Source: Gammaproteobacteria bacterium (GTDB lineage Bacteria; Pseudomonadota; Gammaproteobacteria; Eutrophobiales; Eutrophobiaceae). Taken from it: DNA of 64,000 nt. The position numbers and the translations under genes are program-made. The stretch covers positions 1,184,001 to 1,248,000 of the forward strand of contig CBDEUK010000002.1 in assembly GCA_965243205.1 (NCBI GenBank), written 5' to 3'. The notes beneath the pieces were generated by a model that worked only from the letters and a program-made list of their open reading frames with translations, was not told where the DNA came from and did no database searches. Every line of letters starts with the position of its first letter. Position 1 is the stretch's first letter. Shown in pieces: positions 1 through 64,000 of the stretch.

Positions 1-405
1 AGCACCAAGAATTAAAATGGATTTACCATTTAAATCAACTTGGTGATTCTTAGTGAGATCATTGACTAATCCAATACCATCAGTGTTATCACCTAAACAC
101 TTTTCTCCATCATAACTTAACGTATTAACGGCGCCTGCTAGCTTTGCTCTTTCTGTTAATTGATCGGCATATTTATAAGCATCTTCTTTAAAAGGTACCG
201 TAATGTTAAATCCCTTACCGCCTTGTTGAAAAAAATGGTATGCCGCTTCGTCGAATTTTCCTTCTTCAACTAAGGTTGCTTGGTAATCAATAGATTGATT
301 ACATTGCTCAGCAAATAAAGAATGAATTTTAGGGGAAAGTGAGTGTGATATGGGATTACCAAAAACCGCATAGTGATCTATTTGGTCAAACTTGGTATTA
401 GACAT
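1..405 (-). CDS. aroE: Shikimate dehydrogenase, 5' part (runs off the window edge; missing from the ORF track)
   Basis: Hand translation from ATG at 405: ...[17 protein letters not shown]...[10 protein letters not shown]...AGAVNTL...GDNTDGIG...ILILGA, all AroE motifs. Confidence 0.93.
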
Positions 406-439
406 TACTTAAAATGTTAGTGAGGTAAATTATTTATTA

Positions 440-1510
440 CTAACTGCCACTGGATAAGGCATTTAATCCACCTTGTAAACAGAAAGATTTTAATCCGCGT
501 TCACTTAAGAGATACGCTCCTGCACTACTACGACGTCCAGTATCGCAATAAGTAATGTATTGTTTATTCGGGTCTAAACTATCGGCTTTTAGTCTTAACA
601 TAAATAAAGGTATATTCATGCTGCCTCGAATATTAGAATTTTTATGTTCACTTTCTAAACGAACATCGATTAAAACTGCTCCCTCTTTGAGCATTTGTTT
701 CGTTTTGTCTTTATCAACCCAAGTTAACATCGGTTCTTTTAATAATTCGTTGAAATCTTTTTTCGCCAACCTCATTAAAACACCGTCTTTTGCCATGACA
801 ATATTGGCATTGCGTTTTGCTTCTGACAGTAATGATTCTTCACCAAAAGCATCGCCTGGTCTAAGTGTGGCTAAAACTAATTCAGATCCTGTTTTAGAAG
901 CCCTAGTGACTTTTGCTTTACCTTTTTTAATTAGATAATAATAGTCACCTTCCTCTCCTTGGTTGATGATCACATCATCTGCTTTGACTTGAAGCTCATC
1001 CATACGCATGAACATAGCTTGAATATTGGCAGGAGGAACTTGTAGAAAAGCCTTTGATTGTAGAATCCGCGTCATCCAATCATCACCGACTAAACCAACT
1101 TCTTCATCCAACGTTTCTTCTTCGACTTGAATATCACTGACATAAATACCAGACATTTGATCCCAAGTAAGAAGAATATCTAATAGGTCGCTATCAATCC
1201 GTATGATTTCACAAGCAGATTGGGTAACGGCATTGAATTGACGAGGCTGTTGATTCGCAATAGGGTGCTTTGCTGTATCAGTACCACCTTGTATTACTTT
1301 GGTTTGACCAGAACGTGAGGTTAAGCCAACCTTTCCTTGTAAAATGTAAACGGATTTACGATCACTATCCCCTTCTTTGAATAATGTGCGCCCAGAAGCG
1401 ACACTCTCTACAAATGTCTTACTGGCTAACTCTTGGAAATTCTCTCGATTCAGGGCATTGGGCGGCACTAAAGTTTTGAGTAAATCTCTATCGACTAATA
1501 CATCTGCCAT
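440..1510 (-). CDS. Tandem cyclic-nucleotide-binding domains plus C-terminal rhodanese domain
   Basis: CNB motifs (LFKEGD..SVYILQGKV; IINQGEEGDYYYLIKKG..GDAFGEESL..RNA) and rhodanese motifs (LIDVR..H..GSMNIP, active loop CDTGRRS, LQGG). Confidence 0.85.
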   Translation of the reverse strand: MADVLVDRDLLKTLVPPNALNRENFQELASKTFVESVASGRTLFKEGDSDRKSVYILQGKVGLTSRSGQTKVIQGGTDTAKHPIANQQPRQFNAVTQSACEIIRIDSDLLDILLTWDQMSGIYVSDIQVEEETLDEEVGLVGDDWMTRILQSKAFLQVPPANIQAMFMRMDELQVKADDVIINQGEEGDYYYLIKKGKAKVTRASKTGSELVLATLRPGDAFGEESLLSEAKRNANIVMAKDGVLMRLAKKDFNELLKEPMLTWVDKDKTKQMLKEGAVLIDVRLESEHKNSNIRGSMNIPLFMLRLKADSLDPNKQYITYCDTGRRSSAGAYLLSERGLKSFCLQGGLNALSSGS

Positions 1511-1542
1511 ATTGTTATCTCAAAAAATTTGGCCTCTAATGA

Positions 1543-1902
<360 letters not shown>

Positions 1903-2022
1903 TTATAAATTTATTAAACACTAAGGCTAACAATAAATACCACTTTACGCACCAAAAAATTCACTTTAATCAGTGTATTATTTTAGCCCAAGGAAAATTG
2001 ATAAAACGGTTAAAAATTGTAT

Positions 2023-2055
2023 AAAAAAACCCCTCAAACAACGTTTGAGGGGTTT
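2023..2055 (-). terminator. Intrinsic terminator after glnK-amtB
   Basis: Perfect inverted repeat aaacccctcaaac/gtttgaggggttt; the A-tract at 2023-2029 is a U-tract on the minus strand. Confidence 0.85.
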
Positions 2056-2091
2056 AGAGTAGTAAAACTTATTTTATTAAAAGTTATATTA

Positions 2092-3354
2092 TTATTTACT
2101 GCCAGCAAATTCAGGATAAGCTTCAACACCACATTCACTGATGTCGACACCATTCACTTCCTCTTCTTCGCTAACACGGATACCCATAACTACTTTTAGG
2201 ATTGACCAAACAATCAAACTGGTAACGAATACCCAAATGAAGATAGTTGCAGCACCAATTAATTGGCCTGACATGCTAGAGCCATCGTTAGTAAACGGTA
2301 CTAAGATTAGACCAAGTAAACCAACGGTTCCGTGAACTGAGATAGCGCCCACAGGGTCATCGATTTTCATTTTATCTAACGTAACAATACTGAATACCAC
2401 TAGCACACCGCCTAAAGCACCGAAAATAGTTGCTTGTAATGCGGTAGGAGTTGAAGGCTCAGCGGTAATTGCTACTAAACCAGCCAAAGCACCGTTTAAA
2501 GCCATGGTTAAGTCCGCTTTACCAAACCATAAACGTGCTACTAATAAAGCAGCAATACATCCACCAGCTGCCGCCGCATTAGTATTCATAAATACGACAG
2601 CCACTGAGTTAGCACTTTCAACTGTAGCCGTAGCTAGCACCGAACCACCGTTAAAACCAAACCATCCTAACCAAAGTACGAATGTACCTAATGTGGCTAA
2701 TGGTAAGTTACAGCCAGGAATCGCAATGATTCGGCCATCGGCACCGTATTTACCTTTACGAGCGCCCAGCACCAATACACCTGCAAGTGCAGCTCCTGCA
2801 CCAGCCATATGCACAATACCTGAACCCGCAAAGTCAGAGAAACCTAAGTCGCCAAGGGTATACATACCAAAAACAGAAGCACCACCCCAAGTCCAACTAC
2901 CTTCCATTGGATAAATGAAACCAGTCATGACTACTGCAAAGGCTAAGAATGCCCATAGCTTCATACGCTCAGCTACAGCACCTGAAACAATTGACATTGC
3001 AGTTGCTACGAATACTACTTGGAAATAGAAATCCGCTGATGGTGCATAAGTCGCTGGCTCTTCAGCGCCCGTATATCCATCACCTGTAATTCCACTTAAA
3101 AACATGACGAATTCATCACCGCCATACATGATTGAATAACCACACACCATATACATGATGCTGGCCACTGCAAATAATGCGATGTTCTTGGTTAAAATTT
3201 CAGTGGTATTTTTAGCTCGCACTAAACCTGCTTCGAGCATGGCGAAACCAGCCGCCATCCACATAACTAGGGCACCGCAAATTAGAAAATAGAAAGTGTC
3301 CAGCGCATATTGTAACTCTGTCACCGCTGAAGCAACTGATGCTAATTCTTCCAC
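2092..3354 (-). CDS. amtB: Ammonium transporter
   Basis: AGFAMLEAG, DFAGSGIVH, WFGFNGGS, NGALAGLVAIT, DDPVGAISVHG; many TM helices; SD GGAGG. Confidence 0.97.
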   Translation of the reverse strand: MEELASVASAVTELQYALDTFYFLICGALVMWMAAGFAMLEAGLVRAKNTTEILTKNIALFAVASIMYMVCGYSIMYGGDEFVMFLSGITGDGYTGAEEPATYAPSADFYFQVVFVATAMSIVSGAVAERMKLWAFLAFAVVMTGFIYPMEGSWTWGGASVFGMYTLGDLGFSDFAGSGIVHMAGAGAALAGVLVLGARKGKYGADGRIIAIPGCNLPLATLGTFVLWLGWFGFNGGSVLATATVESANSVAVVFMNTNAAAAGGCIAALLVARLWFGKADLTMALNGALAGLVAITAEPSTPTALQATIFGALGGVLVVFSIVTLDKMKIDDPVGAISVHGTVGLLGLILVPFTNDGSSMSGQLIGAATIFIWVFVTSLIVWSILKVVMGIRVSEEEEVNGVDISECGVEAYPEFAGSK

Positions 3355-3409
3355 GATATTATCCTCCCAATAGATTTATCTATAGTATTTATAAGTAATT
3401 GTTTATTGA

Positions 3410-3796
<387 letters not shown>

Positions 3797-3831
3797 TTAA
3801 TTATTGAAGTAATGATTACAGGCAAGGAATC

Positions 3832-3847
3832 AGCAGCATTTGTGCCA
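3832..3847 (-). promoter_or_regulatory. Sigma-54 -24/-12 promoter of glnK-amtB
   Basis: Minus strand TGGCACAAATGCTGCT (GG-N10-GC); IHF-like TTTCAAtatgTTA at 3867-3879. Confidence 0.85.
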
Positions 3848-3932
3848 TTGAAATATTATCTATATATTTCAATATGTTACTTGAGATTTTAGATAAAAAT
3901 TATGCGGATTTAGTTTAAAAATATTAAATATT

Positions 3933-3981
3933 TGCACTTATTTTGTGCGCTTATAAAAAGACTTTGTATTGATTTGGTGCA
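3933..3981. promoter_or_regulatory. Tandem NtrC-like enhancer sites
   Basis: TGCAC-N7-GTGCG (3933-3949) and TGTAT-N7-GTGCA (3965-3981), centres 32 bp apart, about 100-130 bp upstream of the sigma-54 promoter. Confidence 0.8.
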
Positions 3982-4121
3982 AAGATAAAACTAGATTTTA
4001 ATGAGTTCTAAAACAAACTACATATTTTTAAATCATGTATTTTTACTGAGTATTTAACAGAAAAAGACTAAGATTAAACATACATTAACTATTCACAACA
4101 CTTAATACTCATTTTTGAACT

Positions 4122-4370
4122 ATGGACTCTATAACAGCCGAAAAGATTAAATTATTCACTCAACAAATCAGTCAATTAATTCCTGATGATATGCAAAGTA
4201 TAAAAATGGACTTGGAAAAAAATATTTATATTGCTATTGAATCTACATTCAAACAAATGGATCTAGTGACTAGAGAAGAATTTGATACACAGACTGCTGT
4301 GTTAAATAAAACTCGTCAATTGCTTGAAGAATTAAAACAAAAAATAACTGAATTAGAAGATACGCCTTAA
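4122..4370 (+). CDS. ubiK: Accessory factor UbiK (YqiC/BMFP family)
   Basis: MDLVTREEFDTQTAVLNKTR motif plus coiled coil; usual position divergent from glnK and upstream of comM. Confidence 0.9.
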   Translation: MDSITAEKIKLFTQQISQLIPDDMQSIKMDLEKNIYIAIESTFKQMDLVTREEFDTQTAVLNKTRQLLEELKQKITELEDTP

Positions 4371-4579
4371 AATAGTGCAAAAAATTATTATTATCTATTC
4401 TCAAATTAAATTTTACATATAATTTACTCAATATTATTTTATTTCATTCAATTTCCCACATGAATATGTAAAGTTGAATTATCAATAAGTCATTTTGCTT
4501 AATCATCATTAGTAAAAACACTCATAACGAATTCTATATTCAAAATTATGTTAACTTATTCACGTTTTTTGCTAAAAAA

Positions 4580-4718
4580 CGCACCAATACATAACAAATA
4601 ACGCATTTTATTAGTGCGAATCTCTATTAAAAATTAGTTTTTTTTTCTTTTTTTTCATCATTTTTTTCTAATTCTCTTTTAAATTCAAAAACATACCGAT
4701 TATGGTCTAGTCCTTGCT
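4580..4718 (+). promoter_or_regulatory. NtrC-like site(s) and sigma-54 promoter upstream of the TorF-family porin
   Basis: Half site CGCACCA at 4580-4586; CGCAT-N7-GTGCG at 4602-4618; TGGTCTAGTCCTTGCT (GG-N10-GC) at 4703-4718. Confidence 0.7.
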
Positions 4719-4811
4719 GATTGAAGCTTCATCTAGTCGATATTCATATTGATTAGCAACATTAAGTCATTACTTATTTTTTCACTCTAAAAAACTACAC
4801 AATAGGAGAAA

Positions 4812-5564
4812 ATGATGAAGGTTCATCTAATAAAAAAACTGGTTGCTGGTTTTGCATTAGCTAGCGCTACTTCACTAGCTCACGCTGAGTTCTCTGGCAA
4901 CATCGGCATTTCAAATAACTATATCTGGCGTGGTTTAACCCAAACCAATGATGAACCTGCTATCTCAGGTGGTTTGGATTGGGCACATGATTCAGGATTT
5001 TATATCGGTACATGGGTCTCAAACGTACAATACGCTTCAGATGACGCGTTCTCATACGAACATGATATGTATGCCGGTTATGCTGGTGAATATAATGGCG
5101 TTAGTTACGATATAGGATACTTGTACTATAACTATAACGAAGAAGCTAAATTCGACTTTAGTGAAATCTATGGTAGCTTAGGTTATGGTGGTTTCAGTAT
5201 TACAGCATTTATCTTTGCACACACTCAAGCTGAAGAGAGCGCTGGTTTAACTACAGCTAACGTAGGTCGTAACTACGATTATGGTTTTGGTGAAACCTAT
5301 TACATCTCTCTTGATTATGGCTTTGCAATTCCAAACTTAGAAGGTTGGGAAGGTGGCTTACACGTTGGTTACCATGATGGTGACTTCGTTGACGGTTTTA
5401 ACTTTGCAAACGGTGTATTTGAATACCTGGATTGGAATGCTTCAATTGCTAAAGGTGGTTTCAGCTTTATGATCAGTGGTACCGATTTAGATGCTAGCGA
5501 TACTGGCCCAAGCTTAAACAACGATGACCTTAAATTTGTTGTGGGCTATTCAGTAGACTTTTAA
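4812..5564 (+). CDS. TorF-family putative outer-membrane porin
   Basis: Signal peptide (AHA), SGNIGISNNYIWRGLTQT..PAISGGLD..SGFYIGTWVSNV motif, C-terminal Phe (YSVDF). Confidence 0.88.
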   Translation: MMKVHLIKKLVAGFALASATSLAHAEFSGNIGISNNYIWRGLTQTNDEPAISGGLDWAHDSGFYIGTWVSNVQYASDDAFSYEHDMYAGYAGEYNGVSYDIGYLYYNYNEEAKFDFSEIYGSLGYGGFSITAFIFAHTQAEESAGLTTANVGRNYDYGFGETYYISLDYGFAIPNLEGWEGGLHVGYHDGDFVDGFNFANGVFEYLDWNASIAKGGFSFMISGTDLDASDTGPSLNNDDLKFVVGYSVDF

Positions 5565-5588
5565 TTGAATATTCAATTATAAGTATTA

Positions 5589-5615
5589 AAAAAGGCCGAT
5601 TTAATCGGCCTTTTT
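5589..5615. terminator. Bidirectional intrinsic terminator
   Basis: aaaaaggccga/tcggccttttt inverted repeat between convergent genes. Confidence 0.88.
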
Positions 5616-5632
5616 ATTAGTCTAAATAAAAG

Positions 5633-5983
5633 CTAGTTCCTTAATCTTTTTAAACGCTTATTACCAGGTTTCTCTTCTTGGTCTTGAGTTAATAAATCCC
5701 AAGTGCTCATTTTCTTTTCCTCTTCTTTCTTAGCAGTGCTACTTTCCTCATTACCAATATCCGTTAACTCTTCATCTGTATAGTTTTCTAATACAGCTAT
5801 ACAAGCTCTGCGTGCAGCCAATAGAGCCGCTTGAGAAGCTTCCTCGCCTTTCACTTCATCTTTGGCTTTCATAGATGACACAATTCCAATTGCAATACCA
5901 CGACATTCTCCTGCAGCATCCGCTGAGACTAAAACCGGTGATAACAAAGATATGCCTAAACCTAAAATAATTGTTTTTTTCAT
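5633..5983 (-). CDS. Hypothetical exported protein with two Cys
   Basis: Signal peptide (MKKTIILGLGISLLSPVLVSA), Cys pair, charged tail. Confidence 0.7.
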   Translation of the reverse strand: MKKTIILGLGISLLSPVLVSADAAGECRGIAIGIVSSMKAKDEVKGEEASQAALLAARRACIAVLENYTDEELTDIGNEESSTAKKEEEKKMSTWDLLTQDQEEKPGNKRLKRLRN

Positions 5984-6083
5984 ATGTTTTACCTTACATA
6001 AAATGATTAATTTGATTCTATCAAAAATACTTCATAGAAGGTTATAATCTCTTCTAATAAAAATAGATTTCATGGAAGAAGTT

Positions 6084-7592
6084 ATGAGCCTAGCTATTGT
6101 TTACAGCCGCGCCCAAATTGGTATTGAAGCACCACTTGTCACTGTTGAAGTTCACCTAACAACAGGATTACCACAACTATCCATCGTTGGCTTGCCTGAA
6201 ACAGCGGTTAAGGAAAGCAAGGATAGAGTACGCAGCGCGATTCTGAATAATCATTTTGAATTTCCCTTAAAACGTATCACTATAAACCTAGCACCCGCAG
6301 ATTTACCCAAACAAGGTGGAAGATACGATTTAGCCATTGCTATTGGCATACTCGCCGCCTCAGAACAAATTGATGCAACTTGTTTAGAAAAATATGAGTT
6401 TCTTGGCGAACTCGCGCTTTCAGGAGAGGTGCGCCCAATCAGCGGTGCTCTTGCTTCTGCAACAGCGCTTAAAACGACTTCAAGAAGCTTAATATTACCA
6501 ACAGCAAATATTCAAGAAGCCGCTCTAGTAAAGAATCTAGAACTTTATAAAGCAGAACATATAACGCAAGTATGTGCTCACTTATCTAATATAAATCCTA
6601 TAAAGAACTATCAAGGATCATGTACACCAGCTAAAGCAAAAAAGCTAAAAGATATCTCAGATGTGAAAGCACAATATCATGCGAAAAGAGCTCTCGAAAT
6701 CGCTGCGGCTGGTGGACATAGCCTGTTAATGGCAGGACCACCTGGCACTGGAAAAACCATGTTAGCCGAAAGGCTTATAAGCATATTACCAGAGTTATCA
6801 GAAGACCAAGCACTTGAAACTGCAACAATTGCTTCGATAAGTCAGTCTGGATTTGAATTAGAAAATTGGTTACAACCTCCGTTTCGCGCGCCTCATCACA
6901 CCGCTTCAGCAGTGGCCTTGGTTGGTGGGGGCAATATTCCAAAGCCAGGGGAAATATCTCTCGCTCATCATGGCGTGTTATTTTTGGATGAGTTGCCAGA
7001 ATATTCCCGGCAAGTATTGGAAGTATTAAGAGAGCCATTAGAGTCTGGAAAAATTTGTATTTCCAGAGCCTCTAACCAAGCAACATTCCCTGCACAGTTT
7101 CAGTTAATCGCCGCAATGAATCCTTGTCCTTGCGGTTATTTAGGAGAACCTGGCAACCGTTGCCAATGCTCTGAAGATAAGATCCTTAAATATCGCAATC
7201 GTATTTCAGGCCCATTACTCGATCGTATCGATATTCATGTAGAAGTACCCAATATAACCGAAAAAATTTTACAAAATAGTCATGATGAAAACCGTGAAAC
7301 GAGCTTAGCTGTTCGTAAAAGAGTTGTAGCCGCTCGAAATAAACAACATAAACGTAATCAAACTCTCAATTCGAAACTATCTAGTAGAGATATAGAAAAT
7401 TATTGCACATTGAATAATGAAAACCTTCAATTACTTCAACAAGCTATCATCAAATTAAGAATTTCTGCTCGAGGTGTGCATAGAATATTAAAAGTCGCTC
7501 GCACCATTGCGGATCTTAATGATTCAGAACACATTCAAACATCGCATCTAACTGAAGCTTTGAGTTTTCGGGGTGTAGTGTACAAAAACTAA
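6084..7592 (+). CDS. comM: YifB/ComM Mg-chelatase-like AAA+ ATPase
   Basis: VGLPETAVKESKDRVRSA, GPPGTGKT, PFRAPHHTAS, GVLFLDE, NPCPCG; start MSLA at 6084. Confidence 0.95.
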   Translation: MSLAIVYSRAQIGIEAPLVTVEVHLTTGLPQLSIVGLPETAVKESKDRVRSAILNNHFEFPLKRITINLAPADLPKQGGRYDLAIAIGILAASEQIDATCLEKYEFLGELALSGEVRPISGALASATALKTTSRSLILPTANIQEAALVKNLELYKAEHITQVCAHLSNINPIKNYQGSCTPAKAKKLKDISDVKAQYHAKRALEIAAAGGHSLLMAGPPGTGKTMLAERLISILPELSEDQALETATIASISQSGFELENWLQPPFRAPHHTASAVALVGGGNIPKPGEISLAHHGVLFLDELPEYSRQVLEVLREPLESGKICISRASNQATFPAQFQLIAAMNPCPCGYLGEPGNRCQCSEDKILKYRNRISGPLLDRIDIHVEVPNITEKILQNSHDENRETSLAVRKRVVAARNKQHKRNQTLNSKLSSRDIENYCTLNNENLQLLQQAIIKLRISARGVHRILKVARTIADLNDSEHIQTSHLTEALSFRGVVYKN

Positions 7593-7645
7593 ATTCGAGA
7601 ATTTGATGACTTGCGAATAGATGAAGTTTCAGGTCAAATAACACT

Positions 7646-8026
7646 ATGGATACTGAAGATAACGCAATACATATTGAAGTAGAAACCAACTACATCGAAG
7701 AACAATCAGAACCTGAATCTGAACGTTTTGTCTTTGCTTATACCATAGAAATCATTAATAACAGCGATATCGCTACTCGCCTTTTAAGTCGTCATTGGAT
7801 CGTAACAGATGCAAATTACAAACAACAAGAAGTGAATGGTGAAGGTGTTGTTGGTCAACAACCTTATATACTTCCAGGTGAATCCTTTAAATACACCAGT
7901 GCGGCAATGATAGAAACACCTGTAGGAAGTATGCATGGGAGTTATCAAATGGTTGATGATGAAGGTCAAATCTTTGATGCACCAATCCCAGCGTTCAATC
8001 TTTCCACTCCTAATAGTATTCATTAA
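7646..8026 (+). CDS. apaG: ApaG protein
   Basis: FVFAYTI, LLSRHW, GEGVVGQQP, GSMHGSY. Confidence 0.96.
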   Translation: MDTEDNAIHIEVETNYIEEQSEPESERFVFAYTIEIINNSDIATRLLSRHWIVTDANYKQQEVNGEGVVGQQPYILPGESFKYTSAAMIETPVGSMHGSYQMVDDEGQIFDAPIPAFNLSTPNSIH

Positions 8027-8034
8027 TCTTTTTC

Positions 8035-8868
8035 ATGGCTATCTATGCCATAGGTGATTTGCAAGGCTGTTACGATGAGTTAATGGATTTATTGCATGAA
8101 ATCAATTTTGATGAAAGGAATGATCAACTTTGGTTTGCTGGTGATCTCATTAATCGTGGCCCAAAATCTTTAGAGTGCTTAAAGTTTGTTTTCAATCACC
8201 CTATAAATTGTAAGACTGTTTTAGGTAATCATGATTTGCACTTTATTGCTTTGTCTTATGGCGTTCGACAACCTCATAAAAGCGATACACTGGATGAACT
8301 CTTAAATTCAAAAAACAGAAATAAATATATAACATGGTATAAACAACAACCATTTCTATTGCATGATGAAGATTCAAATTTTTATTTACTTCATGCAGGT
8401 TTACCACCTCAATGGGATATACAGCTTAGTATTGAATTAGCAAACGAAACTTCGCAATTCTTACAAAGCAATGAGTTCGATAAATTTATTCACTCTATGT
8501 ATGGAAACAAACCTGTTTTATGGCAAGACGATTTAATTGGTTATGAACGTTTTCGATTTATTATTAACTGCTTCACTAGATTAAGGTATTGCAATAAAGA
8601 CGGTTCATTAGAATTTAAATATAAAGAAGCTCCAGGGACACAAAACGAATATTTATTTCCCTGGTATTCTCATAAAGCAAGAAAGAGTAAAAACAGCAAG
8701 ATTTTATTTGGTCATTGGTCTACAGTTACTTTGGGGAAAGATAAGGACTTTTCAATTTGGAATGCGTATCCTCTAGATACAGGTTGTTTATGGGGAGGAA
8801 GTTTAACGGCATTACGACTTGAAGATGAGACCTTATTTAAAGTTCCTTCACGACAAAAAAACAAATAA
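8035..8868 (+). CDS. apaH: Symmetrical bis(5'-nucleosyl)-tetraphosphatase
   Basis: IGDLQGC, GDLINRGP, LGNHDLH, HAG, FGHWS, LDTGCLWGG. Confidence 0.96.
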   Translation: MAIYAIGDLQGCYDELMDLLHEINFDERNDQLWFAGDLINRGPKSLECLKFVFNHPINCKTVLGNHDLHFIALSYGVRQPHKSDTLDELLNSKNRNKYITWYKQQPFLLHDEDSNFYLLHAGLPPQWDIQLSIELANETSQFLQSNEFDKFIHSMYGNKPVLWQDDLIGYERFRFIINCFTRLRYCNKDGSLEFKYKEAPGTQNEYLFPWYSHKARKSKNSKILFGHWSTVTLGKDKDFSIWNAYPLDTGCLWGGSLTALRLEDETLFKVPSRQKNK

Positions 8869-8885
8869 AAACTAGAGATAAATAA

Positions 8886-10952
8886 ATGTTAAAAAAACTC
8901 TGCTTTTCACAAGAAGTATTGAAACAGTGTTTTTGGTTTTTAATTCTCACCTCTTGGATTCCTATCATTGCTTCTTATCTAGTGTTCCCTGAGTTGGAAC
9001 TAAGCAATGAATATAAATTTACCATTCTCATACCAGAACCAATTCAGTTGAATAACAGTTGGTTCAGTATCAATTATGTATTTTTCATATTGTGTGTTGG
9101 CTTAGGATTCTATTTAAAAAATGTAAAAGATGATAATAAAACACCTTATTTCATAATCACGCTCTCTTTATTATTTAGTGGATTCATTCCCTATTTTAAT
9201 GGTTTGAATTCTTTAACTCCCACTCAAGCGATCTTTTATACATTATATCTCCTAGCTTTTTTAATTTCTTTTTACAACTATTTAAAATATTCGTCTCTGT
9301 TTAGTATCTCTTTCGGTGTATTTTGTACGCTGTTATTTTTTGATTCGCTTATTCCCTATCTAATCTGGTTTACAAGTCTTATTGGCATTATCAGCAGCGA
9401 ACAAAAAGAATTATTTCTGATTGACAATCATTCTTTTTTTGGATTGTTTTATGAGTTGTACTCTATCGGTTTTATAAAGACGATTTTATTTATTTTATCT
9501 TTTGTATTGGTACGAATTTTTTATAAGGCTTGGTCAGATAACAAACAGTTTTATAAAAAATTAAATACAGCGGATAAATGGTCATACTTTATTAACACAC
9601 TAAAACTTTGGTATCCCGTATTTGTATTTTTTATAACCTGTACATTATTTTTTCAGTATTTCATGAATCCTTGGATAGCATCCTATACGCTAGATAAGCT
9701 TAATGAACATACTATATTAAACACATTAAACGAGAAGAAACGTCCTGATAATCTTGAATTAGCATTTTTAATGATTAATCAAATATCGATTGATAAACAG
9801 ATTAAAGATACTAAAACATACATAAAAAAACTAACGAAAGCCGTAGACCAGTCACCACAGGGCATACATGACAAACTTGATAAGGATTTACCCAATACGA
9901 TATTTAAAAAGAAAGAATGTGGTTGGGATCCCGTTTTATGTCCGATTATTAATGCCACTAAGTCTTTGGGTAATAAAATATATCGTTCTTCGAAACGAAA
10001 AAAACTACGCTCGATAAAATATGAACTGGAAGAATTAGCCGATGGTTCTAATAAACTATCAAAGAAGATGCAAGATGCTATTATCTTAAAATTAAATCAG
10101 TTAAAAAATATCACAACCACAGCGATTAATTCATTATTTAAACTCTGGGGATTATTTTCATTTTTAATGTTTCTTTATGGCGTGATTATTTTAATCAAAA
10201 CATTTTTAATGGTTTGCTCTCGTATCTGTTTTTCTCCAGAAACGGAAAATACAGCGTCATTCAATACTGAATCTTATAAAAACAAAACGGGTAAAATAAT
10301 TCGTCTTAAAGATAAATTTACCTTAAAACCATCTGACAACAATAAATTCTATTTTTGTAGAAACTCTATAACTGTATCAGGCGCACCTCCAGCCAGAAAA
10401 ACACCGCAAATATTTACTGCAATTTTACAACGTCTATTTCATAAACGATGGGGATTGAATTATGTCGATCCTAGTTTAACTAGTGATGGCGTTACAATTA
10501 CTGTTGCAAAACCCAGCGAATTTGTGAGGTGGAATATTGCTGAAGGTGAAAAAGTCTTTTTTCACTTTGCAGACTTCGTTGGTATGTCAAGCAATGCAAA
10601 AATCAAACGCCATGTCTCATTAAGTGTCTCTACACTATTGTTTGGTCGCATTATTTATCATTACATCGAAGGGCCAGGAATATTATTTTTAAAGACCAAA
10701 GCTCAACCCACAGTTTCTCCTGAAAAAGAAGCTTTGTCAGGCCAGAATTCGGCACTGCTAGTTGCTTGGAATAATGATGTGAATTTTAAGATCAATGCTA
10801 GTCGCACTGTAGTCGACACTTTATTCAGTGATTATCACATTAAACCAAATAAAGAAAATGAGCTCATTGTTATGGATTTATCAGAAGAACGCGGTACCTC
10901 GACAGCAGCAGGCGTTGGTCGATTTTTAAAAAGCTTTGCTTTTCCAGTATAA
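8886..10952 (+). CDS. Polytopic membrane protein with a probable C-terminal AIM24-like domain
   Basis: About 8-9 hydrophobic segments, a helical soluble segment with CGWDPVLC, then GEKVFFH...TLLFG...IEGPGILFLK resembling AIM24 repeats. Confidence 0.6.
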   Translation: MLKKLCFSQEVLKQCFWFLILTSWIPIIASYLVFPELELSNEYKFTILIPEPIQLNNSWFSINYVFFILCVGLGFYLKNVKDDNKTPYFIITLSLLFSGFIPYFNGLNSLTPTQAIFYTLYLLAFLISFYNYLKYSSLFSISFGVFCTLLFFDSLIPYLIWFTSLIGIISSEQKELFLIDNHSFFGLFYELYSIGFIKTILFILSFVLVRIFYKAWSDNKQFYKKLNTADKWSYFINTLKLWYPVFVFFITCTLFFQYFMNPWIASYTLDKLNEHTILNTLNEKKRPDNLELAFLMINQISIDKQIKDTKTYIKKLTKAVDQSPQGIHDKLDKDLPNTIFKKKECGWDPVLCPIINATKSLGNKIYRSSKRKKLRSIKYELEELADGSNKLSKKMQDAIILKLNQLKNITTTAINSLFKLWGLFSFLMFLYGVIILIKTFLMVCSRICFSPETENTASFNTESYKNKTGKIIRLKDKFTLKPSDNNKFYFCRNSITVSGAPPARKTPQIFTAILQRLFHKRWGLNYVDPSLTSDGVTITVAKPSEFVRWNIAEGEKVFFHFADFVGMSSNAKIKRHVSLSVSTLLFGRIIYHYIEGPGILFLKTKAQPTVSPEKEALSGQNSALLVAWNNDVNFKINASRTVVDTLFSDYHIKPNKENELIVMDLSEERGTSTAAGVGRFLKSFAFPV

Positions 10953-10961
10953 ATTTAAATC

Positions 10962-11405
10962 CTAACCTAACCAATTATTATATTTTATTGCACATTCTTT
11001 TATATATTCAGCTCTCGATGCTGGATCGCCTGTAATGGGTACGTCACCAGAACCATTGGTTAATAAGTTATAAGCTGCTAAAACCGATTCTGGTTTTACA
11101 TACCTTGCAGCCCAACAATCAGCTCTATCTTCTAAACTTTTAGGATAAACATTAGGCGGTAGAGGGGTATCGTAATACACGTGATGAGCATAGGTTTGAC
11201 TCATGAAAAAATCACAGGCTTCCCCTATTTGTTCACAATAAACAGGATTATAGACAACGGATGTTCCAAACTCAGGATGCGCTCGATACAAAGAAATATA
11301 TTTTAGATTTTTATCAGGTACTTCCCAAATATGCCTAGTTGCTGGAGCACATGCAAAGAGTACTGAAGTAAGAACGAATAATAATAATAGCTTTAATGGC
11401 TGCAT
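10962..11405 (-). CDS. Lipoprotein resembling a zincin with a degenerate HExxH
   Basis: Lipobox LFAC; FFMSQTYAHH...EDRADCWAA. Confidence 0.6.
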   Translation of the reverse strand: MQPLKLLLLFVLTSVLFACAPATRHIWEVPDKNLKYISLYRAHPEFGTSVVYNPVYCEQIGEACDFFMSQTYAHHVYYDTPLPPNVYPKSLEDRADCWAARYVKPESVLAAYNLLTNGSGDVPITGDPASRAEYIKECAIKYNNWLG

Positions 11406-11433
11406 AATTCTTGTCTCACTTGTTGGATTTTGT

Positions 11434-11931
11434 TCAACTTACATTGTTAATCTTCTCTAGGACAACAAAACTATAATCATGTTCATTTTTTTCATCGGCA
11501 AAATGATCTTCTCTACTGATTTCTTGCCACTGTGAACGATCTAGCTCAGGAAATTCGATATTACCTTTCACTTCAGCATATACTTCCGTCAAATAAAGCT
11601 TATCAGCTTTGGATAAAATTTGACGATAGATTTCTGCACCTCCCATGATCATAACTTCATCCTGTCCTTTACAAAAAATAACTATATCATCGATATCATG
11701 GATCACAGTACATCCTTCAGCACTATACGATCTATCGTGAGTGATGATTATATTTTCTCTACCTGGTAATGGCCGACCAATCGATTCATGAGTTTTCCTT
11801 CCCATAATAATAGGCTTGCCCATTGTAATTTCCTTAAAACGTTTAAGATCGGACGATAAACGCCAAGGCAAATCATTGTCCATACCAATAATATTATTGC
11901 GATCCATCGCTACAATAATTGAAATTTTCAT
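11434..11931 (-). CDS. folA: Dihydrofolate reductase
   Basis: IG..NDLPW, MGRKT, GRPLPGRENII, GGAEIY. Confidence 0.97.
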   Translation of the reverse strand: MKISIIVAMDRNNIIGMDNDLPWRLSSDLKRFKEITMGKPIIMGRKTHESIGRPLPGRENIIITHDRSYSAEGCTVIHDIDDIVIFCKGQDEVMIMGGAEIYRQILSKADKLYLTEVYAEVKGNIEFPELDRSQWQEISREDHFADEKNEHDYSFVVLEKINNVS

Positions 11932-11943
11932 TTAATAGATATT

Positions 11944-14900
11944 TTAATATTTATAATTTTTATAATTTAATCGGAATAAGAAACTATATAACACAGGCAC
12001 TAATATCAAAGTTAGTAATGTCGCAAATGCTAAACCAAAGATAATTGAAATCGCCATAGGCTTAAACATTGCTGTACCACCCCACCATAAAGGCAGCAAA
12101 CCTAATATTGTGGTTGCTGTCGTTAATAAAATAGGTCTTAATCGTTGCAGACACGCAGAGATAACAGCTTCTTGAGCTTGTTTACCCAACTCTTCCATTT
12201 CAATTTTTATACGATCTAACAAGACGATTGCATTATTAATGATAATGCCAGATAAAGAAATCACACCTAGGATTGTAAAAAAACCAAATGAAGAATTAGC
12301 AATGAATAACCCATACGCAACACCAATAATACCCAGAGGTATGGTTGTTAAAATAATAAATGGTCGACGTACTGAATTAAATTGGCCAACTAATAATAAT
12401 AAAATCACCATTAAGGCTATCGGTAATTTTGCTCCAATAGATGCATTGGCATCACCAGAATCTTCTGTTTCACCGCCTTCTTCGTATATATAACCTTTCG
12501 GCCATTGAGTTTGAGCTTGTTGCAACCAAGGTGAAAACGTCTCATTAATTTCAGCTGCTGTTGCATCAGCATGAATTAGTGCTTGGATAGTCATAGTACG
12601 AGTACGATCACGCCGTTCAATTTTTCCTGGTTCAAAAACCAATCGCACATCAGCAACTTGCTTCAAGGGTACTGAATTACCAGTCGATTGTGAATATACA
12701 CTCGTACCATCCAACTTACTGATATCTTGTCTATCAGCAGCTATTGAACGTAACGTAACAGGAATGATCTTATCGCCTTCTCGATATTCAGTCATTTCTA
12801 TTCCAGATAAACTGGCCTTAAGTGAATAAGCAACATCATCACTAGTAACACCAGCTCGTCTCGCTCTTTCTTGATCAACTTCAACCAATAGTTTTTTGGT
12901 TTTTTTCCCCCAGGTATTTTTAACCGATGATACTAAGGGTTCTTCATATAAACGATTAACAACTTCTTCAGAAATTTTATAGAGTTGATTAAATTCAGGA
13001 CCTGATAAACGCACTTGTATAGGATAACCAACCGGCGGACCATTTTCTAAACGGCTTAGCTTTATTCGTAAATCAGGATGATGAGTTTTCGCATAATCTT
13101 CAATACCTTTGATTACCTCTTCTACGTATTTTCCATCCGTTGTATTAGCAATAAAAAATGAATTGGCAGGATTCGAATTAGGAGGATCAATACCAAGAGC
13201 AAACCTTGGCCCACCATCACCAATATAGCTTAACCAATTACTCAACTTAGGCGGCTGTTCTTTAGAATTAACAAAGGTTTTTTCTATATACTGATCTACA
13301 TCAGCCATTACCGCTTGGCTTGTTTCAATTGATGTGCCTAATGGCATTTCAAATGAACCATTAAAAACTGGATCTTCAGATGGCTCAATGAATATTTTTG
13401 GAACGACACCTAATACTTGAATCGATGAATAAAAGATACCAACAATTAATAATCCAAAAATAAATTTATGTTTTAAAGAAGCAATTAATAATCTCTTATA
13501 AAAACTATAATAGATTGAATTAAACTGTTCTTGTATAGGTTTTGAGTTAGTCTTTTTTAATGCCTTCGCCGACAACATCGGAATGATCGTCATCGCCAAG
13601 AACCATGATGTTAATAACGTAATCGTAACGACATAAAAGATATCTGCAGTATATTCACCGACTGCAGATTCAGCCAATGCTATAGGCATAAATGCTGCAC
13701 CTGTCGTTAAAGATGACACTAGTAATGGCAATAATAACTCTCTTCCAGATTCAATCGCTGCATCAACAGACGACAAACCTTGTTCAGATTTTACAATCAC
13801 CGATTCCACCATGACAATTGCATTATCAACCAGTAAACCTAAGGAAATAATCAATGCTGCTAATGAAATTTGATTAATAGTAATGCCAAATATTTGCATG
13901 ACATATAATGAAATAATCATTGCACTTGGGATTAAGGTTGCAACAACAATACCTGTACGTAATCCTAAAAATAAAATCATTACTGCACAAACAATAACTA
14001 TGGCTTGTAATAAATTATTTAAAAAATTATTAACATTCGTTTTAACTAAATTTGCTTGAAACCAGATTTTTTCCAACTCAATACCCCAAGGATATTGAGC
14101 TTGTATATCAGGTATCACTCTATCTAAGACATCACCTAGTTTTAAGATATCACCTCCCTCTTGCATGGAAATTGCGATAGATAAAGCAGGCTTACCATTA
14201 ACTCTCGCAATACTTTTAGGAGGATCAGTGTAATCTCGATAAATATTTGTAATATCACCTAAATATACGACTTCACCATTAGGTAATTGGATCACTGTTC
14301 TTTGTAAATCTTCTAATGATTCAAAGTTTCCAGTAGGTTCTAGTACAATACGTTCACGGCCAGTTATGATATTACCGCCTGATGAAAGTATATTAGCTGT
14401 TGTTAAAACCCCTGATAACTGTTGTGGAGAAACACCAAGCTCAGTTAAGCGTGCATTATTATATTCAACGAATATAACTTCTTCTTGGGCACCATGAATT
14501 TCTACTTTTGCGACAGCAGGTATCTTAAGTAATTGATCTCGAATATCATCGGCAACCGTTTTTAATTCAGCATAACTATATCCATCGCCTGTTAAGCTAT
14601 AAACACTGCCAAATACATCACCAAATTCATCATTCACATAAGGTCCATCAACTCCTTGAGGTAGATCTGGTGTTACATCTTCTACTTTACGCCTTAAATC
14701 ATCGAAAATTGGGCGCATGTTTTTATAGGATTCAAGAAAGTTAACATTAATGATCGAAATACCATTACGCGATTCACTGGTAATAAAATCAATTTCCGGC
14801 ATTTCTTGAATTTTCTTTTCAAGTTTATCGGTAACTAATAATTCAACACGTTCAGGATTTGCGCCTGGCAGACGTGTTGTAACGACAGCGACTCGAATAG

Positions 14901-15021
14901 TAAAGCCAGGGTCTTGTGCCTTGGGTAATTGAACAAAAGCCGATATACCACTTAAGATTAAGATCGTAACTAAGATCAAAACCACGCGGTCATAACGAAA
15001 TGCAATCTGCGTTAAACTCAT
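11944..15021 (-). CDS. RND efflux permease (AcrB/AcrD/AcrF superfamily)
   Basis: 1025 aa, two large periplasmic loops, TM4 LGLLVDNAIV, RLRPILLTT. Confidence 0.95.
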   Translation of the reverse strand: MSLTQIAFRYDRVVLILVTILILSGISAFVQLPKAQDPGFTIRVAVVTTRLPGANPERVELLVTDKLEKKIQEMPEIDFITSESRNGISIINVNFLESYKNMRPIFDDLRRKVEDVTPDLPQGVDGPYVNDEFGDVFGSVYSLTGDGYSYAELKTVADDIRDQLLKIPAVAKVEIHGAQEEVIFVEYNNARLTELGVSPQQLSGVLTTANILSSGGNIITGRERIVLEPTGNFESLEDLQRTVIQLPNGEVVYLGDITNIYRDYTDPPKSIARVNGKPALSIAISMQEGGDILKLGDVLDRVIPDIQAQYPWGIELEKIWFQANLVKTNVNNFLNNLLQAIVIVCAVMILFLGLRTGIVVATLIPSAMIISLYVMQIFGITINQISLAALIISLGLLVDNAIVMVESVIVKSEQGLSSVDAAIESGRELLLPLLVSSLTTGAAFMPIALAESAVGEYTADIFYVVTITLLTSWFLAMTIIPMLSAKALKKTNSKPIQEQFNSIYYSFYKRLLIASLKHKFIFGLLIVGIFYSSIQVLGVVPKIFIEPSEDPVFNGSFEMPLGTSIETSQAVMADVDQYIEKTFVNSKEQPPKLSNWLSYIGDGGPRFALGIDPPNSNPANSFFIANTTDGKYVEEVIKGIEDYAKTHHPDLRIKLSRLENGPPVGYPIQVRLSGPEFNQLYKISEEVVNRLYEEPLVSSVKNTWGKKTKKLLVEVDQERARRAGVTSDDVAYSLKASLSGIEMTEYREGDKIIPVTLRSIAADRQDISKLDGTSVYSQSTGNSVPLKQVADVRLVFEPGKIERRDRTRTMTIQALIHADATAAEINETFSPWLQQAQTQWPKGYIYEEGGETEDSGDANASIGAKLPIALMVILLLLVGQFNSVRRPFIILTTIPLGIIGVAYGLFIANSSFGFFTILGVISLSGIIINNAIVLLDRIKIEMEELGKQAQEAVISACLQRLRPILLTTATTILGLLPLWWGGTAMFKPMAISIIFGLAFATLLTLILVPVLYSFLFRLNYKNYKY

Positions 15022-15023
15022 AA

Positions 15024-16124
15024 CTAATCAATTAACACTTCTAAGTTATCTCGAATCACATTAACGCCAGCAGTAATAACTTTATCACCTTCACTCACAC
15101 CATCTATTATCTCTAAACCTTGAGGTGTAAGTTCACCTACAACAACGGATCGTCGTTTAACAACAGCTATACCTTCTTGATCTGATTGAGTTGCTAAAAA
15201 AACATATTCACCAATAGTATCTTTACCAACTGCAACTGCAGGGATAATAATATGCTCTTGCTTTTTATCAGCATCAAATTCAAATGAAACTTGGGCTGCC
15301 AGCCCTGAACGAAAACCATCAGGTTTATCGTTTAATGCTACTGTTACAGGATACGTTGCACCTGAAGTGGCCGCTACTCCAACCTCAGTTACTGTAGCGG
15401 CATAACGTTTATTAGGCATTGCACTAAAACTTACTGTTGATTTCATACCGCGTTTGATCAATGCGATCATACTTTCCGGTATGGACAAATCGACTTCTAA
15501 ACGGTCACCACAAGTTACAGCAACAATGGTTTGACCTGCTGTAATATTTTCATTGACCTCAGTCAATACCTGAGCCACGTTACATGCTTCATTAGCTTTT
15601 AATTTGGTATAAGAAACATTTAAGCGCGCTAGCTCAAGTGCCTTTCTAGCGGCACGTACTTGTGCAGCACTAGATTCTGAGGAAGCTCTAGCTGCATCTA
15701 AATCGTTTCTCGAAGCATTATTGTTTTCATACAAGCCTTTTACACGTTCAAAGCTTGCTTGCATATTTCTTAATGTTGACTCTGCTTGTGAAAGGTTAGC
15801 TGAAGCTTGTTGAGCTTCTAGTTGATATTGTGAAGGATCAACTTGCGCTATTAATTGTCCTGACTCTAATTGTTGTCCTACTTTGATTGGGATTGATTGT
15901 ATAGATCCACTAACACGAAAACTTAAATTGGATTCTTGCCCAGCTTTTGCAAGCCCAGAAAAAGTACGTATAGTTCCTAAGTCTAATGGCGAAACAGTAA
16001 CGTACCTTACAGGCCTTAATGCTGGTTCAATGATTTGTTCATCATCAGTATTATTGTTACAAGCTGTTAACAATAGAATGAATGCAAACATAAAATATTT
16101 ACATAATCGATTCATAAACTTCAC
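15024..16124 (-). CDS. RND periplasmic adaptor (MFP) lipoprotein
   Basis: Lipobox LTAC, LSFRVSG..VKVGQ lipoyl half, coiled-coil hairpin. Confidence 0.93.
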   Translation of the reverse strand: MKFMNRLCKYFMFAFILLLTACNNNTDDEQIIEPALRPVRYVTVSPLDLGTIRTFSGLAKAGQESNLSFRVSGSIQSIPIKVGQQLESGQLIAQVDPSQYQLEAQQASANLSQAESTLRNMQASFERVKGLYENNNASRNDLDAARASSESSAAQVRAARKALELARLNVSYTKLKANEACNVAQVLTEVNENITAGQTIVAVTCGDRLEVDLSIPESMIALIKRGMKSTVSFSAMPNKRYAATVTEVGVAATSGATYPVTVALNDKPDGFRSGLAAQVSFEFDADKKQEHIIIPAVAVGKDTIGEYVFLATQSDQEGIAVVKRRSVVVGELTPQGLEIIDGVSEGDKVITAGVNVIRDNLEVLID

Positions 16125-16143
16125 CTTAGATAAAAACTATTTA

Positions 16144-18486
16144 CTAATTATTTGATTGATAATATAGATTCAAATCTTGATACCAAGAGTCTAGACCTCC
16201 AGGACTAAGTAACACATCAAAATTTGCAACTGCTCTTTGTATATTGATCCAATCAATCATAAATGAATATTGAGCCTCTATAGAGGACAAATTTGCAGCT
16301 AATGTAGCATCTTGAGCATTGATTAAATCAGTAATTGAAACAACACCTTTCGAATATGAATCAATCACTAACGATAAGTTTTCTTCCGCTGCAGTGGCAG
16401 CATCTCTAGACAATCTTATAGCAGGATAACTACCACTGGCTTGTTGTAACGCTGCTAGTACTCTCGTTTCAATTTGTTGTTTAATATTGTGCATACGATA
16501 TTGGCTTTGGACCAAACTATTATTGGCTCGTGAGACTTCAGCTTTACGTGCACCACCAGCAAACAATGGTAAAGTGGCTTGCAAACCAAGAGTCCAATTA
16601 TCATCTGTAAAATTATTATTATTCTCACCTAAACCACCGCGTTCAATGTTACGACCATACTGAGCATTGACACTGACATCTGGTACATAATATGCCCTCT
16701 TCGCAGCTAAAAGCTCACGTTGATTAGAAGAAATCAAATAATTAATTTCTTGCAATTCAGGCGAGTTATCTAATGCACGCTCTACTTCAAACTGAGTAAA
16801 CCGTTCAAAACTTAAAGGGTTATCAAAAAATCTTTTAAATCGATCACTGCCTAAGATGGTTAATAATTCTGAAATACCTTCATCACTAACAGCAATTTCC
16901 TCTGATTGTTCCATGTTTAAGATACGTTTGAGTTCAGTCTCGGCCTGATCTTTTTGAGCTTGAGAAATATAGAGATTACTTCTGTCTGTTGCCAACTGAC
17001 TTTTCCAACGTAGCATATCAGATCGATCAGAGTATCCAATCTTTAAACGTGTTTCTGCTAACTCTAAATTAGTTTCAGTAACATTGAGATTAGACTCGCG
17101 AATTTTTTCTGTTGCTTGAGTCAATAATAATTGTAAATATGCAGTAGCACTGGTTTGTATAACATCAAGTATGCTTGCTTTTAGAGCAGCATCCTCAGCT
17201 TGCTCTAAATACTTTGCAACGTCATAACCAGATCTTGCTGTTTCGGAATACAATAATTGACTAGCTGTAATGTCAGCATCTGAAGAACGTTGAGCTTGCT
17301 GAAATCCTGCTCTATCACGATCAATCTGAGTAACACCTGCACCTATATCAATTTGTGGTAATAATGGTGAGCGCGCATTATTAACTTGGTCTTGTGCTAT
17401 AGCCAAATCAAGTTTATCGATTTGTAAAGATAAGTTTGAATCAATAGCCTGTTCTACAGCATCAAGTAAATTAATCTGTGTTTTAATACCATTATCTTCT
17501 TTATACAATAAATCGGCTATCTCTAAAATTCTCCATGTAGGTGAATAACCAATAGCCCTAGCAGTTTGCATATTGATAGCTAATTTAGATGGCTGTTCTA
17601 AACCCACTTTTAAATCAGCAGGATCTGCACCTAATAAAATGCTTTGTACATATAAAGCAATTCGCCTTGCATATCGAATCGTATCAACTTCACGACCGCT
17701 TAAGGTCGCCAATAAACCTAACTCTAATTCTTGTCTTCCAAGTAAGGAAAAACTTGGAAGCTTTAATTCAATTAACCGATCTGCAACCTCAGTCATTACC
17801 GATTCATTAAAACGAAACAATGGTGGAAAATAGATTGCGTCTATACTTTGAGGTAAATCATCTGCTAATAATGAGAAAGGATCATCCATAACAGGTAAAA
17901 ATGTAATTTCAAATCCTAAATCTTTTTGTACTTGGTATGTGGTGCCTTTTAATTCAGGTAACGCTTCAATGAATAAGCGATCCACCATAATTGCCAGATG
18001 TTTAAAATTGATTAATTCGTAAAACTGGTTTAGATCTTGGGCAACCGTTCTATCATCACTGATATAAACATAATTATGTTTTCCAGTTTTACCATTATCA
18101 TATGGCAGTTTTTGCAAAGCTCGATCAGCTACAACAGGAGCAATAATCGGCTTTTTTAAATTTTTTATTTTTGAAGCTTCATGTGAACTAAGCAAGCCAT
18201 TAGCAATAATTAAATCTACATCAGGATCATTTAATAAATTATTAAGCTGAGCTTTGATGCCTGAAACTTTCCAATCACCATGCACAAGTTTGCTTTCTGG
18301 AAACTCAATTTTGAATTCTCCAGCTATCAGTTCAGTGATTTCTTTTTTTATTTGCTGAAGCGGTAATATTTCTCTTTGAATATCACCATCTAAAACGATA
18401 CCTATATTGATGGTAGATTTAGCATGTAAGCTTATATTGAAAAAAGTAAAAAAAATAAATAGAAAATATTTTAAGTTATTTTTCAC
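16144..18486 (-). CDS. TolC-family outer-membrane factor fused to an N-terminal ABC-type substrate-binding-like domain
   Basis: Signal peptide; first ~325 aa end in ILLGADPADLKV..KLAINMQTARAIG (ABC_sub_bind-like); the rest has two OEP repeats (ARSPLLPQID; AYYVPDVS..LPLFAGG). Confidence 0.85.
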   Translation of the reverse strand: MKNNLKYFLFIFFTFFNISLHAKSTINIGIVLDGDIQREILPLQQIKKEITELIAGEFKIEFPESKLVHGDWKVSGIKAQLNNLLNDPDVDLIIANGLLSSHEASKIKNLKKPIIAPVVADRALQKLPYDNGKTGKHNYVYISDDRTVAQDLNQFYELINFKHLAIMVDRLFIEALPELKGTTYQVQKDLGFEITFLPVMDDPFSLLADDLPQSIDAIYFPPLFRFNESVMTEVADRLIELKLPSFSLLGRQELELGLLATLSGREVDTIRYARRIALYVQSILLGADPADLKVGLEQPSKLAINMQTARAIGYSPTWRILEIADLLYKEDNGIKTQINLLDAVEQAIDSNLSLQIDKLDLAIAQDQVNNARSPLLPQIDIGAGVTQIDRDRAGFQQAQRSSDADITASQLLYSETARSGYDVAKYLEQAEDAALKASILDVIQTSATAYLQLLLTQATEKIRESNLNVTETNLELAETRLKIGYSDRSDMLRWKSQLATDRSNLYISQAQKDQAETELKRILNMEQSEEIAVSDEGISELLTILGSDRFKRFFDNPLSFERFTQFEVERALDNSPELQEINYLISSNQRELLAAKRAYYVPDVSVNAQYGRNIERGGLGENNNNFTDDNWTLGLQATLPLFAGGARKAEVSRANNSLVQSQYRMHNIKQQIETRVLAALQQASGSYPAIRLSRDAATAAEENLSLVIDSYSKGVVSITDLINAQDATLAANLSSIEAQYSFMIDWINIQRAVANFDVLLSPGGLDSWYQDLNLYYQSNN

Positions 18487-18488
18487 TA

Positions 18489-19283
18489 TTAAACCGCGAT
18501 AGGTGCTTTGATATTAGGATGCGCTTCGTAATTGATTAACTCAAAATCTTCATATTTAAATGAAAAAATATCTTTAACCTCTGGATTGATTTTCATCTTT
18601 GGTAAAGATAAAGGCTCACGTAGCAATTGTTCATCTACTTGCTGCAGATGGTTCATATATAAATGTGCATCACCAAAAGTATGAACAAACTCTCCAGGTT
18701 TTAAATCAGTCACTTGAGCAATCATCATTAATAATAATGCGTAAGAAGCAATGTTAAATGGAACACCTAAAAACACATCAGCACTGCGTTGATATAATTG
18801 ACAAGAAAGTTTTCCATTCGCAACATAAAACTGGAAAAAAGCATGGCAAGGCATTAATGCCATTTTATCTAGTTCACCTACATTCCATGCGCTCACAATC
18901 AAACGTCTTGAATCTGGATTTATTTTTATTTGTTCAATAACATCTTTAATTTGATCAATGGTTCTACCGTCGATGGTTTTCCAACTACGCCATTGCGCTC
19001 CATAAACAGGACCAAGTCCACCATCTTCATCCGCCCATTCATCCCAAATACTTACACCATTATCTTTAAGGTATTGAATATTAGTATCGCCATTTAGAAA
19101 CCATAAAAGTTCATGAATAATGGATTTTAAATGTAATTTTTTAGTCGTTAATACAGGAAACCCTTCCTCCAGATCAAAACGCATTTGGTAACCGAAAACA
19201 CTCAAAGTCCCAGTACCTGTTCTATCATCTTTTTGTACACCATGTTGTTTAACATGTTGCATTAATTCTAAATATTGTTTCAT
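18489..19283 (-). CDS. thyA: Thymidylate synthase
   Basis: Start MKQYLEL at 19283 gives 264 aa; DRTGTGT, MALMPCH, YQRSAD, PFNIASY. Confidence 0.97.
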
Positions 19284-19288
19284 ATATT

Positions 19289-19897
19289 CTATTTTATTTT
19301 TCTTACTTTTCTTTCTAAGTATTTTACAAGGCCATTCGTAGATTTTCTTTTTAAGATTTTTCGGTATTCTTTTTTGTAGTTCTCTAGCCAACTTTCTCCA
19401 TTCGCATGCAGATCATATATCATCCATGTACCAGAAGATTTTTTTAATTTAACTTCTAATGAAGATATTTTTTGCTCTTCTTTTTTTACGTTCAATGATA
19501 AAGAACTCAAATCTCCTCCAAAAAACTCTATTTTTGATATTTCGACTACTTGTATATTGTAATCTTTTAAATCACTCCATAAATCAAAAGGAATTATTTG
19601 TCTTAATAAATTTGGAATTACTCTTTTTTGTTCGGAAGAAATCCTATTGAATTTTGCACCTATTATATCATGTGCAATATATTCAAAATCTATAAGTGGT
19701 ACTAATTCATTATTTAGTTTTAAACGTTTAATTACATCTGGGATTGAGTCATCTCCTAATATGTTAATAACGTTCTTATGTTTTATATTTAAGGTTTCTT
19801 TAATTTTTTCTTCATCAAAAGATTGTAAAAATTCTGTACAAGAAGTTGTCAGTAAAATTAAAAATAAAATAATTAGTTTTTTAAAAACGAAATTCAT
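19289..19897 (-). CDS. MlaC/Ttg2D-like protein with a lipoprotein-type signal
   Basis: [34 protein letters not shown]...GL; N-terminal LTTSC; start moved to 19897 to avoid overlap with lgt. Confidence 0.75.
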
Positions 19898-19920
19898 ATT
19901 GCTACACCAAAAAAAGACGT

Positions 19921-20697
19921 TCAGTGAGAGCGCCAGAATAATACTAATCCAACGATTATCATTGGTACTGACAACAATTGCCCCATAGTGATCCAATCAA
20001 AAGCTATGAACCCTAAATGGCCATCTGGTTGCCGGAAAAACTCTACAATAAATCGGAATAAACCATAAAAGATCAAAAATAATGCGGAAACGCTCATCAA
20101 CGGCCTAGGGCGAGAAGAATATATCCATAATATGACAAATAAAAGAACACCTTCGAGTAAGAATTGATAAATTTGCGAGGGATGCCTTGCAAGCCCTATA
20201 GGCTCAGCGTTTGGAAATACCATTGCCCATGGTACATCGGATATACGACCCCAAAGCTCACCATTAATAAAGTTGCCAACCCTACCTGCACCGAGTCCAA
20301 TCGGCACCACAGGCGCGATCAAATCAGTTGCGGCAAAAAACGACTTTCCTATACTGCGACAATACAAATAAACAGCCAATAAGACACCTATTAAACCACC
20401 ATGGAAAGCCATACCACCTTTCCAAATCTTTAATATTTCCAATGGGTTATCGAGATAGAAAGGGAAATTGTAAAATAATACCGAACCTAAACGGCCCCCG
20501 ACAATAATCCCAATTGTGGCATAAAACACTAGATCTGAAACCTGCTCAGTAGTCCAGTTATATTGGGGCTGTTTGATCCTCTGATTCATCAAATACCATG
20601 CAGCCAGAATTCCAACCACGTAACACAGCCCATACCAGCGAATTTCTAGTGGGCCTAGGGCAATCGCAACTGGATCAATTTCAGGAAATTTCAACAT
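19921..20697 (-). CDS. lgt: Prolipoprotein diacylglyceryl transferase
   Basis: [39 protein letters not shown]. Confidence 0.97.
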
Positions 20698-20759
20698 ATA
20701 AACAATTTATAACCCATATGGATTAGATATAAAAAAATAAACGAATAGTTCTCAAGGAT

Positions 20760-21716
20760 TTGGATATTGTGTCGATAGTTCATAGTATGAATACAACAAT
20801 AAGTAACTCTTTTCCAATACAAATATCCGAAAACCAATCTGACATGTTAGCAACAGACATCTTATATGAGCCTAGAGTCGATATCCAAAAAATCGACGAA
20901 TTACCACCGATGCCGGCTATTGCTAATGAATTATTAACTATTTTAAACGACCCCGATGCCGAAATAGAAGATATCGCAGATATCATCATCAAAGATCCCG
21001 GACTCGCCGCAAAACTACTGGGCCTAGCTAATTCAGCTTTTTTCAGCTTTGGTCGCTCAGTGAACACGATTACTGAAGCCATTATCAATGTACTTGGCCT
21101 TGAACTTGTGAAAGGTTTATCTATTGGGCTTATCATGAGCAATTCATTTGATAGTAATAAATGTAAAAGCTTTGATATTTCTCAATACTGGTCTAATGCC
21201 TTACTCACCGCCAATTTAACTCGCGGTATTGGAAAGATTGGTGAATTTAATGAGGATATTAACCCGGCATTTTTCTATCTATATGGATTACTACATAATT
21301 TAGGCATTCTAGTATTAGCCGATTGCTTCCCTGAGGAAATGGACAATGTCTTCTCTATTAAAGGAAAACATCCTGAAGAAAAACTAAGTATAATTGAAAG
21401 AGAAGAATTAGGAATCACACATTATGAAGCTGGTGTTTTTCTCTCAGAAAGATGGGGGCTTCCAGAAGACATAACCGTTGCTATTGGAGAACATGCGAAC
21501 TTTGATTATAGAAGTTCCCATCATGAAGTAGCACAATTAACCGGCTATTGTTCAAGAATGAGTCAACATGCTTTACACAATACTCCTATTGAAGATAGAA
21601 ATGCACTTATACCTAATTTAATTAATCTGCCTATTGATAAATGTGAAAGCATTATTGAAAAAACAAACTTAAAAATAGATGATGTCAAAGCAATTGCAGC
21701 CAAGATGAATAATTAA
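20760..21716 (+). CDS. HDOD-domain protein (start uncertain, possibly ATG 20787)
   Basis: LPPMP, DPGLAAKLLGLANSAFF, GLLHNLG, THYEAG..L.ERWGLP. Confidence 0.9.
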   Translation: MDIVSIVHSMNTTISNSFPIQISENQSDMLATDILYEPRVDIQKIDELPPMPAIANELLTILNDPDAEIEDIADIIIKDPGLAAKLLGLANSAFFSFGRSVNTITEAIINVLGLELVKGLSIGLIMSNSFDSNKCKSFDISQYWSNALLTANLTRGIGKIGEFNEDINPAFFYLYGLLHNLGILVLADCFPEEMDNVFSIKGKHPEEKLSIIEREELGITHYEAGVFLSERWGLPEDITVAIGEHANFDYRSSHHEVAQLTGYCSRMSQHALHNTPIEDRNALIPNLINLPIDKCESIIEKTNLKIDDVKAIAAKMNN

Positions 21717-21726
21717 TGCCGTAACT

Positions 21727-22932
21727 ATGAATATGTTAAATGAAGAAATCTCTGATATGAATTACGCTGTACAAAAGCAGCTAACGAAATTCATTCATGC
21801 GTTATCTGGTATACGTTCATTGAGTAATATTGAGATTGGAGATTGCTTGGAGCACGAGCTTTATCGTTCTATTGTAAAAGCGGTATTAACAAATATTGAT
21901 ATGGATAGTTGTTCTATTTTTCTTTATGAGGATGAAAAATTCAAATGCGTTGCTGGAATTTCTTGGGACGATAGAAATCAGAACAATATCATTCGATTAT
22001 CAAATTCAAGTCATACCTTTAATAAATCTGAAGGTATCATTGGCCAATGTGCTGATAATAAAACGTTAGTACATATTAAAGATTGCTCTGAAGAACCAAA
22101 ATATAAATTATTTGGTGATGGTGTTTACAGTAAAGCTAAAGGTTCTCTAATTTGCACACCTCTCATATCAAATAAAAAATTCATTGGTGTTTTAAATACT
22201 TCACATCCATATGCTGATTTTTTTGAACCATGGCATGAAAAAGTCATTATGACTTATGCAAACTTCATAGCTAAATTGATTATGAATCATCGTATGTTTC
22301 ATTCAATGGAAGCAGAGATATATTCTCAAACACGTGAATTACAATCTGCTCTACGTGAATCTGAAAATTTGAAACAGCGGTATCAAGAACTATCATCCAT
22401 AGATTATTTAACTGAATTGCATAACCGTCGTTATTTCTTTCCAGAATTAGTGAAAAGTATTTCTAATGGTAAACGACACAATCAACCACTATCATTATTA
22501 GTATTGGATTTAGATTCGTTTAAACTAGTGAATGATACTTATGGGCATGAATTGGGTGACGCAGTATTGATTGGCGTCAGTCAGTTATTAAAACGACAGA
22601 TCCGAAAAGGCGATTTATTAGCACGCCTTGGCGGTGAAGAATTTGTTATTGCCCTAGTTAATACAGATACCCAAGGTGCCATTCAGTTTGCTGAACGACT
22701 TCGTGTCATGATCAGTGAATTAAAATGGTCTTATCAAAACAAATCTATTCAAATAACTACTTGTATTGGCATTAGTTCTTTAAATCATGATGATGAAAAT
22801 GTTGAAAATATATCAAGAACTTTAGTTGCTGATGCTGACAAAGCACTTTATTACTGCAAAGAAAATGGTCGTGACCAAATCAAAGCCCATAGCGATTTGG
22901 AATACGCGAGTAGTGATAGTAATATTCACTAA
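21727..22932 (+). CDS. GAF-sensor diguanylate cyclase
   Basis: GAF (GIIG..,[13 protein letters not shown]), coiled coil, [10 protein letters not shown], RxxD I-site (RKGD), GGEEF. Confidence 0.92.
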
Positions 22933-22958
22933 ACGATTCATTACTATGCTCATTTTTG

Positions 22959-25046
22959 ATGCAAAAAGAAAAAGGCTTAAACGCACTTAAAGAAGAAACC
23001 AGCCCTTATTTACTTCAGCACGCTGAAAATCCAGTACATTGGTTCCCTTGGTCAGAACAAGCTCTGACACTTGCGAAAGAACAAAACAAACCGATTCTTT
23101 TATCCATTGGCTATTCTGCATGTCATTGGTGTCATGTAATGGCACATGAATCCTTTGAAGACGAAGAAACAGCAGAATTAATGAATACGTATTTCATTAA
23201 TATCAAAGTTGATCGAGAAGAACGACCTGATATTGATAGCATCTATCAAAAAGCTCAACAACTGTTAACACAACGGACTGGCGGCTGGCCTTTAACCATG
23301 TTTTTAACACCCGATGATCATATACCTTTTTTTGGTGGTACCTATTTTCCTAAAGAAGCAAAGTTTGGTTTGCCGTCTTTTAAAGAACTACTTATAAATA
23401 TTTCAAATTTTTATTTAACTCGCGAAGATGATATACGTAAGCAAAATGCTTCTTTTCAAAGTGCGTTAAGTCGATTTGAAGTCAACAGTTCAAATATAGA
23501 ACAATCGATTAATGAAGAACCTCTTCAAGAAGCCTATTATCAATTACAACAATCGTTTGATCATGCTTACGGTGGATTTGGGCAGGCACCTAAATTTCCT
23601 CATCCAAGTAATATAGAACGTTTATTACTACATGCATTTTCAGTCAATGAGAAAGATGAATCTCAACAAGCCATGCAAATGGCATTATTCACTTTAGAAA
23701 AAATGGCTATCGGTGGAATTTACGATCATGTTGGTGGTGGTTTTTCCCGTTATTCCGTTGATCAATATTGGATGATTCCTCATTTTGAAAAAATGCTTTA
23801 TGACAATGGGCCATTATTATATTTATATGTGAGTGTATGGAATATAACCGGCTTCTCATTTTTTAAAAACGTAACTGAAGAAACCGCTGATTGGATCATA
23901 AAAGAAATGCAATCAGACGAAGGTGGTTATTATTCTGCATTAGATGCAGACTCAGAAGGCGAAGAGGGGAAATATTATGTCTGGCAACGAGATGACATTC
24001 AAAATATCTTGGATAAAAATACCTTTGAATTATTTGCACATACATATGGCTTAAATCATGAACCTAATTTTGAAGGCAAATGGCATTTATACTTAAAAAA
24101 TAATCTCGAAGAAACAGCAACTCATTTCAAAAAAGATGTACTTGAATGCAAAGAATTAATATCAAACTGTAAAACACGTTTATATGAAAAACGTGAACAA
24201 CGTATTCGACCAGGTTTAGATGATAAAATACTTGGATCATGGAATGGACTCATGGTCAAAGGTATGGCTCAAGCAGGACGACTGCTTAATAATGAATCCT
24301 ATATAAACTCTGCAAGCAAAGCGTTAGATTTTATAATAGATAATTTATGGAAAAATGCACGGTTACTAGCGACCTATAAAGATGGTAAAGCACATTTAAA
24401 TGCTTACTTAGATGATTATGCATTTTTAATCGATGCCTGTTTACAACTCTTACAAGCAAAATGGAATTCAAGATATTTAACTTTTGCTACTCAATTAGCT
24501 GAAACATTAATCGAACAATTCTATGATGAAGAAAATGGTGGGTTCTTTTTTACAAGCCATGATCATGAAAAACTGATTAATCGAGAAAAACCATATATGG
24601 ATAATGCAACGCCAGCAGGTAATGGCATTGCTTGTATTACTTTACAACGTTTAGGTCATTTAGTTGGCGAAACTAAGTACAATGATGTCGTCGAAAATAC
24701 CTTAAAAGCATCGTGGTCATCCATCAATTCTTATCCATCAGCACACAATACTTTGCTACAAGCCTTACAAGAATATTTAGAACCACCTCAAACAATTATT
24801 CTTCGTGGTGAACAAAAAACTATGCAGCAATGGCAACAAAATATTTTAGAAAAAACATTTTCATTATCAACATTGGTATTTTGCATTGATAAAGAAATGA
24901 AAAATTTACCTGAAATCATTCAAGCAAGATCCGCTGACTCAGAATGCACTGCCTATTTATGTAAGGGGCATAGTTGTTTACCGCCATTTAACAATATAGA
25001 AAAGTTGTTAGAAAGTTTAAACACAATCTCAAAGTCACCACCCTAA
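22959..25046 (+). CDS. Thioredoxin-domain protein of the YyaL/SSP411 family
   Basis: [43 protein letters not shown]. Confidence 0.94.
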
Positions 25047-25092
25047 ACTCTTTTATTTTCTGACTTGAAATAACGCTCGATTTGCCTTATGC

Positions 25093-25101
25093 TGCGCCGC
25101 A
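25093..25101. promoter_or_regulatory. TGCRNYGCA palindrome upstream of pckG
   Basis: atgcTGCGCCGCAata; the same motif recurs at 31103, 31133 and 63866. Confidence 0.55.
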
Positions 25102-25157
25102 ATAGTTGGTATTGAATTAGATTCATTTATTGCTCAATTAACAACTATTATATACAT

Positions 25158-25281
25158 ACAGCTCCTGGGCAGATGTGCCGGTGCTATAGTAAGTTTGGTT
25201 GCGTGCTAATAGTTTTGAAAAAAACTCAAGCCAAAACCATAGCCAAGTAGTGTCTGTTGCTCTGTACCTGGAACTGTTTTT
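25158..25281 (+). ncRNA. Candidate structured leader or small RNA upstream of pckG
   Basis: Nested pairings 25158-25173/25261-25277, 25183-25187/25239-25243, 25194-25200/25229-25235, agtttt-GAAA-aaaact, followed by a T-tract. Confidence 0.4.
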
Positions 25282-25313
25282 AATCAACTAACAGTTAATT
25301 GGTGAAGGTGAAG

Positions 25314-27119
25314 ATGAATACAGAAAACCAAAAACTGCTGGCATGGGTAAACCAAATTGCCAACTTATGTAACCCCGATAATATCCACTGGTGTGATGGC
25401 TCTCAAAACGAATGGGAAGCTATGTGTAATCTCATGGTAGAAGCCGGCACAGCAAAACAACTCAATACTGAAAAACGTCCTAACAGTTATTACGTCCGTT
25501 CTACCCCTGAAGATGTTGCTCGCGTCGAAGACCGGACTTTTATTTGTTCTCAAAACCAAGATGATGCTGGACCAAATAATAATTGGTGTGAACCAAAAAC
25601 TATGCGACAAACATTAAGCAATCTTTTTAATGGTTGTATGCAAGGTCGAACCATGTACGTCATTCCTTTTTGCATGGGCCCCATCGGTTCTAATATTTCA
25701 CAAATTGGTATTGAGATTTCCGATTCACCCTATGTTGTTGCAAACATGCACATCATGACACGCGTTGGTGAACCAGTACTTAAAGCATTAGGTACAGATG
25801 GTGACTTTGTACCTTGCATTCATTCTGTTGGGGTTCCGTTATCTGAAAATGAAATTGATGTTGCATGGCCTTGCAACCCTGATAATCGTTATATTATTCA
25901 CTTTCCCGAGTCACGTGAAATTTGGTCTTATGGTTCAGGTTATGGTGGTAATGCCCTATTAGGCAAAAAGTGTTTTGCACTTCGAATAGCCTCTACCATG
26001 GCAAGAGATGAAGGTTGGTTAGCTGAACATATGTTGATCTTAAAACTGACGAATCAAAACAATGAAGTTAAATACATAGCGGCTGCATTTCCAAGTGCGT
26101 GTGGGAAAACCAATTTAGCGATGTTAATACCAACCATTCCCGGTTGGAAAGTTGAAACAATCGGTGATGATATTTGTTGGATGAAATTTGGTGATGATGG
26201 ACAACTTTACGCAATTAACCCAGAAGCTGGTTTTTTTGGTGTTGCACCTGGTACAGGCATGAACTCAAACGCTAATGCAATGTTAGCCATGAGTAAAAAT
26301 ACAATCTTTACCAATGTTGCAGAAACAGATGATGGAGATGTGTGGTGGGAAGGCATGACAACACAATCACCAAAACACTTAATCGATTGGCAAGGTAATG
26401 ATTGGACTCCAAAATCAGAATCGGTAGCAGCACATGCCAATGCTCGATTTACAACCCCTGCTGTTCAATGTCCAACGATCGCTGATGAATGGGACGATCC
26501 GAAAGGTGTTCCAATCAGTGCTATTTTATTCGGTGGTAGACGTGCATCCGTTGTTCCACTTGTAACAGAAGCATTTGACTGGGAACATGGGACATTTATG
26601 GGAACGATCATCGCTTCTGAAATGACGGCTGCAGCGTTTGGTACTATCGGCAAATTACGTCGCGACCCAATGGCCATGTTGCCATTTTGTGGCTACAACA
26701 TGGCTGACTACTGGAATCATTGGTTAAGCATTGGTAAAAAAGTTGATGCCAAGCTGCCTAAAATCTTTTATGTAAACTGGTTTCGTAAAGATAAAGAAAG
26801 AAAATTTATGTGGCCGGGCTTTGGAGAAAACAGCCGAGTATTAAAATGGATATTTGATCGTTGTAATGGTACAGCGAATGCTGTTGATACAGAGATTGGT
26901 AGAATGCCTTTAATTAACGATATAGATTTTAGTAATCTTGATGTCACTGCTGATAATGCCATTAAACTTTTGAGTGTCGATGTTGATGGTTGGCTTTCAG
27001 AGTTACCTGATATCGAAAACTACTATGCAAAATTTGGTGAACGATTACCTAAAGAACTCAATAAACAAATACAAATGTTACGTTCACGTTTAATGGACAA
27101 TAAACAAGCTGTTGCTTAA
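25314..27119 (+). CDS. pckG: Phosphoenolpyruvate carboxykinase (GTP)
   Basis: [42 protein letters not shown]; start MNTEN at 25314. Confidence 0.96.
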
Positions 27120-27141
27120 ATCTATTCTCTTTATCTAGTAC

Positions 27142-27174
27142 TATCCCGCTACTTATATATAAAGCAGCGGGATA
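27142..27174. terminator. Hairpin between the convergent pckG and SDR genes
   Basis: tatcccgct/agcgggata inverted repeat. Confidence 0.65.
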
Positions 27175-27190
27175 ATAAATCCTTTAAGTA

Positions 27191-27934
27191 TTAGCCTTCC
27201 ATCAAATTAGCTTCAACAATATTTTTTGCGAATGTAGAGTATTGTTCTTCAAACATTTTAGCCATACTATCTGGAAACGCATGAAACTCACCGGCTTTTA
27301 AAGCAGAAATAATACTTTCACTTACCAAAGAGCTTGGTTCAGCAATTTCTCCTAAGCCTGCATTGTTTGCCATATCAGTATCAATAGGTCCCGGATGTAC
27401 ACTCACTACATGTGTTCCTTGTTCGGCGAGTTTATCTTTTAAACCTTGCGTCAATGAATAAGCCGCTGCTTTAGAAGCAGAATAAGTTGCAAAATCTGCA
27501 AAGTTTTTCATCGAGGCAACTGAATTCAATTGCACAAACGCACCTCCACCATTCTGTTTTAAGATCGGTGCAAACGCTTGTGCTATGTGTATAAGACCAT
27601 AAACATTTACATCGACTTCTTTTTGAAACGCATCAACGGCATTCTCAGATAAAGGTGATGCCGTTTCTAAAATCCCAGCATTATTAATTACTAAATCAAC
27701 ATCACTTGCAGTATTAGCTGCCGCTTTAATGGTATCTGGTTTTGACATATCAACGTATATTGGCACAACCTTATTGCCATGCGCTGCAACTAATGCTTGC
27801 GCACTATCGATGTTACGAACCGCTGCATACACTTTACTCGCACCATGCTCGATAAGTGATTCAACAATGGATTTTCCAATACCACGATTGGCACCTGTTA
27901 CTAATGCTGCTTTATTACTTACATTAAAACTCAT
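27191..27934 (-). CDS. Short-chain dehydrogenase/reductase
   Basis: [24 protein letters not shown]. Confidence 0.93.
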
Positions 27935-27970
27935 AACTATTTCTCCTAATTATTAATTGAACAATAAAAA

Positions 27971-28831
27971 TTAAAATCGGTTATTTTCAAAATCATTAAA
28001 AGCTTGAATGATTTGTTCACGCGTATTCATTACAAACGGTCCTCCACGCGCGATGGGTTCGTTTAATGGCCTTGCAGCTACAAATAAAAATTGTGCATCT
28101 TGATTCGCAACGACATCAACTTGATCGCCTTGTTGTAATACCCCTAATTGCTTTGCATCTAGACGTCTTTTGTCATCACCTACTAATAAGCTGCCTGAAA
28201 TAACATAGATAAAAACGTTATCTTGGTTATCAATTTGTTGTGTAAAGCTGTGCTCTGTTTTTAGTATCACATCAAAAAAATGTGGATAAACGAAATGATT
28301 GTTTATGGGTCCTTGGGTACCTTGATTGGTTTGTCCTGCAATGACTTTAATCGTCGAACCGTCTTGATTCGATTCTAAACTAAGAGCACTTTTTCCAAAC
28401 TCTTTATAAACAGGTTCTGTCATCTTGTGACTAGCAGGTAAATTTACCCATAGTTGAAAACCATGTAATAAACCATTTTCTTGTTCAGGCATCTCTGAAT
28501 GAATAATACCTTTGCCGGCTGTCATCCATTGCACACCACCTGCTTCGATCACACCTTCATTGCCTGCATTATCTTTATGGCGCATACGACCATTAAGTAG
28601 ATAGGTAACTGTTTCAAAACCACGATGCGGATGACTCGGAAAACCACCAATGTAATCAGTGTTATCATCACTCTCGAACACATCCAATAATAAAAACGGA
28701 TCTAGTGTATTTAATTCAGACGTACCGAGCATACGAGTAAGCTTTACTCCTGCGCCATCATTTGTTGCTTCACCATTGGTAATAAAACGTAACTCTCTTG
28801 TTGTCGCGGTTATTTGTTTTGCAGTATCCAT
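27971..28831 (-). CDS. Pirin family protein
   Basis: DPFLLLD, GFPSHPHRGFETVTY, WMTAGKGIIHSE, GPFVMNT; ATG 28831 with SD GGAGG. Confidence 0.95.
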   Translation of the reverse strand: MDTAKQITATTRELRFITNGEATNDGAGVKLTRMLGTSELNTLDPFLLLDVFESDDNTDYIGGFPSHPHRGFETVTYLLNGRMRHKDNAGNEGVIEAGGVQWMTAGKGIIHSEMPEQENGLLHGFQLWVNLPASHKMTEPVYKEFGKSALSLESNQDGSTIKVIAGQTNQGTQGPINNHFVYPHFFDVILKTEHSFTQQIDNQDNVFIYVISGSLLVGDDKRRLDAKQLGVLQQGDQVDVVANQDAQFLFVAARPLNEPIARGGPFVMNTREQIIQAFNDFENNRF

Positions 28832-28887
28832 AACAACCTCCAAAATTGACTCTCATTCATTAATTGTTGATAAGTTTATTAGTTGAC

Positions 28888-28941
28888 AATTAGTGAATAA
28901 AGATTAAATTAGTGAATTAATTGTTTACTAAAAGAGAACAA
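28888..28941. promoter_or_regulatory. Probable LysR-type control region of the divergent pirin/LysR pair
   Basis: Direct repeat aattagtgaat (28888, 28907) and inverted repeat ttgtt-N11-aacaa (28921-28941). Confidence 0.45.
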
Positions 28942-28945
28942 TGAT

Positions 28946-29854
28946 ATGGGTCAACTAGAAGACATGGGATTATTTATTCGGATTATTGAGGCTGGCAGCA
29001 TCAGCAAAGCCGCTGAACAATTGAATCTAGCTAAGTCAGCGGTCAGTAAACGCTTGAATGAACTAGAAATTCGACTGGGCACTAAATTGATAAACCGAAC
29101 TACCCGAACCTCAAATTTAACCGAAGCTGGAAAACTCTACTACGAACGAGCCAACCAAATTATAGATGATGTTGCTGAGTTAAACGGTCAAACTTCTGAG
29201 GATAAAACAGAATTAAAAGGCATGATCAACTTAGCCGCGCCTTTATCATTTGGTCTTTGTCATTTATCGAAAGCGATCGATATCTTTTTAAAACAACATC
29301 CAACAATTTCTATCAATATAGATTTTTCTGATAGACAAATTGATTTAATCGAAGAAGGTTTGGATTTAGCATTTCGTATCACTCGTGAACTGAATGATTC
29401 GACATTAATTGCCCATCGCATAGCACCGATAAAAATGATGATATGTGCAAGTCCAGACTATATAAAAAAATATGGTGAACCAAACTGTCATCGTGACTTA
29501 ACTGAACATCGATTATTACGATTTAACTTAGTATCACCAAAGTGGTTGTTAACTGATCCAGCAGGTAAAGAGCACACCTTGCATATCAATGCAGATATCG
29601 CAGCAAACAATGGAGACTTTCTACATCGTATGGCAGTTTCAGGACATGGCATTGTTATATTGCCAACTTTTCTATCGTGGAGATCCATCGCAACAAATGA
29701 TTTAGTTCAACTTTTACCTGGATATACCATCAGCCCTTTAACAGCATATGCCGTTTATCCTCAAAATCGTTATCTATCCAAACGTACTCGGGTATTTATT
29801 GAATTTCTAAAAGAACATTTTGGTGATAATCCTTATTGGGATCAGGCTTTATAA
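28946..29854 (+). CDS. LysR-family regulator (CrgA/DmlR-like)
   Basis: N-terminal wHTH (GSISKAAEQL..SAVSKRL..LE.RLG..L.NRTTR), DLIEEGLDLAFRI. Confidence 0.95.
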   Translation: MGQLEDMGLFIRIIEAGSISKAAEQLNLAKSAVSKRLNELEIRLGTKLINRTTRTSNLTEAGKLYYERANQIIDDVAELNGQTSEDKTELKGMINLAAPLSFGLCHLSKAIDIFLKQHPTISINIDFSDRQIDLIEEGLDLAFRITRELNDSTLIAHRIAPIKMMICASPDYIKKYGEPNCHRDLTEHRLLRFNLVSPKWLLTDPAGKEHTLHINADIAANNGDFLHRMAVSGHGIVILPTFLSWRSIATNDLVQLLPGYTISPLTAYAVYPQNRYLSKRTRVFIEFLKEHFGDNPYWDQAL

Positions 29855-29917
29855 AAAAATATAAAACTAATAAGAACTAAAATTCAATGAATCTACAGCA
29901 GATCAGATAGTAATTAT

Positions 29918-31078
29918 TTATAGCTTCTTTAATGAGTAAGCGTAAGCCCACTCTAACCAAGGCAATAATTTTTCTAAATCCATTTTCTCAACCGTTGGGC
30001 CGCTCCAAACTCGTAAACCAACAGGAGCTTTGCGATAAGCGGAAATATCATAAGCAACGTCTTCTTGTTCTAACACTGTTACCATTGAATTGATAAACGT
30101 TTTTTGTGCAGTTTCATCTAAAGCTTTAAACGCATTTGAAACTATTTTTAAACATAATGATGTATTGGAATAAGTACCGTGATCATTAGGTAACCAATCA
30201 ATCCAATCAGTATCTCTAACCCATTCGTTAATCACTTGGAAGTTTTTATCGCACCGTTGAATTAAATTTTCTAAACCTCCAATTGACTCTGCCCAGTCTA
30301 AACTAGAGTGCAAATCTTCAACCGCCAATAAGCTTTGTGTATTCAACGTTGAACCAATAAATGTTTCTTTATTAAACACACCGTCTTCCGTTATTCGAAA
30401 ATTTTTGGGGATTGGTCTATCAGGTTTAAAAGTTTCAAACCGTTGAATTGCATTAGGACTTAAGGCCAACATGCCATAGCCAGCTTCGCCGCCTAAAGCT
30501 TTTTGCCATGACCATGTCACGACATCTAACTTTGAATAATCTAATTCATTGGCAAACACAGCTGACGTTGCATCACAAATAGTTAATCCTGTGCGTTCAC
30601 TTTGGATCCAGTCTAAATTCGGTACTCGAACACCACTCGTTGTTCCGTTGTAAACAAATACACAATCACGATTAGGATTGGCCAATGATAGATCTGAAAT
30701 ATCACCATACTCCGCACGATAAATATTCACATCGTCTAGCTGCAGCTCACGCTCTATATCATAAGCCCAATCATTGGAAAAACTTTCCCAAACAAAGGCA
30801 TCAACTCCCCTCTCGCCAAGCAGATTCCATAAAGCCAATTCAAACGCACCAGTATTCGAACCTGGGATCACAGCCATGCCCCAATCACCAGGAAGTTGCA
30901 TCAACTTTGAAGAACGTTGAATTGCTTGATGAATTCTAGCCTGGGCAGTTTTCGAACGATGGTTACGTCCCAACACATCTAATTGAAACGTTTTAGGATC
31001 CCAGCCTGAATGTTTACGGCACGGCCCACAGGAAAAACGTGGGTTATCTGGCTTTATTGTTGGTTTTTTAGCATTCAT
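29918..31078 (-). CDS. serC: Phosphoserine aminotransferase of the alphaproteobacterial/Methanosarcina type (divergent)
   Basis: KP..KP.NPRFS.GPC.K..GW, NGTTSGVRVP, DATSAVF, PLP Lys in SWQKALGGE, GLRVWSG. Confidence 0.82.
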   Translation of the reverse strand: MNAKKPTIKPDNPRFSCGPCRKHSGWDPKTFQLDVLGRNHRSKTAQARIHQAIQRSSKLMQLPGDWGMAVIPGSNTGAFELALWNLLGERGVDAFVWESFSNDWAYDIERELQLDDVNIYRAEYGDISDLSLANPNRDCVFVYNGTTSGVRVPNLDWIQSERTGLTICDATSAVFANELDYSKLDVVTWSWQKALGGEAGYGMLALSPNAIQRFETFKPDRPIPKNFRITEDGVFNKETFIGSTLNTQSLLAVEDLHSSLDWAESIGGLENLIQRCDKNFQVINEWVRDTDWIDWLPNDHGTYSNTSLCLKIVSNAFKALDETAQKTFINSMVTVLEQEDVAYDISAYRKAPVGLRVWSGPTVEKMDLEKLLPWLEWAYAYSLKKL

Positions 31079-31102
31079 TTAAAGATATTACACAATCTAT
31101 AT

Positions 31103-31141
31103 TGCATCGCACAAATTTCTATTCTATTATGTTGCATTGCA
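31103..31141. promoter_or_regulatory. Two TGCRNYGCA palindromes in the serC/glcB divergent promoter
   Basis: TGCATCGCA(CAA) at 31103-31111 and (ATGT)TGCATTGCA at 31133-31141, centres 30 bp apart. Confidence 0.6.
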
Positions 31142-31188
31142 TTATTTTGAAACAAATTATCTTACACGAAGAAGAAGGTAGTGAGGAT

Positions 31189-33366
31189 ATGACAAACAAT
31201 AAAACCCCATATAAAAAACTGGGGCAGCTTAGTATTGCCCAAACTCTTTATGACTTTGTAGAACAAGAGCTCATTCCAGAGACTGAGGTTGGAATCGAGA
31301 AGTTCTGGTCATCCCTAGAACACATCATTGATCAAATAGAACCCAGAAATTCTGAACTATTGGCATTTCGCGATGAACTACAAACTAACATTGATCAATG
31401 GCATAAAAACAATCCTAATCATGACCATGAAGCATACAAATCCTATCTGCAAGAGATAGGCTATTTAGTAGAACCCCCAGCCGATTTCCAAATTGATACA
31501 AATAATCTAGACAAAGAAATTGCTGAAGTCGCAGGACCGCAATTAGTCGTTCCATTAGACAACGCGCGTTATGTACTAAACGCTGCTAATGCCCGTTGGG
31601 GTAGTTTATACGATGCCTTTTACAGCACCGATACCATTACCGAAGCCAATGGTTGTCGGAAGATAAAAAAATACAATCCCATCCGTGGTGAACGTGTTAT
31701 TGAACGCACTCGCCATTTTCTCGATCGTCACTTTGCACTAGAACGTGATACACATAAACATGTTGTTTTATATTTTGTAAAAAATCAACAACTGCATGTT
31801 GAGTTTGGTGATGGAACAGGAACGACTTTATTAAAACCCGATCAATTTATTGGCTACACAGGTGCAGCAGAAAAACCCGATTCCGTTTTGCTCAAACATC
31901 ATGGTTTACATGTCGAAATAAAATTTGGTGAAGGTTACTTTATAGGCCGTCGCGATCACGCCAATGTTTATGATGTTCAAATTGAATCCGCATTAACTAC
32001 CATTATGGATTGTGAAGATTCAGTCGCATCTGTTGATACCGAAGACAAACTAAAAGTATATCGCAATTGGTTAGGCTTAATGAAAGGAACATTAGTTGAA
32101 ACGGTTACGAAGGAAGACGACACTTTTGAACGTAAACTAGAACCTGACAGAGAATATACGGATCCTTATGGCAAACCTATAAGCTGTCATGGTCGTAGTT
32201 TAATGTTAGTACGTAATGTAGGCATGCATTTAAATACCGATGCCGTTTTACTTAACGATGAACCAATTCCAGAAACCTTGTTGGATTGCATGGTCACAGC
32301 ACTTGCCGCTAAACATCAAATACTAGGTAACACTAAACATAAAAATTCTCGTGCAGGTTCAGTGTATATTGTTAAACCAAAAATGCATGGGCCAGATGAA
32401 GTTGCATTAGCTAATGAATTGTTTGCAATGGTTGAGGACGCTCTTGATATGGATCGCTATACATTAAAAATGGGGATTATGGATGAAGAACGAAGGACCT
32501 CATTAAATTTAAAAGCGTGTATTCATTCGGCTAAACAACGTGTGGTCTTTATTAATACGGGTTTCTTGGATCGTACTGGTGATGATATTCATACCAGCAT
32601 GGAAGCTGGACCTATGGTACCTAAAGAAGAGATTAAACATGCTGAATGGTTAAGTGCTTATGAAGCCTCAAACGTTCAAGTCGGTTTAGATTGCGGCTTA
32701 ATGGGTAAAGCACAAATTGGTAAGGGTATGTATGCCATGCCTGATCTCTTAAACAATATGATGAAAACTAAAATTAGTCATTTAAAAGCAGGGGCAAATA
32801 CTTCCTGGGTACCATCACCTATCGCCGCCACATTGCATGCCATTCATTATCATCGTTTAAATGTTCAATCGCGGCAATATGCTTTAATGCAAACACTGCA
32901 TGAAAATTATATTGATGGCATATTAACGATTCCATTAATGGATCCTGATCGTAAACTGACCGAAAATGAAATTCGTCATGAAATCGAAAACAATGCTCAA
33001 GGTATTTTAGGCTATGTTTCTCGATGGGTAGGACAAGGCATCGGTTGTTCTAAAGTGCCTGATATCAATGATATTGCATTAATGGAAGATTGTGCGACTT
33101 TACGAATCTCTAGCCAACACATAGCAAACTGGTTACATCATGGTATCGCGACTAAAGACGATGTTGAAACTGCAATGAAACGTATGGCAGTAATTGTTGA
33201 TAGACAAAATCGTAATGATCCAAATTATCAAGCAATGTCAGATAAGTTTGAAAACAGTATTCCATTCCAAGCCGCAATGGATTTAGTGTTTAAAGGCAGA
33301 CAACAAGCCAACGGTTATACAGAATTCATTTTGTATGAGCGTCGTAAAGAAATGAAGGCGGTTTAA
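31189..33366 (+). CDS. glcB: Malate synthase G (divergent)
   Basis: AGPQLVVP, NAANARWGSLYDA, GRSL..VRNVG, VKPKMHGP, MDEERRT, INTGFLDRTGD, GCSKVPDI; ATG 31189 with SD GAGG gives 725 aa. Confidence 0.9.
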   Translation: MTNNKTPYKKLGQLSIAQTLYDFVEQELIPETEVGIEKFWSSLEHIIDQIEPRNSELLAFRDELQTNIDQWHKNNPNHDHEAYKSYLQEIGYLVEPPADFQIDTNNLDKEIAEVAGPQLVVPLDNARYVLNAANARWGSLYDAFYSTDTITEANGCRKIKKYNPIRGERVIERTRHFLDRHFALERDTHKHVVLYFVKNQQLHVEFGDGTGTTLLKPDQFIGYTGAAEKPDSVLLKHHGLHVEIKFGEGYFIGRRDHANVYDVQIESALTTIMDCEDSVASVDTEDKLKVYRNWLGLMKGTLVETVTKEDDTFERKLEPDREYTDPYGKPISCHGRSLMLVRNVGMHLNTDAVLLNDEPIPETLLDCMVTALAAKHQILGNTKHKNSRAGSVYIVKPKMHGPDEVALANELFAMVEDALDMDRYTLKMGIMDEERRTSLNLKACIHSAKQRVVFINTGFLDRTGDDIHTSMEAGPMVPKEEIKHAEWLSAYEASNVQVGLDCGLMGKAQIGKGMYAMPDLLNNMMKTKISHLKAGANTSWVPSPIAATLHAIHYHRLNVQSRQYALMQTLHENYIDGILTIPLMDPDRKLTENEIRHEIENNAQGILGYVSRWVGQGIGCSKVPDINDIALMEDCATLRISSQHIANWLHHGIATKDDVETAMKRMAVIVDRQNRNDPNYQAMSDKFENSIPFQAAMDLVFKGRQQANGYTEFILYERRKEMKAV

Positions 33367-33379
33367 TCACCGCCTTTTT
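33355..33379 (+). terminator. Intrinsic terminator overlapping the glcB stop
   Basis: aaggcggt/accgcctt followed by T-tract. Confidence 0.8.
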
Positions 33380-33559
33380 ATAGCTTATTATACATTTGCG
33401 TTAATTCTATAGTATGTAATAATCGCGCCCCATAATGACCTCGAACCTATAGAAGATTGAATAGGTTTCTCAAGTTTCTTTTTCATCCCTCAAAAAACGG
33501 CTTGATTATTGCTCTATGCGTAATCAATTGGCTACGTATGCGTTACTTATAGGAATCCC

Positions 33560-35080
33560 ATGCAAGAATTAACACCTGAAAATATAAAAACAAATTTATT
33601 AAGTGGTTTAACCGTTGCGTTAGCAATGGTACCTGAGGCTATTGCCTTTGCTTTAATCGCTCATGTATCACCTTTGACAGGACTCTATGCTGCTTTTTTA
33701 ATTTGCTTAATCACATCAGTTATCGGTGGAAGACCTGGTATGATTTCAGGTGCTGCGGGGGCATTAGCCGTGGTTATGGTGGCATTAGTTGTAGAACATG
33801 GAGTCGAATATTTATTCGCTGCGATTGTATTAATGGGTGTGTTTCAACTCATTTTTGCCGCTTGTCGGTTAGGAAAGTTTATTCGTATGGTACCCCACCC
33901 TGTCATGCTTGGGTTTGTGAATGGCTTAGCTATGGTCATTTTTCTAGCACAGTTTAATCATTTCAAAATAGAAAATGAAAATGGTATAAACCAATGGATG
34001 TCGGGTATGCCGCTTTATACCATGGCAATGTTAATAGCTATTACGATTGCTATTATTTATTTGCTACCCAAATTTACTAAAGCCATTCCATCAACCCTCG
34101 CTGCTATCTTAGTTGTTTCATTAGCTGTAATAGGTTTAGACATTGATACCAAAACCGTTGGCGACTTAGGTTCGATCGGTGGAGGCTTACCAACTTTTCA
34201 TCTTCCAGATGTTCCGTTTAATCTAGAAACCTTAAAAATTGTTTTGCCTTATTCATTGATACTCGCTGCTGTGGGATTAATCGAAACTTTATTAACCTTA
34301 AACTTGATCGATGATATGACTGACACGCGAGGAATGCCAAATACAGAGTCGATGGCACAAGGTATTGCGAATGTCGTCACAGGATTATTTGGTGGCATGG
34401 GCGGTTGTGCGATGATTGGTCAAAGTATGATTAATATTAACAACGGCGCCTTACATCGTTTATCAGGAATCGCTACCGCTGTATTTCTTTTATCATTTAT
34501 TTTATTCGCATCAACCTGGATTGAGATGATTCCATTAGCAGCATTAATTGGTGTGATGTTTGTTGTTGCAGAAAAAACATTTGAATGGGGAAGTTTTCGT
34601 TTATTCGGTCGCGTTCCTAAACCCGATATCGTTGTTGGTTTATTAGTCGCAATTATTACTGTGTTTGCAGACTTAGCGATTGCCGTGATCGTTGGTGTTA
34701 TCTTCTCAGCCTTAGTGTTTGCATGGGAACATGCCAAGCAAATCAATGTTAAATCATCAACTGATGGCAAAGGCTGGAAAAACTATGAACTGAATGGTTC
34801 TTTATTCTTTGCCTCAGTAACGGAGTTTCAAAGTTTATTCACTCCGAAAGAAGATCCAAACGATGTCGTCATTGATTTTCAAAATGCCAAGGTAATGGAT
34901 CACTCAGCGTTAGAAGCCATTGATAACTTAGCAGCAAAATATATTGAACTCGGTAAAAGTTTGCACCTAAAACATCTCAGTGCTGATTGTTTAGAATTAT
35001 TGGATAAAGCCAAAGGCATGATCGAAATAAATGTGTTAGAAGATCCTAAGTATCATATAGCGGATGATAAGTTAGGTTAA
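33560..35080 (+). CDS. SulP-family inorganic anion transporter with STAS domain
   Basis: LSGLTVALAMVPEAIAFA, GGRPGMISGAAG, GGCAMIGQS, C-terminal GSLFFAS..D.SALEA. Confidence 0.95.
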   Translation: MQELTPENIKTNLLSGLTVALAMVPEAIAFALIAHVSPLTGLYAAFLICLITSVIGGRPGMISGAAGALAVVMVALVVEHGVEYLFAAIVLMGVFQLIFAACRLGKFIRMVPHPVMLGFVNGLAMVIFLAQFNHFKIENENGINQWMSGMPLYTMAMLIAITIAIIYLLPKFTKAIPSTLAAILVVSLAVIGLDIDTKTVGDLGSIGGGLPTFHLPDVPFNLETLKIVLPYSLILAAVGLIETLLTLNLIDDMTDTRGMPNTESMAQGIANVVTGLFGGMGGCAMIGQSMININNGALHRLSGIATAVFLLSFILFASTWIEMIPLAALIGVMFVVAEKTFEWGSFRLFGRVPKPDIVVGLLVAIITVFADLAIAVIVGVIFSALVFAWEHAKQINVKSSTDGKGWKNYELNGSLFFASVTEFQSLFTPKEDPNDVVIDFQNAKVMDHSALEAIDNLAAKYIELGKSLHLKHLSADCLELLDKAKGMIEINVLEDPKYHIADDKLG

Positions 35081-35155
35081 AATATCAATTGAATATAGAT
35101 TTCAATTATATACTTACTATAATATAACTACATTTTTAAAACAGGAGGTTACAAA

Positions 35156-35227
35156 ATGCCAAAACTAACTAATTACATTATACGTAACTTATTCCTTCTA
35201 ATATTCTCATATAACGCATTGTCATAG
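35156..35227 (+). pseudogene. 23-codon signal-peptide-like ORF, probably a truncated exported-protein gene
   Basis: SD AGGAGG at 35143-35148; MPKLTNYIIRNLFLLIFSYNALS*; TATAAT at 35118-35123; inverted repeat aattgaa-N7-ttcaatt at 35087-35107. Confidence 0.5.
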
Positions 35228-35233
35228 CTAAAT

Positions 35234-35710
35234 ATGAGTGAATATTTTCATTACATTAATCATTCCAAAAAACAACGTTTTAGCATTGGTGAATTTGGAA
35301 ATTCGGATAAATTTTCTGGAATTGGATATGGTCTAAGCGCTAGAGCATTTGCACTTTTATTAACGGAATCAAATGACCATGATATTAAAATGAAAGATAC
35401 GTTGTTTGGAAGCTGGATTGGTGATGAAATTCAATGTATAGGTGATCATGGCAACATACAAGATAAATATTTTGGCTATGATGAAATCATATTTGAAATT
35501 GTGACCATGTTGATATCTGCTGGAGATTTAGAAGAAATTATTGAAGCATCAAAATTGGATAATGGGCTTTTTTCAAAACTTTGTGAATATGTATTTATGT
35601 CAAATGATAATGTCCTTGAAAACTATATTTGTAAAGCGCATGGTTTAACTTGGAAGAAAAAATATAAGGAGTTAACACCGAATTATATAAAAAATAATAA
35701 CGAGTATTAA
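35234..35710 (+). CDS. Hypothetical protein (cassette-like)
   Basis: 158 aa ORF, AT-rich, with GSWIGDEIQCIGD motif. Confidence 0.75.
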   Translation: MSEYFHYINHSKKQRFSIGEFGNSDKFSGIGYGLSARAFALLLTESNDHDIKMKDTLFGSWIGDEIQCIGDHGNIQDKYFGYDEIIFEIVTMLISAGDLEEIIEASKLDNGLFSKLCEYVFMSNDNVLENYICKAHGLTWKKKYKELTPNYIKNNNEY

Positions 35711-35715
35711 ATGCT

Positions 35716-35853
35716 ATAACTGTTTAATACAGTCGATTTTAGTATGATCAGCTGAATTTAAACTTTATAACTATAAATACATATGGATTACTTATATCAA
35801 AGAGCTAATGTACCTAATGCAATATTATGTTCCAATAAATTGCGAAATTAGGC
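35716..35853 (+). mobile_element. Eroded attC-like remnant
   Basis: Left end cTATAAC-tgttt-aatacagtcga; right end ttgcgaaATTAGGC (degenerate GTTAGGC) just before the next ATG. Confidence 0.35.
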
Positions 35854-35865
35854 AGAAGAAACATC

Positions 35866-36216
35866 ATGAAAGATTTCACACTAGAACCAATTTCAGATAT
35901 TGAAGTGTTTTTAACTCAATTTTTTACAAACGGTATGTTTATTTTATACGCCTTATCAGTAATTATATTTTTAGTAGCTTGTTTTATTCTTATTTTCAAA
36001 AGCCAAGCTAATGGAAGATACTTAATGCTATATGGTCTTTTAATTTATATAGTATCTAGTATTATTTGGTTCTTAAAATATCCACCTAATAATATTACTG
36101 ATTATAATGAATCAGTTGTATTACCTCTGCCTATGTATATGTTTATGATTTCATTATCCATATTTGTATTTATTATAGGTTTTTTACGATTTGTACTTTG
36201 GGCAATAAGACGCTAG
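35866..36216 (+). CDS. Hypothetical membrane protein (3 TM)
   Basis: Three hydrophobic segments. Confidence 0.7.
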   Translation: MKDFTLEPISDIEVFLTQFFTNGMFILYALSVIIFLVACFILIFKSQANGRYLMLYGLLIYIVSSIIWFLKYPPNNITDYNESVVLPLPMYMFMISLSIFVFIIGFLRFVLWAIRR

Positions 36217-36225
36217 TTATTCACA

Positions 36226-36657
36226 ATGTTGAAAATTGGATGTTCAATAATAAGTCTATGGGCCGTGTTAAATTTGTTAGCATCCCTAATTCTTGTGTTA
36301 ATTCCAGTGCTGGGTTTGGGCGAGTCTGCTCCAGCATTGTTAGAGTCTCTTTCCACTGCCACAATAAAAAATATAGACCCAAAAGTTTTATCTAATGCTA
36401 ATTCAATTGCAGTCTATGCAAATACACTGAATATTGCTGCTTCAATATCGATACTCTTTATTGTGTGGTTTGGTGTTTATAATAAAAAAAAGTGGTCGCT
36501 AGCTGCATTATTTTTAATATTAAGTTTAATGCTAAGCGCTGGTTTTTTTTCTGATTATGTATCTAAGCATGATCATATATTCATTAATATAGTATCTGGT
36601 ACAATAATATTTATTGGATTGCTATTTTCAATCTTAGGTATTTACAAACCAAAATGA
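36226..36657 (+). CDS. Hypothetical membrane protein (4 TM)
   Basis: Four hydrophobic segments. Confidence 0.72.
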   Translation: MLKIGCSIISLWAVLNLLASLILVLIPVLGLGESAPALLESLSTATIKNIDPKVLSNANSIAVYANTLNIAASISILFIVWFGVYNKKKWSLAALFLILSLMLSAGFFSDYVSKHDHIFINIVSGTIIFIGLLFSILGIYKPK

Positions 36658-37586
36658 ATAACAATTATTCTATTCCAAAGTTAATATGGTGGTTTCAATT
36701 CAATCTCTATAGTAATAAGACAATATGTAATTTAAAATTTTTTTATTGTTTTTTGATTTTATGTACCTTAACTGGCTGTTCTGCTTTCAGACCATTAGAT
36801 AATGATTCTCCAGTTCGTGAAGATTTCAAGATCCTTCAAGAAGATAGCCGTATTTTATACAAGCCATCTGCTATCCAGAATGCTCGAACTTTAATCCAAT
36901 ATATTGACTCTTCAATTTCGGCTGTAGAACAAGTACATGGCGAAAAGTTTTCTAAACAAGTAATTATTCATGTTTGTGATACCGAAGAGTGTTTTCAACA
37001 ATATACTCATAATCATTCCACAATTGCAGCAGCTGTTAGCGAAAATGGTTTATTTTTGTCGCCTAGAGCATTTCGAGAAAACCAACAGCAGTACTTCTTA
37101 ACTCATGAACTATCACACCTTCATTTGTTTCAACAGATTTCTTTATTACGTACTTGGTATATCCCACAATGGTTTCATGAAGGACTCGCAACTATGGCTG
37201 CAGATGGTGGTGGCGGACATAAAGTAAGTAAAAAAGATGCCATTGAATACATTCAATCAGGAAAACATTTTATACCAATTCATTCTTCTGGCTTATTTGG
37301 TGAAGGAGGAGCATTTAGTAATCGATGGCCGTTAAACTATACTGCTCCAAACGATGATAAATTTCTGCAAAATATGAATTATCGGCAAGCATCGCTATTC
37401 TTAGAATATTTGTCTAAAGATAATCAGATTCAAAATGTTCTGAGAGACATTGAAAAAGGCGAAAGTTTTGAGCGCGCTTTTTTTAAAGCCTTTGATAAAA
37501 AACCAAATGAGGTATGGGATAAGTTTATACAACAATTAAACTCTAACAAGAACATTAAAAATCATTTAAAAAATGATGCAGGTTAG
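36654..37586 (+). CDS. Gluzincin-type metallopeptidase lipoprotein (peptidase MA-like; start uncertain)
   Basis: LTGC lipobox, THELSH, PQWFHEGLA. Confidence 0.8.
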   Translation: MNNNYSIPKLIWWFQFNLYSNKTICNLKFFYCFLILCTLTGCSAFRPLDNDSPVREDFKILQEDSRILYKPSAIQNARTLIQYIDSSISAVEQVHGEKFSKQVIIHVCDTEECFQQYTHNHSTIAAAVSENGLFLSPRAFRENQQQYFLTHELSHLHLFQQISLLRTWYIPQWFHEGLATMAADGGGGHKVSKKDAIEYIQSGKHFIPIHSSGLFGEGGAFSNRWPLNYTAPNDDKFLQNMNYRQASLFLEYLSKDNQIQNVLRDIEKGESFERAFFKAFDKKPNEVWDKFIQQLNSNKNIKNHLKNDAG

Positions 37587-37588
37587 AT
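37541..37588 (+). mobile_element. Shortened attC-like remnant
   Basis: CTCTAAC-aagaa-cattaaaa ... tgatg-cag-GTTAGAT; the two core sites are complementary at 6 of 7 positions. Confidence 0.45.
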
Positions 37589-37640
37589 TTATAAAATATT
37601 ACTTACATTTATATCGTAGCCTTAAGGAAATATTAAATAA

Positions 37641-38021
37641 ATGAACAAGATATTACTAATATTAATTTTAACTACATTGTCTAGTTGTGCTTCTATAAAC
37701 ACACCAAGTTCTTCTCTTATAGATAAAGTATCTGTTGTAACAGTTGGTGAAACTTCTGGTGTGCAAGAAGAGCATATTGTTTTCATTCCAGCAAATACTG
37801 AATTTCCTATCCAGTTTTCCCTAAAAGGTAATATTTTCAACAAAGATTTATCATCCACGGTAATGGCTAGTTTCAAAAAAGATCTCTATCTATATAAATA
37901 TTGGGCAAGTCTGGATGGTAAAAATTGGGTAAATTCACATCAGTTAATAGATGTTAAACCATCAGGAGGATTTGATAAATCAGGTGGTAAAGTCGAAGTT
38001 CAATTAGATTTAGCTCAATAA
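37641..38021 (+). CDS. Hypothetical lipoprotein
   Basis: Lipobox LSSC. Confidence 0.78.
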   Translation: MNKILLILILTTLSSCASINTPSSSLIDKVSVVTVGETSGVQEEHIVFIPANTEFPIQFSLKGNIFNKDLSSTVMASFKKDLYLYKYWASLDGKNWVNSHQLIDVKPSGGFDKSGGKVEVQLDLAQ

Positions 38022-38029
38022 ATGAAGCT

Positions 38030-38383
38030 ATGATGAGTATATTGCTAATATTTCTAATAGCATTTATTATTTTTAGTTCTTTTGTAATTGCGTCTTATCC
38101 TTTTTTAAAATGGTCAGGTGTAAAAACTAATCTATGGAGTAGATCTTTGAAGTTTGGTGCGGCTATTTCAGGAATTTGGCTCTTAACCCAAATCCCATTC
38201 AAAATTATTTTCGGCGGTTTTTTTGGACTAATTTTTGGCTTTTTAGCAACTTATTTTTACATCAAGGCTAAACTTGATTTAACATCAGGTAAAAATCTTA
38301 TAATTGTTTTTTTGTTACCAATTTTAGCGGGGATTATTGCAACTCCGTTATTAATAACAGTGTTTAAAAAATTTTCAACATAA
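38030..38383 (+). CDS. Hypothetical membrane protein (about 4 TM)
   Basis: Hydrophobic profile; stop codon lies inside ACATAAC. Confidence 0.72.
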   Translation: MMSILLIFLIAFIIFSSFVIASYPFLKWSGVKTNLWSRSLKFGAAISGIWLLTQIPFKIIFGGFFGLIFGFLATYFYIKAKLDLTSGKNLIIVFLLPILAGIIATPLLITVFKKFST

Positions 38384-38401
38384 CCAGTCATTCCAGTCAA
38401 C
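38378..38401 (+). mobile_element. Left arm of an attC-like site (right arm missing)
   Basis: ACATAAC-cagtc-attccagtcaac, with the TAA stop in the inverse core position. Confidence 0.55.
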
Positions 38402-38424
38402 TTCCTATGTCTACTTAATTTAAT

Positions 38425-38922
38425 ATGAATGATGAAATAATAGCATGGGACGGCAAGTCTACTGATGATATTAGTTCAGTGTATGAAAAGTATCATAGCA
38501 AACCTAACTTTATAGATAATATTCTCTCTCAAATACATGATGTATCTATCCAGAAAGGTGGTACATGGTTGTTGAAAAAATGGTTAGAGTCAGGAAATAA
38601 GCTTAAAGTTGAACATATAAAAATAATATATGATTCACTACATGTATTGGAGCATTGGGAATCTAAACTTCATGTACTACAAATTTTACAATATATGCCT
38701 ATAGATAGCGTTCAAAAAACCAAAGTAGAATCATTTCTTAGAATAACATTAACAGATGATAATAAATTTATAAGGGCTTGGTCTTATAATGGGTTTTATG
38801 AGCTAGCTTCTCAACATCCAGAATACATGGAAGAGGTTAAACAATTTTTCGAGATTGCGTTACAAGATGAAGCCGCTTCTGTAAAAGCTAGAATTCGGAA
38901 TATAATAAAAAAAGGTTTTTAG
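38425..38922 (+). CDS. Hypothetical HEAT-repeat-like protein
   Basis: NKFIRAWSYNG..LA..., DEAASVKARIR helical-repeat pattern. Confidence 0.75.
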   Translation: MNDEIIAWDGKSTDDISSVYEKYHSKPNFIDNILSQIHDVSIQKGGTWLLKKWLESGNKLKVEHIKIIYDSLHVLEHWESKLHVLQILQYMPIDSVQKTKVESFLRITLTDDNKFIRAWSYNGFYELASQHPEYMEEVKQFFEIALQDEAASVKARIRNIIKKGF

Positions 38923-39037
38923 AAAAAATATATAAAGGCGAAGATTTTATGACTGCTTTTAATATAAATAAAACTATCATCACATTACAAAAAGCAAGTC
39001 ACTAATTACAACTTTATTCCGATAGTTAAAATTAATA

Positions 39038-40816
39038 TTAATTAATAATTTGTTGTTTAATATCGACGATCATATCCAGCAACTCTTCTAGAGTATTATC
39101 ATCAATACCATGACTGGATAATACTGAAACAAAATGTTGCACTAAAATTTTCCAGTCTTGTTCATCTATCTGCATATCATTATGCACTTCATTCATCTTC
39201 CTGCCAGTATATTTGTAAGGCCCTCCACTCATATCGCATATGTAATCAACCAAGTATTTTTTTTCCATTCTTATGCTATCTATTCCTCTATTTTGCCAAT
39301 GTCTACCTAATTGAGGATCTGAGCGTAATTTAGCTAATAAATCATCAATGAACTGTGTGATTTTAGTAATCCCACCAATTTTAGAATAAAGCGAATTTTT
39401 TTCTGGCTTTGAAATATTTAAAGATTTTATTCTTGAACTTAACGTTGACGAATTCATTCCTAGAAGCTTGGCTGCTCCATTTTCACCTGAAACACGCCAT
39501 GCCGTTCTTTCTAATGCATTAATAATATTATTTCGTTCAATTTGTTTAAGAATGATATCTGGAATAATCGTTTGTTTGTTTGAGTGGCTGATTCCATTAA
39601 AGTCAGTGCTAATTTGTTTCAGTGCTTGTTGAGGTAAAGCAAGATCAATTCTTAAGTGACCGTCGGATAAAATCACAGCTCTCTCAATCACATTTTTTAA
39701 TTCACGAATATTGCCAGGCCAGTCATAGTCTTGAAGCATGTTCAATTGCTCTTCAGTAAAACTTCCTATTTGTTTATCAAACTCTGTTTTTGCTATTTCA
39801 ACAAAATACTGTGCAAGCGGAACAATATCATCTTTTCTTTTCCTAAGAGGTGGCACCGTAATTGGAAACACACTAAGTCGATAGTAAAGATCCTCACGAA
39901 AACTCCCTTGTTCCACTTCGTGTTCTAAGTCACGGTTAGTCGCAGCAATAATACGAACATTAACTTCACGCGTTACGTTTTCCCCTACACGTTCAAATGA
40001 TTTTTGTTGAATTGAACGAAGTAATTTACTTTGTAAATCAATTGGAATTTCGCCGACTTCATCTAAAAACAAGGTTCCATTATGCGCAAGTTCAAAACGT
40101 CCGATTCTATCTTGAACTGCACCTGAAAAAGCACCTTTAACATGTCCAAAAAATTCACTTTCAAATAGTTCAGAAGGGATGGATGCGCAATTAACCGTTA
40201 TTAACGGCGCTTCTTTTCGATTACTCTTTTCATGGATAAGCCGTGCTACCATCTCTTTACCAGAACCTGACTCTCCTACAATGAGTACAGATGCATCTGT
40301 ATTAGCAACGGATTTAATCCTTTCAACCATTTGTAATAATGCAGGACTAGCACCGACCATGTCTCCAACATCTCGAATCTGTAACTTTTCTTCCCTTAAA
40401 TAATTTCGCTCCATGACCAGTTTTGAATTTAATTTGTCCAGTTCCTTTAAAGCACTTTCTTTTTCTTTTACATTTTCATAATACTTAGACACATTAATAA
40501 TGGTCCAAAGAATATCAAAATCATTTTTATGTTTATTTATGACACGTGTGTAAGCCAATAATCTTGAGGTTATATCTTGGAAATTAAATTTAAGTTCGAT
40601 TTGTCCTTGATTTAAAGAGCGTTCGTTTTTTAAAAATAATTCTAATTTCTTTAACGGCTTGAAGTGTTCAGTCATATTAGAAGCCATTAATTGTTCTGAA
40701 TCTGCATTCAATTGCTCTATGAACATATGATTAGAATTTTTAATCACACCTTTGCTATCAGTCACACAAATCATAATCGGCAGTGAATTTATATCTATCG
40801 GCTGCATATCTTTCAT
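39038..40816 (-). CDS. Sigma-54-dependent activator (PAS-AAA+-HTH) with a C-terminal group I truncated haemoglobin domain
   Basis: GESGSGKE, GAFSGA, LFLDEVGE, FREDLYYRL, WPGNIREL, HTH GAAKLLG..STL.SRI, then SLYSKIGG...GGPYKYTGRKMNEVH (39038-39394). Confidence 0.9.
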   Translation of the reverse strand: MKDMQPIDINSLPIMICVTDSKGVIKNSNHMFIEQLNADSEQLMASNMTEHFKPLKKLELFLKNERSLNQGQIELKFNFQDITSRLLAYTRVINKHKNDFDILWTIINVSKYYENVKEKESALKELDKLNSKLVMERNYLREEKLQIRDVGDMVGASPALLQMVERIKSVANTDASVLIVGESGSGKEMVARLIHEKSNRKEAPLITVNCASIPSELFESEFFGHVKGAFSGAVQDRIGRFELAHNGTLFLDEVGEIPIDLQSKLLRSIQQKSFERVGENVTREVNVRIIAATNRDLEHEVEQGSFREDLYYRLSVFPITVPPLRKRKDDIVPLAQYFVEIAKTEFDKQIGSFTEEQLNMLQDYDWPGNIRELKNVIERAVILSDGHLRIDLALPQQALKQISTDFNGISHSNKQTIIPDIILKQIERNNIINALERTAWRVSGENGAAKLLGMNSSTLSSRIKSLNISKPEKNSLYSKIGGITKITQFIDDLLAKLRSDPQLGRHWQNRGIDSIRMEKKYLVDYICDMSGGPYKYTGRKMNEVHNDMQIDEQDWKILVQHFVSVLSSHGIDDNTLEELLDMIVDIKQQIIN

Positions 40817-41022
40817 ATTTGTTTTATGTCTTTTTTAATAAATTATCTAATTATAGTCATTATTTTTAATAAATTTTTTTATTAAAAATGGCAAAAAATA
40901 CTATTAAAAATACAGAAATATTAAATATTTTGTTAAATCTAATGAAAAATATATTTCTGATTTAATAAGCAAATAATCTATAAAGCATTGAATTATATAT
41001 ATTAATTTCAAAAAAACTGGCC

Positions 41023-41038
41023 TGGCATACAGTCTGCA
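41023..41038 (+). promoter_or_regulatory. Sigma-54 -24/-12 promoter of the cupin-globin operon
   Basis: TGGCATACAGTCTGCA (GG-N10-GC) ending 46 bp upstream of the cupin ATG; IHF-like ATTCAAtgctTTA on the minus strand at about 40981-40993. Confidence 0.85.
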
Positions 41039-41084
41039 AAATGATCAATGCAATTATTGATAGATAATATTGGAGAAAGTAATT

Positions 41085-41555
41085 ATGAAAAAAATTCAAA
41101 AATTTATTTTTTGTTTATTAGCGTTAGGTATTGTGAATGCCTACGCTCATGAAATGGGTTCAAATATAAAACCCATTGCATTAGGAGCTGATCAAACCAT
41201 TATTGATTTTGACAAAATAGTTTGGTCGCCGCTCGAAGTTGATGGCCTTGATAAAGGCGCTGAGATTGCGGTTATTCGTGGTGACTTAAGCAAAGACGGT
41301 AGTGAAGTTATCATAAAAACGCCTGCTGGCTATTATGTAAACATGCATTCCCATACCAGTGATGAAACCTATATTTGGCTTCATGGTGCTTATACACTGA
41401 TTAGCGAAAATGGTAAGAAACATAAATTCCCCAGTGGCAAAGGCTATATTAGTTTTCCTGGAAATGCTCCTAAACATGCTTTGACATGTGATGCAAAAGA
41501 CTACTGCTTGTTGTACGTAAAATGGTCTAGACCTTTCGACATCATATATGACTAA
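41085..41555 (+). CDS. Exported metal-binding cupin (DUF4437-like)
   Basis: Signal peptide ending AYA; motif 1 PAGY...HSHTSDE......G; motif 2 G.....PGNAPKH; ATG 41085 with SD GGAG. Confidence 0.8.
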   Translation: MKKIQKFIFCLLALGIVNAYAHEMGSNIKPIALGADQTIIDFDKIVWSPLEVDGLDKGAEIAVIRGDLSKDGSEVIIKTPAGYYVNMHSHTSDETYIWLHGAYTLISENGKKHKFPSGKGYISFPGNAPKHALTCDAKDYCLLYVKWSRPFDIIYD

Positions 41556-41578
41556 GAAAATGACAAGGAATAGATAAT

Positions 41579-42016
41579 ATGAAAACTAAAACAATAACTT
41601 TAAATACACTAGCCTTAATGATGATGTTTACGAGTCCAAGTGCTTTTTCAAATGACTCTTTATACAGTCGGCTTGGGGGATATGACGCAGTTGCTGCAGT
41701 GGTTGATGATTTAATGAATCGTCTTGCAAACGATCAGCAAGTTGGTCGTGTATTAAAACATATCCCAGAGTCACGTTTTAATCATATCAGACAAATGATG
41801 GTAGATTTTGTATGTGAAGCGACTGGCGGACCTTGTAAATATATCGGTCAGACTATGGAAATAGCTCATCGTGGCATGGGATTAAATGAAAGTGATTGGA
41901 AATTAACCGTGAATCATTTACAACATACATTGAGTGAGTTTAATGTCCCTACAAATGAAAAAAATGAATTAATCAATATACTTGCTACGTTAAAACCTGC
42001 AATTGTTGATAGTTAA
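41579..42016 (+). CDS. Group I truncated haemoglobin with Sec signal peptide
   Basis: Signal ending AFS; SLYSRLGG, GGPCKYIG..M..AH (proximal His F8). Confidence 0.9.
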   Translation: MKTKTITLNTLALMMMFTSPSAFSNDSLYSRLGGYDAVAAVVDDLMNRLANDQQVGRVLKHIPESRFNHIRQMMVDFVCEATGGPCKYIGQTMEIAHRGMGLNESDWKLTVNHLQHTLSEFNVPTNEKNELINILATLKPAIVDS

Positions 42017-42060
42017 TTTAATAGATACTCCCCAGTAGTACATAAATAAATGGAATAATT

Positions 42061-42093
42061 TGTAACTGGAAAAGGATTTCCTCTCCATTTACA
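42061..42093. terminator. Hairpin downstream of the globin gene
   Basis: tgtaa-c-tgga-aa-agga / tcct-c-tcca-t-ttaca imperfect stem. Confidence 0.45.
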
Positions 42094-42429
42094 GAAAAAA
42101 TCATTTTAATTAATTATCTATTTTTGAATTTATAAAAATGAAAATATACATATTATTTTTTTTCATATTTTTAATTATTGGTAATTTATTCTTTTTGGAA
42201 TTAATAAAAAGAAATCATCCTGGCACCGTCTATTCTTGTACGCATAAGGAAAAAATTTAATGTGATACATGCCTCTAACTAATTTAAAAGATTAGTATTA
42301 TCAAAAAAATCTTACCTTTATAAGATAGACATATTAAATAAAAATTTAATATACTAACCATTAATATAATTATTGGTTGATTTCCTATAATTAATTTTCA
42401 TCTAAAAAAATGTAATTACTTTGTAATAA

Positions 42430-43317
42430 ATGATTAATATTCTGAAAAGAATTTTCTTTCGCCTCATCTTAATACTACTTTTTCTTTACCTTACATTATT
42501 TATTCATAATAATTATTGGTCAGAAAATTATTCTCAAACAGATATAGAAAATGCCTATAGCAATTCCATTACATGGCTAATTACTAATGAAGAAAAAATT
42601 TTTAAGGAAAAAAACTCGATGTTATGGTGGTTACTTATTCAATCACTTGAACTGGAAAATGAGCCAAGACTAAAAAAACTCGTCGATAATTATTTAAATG
42701 AAAACTATTTGTTTTATGTCAACACCCCATGGCACTCACTGTTATATGATGGTTCATCAAAAATAGATTCATTGTCATTACTTGCCTCAAAAATACCTGA
42801 ATACTCTAAATATTTTGTATATGGTTATACATGTGATGTAGAACTAAAAAATTCAGAAACAATAAGAAAGCAAAATAATTTAAATTATTGTTTTATAAAT
42901 TATCCAACCTCTCCTACATGTTTTACCCATCAGCTAATGGCCTTTAGATTCATGCAAAGAGCTAACTGCAAAACAGATATCAAATTAGAAACCCATATAG
43001 AAAAAATTGCTAATTGGATTAGTTACCAACTTACATTTGATGTTCGAGTTGTAGACGTATATATTCAAAGAGTCATGATGCTCATAGATAGTGGTAATAG
43101 TTCTAAATTAAGAAAACGTTGGGTTAAACGAATTTTAATTGAGCAACTAAATGATGGAGGCTGGAGTGGGTTTCAACCATTATTATCAATAGGTAATAAT
43201 AAATTTATAGGTTTTGGATCTAGAGGCTTAGCAATGAAGTCTAATAACTCAAATTTTCATGCAACAGCTCAAGGATTATATCTTTTATCTATGCTAAAAA
43301 ATAAATATTATGAATAA
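42430..43317 (+). CDS. Membrane-anchored protein with a prenyltransferase/QW-like repeat
   Basis: N-terminal TM; EQLNDGGW and HATAQGL; four Cys. Confidence 0.65.
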   Translation: MINILKRIFFRLILILLFLYLTLFIHNNYWSENYSQTDIENAYSNSITWLITNEEKIFKEKNSMLWWLLIQSLELENEPRLKKLVDNYLNENYLFYVNTPWHSLLYDGSSKIDSLSLLASKIPEYSKYFVYGYTCDVELKNSETIRKQNNLNYCFINYPTSPTCFTHQLMAFRFMQRANCKTDIKLETHIEKIANWISYQLTFDVRVVDVYIQRVMMLIDSGNSSKLRKRWVKRILIEQLNDGGWSGFQPLLSIGNNKFIGFGSRGLAMKSNNSNFHATAQGLYLLSMLKNKYYE

Positions 43318-43666
43318 TATACATATAAACTACGTTGAATTTCCTTGTAAGGATATAGATGCGACGAAACATTTTTTTTCTAATGTCTTTGGTTGGGAGT
43401 TCGAAGATTATGGGCCTGAGTATGCTGCTTTTTCAAACTCAGGTTTAGATGGTGGTTTTTTTAAATCAGATTTACGTTCTTCTGCTGCTGAAGGTTCAGC
43501 ATTGATTGTTTTATACAGTGATAACCTTGAACAAACTTTAAAGAATATAGAAACCGCTGGTTGTGAAATTTGTCAGCCTATTTTTTCTTTTCCAGGCGGA
43601 AGACGATTTCATTTTATTGAACCAAGTGGTAATGAATTAGCCGTTTGGTCAGATGTAGGAATTTAA
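43310..43666 (+). CDS. VOC/glyoxalase family protein
   Basis: INYVEF...FGWEFEDYGPEY, FPGGRRFHFIEPSGNELAVW. Confidence 0.92.
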   Translation: MNNIHINYVEFPCKDIDATKHFFSNVFGWEFEDYGPEYAAFSNSGLDGGFFKSDLRSSAAEGSALIVLYSDNLEQTLKNIETAGCEICQPIFSFPGGRRFHFIEPSGNELAVWSDVGI

Positions 43667-43670
43667 TATA

Positions 43671-43700
43671 AAAAAGGCGATGTATGAACATCGCCTTTTT
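43671..43700. terminator. Bidirectional intrinsic terminator
   Basis: aaaaaggcgatgt/acatcgccttttt. Confidence 0.9.
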
Positions 43701-43720
43701 AGTTTTATTGTTTATTATTT

Positions 43721-44653
43721 TTAATATTCGAATCCGAATTCTTCTTTAAAACGCGCTTTAAATTCATCAGGCGTAAACTGATGATTCTGCGTTCCGTTAG
43801 AAGCAATCTTGATAGAACCAATTAATGAAGCAATACGACCAGTGGTTTCCCAATCCATGTTATTTAATAATCCATATAATAAACCCGCACGATAAGAGTC
43901 ACCACAACCTGTTGGATCATTAATCGCTGCAGGTTTTACAGATGGAATATTTATTTCTTTTCCATCTGCATAAATCACAGAACCATCACCACCCATGGTT
44001 ACAATTAATGCTTTTACTTGCTTAGAAACTTCTTCTGCGCTCAATCCAGTTCGTTCCTGCATTAATTGCCACTCGTAATCATTCACGGTGACATAACTGG
44101 CTTGTTCAATAAAAGATTTTAAATCATTACCATCAAACATTGGCATACCTTGGCCTGGGTCAAAGATAAAAGGAATACCAGCTTCTGCAAACTGTTTGGC
44201 GTGTTCAATCATGCCATCACGACCGTCAGGCGAAATAATCCCGATAGTAATTCCTTCTGCATCACTGACTTTATTTTGATGCGATAAATTCATAGCACCT
44301 GGATGAAAAGCAGTAATTTGATTATCGTCTAAATCGGTTGTAATGAATGCTTGTCCAGTAAAGTTGTTTTCTAATATAGAAATATGTTTTCGACTGATCG
44401 CATAATGATCCATCCATTCTGCATAAGGGCCAAAATCTTTTCCTACTGTCGCCATTGGCACAGGTTCTTCACCCAATAATTTTAAGTTATAGGCAATATT
44501 ACCTGCACAACCACCAAATTCTTTACGCATCTCTGGTACTAAGAAAGAAACGTTTATCATATGAACCTTATCTGGCAGGATATGATTTTTAAATTGATCG
44601 GGAAATACCATGATATGGTCGTAAGCGAAAGAGCCACAAATTAAAGCAGACAT
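43721..44653 (-). CDS. PfkB-family nucleoside (adenosine-type) kinase
   Basis: GSFAYD, FGGCAGNIAY, FDPGQ, VNDYE, DPTGCGDSYRAG. Confidence 0.9.
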   Translation of the reverse strand: MSALICGSFAYDHIMVFPDQFKNHILPDKVHMINVSFLVPEMRKEFGGCAGNIAYNLKLLGEEPVPMATVGKDFGPYAEWMDHYAISRKHISILENNFTGQAFITTDLDDNQITAFHPGAMNLSHQNKVSDAEGITIGIISPDGRDGMIEHAKQFAEAGIPFIFDPGQGMPMFDGNDLKSFIEQASYVTVNDYEWQLMQERTGLSAEEVSKQVKALIVTMGGDGSVIYADGKEINIPSVKPAAINDPTGCGDSYRAGLLYGLLNNMDWETTGRIASLIGSIKIASNGTQNHQFTPDEFKARFKEEFGFEY

Positions 44654-44725
44654 ATTTAATCCTAATGTTGTTAAGTTAAAATCTGGAACTGAAAATTATA
44701 GGGAAAGTAAGATGATTGCAAATAT

Positions 44726-46147
44726 TTATCGATTTTTCTGTAGCCAAACAACATAATCATTTTTAAATGTGTCTGGATATTGCTGTTCAAAATCATGCCA
44801 TCGATTTAAATTTTCGAATAATGATTGAGTTTGATATTGTTTGGAAAATTCTTGGTATATCGTTTTATCTGTTAACTCTAACCCTAAAAGCTGAGAATTA
44901 AGTTGTCCAAGCATGTTTTTTATCTCAATCAGATCATAATGATTTTCATAGCGATGAAACAACATATCTCTGACACCAGACATATAATAATAATCTTTTA
45001 ACTCAATTAGTTTTTCAAAGCCATCTATTTTGATCAAATCATGTCGTAATGAACGTATAACTTCATCAGACTCTGAATATTGTTTTTCTTGAATATAATT
45101 AACCGATTTACGTATAGTTCTTCTTGCTAACTCACTGTATAAATTAAATCGCAATATACCTTGAACTGATAATTGATTAATAAACATTTCAAGTGCTTTT
45201 TGTGGTTTAGCAATATGTGATAAAACTCCCATGCAGTCAATAAAATCGAACTGAATATTGAGTTGGTCTATGTCCATCAAATCCATTTGAATAAATTCAA
45301 TATTATTGAATTGTAATTCCATTGCTTTTCGTTTTGCATAGGCCAGACTAGAAAGGCTTAAATCGATACTAATGATTTTAGAGTTGGAAAATCGTGATGC
45401 ATGTTCAATACTTAGCAAACCTGTACCACAACCAATAACAAGAACAGTTTCAGGTATATTTTTTAGCGTATATTGCATATTATCGAATAAGGATTGCTCG
45501 ATAAAAACATCAATACTCTGTTCAGTTACATCACTTATTTTAAACCATCTTGGATAGGGGTTTCTTTCATAGTGTTGTTTAACATTCTTTGTAATATCAT
45601 GCGTTAAACGACTTGTTTTTTTTATTGTATTTTTTAATTCATCCTCTGTTCGAGTATCCGTAATCTGATATTTGATAAGATTTTCAATTTCTATCGGAAA
45701 TGTATTTTTCGAATTTATTAATTTAACAATCTGTTTTTCTGATTGTATATTTTTATAACAAGCAATGATTAAAACCCTTAACCATACGATCGATTCAGGA
45801 AATTCAATAGTTTGTTGAGAAAATATATCTAAATAAAACTTTTCCTGTTCACTAACAAAAAAAACATATTCTGTATTGAAACATTGTTTCGATAAAATCG
45901 ATAAAAACAATTGTAGATTAAGAATATTTAATTGTTCGAATTCTTGTTCAAAGATTAAATTAAGTAATGATTTTCTGAAAGACGTTAGAAATATTTCAAT
46001 TTGATAATCAGAAATAATATTGAACGTTAAATAATTAACTATTTCTTCATCGATTAGAGAAGCAATTAAATTATCGTTAATCGATAATGATTCAATATTA
46101 TTTGTTTGGGCAATGGCCTTAAGTCGTTGTTTACCCTCAGCAGACAT
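44726..46147 (-). CDS. Class I SAM-dependent methyltransferase
   Basis: YERNPYPRW, VIGCGTG, IDLSLSSLAYAKRK, GVLSH, RDMLFH. Confidence 0.88.
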   Translation of the reverse strand: MSAEGKQRLKAIAQTNNIESLSINDNLIASLIDEEIVNYLTFNIISDYQIEIFLTSFRKSLLNLIFEQEFEQLNILNLQLFLSILSKQCFNTEYVFFVSEQEKFYLDIFSQQTIEFPESIVWLRVLIIACYKNIQSEKQIVKLINSKNTFPIEIENLIKYQITDTRTEDELKNTIKKTSRLTHDITKNVKQHYERNPYPRWFKISDVTEQSIDVFIEQSLFDNMQYTLKNIPETVLVIGCGTGLLSIEHASRFSNSKIISIDLSLSSLAYAKRKAMELQFNNIEFIQMDLMDIDQLNIQFDFIDCMGVLSHIAKPQKALEMFINQLSVQGILRFNLYSELARRTIRKSVNYIQEKQYSESDEVIRSLRHDLIKIDGFEKLIELKDYYYMSGVRDMLFHRYENHYDLIEIKNMLGQLNSQLLGLELTDKTIYQEFSKQYQTQSLFENLNRWHDFEQQYPDTFKNDYVVWLQKNR

Positions 46148-46162
46148 ATTAAAAAGTATCTT

Positions 46163-47332
46163 TTACGGATGACTTACTCGCCAAAGTTTGCCAGCACCAT
46201 CATCAGAAATTAATAGAGAACCATCATTCATTTGGACTAAACCTACTGGACGCCCCCAAACTCTTTTTGAATCTGGAGAAATTAACCATCCTGTTAAAAA
46301 ATCTTCAGGACCAGTAATGGCTTGACCCTCTTTAAAAGGAACAAAAGCTATTTTATACCCTGCACGTTCCGAACGATTCCAAGAACCGTGCAAAGCAATG
46401 AAAGCGCCATTATGATATTTCTTAGGAAATGCATCGGCCGTATAAAATAAAACATCCATAGCTCCAACGTGTCCGCCTAATAAAACCGTTGGATATAATG
46501 TTTTTGCAACAAGATCTGGTGCTTCATCTTCGCGTCGTGGATCTTCATGAGGCCCGATATAAGCATAAGGCCAGCCATAAAACCCACCTCGTTTTACTTG
46601 GGTAAAGAAGTCAGGTACTAAATCATCCCCTAAGCCATCACGTTCATGAGAGGTTACCCATAGTTGTTTAGTTGAAGGATGAAAACGCATACCAACCGCA
46701 TTACGTATACCACTGGCATAGAGTTCATAACCAGTACCATCTAAGTTATATCTTGTTATAGCTGCTCTAGCTTCTGGTTCTCCTGCACTAACATTCGATC
46801 GAGAACCAATACTTAAATATAACTTTTGTTCTTGTTCATTAATAAGAATGCTGCGAGTTTTATGGCCTGAATTATATTTTTTTATATTAATAATGTTCTC
46901 AGGTTCGCCAACTGACTGTTCTAGACCATTATAAGGATAACGTCTTACATAATTAACATCCGCAACATAAAGCCAGTCTTTGTATAAGGCCAAACCAAAA
47001 GGCTGATTCAATCGTTTGATTAAAACCTGTTTTTGTTTATCTTTAATGATATAAATTTTTCCATCGTCCATATCAGAAAGAATAATTTCATCGCCTTTAC
47101 CATTAATCATATAACGCGGGCCATCGAAACCATCCATGTATTCTTCAACCTTAAACCCATTTGGTACAGTTAGTGTTGCATCCTTTGGACGGTTCACTGT
47201 AAAGCCTGGGTTAACGGATGATTTTGTAGCATAAGGCTTTGGTAGCTCTTGCCAATTAACAGGTAATGGATTTTCGGCCCAAGCATTGAAACTGAAAATG
47301 CAAATCAATAATAAACCTATGCTGTATTTCAT
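46163..47332 (-). CDS. PQQ-dependent sugar/sorbosone dehydrogenase family beta-propeller
   Basis: Signal peptide; GIRNAVG, ERDGLGDDLVPD, YGWPY, HGSWNR, GRPVG. Confidence 0.9.
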   Translation of the reverse strand: MKYSIGLLLICIFSFNAWAENPLPVNWQELPKPYATKSSVNPGFTVNRPKDATLTVPNGFKVEEYMDGFDGPRYMINGKGDEIILSDMDDGKIYIIKDKQKQVLIKRLNQPFGLALYKDWLYVADVNYVRRYPYNGLEQSVGEPENIINIKKYNSGHKTRSILINEQEQKLYLSIGSRSNVSAGEPEARAAITRYNLDGTGYELYASGIRNAVGMRFHPSTKQLWVTSHERDGLGDDLVPDFFTQVKRGGFYGWPYAYIGPHEDPRREDEAPDLVAKTLYPTVLLGGHVGAMDVLFYTADAFPKKYHNGAFIALHGSWNRSERAGYKIAFVPFKEGQAITGPEDFLTGWLISPDSKRVWGRPVGLVQMNDGSLLISDDGAGKLWRVSHP

Positions 47333-47344
47333 AGCTTATCCTCG

Positions 47345-50203
47345 TTATGCGCTTTTCTTTTGACTAGTTGGTTCTTTAAAACGTTCTAAAACGGGTAATA
47401 AAAAACGACCTGTATGGGAGCGTTCAATTTCACACACTTGTTCAGGTGTCCCAGAGGCAATAATTTCTCCACCTTTGTCACCGCCTTCAGGGCCGAGATC
47501 AATGATCCAATCGGCTGTCTTGATCACATCAAGATTATGTTCAATAACAACAACCGTATTACCGTGGTCACGCAAACGATGTAATACATGTAATAGTTGT
47601 TGGATATCATAAAAATGTAATCCTGTAGTAGGTTCATCTAAGATATATAATGTTTTACCTGTATCTCGTTTCGATAGTTCACGAGATAATTTCACACGTT
47701 GAGCTTCTCCACCTGAAAGAGTCGTCGCGTTTTGTCCTATCTTAATATACGACAAACCAACATCAATTAAAGTTTGTAACTTTCTTGCAATAACAGGAAC
47801 GGCATCAAAAAAGACTCGTCCATCTTCAACCGTCATATCCAATACTTCAGCAATAGTTTTGCCTTTATATAATATATCCAGAGTTTCGCGGTTGTATCGC
47901 TTACCATTACAAACATCACACGCAACATAAATATCGGGTAAGAAGTGCATTTCTACTTTAATAACACCATCACCTTGGCAAGCTTCGCATCGCCCACCTT
48001 TGACATTAAAACTAAAACGTCCAGGTTTATAACCGCGTGAACGCGCTTCTTGAGTCGCTGCAAATAATTCGCGGATAGGGGTGAAAACACCCGTATAGGT
48101 TGCAGGGTTTGAACGTGGTGTTCTACCGATAGGACTTTGATCAATATCAACCACTTTATCAAACTGTTCCAAGCCTTCAATCGATTCATACGCTGCACTA
48201 CTAGCACTGGCTTTATTTAATTCTTTGGCAACAATCTTATAAAGCGTTTCATTAATTAAGGTTGATTTACCAGAACCCGAAACACCTGTAATCGCAGTCA
48301 TAAGTCCAACGGGAATTTCTAAATCAACACTTTTTAAATTATTACCTGTTGCGCCAGATAGTTTTAAAATCTGTTCTGTATCATACGGCGTTCTGTTTTC
48401 AGGAATTTCAATACGTTTTCTACCTGACAAATATTGCCCTGTTAATGACGTTTTATGTTTAAGTAATTGCTCAGGCGTACCTTGTGCAACAATCTCTCCT
48501 CCATGCACGCCAGCACCTGGACCAATATCGATAACATAATCAGCTTCTAAAATCGCTTCATCATCGTGTTCGACCACAATTACCGTGTTTCCTAAATCAC
48601 GTAAATGTTTTAGTGTTGTCAATAAACGTTGATTATCACGTTGATGCAAACCAATCGAGGGTTCATCCAACACATACATCACCCCAACCAAACCTGCACC
48701 AATCTGACTGGCTAAACGAATACGTTGCGCTTCACCACCTGATAAGGTGTCGGCACTGCGATCCAATGTTAAATAATCTAAACCCACATTAATTAAAAAT
48801 TGCAAACGATCGCCAACTTCTTTCAGTATTTTTTCCGCAATCTTTCCACGGCTACCTTTTATATTGAGTGAATCAAAAAATTGTTTGGATTTTTCGATTT
48901 GCATGGAAGTGATTTCAGGTAAGGTAATGCCTTCTATAAAGACATTCCTGGCGGCTTCATTTAATCTCGAACCATTACAATCAGGACATGGTTTATTATT
49001 TTGAAATTTGGCTAACTCATCACGCACCATATTGGAATCGGTATCGCGATAACGTCGTTCCATATTTGGAATCACACCTTCAAATACATGTTTACGTTTC
49101 ACCGTACCGCGGCGCTCATTCAAATATTCAAACTGAATTAACTCTTCACCACTTCCATAAAGAATGATGTTTTGTATTTCTTCAGATAAATCACAAAAAT
49201 TGGTATCGATATCAAATTTATAATGTTTCGCTAAAGACTGGATTAATTGAAAATAATACGCATTGCGTCGATCCCAACCGCGTATCGCACCGCCAGGTAA
49301 ACTTAACTCTGGATTCTGCACTACATAGTCTGGATCAAAGAATTGTAGTTGACCTAAGCCGTCACAAGTCGGACAGGCACCAACCGGATTATTAAAAGAA
49401 AATAATCGTGGTTCGAGTTCGCTTATGCTATATCCACATTCCGGGCAGGCAAACTTAGCAGAGAATACCAATTCAGCTGTCTCATCATTATCCATTGAAA
49501 CGACCTTCACGATACCATCAGAAAGTTTCAGTGCCGTTTCAAATGATTCTGCTAAACGTAATTTAATATCATCGCGAATCTTAAAACGATCCACCACCAC
49601 TTCGATATTGTGTTTTTTATGCAATTCTAATTCTGGTGGTTGATCCAATTCATACACTTCACCATCAATGCGAGCACGAATAAAACCCTGTGCATATAAG
49701 CTATCTAAAAGCTGTACATGCTCACCTTTTCGCTCTTGCACTACTGGTGCAAGTAGCATCAATTTTTCACCTTCTTCTCTGGTTAATAATTGATCCACCA
49801 TCTGACTGATGGTTTGAGCCTCAAGTAGATGTTTATGTGTAGGACAGCGCGGTTGTCCTACACGAGCGAATAATAATCGAAGATAGTCGTAAATTTCGGT
49901 GATAGTACCAACAGTTGAACGTGGATTGTGAGAAGTGGATTTTTGTTCAATGGAAATCGCTGGAGATAAACCCTCAATATGATCAACATCGGGTTTTTCC
50001 ATCATCGATAAAAATTGCCGAGCATACGCGGATAACGATTCTACATAACGGCGCTGGCCTTCTGCGTAGATAGTATCAAACGCTAGAGAGGATTTACCTG
50101 AACCCGATAAACCAGTAATAACAATCAATTTATCGCGGGGAATATCTAAATCAATGTTCTTCAAATTGTGGGTACGTGCGCCCCGGATCAGGATTTTATC
50201 CAT
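47345..50203 (-). CDS. uvrA: Excinuclease ABC subunit A
   Basis: Two ABC ATPase domains ([24 protein letters not shown]) and Zn fingers. Confidence 0.98.
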
Positions 50204-50237
50204 GAATGATAATCTACTTAGCCGAAAAAAATTTAAA

Positions 50238-50253
50238 CTGGTATTATAAACGG
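50238..50253. promoter_or_regulatory. SOS-box-like site overlapping the uvrA -10
   Basis: CTGG-TATTATAA-ACGG versus CTGT-N8-ACAG; contains a minus-strand TATAAT. Confidence 0.45.
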
Positions 50254-50381
50254 TTCTGGTGTTTCCATCCTTAATAATTCACAAAAAGATTTATAATGGT
50301 ATTCATTTATAATCTTTCGAGATTAGAAATACCTGATAATGATAATAACTATAATCCTATTTGCTGTTTGTACTTGAAACC

Positions 50382-51608
50382 ATGAGTAAAATGAGTCCGT
50401 TAGAAATTCGTTCCAGTTTGTCCCTAGGCTTAATATTTTTTTTACGAATGTTCGGCTTGTTTTTGATCTTGCCGGTTTTTTCACTGTTTGCCTTAGACAT
50501 CCAACACGCGACACCAACTCTAGTCGGCTTTGCATTAGGGATTTATGGCCTTACACAGGCTATGTTTCAGATCCCTTTTGGCATGTTATCCGATCGTTTT
50601 GGCCGCAAACCTATGATTACTATTGGGTTGATTGTCTTTTTTGTCGGCAGTGTTATCGCTGGTAGTTCAGAAAATATTTATTGGTTAATTATTGGTCGGG
50701 CTTTGCAAGGTGCTGGCGCGGTTGCCTCTGTTATCATGGCTTTGCTTGCGGATAATGTTTCCACAGAACATCGCACTAAAGCAATGGCAATGATTGGTAT
50801 GAGCGTTGGTTTAGCATTTTTATTATCGTTTGTCGTTGGGCCTATGCTATCTGAATATTTAGGACTCTCTGGCTTATTCTTCATGACCGCAATCATTGCT
50901 TTAATCGCTCTTGTGGTATTACATTTTATCGTTCCTAACAGTCAACAAACATTTCATAAAGAAACTGAATTGGATCTTTCACAACTATCCATAGTGATTC
51001 GTGATAAAGGATTACTCAGTTTAGATTTGGGTATTTTTATTCTACACCTTATTTTAACGGCGAATTTTATTGTGATACCGATTATTTTATTTGAAAATCT
51101 AGGTATCCATAGTGCCGAGCATTGGCAAATCTATTTACCGGCAATGCTGCTGGCTATTACGATTATGATACCGTTCGTTTTAATTGCAGATAAAAAACAA
51201 AAAGGGCCTATTTTTTATCTGATGATGATAGGCGTTTTATTATTTTCGCAATTTGGTTTCTTTTTGATAGGACATGATTACTGGCTAGTCTTTTTATTCT
51301 TAACTTTATTCTTTACTGCATTTAATTTTTTAGAAGCCTCATTACCTGCACTAATTTCCAAAACAGTAGCTCCAGAAAGAAAAGGCACAGCATTAGGAAT
51401 TTATTCCACATCTCAATTTATGGGATCATTCATAGGAGGCATTTTAGGTGGCTATGCCTTCAGTCGATTTGGCATTTCTAGTGTGTTTATGCTCAGTGCT
51501 GGATTTATCAGTCTGTGGCTACTGCTCACATTCTTTTCATTAGATTTACTCGATACGAATAAAAAAATAGTCAGCAACAAGGCTGAAATTCTGAGCGGAA
51601 AAGGTTAA
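50382..51608 (+). CDS. yajR: MFS transporter, YajR-like
   Basis: LRMFGLFLILPV, LSDRFGRKP, GRALQG, FN.LEASLP; usual position between uvrA and ssb. Confidence 0.88.
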   Translation: MSKMSPLEIRSSLSLGLIFFLRMFGLFLILPVFSLFALDIQHATPTLVGFALGIYGLTQAMFQIPFGMLSDRFGRKPMITIGLIVFFVGSVIAGSSENIYWLIIGRALQGAGAVASVIMALLADNVSTEHRTKAMAMIGMSVGLAFLLSFVVGPMLSEYLGLSGLFFMTAIIALIALVVLHFIVPNSQQTFHKETELDLSQLSIVIRDKGLLSLDLGIFILHLILTANFIVIPIILFENLGIHSAEHWQIYLPAMLLAITIMIPFVLIADKKQKGPIFYLMMIGVLLFSQFGFFLIGHDYWLVFLFLTLFFTAFNFLEASLPALISKTVAPERKGTALGIYSTSQFMGSFIGGILGGYAFSRFGISSVFMLSAGFISLWLLLTFFSLDLLDTNKKIVSNKAEILSGKG

Positions 51609-51639
51609 AGTAATACGATTATAAACTTGGAGGAAATTC

Positions 51640-52098
51640 ATGGCCCGCGGCATAAATAAAGTAATATTAGTTGGTAATCTCGGTAACGATCCTGACGTAC
51701 GTTACACACAAGATGGCCGTGCTATTGCCAATGTCAGCATAGCAACATCTGAATCATGGAAAGACAAAAATACAGGTGAAACCGTTGATAGAACTGAATG
51801 GCATCGCGTGGTCTTTTTTAATCGTCTTGGTGAAATCGTTGCGGAATACTTAAAGAAAGGCTCACAAATTTACGTAGAAGGCCGTTTACAAACTCGTAAA
51901 TGGCAAGATAAAGAAGGTAATGATCGTTACACCACTGAAATCGTGGCAAATGAAATGCAAATGCTAGGCGGTCGCTCTATGGGAGGCGGTTCTGCAGATT
52001 CTGCACCTATGAACAATACTCCTGACTCAGACTCTATGAGCGGTCAAAGTGCTCCAGCACCTGCAGATGATAGTTTTGATGATGATATTCCTTTCTAG
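51640..52098 (+). CDS. ssb: Single-stranded DNA-binding protein
   Basis: [20 protein letters not shown]-terminal DDDIPF. Confidence 0.98.
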
Positions 52099-52108
52099 GA
52101 ATATCATC
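52081..52108. terminator. Perfect 12-bp hairpin overlapping the ssb stop
   Basis: gatgatattcct/aggaatatcatc. Confidence 0.7.
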
Positions 52109-52127
52109 TTTCAAACATTAGAAAAAA

Positions 52128-55100
52128 TTACTCCAAAATTTTTGGCTCTGAAATACAATAGCCTTGCCCGTAATCAATACCAATTTCGTGTAACTTTTGT
52201 TTAATCTCTTGAGTTTCCACAAACTCAGCGATGGTCTTCATTCCCATCACACCAGCAACATCTTTAATTGAACGAACCATTTCATAATCCACTTGATCAT
52301 CTGCAATATCTCTTACAAATGACCCATCGATTTTAAGATAATCAACTGGCAACTGTTTTAAGTAAGCAAACGAAGAAACACCACTGCCAAAATCATCTAG
52401 GGCAAACATGCAACCTACACTTTTAATGGTTTGCATTAAACTTAAAGCCGTAGAAATATTTGAGATTGCTGCAGTCTCTGTGATTTCGAAACAAATTTTA
52501 TCTGGCGGAACATTCGTCTCATAAAGTTTCTGTAACACAGAATCAAGATATTGAATGTTATTCATTGAGTGTCCAGAAATATTTATAGAACACATTTTAA
52601 TATCATCCAATCGATGAGTATTGGACGTCATCCATTCTAATACTTGATTAAACACCCAAGTATCAATTTTAACGGCGAGGTTATAACGTTCAGCAGATGG
52701 CATAAAAGAAGATGGTGTAATTAATTTATTATCTTCATCCAACATTCTTAGAAGAACTTCAAATCGTTCGCCTTTTGAATCTTTATTAAATGGTGAGATG
52801 CTTTCGATAGCTTGGTGATACAATACAAATCGTTCTTCATCCAAAGCCTGATTAATAATAGCTGCCCATTGTACTTGTCCATGTTTGCCGGAAATTTCTG
52901 GATCGTCTGGTGTATAGATATGAACACGATTACGCCCAGCATCTTTGGCCGCATAACAAGCCACATCAGCTTCACGTAGAATAGAATTAAGGGATTTACT
53001 TTCACCTGGAGAAATTGGCACCAAGCCAATACTAACACCTAAAATAAAGCGTTTGCCTTCCCAAATATAACGAAACTCTTCGATATACTTTCTCATTTCA
53101 TTGGCAACACGTTGTGCTTGTTCCAAAGTGCAGTGTTCCATTAAGATGCCGAACTCATCACCGCCCAGCCTTGCTAAAGTATCACGCTTACGAACCGCAT
53201 TACTTAAGATGCCACTGATCTGTCTTAGTAATTCGTCACCTGCTAAATGACCACAAGTATCATTAACGATTTTAAATTGATCGAGGTCTAAATAACATAA
53301 TGCATGATGAGCAGTATTTTTATCATTAGAACTCAAGACACGTTCAAGTCTTCTTTCAAATTCAGCACGATTAACTAAACCTGTTAAAGAGTCATGACTC
53401 GCTTGATAACTCAATTGCTCTGATAAACGTTTGTTTTCTGAAATATCTTCGCAAACAATTAAAATTCTTAACTCATCATTAACGTTATCTTTAATTGAGC
53501 GAATGGTGTATCTGACCCAGATATTACCACCACTTTTAACTTTCTTCTCAAACTCGGCATTTTGGATTGAACCAATATCTGTCAATGAATCATTAATACG
53601 GGCTCTAACGTCATCAATGTAAACTTTATCAATGATTGAAAAAATCGTCTCGCCTAGGATATCAACTTCTGAATATCCTAGTTGACTGGTCACATGGTTA
53701 TTTAACGATAAGATAATGCCATCTTTATCTAGGCTAAAAAGCATTAATGGATTATCTTGGTATAATGCTCTAAACCTTTCTTCACTCGTTTTTAAAGCTT
53801 TTTCAACTTTCTTCTTATCAGTAATATCGGTCATCGACCCCATAACGCGTATAGGTTTTTTGTAATCGTCATACATTATATAAGCACGATCATTGACTGT
53901 TATATAACGTCCATCAATTTGTTTTAAGCGATACTCTCTATTCCAATAATTTTCTTTATTATTAACTGCATCCCTAAAACTCTCATAAGTGGAATCTCGA
54001 TCTTTAGGGTGGATAACCGTTAACCAATCCGCTAATTCTGAAGAAGAATATAGATTTGCAAAATCCTTATCATTACGCCAAACTTTTTTAGTTAATAAAT
54101 TCCAATCGTATAATGAGTCACTGGTCGCCATAGCAATCAAACGAAATCGCTCTTCGTTTTGAGCCAGAATATTTTTAAGGTTTTCTGAGGCAGAAACATC
54201 ACGAATTGATAAGACAATTCCATTGATACTATTGTCAGATGAACGGCTTGGTGAATATAAAATACTAATATCACTTTCACCTTTAGGAAGCGTAACTCTT
54301 AATTTATCTTGCTTTATCTGTCCTTCAAGTGTTTTTTCCAAATACGGTTTAATTTTTGAATTAAATAAATCCGTACTCCATAACTCATCCATTTTTTTAT
54401 TCTCAATAAAATTCTTGGAACACTGGAACATTTCCAAATAAATTTTATTGGCGTATAAAATTTTAAAATCTTTATCCAGAAATAGTATTGATTCTTCTAC
54501 AACAGAAAGCGCGTCATCAACACGTTTCAGACTGGTTTCTGTTTCTTTTTGTTTGGTAACATCTTTAACTAGGAAAATTAATTCTTTAACTGAATTAATC
54601 TCTGAATATTGAATATTAATATCCGCAGAGTAAAAACTACCATCTTGACGATTGATAATTGTATTAATGCTAATAAGCTCGGATTCATTGTTTTGTAATT
54701 CTTTTATTACGGCTTCAATTTTTTCATCAGAAAATTCTGGAAGTATATTTAAATAATGTTGATTTTTTAGCTCATTTAAATCATAAGCAATATTTTCCCT
54801 GGCCCCAGAATTAGCATAAGTAAATTGACGTTTATCGATATCAAATACAAAAAACTCACTTAAAGACTGCTCTAAAATTTTACCTAGCCTATCTTCGGTA
54901 TATTGGCTCATGCGTTTTTGAGTAATATTATTACTCACAACATAAATTTCGAGCAGCTCATTATTAGATCCCATTTTCGGGATCATGGTCACTTCATAAA
55001 ACTTATCTTTTAAAGAACCTTGTCCTGCATATTCAAACTGAACATGTTCACCTTTTTTAACTATTGCTAAAAAATCATGCAGTTTTTCAAATTCTACAGA

Positions 55101-56507
55101 GCCAACAATTTCTTCTAATGATTTTCCAATAGTTAAATGGTTTGAAGAATTAAACTCTTTACTATAAGCATCATTATAAAATTTCAATTTTAAATTAGCG
55201 TCATAACAAGAAATACTAATAGACAAAATGTCACATAATTTTTGTATATCTTCTATGTCGACGTTTCCGATCGGCACATCATTAACTAAATTTGGATATT
55301 GCTCAGTTGTTACAATCGAAAATATATATGGTACTTTTTCATCAACGACCATGATTGATGAAATAGTCATAGAATCTTTTTGATCGAGTTTATTTCTATA
55401 TTCGATCGATTTATCTTGAATGCGGCCTTCAGATTTTAATTTTTCACTGAACTCACGGAATGTTGAATCAGAAAAAATATTAACATCTAAAATATTACGA
55501 CCAAGTATGTCTTCTTTTTGAAATCCTGTTAAGTTAGTAAAAGCAGGATTAATTTTTGTCACTATTCCATCGTTTAATTGAATAGCAAAAACGGGGCTTG
55601 GAATAGAATCAAAAATTTTGAAAATACGTTTGCGACTATTATTGGCAACTTGCTCCTCTACCTTATTAGTAGATACATCAACACTCACACCACGTAATCG
55701 ATATACATTCTGATTTTCATCTTTAATAACGGTAATATTTTCATGTATCCATACATACTGATTATGTTTATTTTTAATTCTGTAACTAATTTCAAAATCT
55801 TTGCCCTGCTTAATCGAAGCAAGACAAATATCCAATATTCCTTGTAAATCTTCAGGGTGAATAAAATCAGAATTAAATTTAATTGACCCCAACCATTCAT
55901 CTGCTGAATATCCAAGCACATGACTTAATGAATCACCAATAAAATTGTATTTAAAATCTGGGTAACTACATTCCCAAAAAACAGCGTTTAGACCATCTAT
56001 CAATGATTGATATTGAGCATGTTCCTTAAGGATCGTGCTTGGAACGTATGATTGACTTAATTCAGTTTTTTGTAGTGATTGAATACTTGCTTCTTGTGAT
56101 AACTCGGAAGGGTTAACCAAATCAACGATGCAATAGCAAAAATAAAGTGAGTCATTTTTCTGTAATCCTTTCATTAAAACAACTTTAAGAAAGAATTCAT
56201 CGCCTGATTTAGTATTGGCTTTGAATACACCTTCACTGCGACCAGTTGCCTTCATCTCAACAAAAAGGTCGATGGATTTACTGCAATCTTCCGTAATACA
56301 TAACTCAGACAGTGACATGCCGATCATTTCGGACGATAAATAACCAAATAATTCGGCAAATTGTTTATTGACGCTCAGAAACTGAGCATTGCTATCCAAA
56401 CGGGCAACACGCTCTAACGCATCTTGAAATAAATCTTGATACGTACCTTGAGTTGCCGGTTCTGCCTGCGTCGTTTTTGAAGGTGATTCTGAACCTTCAT
56501 CAGCCAT
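52128..56507 (-). CDS. Cytoplasmic multi-PAS GGDEF-EAL protein
   Basis: About 7-8 PAS/PAC repeats, HDSLTGLVNR, RKRD..GGDEF, EVL, FEITE, DDFGSG; no TM segment seen. Confidence 0.93.
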   Translation of the reverse strand: MADEGSESPSKTTQAEPATQGTYQDLFQDALERVARLDSNAQFLSVNKQFAELFGYLSSEMIGMSLSELCITEDCSKSIDLFVEMKATGRSEGVFKANTKSGDEFFLKVVLMKGLQKNDSLYFCYCIVDLVNPSELSQEASIQSLQKTELSQSYVPSTILKEHAQYQSLIDGLNAVFWECSYPDFKYNFIGDSLSHVLGYSADEWLGSIKFNSDFIHPEDLQGILDICLASIKQGKDFEISYRIKNKHNQYVWIHENITVIKDENQNVYRLRGVSVDVSTNKVEEQVANNSRKRIFKIFDSIPSPVFAIQLNDGIVTKINPAFTNLTGFQKEDILGRNILDVNIFSDSTFREFSEKLKSEGRIQDKSIEYRNKLDQKDSMTISSIMVVDEKVPYIFSIVTTEQYPNLVNDVPIGNVDIEDIQKLCDILSISISCYDANLKLKFYNDAYSKEFNSSNHLTIGKSLEEIVGSVEFEKLHDFLAIVKKGEHVQFEYAGQGSLKDKFYEVTMIPKMGSNNELLEIYVVSNNITQKRMSQYTEDRLGKILEQSLSEFFVFDIDKRQFTYANSGARENIAYDLNELKNQHYLNILPEFSDEKIEAVIKELQNNESELISINTIINRQDGSFYSADINIQYSEINSVKELIFLVKDVTKQKETETSLKRVDDALSVVEESILFLDKDFKILYANKIYLEMFQCSKNFIENKKMDELWSTDLFNSKIKPYLEKTLEGQIKQDKLRVTLPKGESDISILYSPSRSSDNSINGIVLSIRDVSASENLKNILAQNEERFRLIAMATSDSLYDWNLLTKKVWRNDKDFANLYSSSELADWLTVIHPKDRDSTYESFRDAVNNKENYWNREYRLKQIDGRYITVNDRAYIMYDDYKKPIRVMGSMTDITDKKKVEKALKTSEERFRALYQDNPLMLFSLDKDGIILSLNNHVTSQLGYSEVDILGETIFSIIDKVYIDDVRARINDSLTDIGSIQNAEFEKKVKSGGNIWVRYTIRSIKDNVNDELRILIVCEDISENKRLSEQLSYQASHDSLTGLVNRAEFERRLERVLSSNDKNTAHHALCYLDLDQFKIVNDTCGHLAGDELLRQISGILSNAVRKRDTLARLGGDEFGILMEHCTLEQAQRVANEMRKYIEEFRYIWEGKRFILGVSIGLVPISPGESKSLNSILREADVACYAAKDAGRNRVHIYTPDDPEISGKHGQVQWAAIINQALDEERFVLYHQAIESISPFNKDSKGERFEVLLRMLDEDNKLITPSSFMPSAERYNLAVKIDTWVFNQVLEWMTSNTHRLDDIKMCSINISGHSMNNIQYLDSVLQKLYETNVPPDKICFEITETAAISNISTALSLMQTIKSVGCMFALDDFGSGVSSFAYLKQLPVDYLKIDGSFVRDIADDQVDYEMVRSIKDVAGVMGMKTIAEFVETQEIKQKLHEIGIDYGQGYCISEPKILE

Positions 56508-56729
56508 TGGAAAATTCCATACAGTACTAAATTAATTATTTTTTTGTATTTTGGGACTAGTTATTCAGTTGGGAAAATATCATAAACCCTTAAATCTTCG
56601 AGAAATATTTTCCTAATTTAAAGATATAGCACATAGGAAATATAGCAATAGGAAATTTTATGGAATCAGGTTAACAGTTTCTACTTCTGATCATCAAAAA
56701 TTAAGCAGAACTGTTAGAGTATGACTGGC

Positions 56730-57212
56730 TTATCGCACCCTATATATAGGCGGAGCGCCATCTGCTGCGGTCTGATAAGTCACTGAAAACTCATCAAAAG
56801 CTGCCATAGCCGATGAAAAATCTTTGTCTTCGCGTAAGGCAAATGCATCGATTCCACAACGGAGCATATAAAATAACTGATCATGCAGCACGTCACCCAA
56901 AGCCCTTAACTCACCTTTGTAGTCATAGCGATCGCGTAATAAGCGAGCATGGCTATAGCAACGGCCATCGGCAAAAGCTGGGAATTGCAGGCCAATCAGC
57001 TCAAATTTTTCAATATGTTCTACAACATCTTCAATGTCATCCGCCCCATTCAAAACAATCGTAACTTTCCCTGTATGTTTTTCTAGCTCAGCCTGATTCT
57101 CTTTCCAATACGAGAATGGCAGCATGATATCGCCACTAGGCAATGAGCCTTCAACTTCTGCAATAAACTGCCAACTATCTTCTAAAATTTGCTTATTTTT
57201 TATTATCTTCAT
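56730..57212 (-). CDS. DUF934 family protein (sulfite-reductase associated)
   Basis: FPAFADGR.YS.ARLLR.R..Y.GELRA.GDVL.DQL; start MKIIKN at 57212. Confidence 0.92.
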   Translation of the reverse strand: MKIIKNKQILEDSWQFIAEVEGSLPSGDIMLPFSYWKENQAELEKHTGKVTIVLNGADDIEDVVEHIEKFELIGLQFPAFADGRCYSHARLLRDRYDYKGELRALGDVLHDQLFYMLRCGIDAFALREDKDFSSAMAAFDEFSVTYQTAADGAPPIYRVR

Positions 57213-57222
57213 ATCAACTCTT

Positions 57223-58875
57223 CTATTGAGGATAGACTCGCTCTTTAAATGGCTCGATACCAATACGGCGATAAGTCTCCAGAAAAATTTCCTCACCTTC
57301 ACGCTGCTCTAAATAGACGTCTAAAATATCTCCAATAACATCTGCGACTCGTTCTTTATCCACTGCAGGACCTAAACGATCACCAAGTACTGCATCATTT
57401 TCTGCTGATCCGCCCAACGTTAACTGATAAAACTCAATACCTTTCTTATCCACACCCAAAATGCCAATATGCCCTACATGATGGTGGCCACAAGCGTTCA
57501 TACAACCCGACATTTTGACTTTGATATCGCCAATATCATGTAAGAAATCCATATCATCAAATTTCTTGTTTATCTGTTCAGCAATACCAATAGAACTAGC
57601 ATTAGCAAGTGCACAAAAATCTAACCCAGGGCAACAAATCATATCCGTTAATAATCCGATATTTGGAGTCGCAAGGTCATTGGCGTCTAGCTTTTGCCAC
57701 AATGCATATAAATCAGCTTGTTTGATATGTGGTAGAACCAGATTTTGATCGTGAGTAACAACGATTTCGCCATAACTGAATTCATCTGCCAAATCTGCAA
57801 TGATATCCATTTGCTCATCAGTTGCATCGCCAGGCGCTATATCAGGCGATTTCAATGAAATGATAGCGATTTTATAACCAGCCGCTTTATGATCACGTAA
57901 GTTACGCCCCGCCCATGCAGCAAATGCAGAATCTTTTGCCAAATTCTCAGTATAAGTACTATCAAGTGCTGCTTTAGGATCAAAATTTGGTAATGTGAAA
58001 AAGCCTTGCATACGCTTGATTTCTTTTTCACCTAACTTAAGCACGTCTTCTTTTATCTGTTGCCACTCAGCTTCCACCATTTCGGTAAATTTTTCTTTTC
58101 CAGTTTCATTCACCAAAATTTTGATACGTGCTTTATACTTGTTATCACGTCGTCCATATTGATTATAAACACGCAATATAGCCTCTAGATAAGACAATAA
58201 ATATTCTTTCTCTAAAAATTCACGGATAACTTTGCCAATTACAGGTGTTCTACCTAAACCACCGCCGACTAATACTTTAAAACCTACCTCGCCTTGATCA
58301 TTTTTGACTAGATATAAACCTATATCATGCACTTGAACTGCAGCTCGATCGTTTTCTGCACCAGACACAGCAATTTTGAATTTACGTGGAAGATAAGCAA
58401 ACTCAGGATGAAAGGTTGACCATTGGCGAATCATTTCACAATACGGACGTGGATCTTCTAATTCATCAGGGGCAATACCTGCAAACTGATCTGAGGTGGT
58501 ATTACGTATACAGTTACCACTGGTTTGAATGGCATGCATTTGTACAGTGGCTAAATCAGCCAAGATATCTGGAACTGTTTCTAATTTCGGCCAGTTATAT
58601 TGAATATTTTGACGCGTACTGAAATGACCGTAGCCTTTATCGTATTTTCGAGCAATGTGAGCAAGCATGCGTAGCTGCTTTGAAGATAGCAAACCATAAG
58701 GAATAGCTACTCGTAACATTGGAGCATGCGTTTGCACGTACAAACCATTCATAAGACGTAATGGCCTATACTCGTCTTCCGCTAATTCGCCTGCTAAATA
58801 TCGTCTCGTTTGATCTCGAAATTGCGCAACTCGTTCATCAACAATCGTTTGATCGTAATTATCGTATTGATACAT
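57223..58875 (-). CDS. cysI: Sulfite/nitrite reductase haemoprotein (Pseudomonas CysI type)
   Basis: MYQYD.YDQ, STRQNIQ, TSGNCIRN, LPRKFKIA, CPGLDFC, SGCMNACGHHH. Confidence 0.92.
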   Translation of the reverse strand: MYQYDNYDQTIVDERVAQFRDQTRRYLAGELAEDEYRPLRLMNGLYVQTHAPMLRVAIPYGLLSSKQLRMLAHIARKYDKGYGHFSTRQNIQYNWPKLETVPDILADLATVQMHAIQTSGNCIRNTTSDQFAGIAPDELEDPRPYCEMIRQWSTFHPEFAYLPRKFKIAVSGAENDRAAVQVHDIGLYLVKNDQGEVGFKVLVGGGLGRTPVIGKVIREFLEKEYLLSYLEAILRVYNQYGRRDNKYKARIKILVNETGKEKFTEMVEAEWQQIKEDVLKLGEKEIKRMQGFFTLPNFDPKAALDSTYTENLAKDSAFAAWAGRNLRDHKAAGYKIAIISLKSPDIAPGDATDEQMDIIADLADEFSYGEIVVTHDQNLVLPHIKQADLYALWQKLDANDLATPNIGLLTDMICCPGLDFCALANASSIGIAEQINKKFDDMDFLHDIGDIKVKMSGCMNACGHHHVGHIGILGVDKKGIEFYQLTLGGSAENDAVLGDRLGPAVDKERVADVIGDILDVYLEQREGEEIFLETYRRIGIEPFKERVYPQ

Positions 58876-59002
58876 ATATTCTTGTCTAACCCATCAATTT
58901 TCAAGGGCAGAGAAGATAGCAAGCTGCGCTTATAAAGAAAAGAATAAAATTTATCTATCGATAGAAGGATTTGTAATTAAAAGACAGGTAAAAACAGAGT
59001 AA

Positions 59003-59221
59003 TTAATGGTGAAAACGATACTGTGTGATCAAGGAACGACCTTTTCGCGTTAAATAGCCTTCATCATCGAGATAGCCCATATCAATCGCTTTTAAATACA
59101 CTTGTCTGGAATTATTAATGCGAGATGGATACATCAAGCCCTCGCCGTATTGCGATTCTAGTAAAGCAGCGATTTGTGTTTCAATTGATTCCTTGGCGGC
59201 ATCATTACGAACTTCGGACAT
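59003..59221 (-). CDS. Small hypothetical protein with a winged-helix-like end
   Basis: 72 aa, SD GAGG, AIDMGYLDDEGYLTRKGR. Confidence 0.65.
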   Translation of the reverse strand: MSEVRNDAAKESIETQIAALLESQYGEGLMYPSRINNSRQVYLKAIDMGYLDDEGYLTRKGRSLITQYRFHH

Positions 59222-59501
59222 CTTAAATTCAACCTCTAAATTAATGAGTTCGTTATGGATAATTATGGTGTGAAAAATCCATTACAAAATTTATTTATAT
59301 ATATTAGATACTTATATAGTTAAATGAAAGTTATTAGTCAAGTATTGTTTGATGCTATTGTGATCAAGGTACGTTTTAACTTTCATTTGTATAAAAAAGT
59401 TTATCGACCATCATCAGACTATATTTAGAAATAAAAATTCACTACAGACCTTTCTAAGAAAAGGCGTGATGATAAACAAAGTATTAATTGGAAATGACGA
59501 T

Positions 59502-60614
59502 TTAAGGTAAGTGTTGTTTAGCCAAATAGTCGTGAGAGGACATTTCGTTTAAACGGCTGATAGTACGCTTAAAAGGTTCAGCCAGGCGTTTACCGGTATA
59601 AATTCCTTCTGCTTTCGATTCGGCAGTAATTATAAGTTTGACGTTTCGATCATAAAATTCATCCACCGCCGTCATAAAACGTTTTACTTGGTCGACCACC
59701 AAATCATCCAGGATAGGCAGATTTGCCAGTAACACGGTTTGGAATAAGCGCGCCATTTCGATGTAATCAGCAGCACCTCTAGGTCCATCACATAGAGCCT
59801 CGAATTCGAACCAGACAACACTATCCGCAATTCGAATAGTCTGAATTGGCCGCCCTTCTATCTCAATGATCTTATTTTGCGTGCCGACATCAGGAGCAAT
59901 ATGCTCAAAATTTGTCTCTAACATCGCATAAGCATTTTCGTCTAAAGGATAGTGATAAATTTCGGCCTTATCTAAAAACTGTAGTCGATAGTCTGTACCA
60001 GAATCAACATTTACGACTTTGGTAAATTTCTTGAGCAAGTCAATCGCCGGCAAAAACCGTTCGCGTTGTAAACCACCAGAATACAAATCATCGGGAATTT
60101 GGTTTGACGTCGTAATTAACGTAACACCTCTATCAAACAAGCCCTGCAACAAACCAGCTAATAACATCGCATCTGTAATATCAGCAACATGAAATTCATC
60201 AAAACATATAACTTCAGTATCGCGAGCTATTTCTTCGGCAATGATTTCAAGTGGATTCGTAACATCCTTCAAAGATTTAAGTTTGTCATGCACCATGTGC
60301 ATAAAACGATGAAAGTGCATGCGCATTTTTTGTTCGAATGGCAAGCAATCAAAAAACAAATCGACTAAATATGTTTTACCTCGACCAACACCACCCCAAA
60401 AATACAAACCTCGAACGCTATTAGAAGATTGTTTAGAAAAAATGGTTTTGAATTTCGAAAGCAAATTATCATTTGAACCACGATTCTCATTACGCTTTAG
60501 CAATTCTTTAAAAACCCGATTCAGTTCCTCGACCGCGATTTTTTGTGCTGCATCCGATTCAATTTCATTGTTATCTAAGGCAGCTTGATAAGATTTAAGA
60601 GGCGTATTAATCAT
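59502..60614 (-). CDS. zapE: Cell division AFG1-family ATPase
   Basis: GLYFWGGVGRGKT, RMHFHRFM, CFDEF, GLQRERFLPAI, DEFYD. Confidence 0.95.
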   Translation of the reverse strand: MINTPLKSYQAALDNNEIESDAAQKIAVEELNRVFKELLKRNENRGSNDNLLSKFKTIFSKQSSNSVRGLYFWGGVGRGKTYLVDLFFDCLPFEQKMRMHFHRFMHMVHDKLKSLKDVTNPLEIIAEEIARDTEVICFDEFHVADITDAMLLAGLLQGLFDRGVTLITTSNQIPDDLYSGGLQRERFLPAIDLLKKFTKVVNVDSGTDYRLQFLDKAEIYHYPLDENAYAMLETNFEHIAPDVGTQNKIIEIEGRPIQTIRIADSVVWFEFEALCDGPRGAADYIEMARLFQTVLLANLPILDDLVVDQVKRFMTAVDEFYDRNVKLIITAESKAEGIYTGKRLAEPFKRTISRLNEMSSHDYLAKQHLP

Positions 60615-60647
60615 TACAGACCATTAAAAACTTTGTAAACTGAATTT

Positions 60648-61334
60648 ATGTTTATTATTTTCATCATTGTCCTAGTTTTAATTATTATTTTTGGCCCACA
60701 ACTTTGGGTGAAATACACCCTAAAACGCTACAGTGACCCAATTGCCTCTCTTCCAGGAACTGGAGGCGAATTAGCGAAACACTTATTAAACCGTTTAGAG
60801 ATCAATAACGTCAAGGTCGAAGAAGGAAAAACTGACGAGAATCTATACGATTCTCACAATAAAATTGTGAAATTAGCACCCGACGTTCATAACGAAAAGT
60901 CACTCACCGCGGTCACTATCGCAGCACATGAAGTCGGTCATGCTATTCAAGACCATGTTAATTATGCACCAATGAGAGTTCGCGAAAAGCTAGCTAGAGT
61001 AACTTTTATCCTTGAAAAAATTGCAGCTGTTCTATTAATTAGTGTGCCGTTTATTTCTTTATTAACCCGAATACCTCAATTAGGTATTGTGACGTTTCTT
61101 TGTGGGATTTGTATTTTGGGTTTACCCATCTTATTACACTTAATCACTCTACCTGTTGAATTTGATGCTAGTTTCAATCGTGCGTTACCCGTCTTAGAAC
61201 AAGGAAATTACTTGCCTGACAAAGCAATGCCGATTGCCAATAAAATCTTAACAGCAGCAGCGTTAACTTATGTTTCAGCTTCACTGATGAGTTTATTGAA
61301 TTTTTATCGATGGATTGCAATCTTACGCAGATAA
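60648..61334 (+). CDS. Membrane zinc metallopeptidase (YugP-like)
   Basis: TGGELA, AAHEVGHAIQD, TLPVEFDAS.RA, AAALTYV. Confidence 0.92.
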   Translation: MFIIFIIVLVLIIIFGPQLWVKYTLKRYSDPIASLPGTGGELAKHLLNRLEINNVKVEEGKTDENLYDSHNKIVKLAPDVHNEKSLTAVTIAAHEVGHAIQDHVNYAPMRVREKLARVTFILEKIAAVLLISVPFISLLTRIPQLGIVTFLCGICILGLPILLHLITLPVEFDASFNRALPVLEQGNYLPDKAMPIANKILTAAALTYVSASLMSLLNFYRWIAILRR

Positions 61335-61337
61335 TAT

Positions 61338-62408
61338 TTAAAACAAACTCATCTGAGATTTGAAACAGTCTGGATTGAATAGAACCGTATCTAACTTTAT
61401 GCGCTGTTTATTTAAATTAAGTTTATTGCAAATTAACTTAAAACGTTGAGAAATGATCTCAGCATAATTGCCTTGACCTGATTGTCTGCGTCCAAATTCA
61501 CTATCATTCTCTTTGCCGCCTCTTATATCTTTTACCATATTCATAACATGTTGCGCTTTAAGCGGTTCATGTAAGTCTAGCCATTCTTTAAAAATTGGTT
61601 TTACTTCCATTGGCAGTCTTAACATCACATAACCCGCATTATTAACACCACAATCTGCAGCTTTGATTAGAACTTCTTCCATTTCAGTATCATTAATCAC
61701 TGGTATCACTGGGGCAAACATTATACCTGTAGGAATATTATGTTTGTTGAGGTTTTCTAAAGCCTTTAATCGGCTATGTGGCGCAGTTGCTCGTGGTTCG
61801 AGTTTTCTAGCCAGTTCATTTTTTAATGTGGTTATGGAAATAAAAATTTGTACTAATTCTTTTTCTGCCATTTCAGCCAATAGATCAATATCTCTTTCGA
61901 CTAAATTATTTTTAGTGACAATCGTTAACGGATGATCACAAGCATGCAGCACTTCAATGACCTCACGTGTAATTTTATATTCACGTTCTATGGGTTGATA
62001 GGGATCAGTATTAGTTCCTAACGCCATTGGTGAGCATTGATAATTCGTTTTTGTTAATTCTTTTTTCAATAATGTTGCTGCATTCGGTTTGGCAAACAAC
62101 TTCGATTCAAAATCTATCCCTGGCGATAGATCCATATAAGCATGTGCTGGGCGTGCATAACAATAAGAACAACCATGTTCACAACCACGATACGGATTAA
62201 TCGATTGGCTAAAAGGAATATCGGGTGATTGATTACGTGTGATAATCGTTTTTGCATTTTCAATCGTGACTTCCGTTTTAATCTTTTGCTGTTCTTCGTC
62301 GACTGTTTCCCAACCATCGTCAATATCCTCATATTCGAAAGATGAATATCGGTTATCAATTAAGGCTGATGTACCACGACCTTTAACTTTTTTAGCTTTG
62401 GATTTCAT
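61338..62408 (-). CDS. PA0069/Rv2578c-family radical SAM protein (SPL-like)
   Basis: SINPYRGCEHGCSYCYARP, GTNTDPYQPIE, C-terminal QMSLF clamp-binding-like motif. Confidence 0.92.
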   Translation of the reverse strand: MKSKAKKVKGRGTSALIDNRYSSFEYEDIDDGWETVDEEQQKIKTEVTIENAKTIITRNQSPDIPFSQSINPYRGCEHGCSYCYARPAHAYMDLSPGIDFESKLFAKPNAATLLKKELTKTNYQCSPMALGTNTDPYQPIEREYKITREVIEVLHACDHPLTIVTKNNLVERDIDLLAEMAEKELVQIFISITTLKNELARKLEPRATAPHSRLKALENLNKHNIPTGIMFAPVIPVINDTEMEEVLIKAADCGVNNAGYVMLRLPMEVKPIFKEWLDLHEPLKAQHVMNMVKDIRGGKENDSEFGRRQSGQGNYAEIISQRFKLICNKLNLNKQRIKLDTVLFNPDCFKSQMSLF

Positions 62409-62488
62409 CTAATTTTCATTCAAATAGATTAAACTGATGATGGTGTTTCTCTGGCTGTGAAGATGTTATTCACGTAAAATCACGACCC

Positions 62489-63817
62489 GTGGATATGACT
62501 ATTTTATTCTCTTTTCTCGAACAGATCGCGCTTCCTGTTTTAATCCTTCTAAGTGTGTGGATTCTTTATCGATTATTCCGATCGCAACGCAATGAAGAGA
62601 TACTAACTCGTATTGAAAAACGCATGGAAGAAAATCAATCACGTATTGATCAAATCGAACAACAATTGTTTCGAACTGAACGCGATCAAGCAAGACACAT
62701 TATTGAACTGCGCGAAAAAATGCTCGGTTCATTTGGCGCTCAAGGAGAATCTCTAAGTTCTAAACTGGCTTCACATCAAACCAGTTTCGCAGAGCGCCAG
62801 ACCGACGGCATCAAACAGCTCTACGATAGCCTGCAACATGGCATGACTGAAATCCAAAAACAAGTCAGTGAAGCTCTAAAAATTAATATGGAATCATTGG
62901 GCAAACGTGTTGATGGACTAACTGAAAAAACCGAGCAACGTTTACATGAAATTGGCGGCCTAGTTGAAAAACGTTTAGAAGAAGGATTCAAAAAAACTAC
63001 AGAAACCTTCACCGATATTTTAAAGCGTTTGGCTTTGATCGATGAAGCTCAGAAAAAGATCACAGAACTTTCTTCGGAAGTTGTTAGCTTACAAGAAATC
63101 CTTGCCGATAAACGCTCACGAGGTGCTTTTGGGGAAGTACAGTTAAATGCATTGATCGCTAATGTCATGCCCGAAAACAGTTATGCAATCCAATACAGTT
63201 TACCCAATGGCAAAATTGCTGATTGCGCTCTGTTCTTACCCGAACCGACCGGCACTATCGCGATTGATTCGAAATTTCCATTGGAAAGCTACCGAACCAT
63301 GACCGATTTTAATGCGACTGATATCGATCGCAAACAAGCCGAAAAACAATTTAAACGTGATATTCAAAAACACATCGATGATATTGCAGCAAAATATATC
63401 CTTCCTGGTGTTACTTCCGATGGCGCCATTATGTTCTTACCTGCAGAAGCGGTGTTTGCTGAGATTCAAGCCAAGCATGGCGACCTTGTTGATTACGCAC
63501 ATTCTGCACATGTTTGGCTAGTCTCGCCGACAACTCTTTGGGCAACATTGAATACCGCACGTGCTGTATTAAAAGATGCAGAAACCCGTGAACAGGTCGA
63601 TATTATTCAAGAGCACTTAGTGTATTTAGCCAAAGATTTTCAGCGCTTCCAAAAACGCATGGATGATCTCGCCAAACACATCAACCAAGCGCAAGCAGAT
63701 GTTGAGCAAGTCAACACTTCTGCCAAGAAAATTAGCTCACGATTTGAAAAAATTGAGCGCTTGGAACTGGATAACGAGAGTGATGTCACATTAACTATAG
63801 AAAATCATAAAAAGTGA
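62489..63817 (+). CDS. rmuC: DNA recombination protein RmuC
   Basis: N-terminal TM, coiled coil, RGAFGEVQL, IDSKFP, MFLPAE, SPTTL. Confidence 0.94.
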   Translation: MDMTILFSFLEQIALPVLILLSVWILYRLFRSQRNEEILTRIEKRMEENQSRIDQIEQQLFRTERDQARHIIELREKMLGSFGAQGESLSSKLASHQTSFAERQTDGIKQLYDSLQHGMTEIQKQVSEALKINMESLGKRVDGLTEKTEQRLHEIGGLVEKRLEEGFKKTTETFTDILKRLALIDEAQKKITELSSEVVSLQEILADKRSRGAFGEVQLNALIANVMPENSYAIQYSLPNGKIADCALFLPEPTGTIAIDSKFPLESYRTMTDFNATDIDRKQAEKQFKRDIQKHIDDIAAKYILPGVTSDGAIMFLPAEAVFAEIQAKHGDLVDYAHSAHVWLVSPTTLWATLNTARAVLKDAETREQVDIIQEHLVYLAKDFQRFQKRMDDLAKHINQAQADVEQVNTSAKKISSRFEKIERLELDNESDVTLTIENHKK

Positions 63818-63865
63818 CGCTAACTAAATGACATTTCATGTTTTTTTGTTACACTTAATTAAATA

Positions 63866-63874
63866 TGCATTGCA
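63866..63874. promoter_or_regulatory. TGCRNYGCA palindrome upstream of the HAD hydrolase
   Basis: aataTGCATTGCAacaa, ending 9 bp before the ATG. Confidence 0.5.
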
Positions 63875-63883
63875 ACAATATTG

Positions 63884-64000
63884 ATGAATAACCGATTTTT
63901 AAAAGCTATCATATTCGATATGGACGGTACCCTCGCTAATACCGAGGAAATTCATCGACTCGCCTTTAATCAGGCCTTTGAAGAGTTTTCCCTGCCCATT
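63884..64000 (+). CDS. HAD-family hydrolase, CbbY-like, 5' part
   Basis: Hand translation MNNRFLKAIIFDMDGTLANTEEIHRLAFNQAFEEF: HAD motif I plus the HR.AFN.AF cap typical of CbbY-like proteins. Confidence 0.8.
   Translation, partial: MNNRFLKAIIFDMDGTLANTEEIHRLAFNQAFEEFSLPI

What the first reader, a model, noticed from the sequence alone, without database searches (positions are those of the whole stretch)
39038..42016. Candidate new two-globin sigma-54 module: haem-coupled activator driving an exported cupin and an exported truncated haemoglobin
Seen: a sigma-54 activator with a fused truncated haemoglobin is divergent from a clean -24/-12 promoter (41023-41038). That promoter precedes a two-gene unit (exported cupin, exported group I truncated haemoglobin) closed by a hairpin. 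Known: sigma-54 activators usually control an adjacent divergent -24/-12 promoter, and group I truncated haemoglobins bind O2, NO or sulfide. Inference: this is a self-contained circuit in which a cytoplasmic haem sensor switches on a periplasmic cupin enzyme and a periplasmic globin that carries, buffers or detoxifies a small ligand (O2, NO, sulfide or a volatile thiol). I do not know a characterised system with this layout, and the ligand cannot be read from sequence.
Basis: partly seen in the sequence, partly recalled or inferred. Interest (0 to 1): 0.87.

Follow-up and report, generated by a model that had tools for sequence, protein, structure and literature searches.

The report
Haem-globin-tailed sigma-54 activator driving exported cupin
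A rare bacterial gene switch in which a sigma-54 activator carrying a truncated haemoglobin at its tail sits next to the promoter of an exported metal-binding cupin and an exported haemoglobin, giving a testable handle on what bacterial truncated haemoglobins do.

Summary
Window 39038-40816 (-) encodes a 592-aa PAS + sigma-54 AAA+ + HTH_8 + group I truncated globin protein. It is divergent from a -24/-12 element at 41023-41038. That element precedes a signal-peptide cupin (41085-41555) and a signal-peptide truncated globin (41579-42016).

The fusion is rare: 12 clusters at 90% identity among 5.8 billion proteins. In an AAA+-HTH tree all 18 fused rows form one clade. The -24/-12 element is kept in 5 of 5 fused-activator loci, and the cupin is the first divergent gene in 4 of 5. 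The exported globin follows the cupin in only 2 of those 4.

In one genome (G174) an unfused sister activator drives the same cupin plus an exported protoglobin. Each gene has its own -24/-12 element and palindromic upstream site.

Three fused variants have no N-terminal domain, so the globin is their only candidate sensor. Both globins keep the proximal His but lack Tyr B10. The ligand, haem binding and the cupin's reaction are not shown. I read this as a new variant of haem-based one-component sensing, of moderate to high interest.

The parts
39038..40816 (-). Gene of the 592-aa sigma-54 activator (PAS + AAA+ + HTH_8 + truncated globin)
   Evidence: ORF; Pfam domains; 12 full-length relatives of 594-606 aa with the same precomputed Pfam set.
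40559..40792 (-). PAS domain (residues 9-86)
   Evidence: Pfam PF00989, E 3.1e-5, 24.4 bits against a cut-off of 22.6. This part of the AF2 model has pLDDT 81-90. The domain is absent from 3 of 5 fused loci.
39653..40360 (-). Sigma-54 AAA+ core and lid (residues 153-388), with Walker A GESGSGKE, Walker B LFLDEVGE and a GAFSGA loop
   Evidence: PF00158 E 8.2e-72 and PF25601 E 3.4e-22. These motifs are invariant in 12 of 12 aligned sequences.
39425..39550 (-). Fis-type HTH_8 DNA-binding domain (residues 423-464)
   Evidence: PF02954, E 8.9e-7, 29 bits against a cut-off of 22.
39044..39394 (-). C-terminal group I truncated globin domain (residues 475-591), about 10 residues after the HTH
   Evidence: PF01152 E 1.5e-10. 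The best PDB sequence matches are M. tuberculosis HbN (E 7e-12) and S. benthica TrHbN. Both GG motifs, His545 (F8) and Trp555 are invariant in 12 of 12. B10 is Leu.
40913..40959 (.). Candidate enhancer (UAS): inverted pair CAGAAATAT-N29-ATATTTCTG, 64-110 bp upstream of the -24 element
   Evidence: This is the only match in the 2.79 Mb genome, and the reversed control pattern gives 0. Related GAAAT(A/T)T palindromes lie upstream of the promoters in G014, G015, L097, L098 and G174. The nonamer count in the window alone is not significant. Binding is inferred.
41023..41038 (+). Sigma-54 -24/-12 promoter element TGGCATACAGTCTGCA
   Evidence: 2 matches in the window against 0.22 expected. GG-N10-GC is invariant in 5 of 5 orthologous intergenic regions. 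rpoN is present.
41085..41555 (+). Exported small metal cupin (156 aa, DUF4437-like); signal peptide about residues 1-21
   Evidence: H88, H90, E94, H131 and the pair C135/C141 are invariant in 31 of 31 aligned sequences.
41579..42016 (+). Exported group I truncated globin (145 aa); signal peptide about residues 1-24
   Evidence: PF01152 E 5.3e-13. The best PDB match is S. benthica TrHbN, E 7e-15. His97 (F8), Gln72, Trp107 and the pair Cys79/Cys86 are invariant in 28 of 28.
42059..42095 (+). Weak stem-loop after the globin gene
   Evidence: RNA fold of 42005-42125: -21.5 kcal/mol, z -2.3. The terminator scan did not call it.

Best explanation
This is a self-contained sigma-54 circuit. The activator is a one-component enhancer-binding protein whose family-defining extra domain is a group I truncated haemoglobin of the apolar-pocket kind (TrHbN-2-like), attached about 10 residues after the DNA-binding HTH.

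Inferred steps:
1. The globin binds haem b through His545.
2. The haem's ligand or redox state (a diatomic gas or an oxidant: NO, O2, CO or peroxide) changes how the HTH-globin end lets the AAA+ ring assemble on the upstream site or act there. In this lineage a PAS domain adds a second input.
3. The active protein opens the single -24/-12 promoter at 41023-41038.

The transcript encodes two Sec-exported proteins, each with a conserved cysteine pair. One is a small cupin with a germin-type 3-His-1-Glu metal site. The other is a truncated haemoglobin that would take up haem in the periplasm. Together they most likely process or buffer the same reactive small molecule outside the cytoplasm.

Shown: the domains, the promoter, and the conservation of the regulator-cupin pairing.
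Inferred: haem binding, sensing by the globin, export, and the chemistry.
For: Architecture and motifs.

Regulator-target link:
- The -24/-12 element is kept in 5 of 5 fused-activator loci.
- The cupin is the first divergent gene in 4 of 5.
- Among nine cupin loci read, a -24/-12 element precedes the cupin in 5 of 5 with an adjacent related activator: the window plus L013, L014, L098 and L187. It precedes the cupin in 0 of 4 without one.
- The candidate UAS is unique in the genome.
- rpoN is present.

The globin as the defining domain and probable sensor:
- 18 of 18 fused rows form one clade (99/92) in a tree built without the globin. The unfused, cupin-linked G174 activator is sister to it (94/88).
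- The N-terminal module varies: PAS; none (G015, L097, L098, P0190, P0225); or a cyclase-homology domain (P0268). AAA+-HTH-globin is constant.
- His F8 and both GG motifs are invariant.

Cupin and exported haem globin belong together:
- In G174 the same cupin is followed by a signal-peptide protoglobin (PF11563, E 3.8e-33).
- Both G174 genes have their own -24/-12 element, each 83-85 bp downstream of one of the only 2 perfect CGAAATTTCG palindromes in 14.5 kb.

Export:
- Signal-like N-termini occur in 31 of 31 cupins and in 112 of 120 globin relatives.
- Cysteine pairs are invariant in both exported families. The cytoplasmic globin domain keeps only the first Cys.
Against: - No experiment or RNA data exists, and no listed run is on record as RNA.
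- A sensor placed after the HTH is unusual for enhancer-binding proteins, and I know no worked-out mechanism for it.
- The full-length AF2 model is poor (pLDDT 60.3, pTM 0.33), so domain contacts are unknown.
- Tyr B10 is replaced by Leu (activator) or Met (exported globin). The nearest solved relative, SbHbN, does not bind O2 reversibly (PMC11904497, passages). Ordinary O2 sensing or carriage is therefore doubtful.
- The exported globin is missing from 2 of 4 cupin-bearing fused loci, so it is not essential to the circuit.
- The cupin also occurs without any nearby activator or globin in 4 of the 9 cupin loci read.
- The cupin fold matches are generic, at 14-22% identity.
- The upstream-site motif lies in very AT-rich DNA, and the nonamer count alone is not significant.
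- The number of independent loci is small, and kin are not independent.
Confidence: 0.6

Rival explanations
1. Haem-availability switch. The C-terminal globin reports whether haem is on hand (apo versus holo) rather than a gas. The circuit then makes a periplasmic haem-binding globin, with the cupin, to buffer, store or pass on haem.
For: A Sec-exported globin must take up haem in the periplasm, so it could act as a haem-binding protein there (inference). Some exported TrHbN relatives lie beside haem-related genes: an HbpS-like protein in L221, HemN in L227 and a class I/II aminotransferase in L237. The apolar distal pockets give no sign of tuned O2 chemistry.
Against: The cupin, not the globin, is the constant target (4 of 5 loci), and nothing links this cupin to haem. 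No haem uptake or export genes lie in the module. The contexts of exported globins are mixed.
Confidence: 0.12
2. The PAS domain, or a partner protein acting in trans, is the real sensor. The fused globin would then be an enzyme or protective domain (for example an NO or peroxide scavenger) or a dimerisation module that came along with the regulator.
For: In enhancer-binding proteins the regulatory domain normally lies N-terminal to the AAA+ core (established knowledge of the family). The window's protein has such a PAS domain joined by a long helix, residues 110-146. The G174 sister activator works with PAS only and no globin.
Against: At least five fused forms have no N-terminal domain at all (G015, L097, L098, P0190, P0225). 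In them the globin is the only non-core domain. Globin residues are strongly conserved across the family.
Confidence: 0.18
3. The adjacency is fortuitous. The -24/-12 match is not used, or the activator controls another promoter, and the cupin and globin genes are transcribed independently of it.
For: No transcript data exists. The sigma-70-like scan finds many weak hits in this AT-rich spacer, 19 against 20.0 expected. The cupin occurs alone in other genomes.
Against: The -24/-12 element is conserved in 5 of 5 loci although the spacers otherwise diverge (mean column identity 51%). The flanking genes differ in every genome while activator and cupin stay together. G174 repeats the promoter-plus-palindrome arrangement twice. 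The inverted repeat is unique in the genome.
Confidence: 0.07

Closest known systems
Sensory bacterial enhancer-binding proteins such as NorR (NO sensor), NifA and FhlA
   Same: Sigma-54 AAA+ core, Fis-type HTH, a divergent -24/-12 target promoter and one-component logic. NCBIfam's best partial matches are NorR (E 2.9e-109) and NifA.
   Different: NorR senses NO through a non-haem iron GAF domain placed N-terminal to the AAA+ core (recalled). Here there is no GAF domain, the NorR score of 366 bits is below the 476-bit cut-off, and the match covers only residues 124-469. The extra domain is a haem globin fold placed after the HTH.
Globin-coupled sensors (HemAT, AfGcHK, globin-coupled diguanylate cyclases)
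   Same: A globin fold fused to a signalling output, giving a haem-based gas sensor in one polypeptide. The review PMC7475203 (passages read) lists gene-regulatory outputs among them.
   Different: Those proteins carry an N-terminal 3-on-3 sensor (S family) globin followed by the output domain. This protein carries a 2-on-2 T1/N globin at the C-terminus. The Fig. 1 legend of that review lists bacterial chimeric T globins only for T2/O and T3/P.
Shewanella benthica TrHbN (SbHbN, PDB 7TT9/8UGZ/8TLS), subgroup TrHbN-2
   Same: It is the best solved-structure sequence match of the exported globin (E 7e-15). It also has a hydrophobic residue at B10 and a Cys at the same E-helix position.
   Different: SbHbN is a 116-aa chain in the PDB entries with no leader. 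The paper states that its two Cys are too far apart for a disulfide (PMC11904497, passages). The exported family has a signal peptide and an invariant C-x6-C pair around the GGP turn.
Periplasmic truncated-haemoglobin domains fused to pentahaem cytochromes in cable bacteria
   Same: They are truncated globin domains predicted to work in the periplasm, proposed to reduce O2 (PMC11976967, passages read).
   Different: Those are fusions to multihaem cytochromes c in Desulfobulbaceae. They are not linked to a cupin, a sigma-54 promoter or a globin-bearing regulator.
Small metal cupins (TM1459, Dke1-like dioxygenases, DddK/DddQ, Mn hydroxynitrile lyase, germins)
   Same: A single beta-barrel with an HxHx3E...H metal site. 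Foldseek probability is 1.0 and TM-score up to 0.58, normalised by the query.
   Different: Identity is only 14-22%. The family here is exported, has a conserved Cys pair and a conserved SRPFD tail, and has no characterised member (one search finds no paper that names DUF4437).

Membership tests
Bacterial enhancer-binding protein (sigma-54 AAA+ activator) | Sigma54_activat domain above the curated cut-off | tested here: met
   PF00158: 240.8 bits against a cut-off of 20.2, covering profile positions 1-167 of 168.
Bacterial enhancer-binding protein (sigma-54 AAA+ activator) | Walker A, Walker B and the GAFTGA sigma-54 contact loop | tested here: met
   GESGSGKE, LFLDEVGE and GAFSGA are invariant in 12 of 12. 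The loop has Ser for Thr in the PAS group. The PAS-less relatives have GAFTGA.
Bacterial enhancer-binding protein (sigma-54 AAA+ activator) | DNA-binding HTH, a nearby -24/-12 promoter, and rpoN in the genome | tested here: met
   HTH_8, 29 bits; promoter; Sigma54_DBD match, 233.5 bits.
Bacterial enhancer-binding protein (sigma-54 AAA+ activator) | ATP-dependent activation of sigma-54 holoenzyme | not testable with these tools
   Needs a reporter or in vitro transcription.
Group I truncated haemoglobin (TrHbN) | Bac_globin match, with best solved relatives in group I | tested here: met
   Activator domain 41.7 bits and exported protein 49.7 bits, against a cut-off of 21. All 25 and all 23 PDB matches are group 1 or N-type truncated globins.
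Group I truncated haemoglobin (TrHbN) | Proximal His F8 and the two Gly-Gly motifs | tested here: met
   H545, G481-G482 and G531-G532 are invariant in 12 of 12. H97 and G33-G34 are invariant in 28 of 28; in the second motif G84 is invariant and G83 is kept in at least 90%.
Group I truncated haemoglobin (TrHbN) | Polar distal network Tyr B10 / Gln E7 / Gln E11 (subgroup TrHbN-1) | tested here: not met
   B10 is Leu (activator) or Met (exported globin) in the alignments to HbN and SbHbN. This fits the apolar TrHbN-2 subgroup described in PMC11904497. The E7 and E11 equivalences are uncertain because of an indel.
Group I truncated haemoglobin (TrHbN) | Binds haem b | not testable with these tools
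   Needs spectroscopy of the purified protein.
Globin-coupled sensor (GCS) | N-terminal 3-on-3 sensor (S family, protoglobin-like) globin followed by the output domain | tested here: not met
   The globin matches PF01152, not Protoglobin or Globin, and lies at residues 475-591 after the HTH.
NorR | Equivalog score above the cut-off, and an N-terminal GAF domain | tested here: not met
   NF003451 scores 366.1 bits against a cut-off of 476. The match covers residues 124-469 only. Pfam finds no GAF domain.
Cupin superfamily / DUF4437 | Cupin barrel with metal motifs HxHx3-4E and a later His | tested here: met
   H88, H90, E94 and H131 are invariant in 31 of 31. The AF2 model has pLDDT 87.6. Foldseek finds 385 PDB matches with E <= 0.001, and the listed best 50 are almost all cupin-fold proteins.
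Cupin superfamily / DUF4437 | Pfam family score above the cut-off for the window's own protein | tested here: inconclusive
   Cupin_7 scores 23.3 bits, below 27. PF14499 (DUF4437) is precomputed on many close relatives but not on the window's own protein.
Sec-exported proteins | Cleavable N-terminal signal peptide | tested here: inconclusive
   Only my own hydrophobicity and charge heuristic, plus reading by eye. No signal-peptide predictor was available. There is no twin-arginine motif in the window's two leaders (read). Invariant Cys pairs fit export.

The most novel reading that the evidence does not exclude
A truncated haemoglobin placed after the HTH is a new kind of control domain for enhancer-binding proteins. 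The haem's ligand or redox state would gate activation through the DNA-binding end rather than through an N-terminal repressor domain.

Its regulon would be a previously unrecognised periplasmic pair: a metal cupin working with an exported haem globin (TrHbN or protoglobin, interchangeably). The pair would act on a reactive oxidant or gas.

This would give the first genetically defined physiological role for the apolar TrHbN-2 globins, and for a large family of Sec-exported truncated haemoglobins.
Probability: 0.25. Interest if true: 0.8.

Novelty: new variant of a known kind. Interest (0 to 1): 0.62.

Why it matters
What most bacterial truncated haemoglobins are for is still unclear. PMC11904497 (passages read) says the purpose of most TrHbs has remained generally elusive.

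Here one TrHb is wired in as the likely input of a switch. A second TrHb, or in one genome a protoglobin, is an output beside an uncharacterised exported cupin. That makes a compact, portable three-gene system that can be tested:
- The signal that turns on the promoter names the ligand.
- The cupin-globin pair can then be assayed with that ligand.

The module also adds three things to what is on record:
- a bacterial T1/N chimeric globin, a class the 2020 review's overview does not list;
- a sensor domain in an unusual place for a sigma-54 activator;
- a large family of signal-peptide truncated haemoglobins with a conserved cysteine pair.

Tried and rejected
Complex prediction. Mature cupin (residues 22-156) plus haem plus mature exported globin (residues 25-145) gave 'no answer': score 0.00, controls not folded. 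This is neither for nor against binding.

Expression. The look-up of sequencing runs listed no holder on record as RNA, so there is no evidence on expression.

Full-length activator model. pLDDT 60.3, pTM 0.33, and the AAA+ region is below 50. It was too poor for domain packing and was not sent to fold search.

Cupin function. Foldseek gives only generic small cupins, so no specific enzyme can be named.

Ligand inferred from neighbours of exported TrHbN relatives. I read 15 loci from other genomes. Their contexts are mixed:
- LysR regulator in 3 (L221, L224, L236), with a di-haem cytochrome c peroxidase in 2 of them;
- DUF3034 in 3 (L227, L239, L241);
- a globin-AhpC/TSA fusion in 1 (L228);
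- the rest unrelated or unclear.
This is a hint towards peroxide or redox chemistry, not a result.

Relatives of the activator's globin domain. One search scored 161 globin ORFs in loci L019-L176. None of the 155 standalone loci L019-L096 and L099-L176 has a cupin homologue nearby. One of them (L174) lies beside an unrelated sigma-54 activator, which sits on a long branch.

G000 paralogue of the activator at C2:2239553-2240650 (49% identity). It has no globin and no cupin nearby.

Rfam. No family match anywhere in the window.

The 165-aa ORF at 38425-38922. No Pfam or PDB match. The ESM Atlas look-alikes are HEAT-repeat clusters, which is only a lead.

Organism. It is not named by the tools. 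A search for DotI/IcmL found nothing, but the control genomes were silent too, so this shows little.

Supplementary files of papers were not consulted. The supplement of PMC11904497 (alignment of the TrHbN subgroups) might bear on the subgroup assignment.


Full report
WHAT IS THERE

The 592-aa product of 39038-40816 (-) carries these Pfam domains:
- PAS, residues 9-86
- Sigma54_activat, 153-319 (E 8.2e-72)
- AAA_lid_14, 325-388
- HTH_8, 423-464
- Bac_globin, 475-591 (41.7 bits against a cut-off of 21)

NCBIfam gives only partial matches below cut-off. The best are NorR at 366 bits (cut-off 476, residues 124-469) and NifA. The protein is therefore a sigma-54 enhancer-binding protein but belongs to none of the named equivalogs.

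About 200 bp upstream, on the other strand, TGGCATACAGTCTGCA (41023-41038) is one of two matches to the -24/-12 pattern in 64 kb, against 0.22 expected. The genome encodes RpoN.

Two genes follow the promoter.
- A 156-aa cupin runs from the ATG at 41085. Cupin_7 is below its cut-off, and relatives carry DUF4437.
- A 145-aa Bac_globin protein lies at 41579-42016.

Both start with a basic, then hydrophobic, then small-residue leader.

After the globin gene there is a modest stem-loop at 42059-42095 (z -2.3). The terminator scan does not call it.

HOW RARE IS IT, AND IS THE NEIGHBOURHOOD CONSERVED?

A word-indexed search with the globin end found 12 clusters of 592-606 aa with the same domain set among 5.8 billion sequences. 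They are 61-77% identical over the full length.

An exhaustive HMMER search of 1.84 billion representatives used an HTH+globin profile. Among the best 150 of 4386 hits, 7 were single-stretch hits that cover the HTH-globin junction:
- P0011 (600 aa)
- P0190 (445 aa)
- P0225 (456 aa)
- P0268 (639 aa)
- three fragments

Pfam shows P0190 and P0225 as AAA+-HTH-globin with nothing N-terminal. P0268 has a cyclase-homology domain in front.

Among GTDB species representatives, only G014 (69% identity, full length) and G015 carry the fusion. The metagenome scan added L097 and L098.

Five loci with a fused activator could be read:
- Window: activator, then divergently cupin and exported globin.
- G014: the same three genes.
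- G015: a PAS-less activator and the cupin, followed by an ORF that I recall as transposase-like. The contig ends inside the activator gene.
- L098: a PAS-less activator and the cupin, followed by a VWA protein and an HhH-GPD glycosylase. An Ada-type gene lies on the other side.
- L097: a 2-kb contig with a PAS-less activator. It is divergent from a leaderless globin-like ORF that runs off the contig and looks chimeric.

The cupin is thus the first divergent gene in 4 of 5 loci. The exported globin follows it in 2 of those 4.

The GG-N10-GC core of the promoter is invariant in 5 of 5 intergenic regions, which otherwise share 51% mean column identity. The flanking genes differ in every case, so the unit moves as a cassette. 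In the window it sits in a stretch of 25-35% G+C, against 38-39% outside it.

A SISTER SYSTEM STRENGTHENS THE LINK

The cupin was found in 9 of 401 sampled genomes of the class (one of the nine, G319, is flagged unpublished and was not read).

In G174 (L187) a 478-aa PAS-AAA+-HTH activator without a globin is divergent from the cupin. The next gene encodes a signal-peptide protein of the Protoglobin family (PF11563, E 3.8e-33), followed by a DUF1330 protein.

Both the G174 cupin gene and the protoglobin gene have their own -24/-12 element: TGGTACGGTTGATGCA and TGGCACAGTTGATGCA. Each lies 83-85 bp downstream of one of the only two perfect CGAAATTTCG palindromes in the 14.5-kb locus.

I built a tree from the AAA+-HTH part only. 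It has 30 rows. The three fragments and one partial sequence were left out.
- All 18 fused proteins form one clade (99/92).
- The G174 activator is its sister (94/88).
- The root is at the midpoint, and several rows have long branches.

Among nine cupin loci read, a -24/-12 element precedes the cupin in 5 of 5 with an adjacent related activator (the window; L013, L014, L098 and L187). It precedes the cupin in 0 of 4 without one.

In the window, the inverted pair CAGAAATAT-N29-ATATTTCTG (40913-40959) is the only such site in the 2.79-Mb genome. It shares the GAAAT(A/T)T half-site seen in the other loci. This fits an activator with a single target. Binding itself is inferred, and the nonamer count alone is not significant.

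THE GLOBINS

By sequence both are group I truncated haemoglobins. Every PDB match is of that kind (25 and 23 matches).

In the activator family the two Gly-Gly motifs, His545 (F8), Trp555 and Cys527 are invariant.

Aligned to M. tuberculosis HbN, B10 is Leu instead of Tyr. Met517 and Tyr521 fall near E7 and E11, next to a one-residue indel.

The exported globin has Met at B10, and its best solved match is S. benthica TrHbN. The paper on that protein (PMC11904497, passages read) does three things:
- It reports that SbHbN does not combine reversibly with O2.
- It reports that SbHbN reacts with peroxide to make haem d.

The two window globins are 33% identical without gaps. The activator's domain is 35-44% identical to the standalone, leaderless globins found in many phyla. 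By my heuristic 155 of 161 scored ORFs have no signal peptide, 3 are heuristic positives and 3 are long fused frames. The fused domain is therefore not a copy of its neighbour.

The exported globin has 393 relatives at E <= 1e-10. Of the 120 listed, 112 have a signal-like N-terminus by my heuristic. In 28 aligned sequences His97, Gln72, Trp107 and the pair Cys79/Cys86 are invariant.

THE CUPIN

All 31 aligned relatives have a leader. In all 31, H88, H90, E94 and H131 (a germin-type 3-His-1-Glu site) and C135/C141 are invariant.

The AF2 model (pLDDT 87.6) matches TM1459, Dke1-like dioxygenases, DddK/DddQ, a Mn hydroxynitrile lyase and oxalate decarboxylase at 14-22% identity. It is a metal cupin of unknown reaction. 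No paper in the library mentions DUF4437.

HOW IT MOST LIKELY WORKS

Shown:
- a sigma-54 activator with intact ATPase and sigma-54-contact motifs;
- a conserved -24/-12 promoter and upstream repeat;
- a conserved pairing with an exported cupin;
- repeated pairing of that cupin with an exported haem-globin of either of two unrelated globin families.

Inferred:
- The C-terminal globin binds haem and reports a ligand or redox state to the AAA+ motor through the adjoining HTH.
- PAS adds a second input in this lineage.
- The products act in the periplasm on the same reactive small molecule.

The main argument for the globin as sensor is that it is the constant extra domain, while the N-terminal module is PAS, a cyclase-homology domain, or nothing.

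I cannot name the ligand. The apolar pockets argue against classical O2 binding. My rough split is:
- NO or nitrosative stress, about one third;
- O2-derived oxidants or redox state, about one third;
- haem availability, CO, sulfide or cyanide, the rest.

Weak hints:
- Exported TrHbN relatives lie beside LysR regulators and a di-haem cytochrome c peroxidase (L221, L224), and one is fused to an AhpC/TSA domain (L228).
- Ada and glycosylase genes lie beside the cupin in L098 and L186.

COMPARISON WITH WHAT IS KNOWN

The system works like a one-component haem-based sensor regulator and like NorR-type activators with a divergent target. It fails the defining features of globin-coupled sensors, which have an N-terminal S-family globin, and of NorR (GAF domain, score below cut-off).

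A 2020 review lists bacterial chimeric T globins only for the O and P subfamilies (PMC7475203, Fig. 1 legend and passages read). Periplasmic truncated-globin domains have been proposed in cable bacteria, as fusions to pentahaem cytochromes (PMC11976967, passages read).

Five searches found no paper on a globin-sigma-54 fusion, on this cupin family, or on exported single-domain TrHbN:
- 'truncated hemoglobin' + 'sigma-54'
- globin / enhancer-binding protein / heme / sigma54
- heme-based sensor / globin / sigma-54 / AAA+
- 'truncated hemoglobin' + 'signal peptide' + 'periplasm'
- 'truncated globin' + 'periplasmic'

The library lacks most subscription journals, so this absence is not proof.

VERDICT

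The feature is real. It is a new variant of known kinds (sensory enhancer-binding protein; chimeric globin). Its conserved core is two genes, with a third that can be swapped.

Confidence is about 0.8 in the circuit and about 0.55-0.6 in the globin as haem sensor. Confidence in any particular ligand is low.

Interest: 0.62.

Noticed in passing
window 41579-42016 and relatives P0062-P0181: There is a large family of group I truncated haemoglobins with signal-peptide-like N-termini: 112 of the 120 best-listed relatives by my heuristic, out of 393 relatives at E <= 1e-10. They share an invariant C-x6-C pair around the GGP turn. I found no paper on exported single-domain TrHbN.
   Followed up: partly
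L187 (G174) 5428-8883: An unfused PAS sigma-54 activator is divergent from the cupin. Downstream come a signal-peptide protoglobin (PF11563) and a DUF1330 protein. The cupin and the protoglobin each have a -24/-12 element 83-85 bp downstream of a perfect CGAAATTTCG palindrome.
   Followed up: yes
L098 1463-6765 and L186 3659-7238: Ada-type methyltransferase/regulator and HhH-GPD glycosylase genes lie beside the cupin in two unrelated loci. Pfam confirmed them in L098. In L186 they were read by eye only. This could link the cupin to alkylation or nitrosative stress, or it could be chance.
   Followed up: partly
L221, L224, L236, L227, L239, L241, L228: Exported TrHbN relatives sit beside a LysR regulator in L221, L224 and L236, with a di-haem cytochrome c peroxidase in L221 and L224 and an HbpS-like protein in L221. 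They sit beside DUF3034 in L227, L239 and L241. L228 encodes a 480-aa globin-AhpC/TSA fusion.
   Followed up: partly
P0268 (639 aa, metagenome protein): A third architecture of the fused family: a Guanylate_cyc (cyclase-homology) domain, then the sigma-54 AAA+ core, then the truncated globin.
   Followed up: partly
P0182-P0189 and others: Multi-unit truncated-globin proteins of up to 1882 aa, with up to 12 globin stretches, head the exhaustive search. One (P0191) has a DEP domain. Their origin was not examined.
   Followed up: no
window 35000-46000: This stretch has lower G+C (0.25-0.35, against 0.38-0.39 on either side). It holds many small hydrophobic ORFs without Pfam matches, so the module sits in what looks like a variable region.
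   Followed up: no
window 3832-3847 (-): This is the second exact match to the -24/-12 pattern in the window (TGGCACAAATGCTGCT). Its context was not examined.
   Followed up: no
window 38425-38922 (+): A 165-aa ORF convergent with the activator has no Pfam or PDB match. Its ESM Atlas look-alikes are HEAT-repeat clusters (scores 0.94-0.97, recognition below the usual mark).
   Followed up: partly
G000 genome: The genome gives four Bac_globin matches. Two are in this module and two lie elsewhere (C2:2030993-2031346 and C2:1280870-1281202). It also gives 13 matches to the activator's AAA+ core.
   Followed up: no
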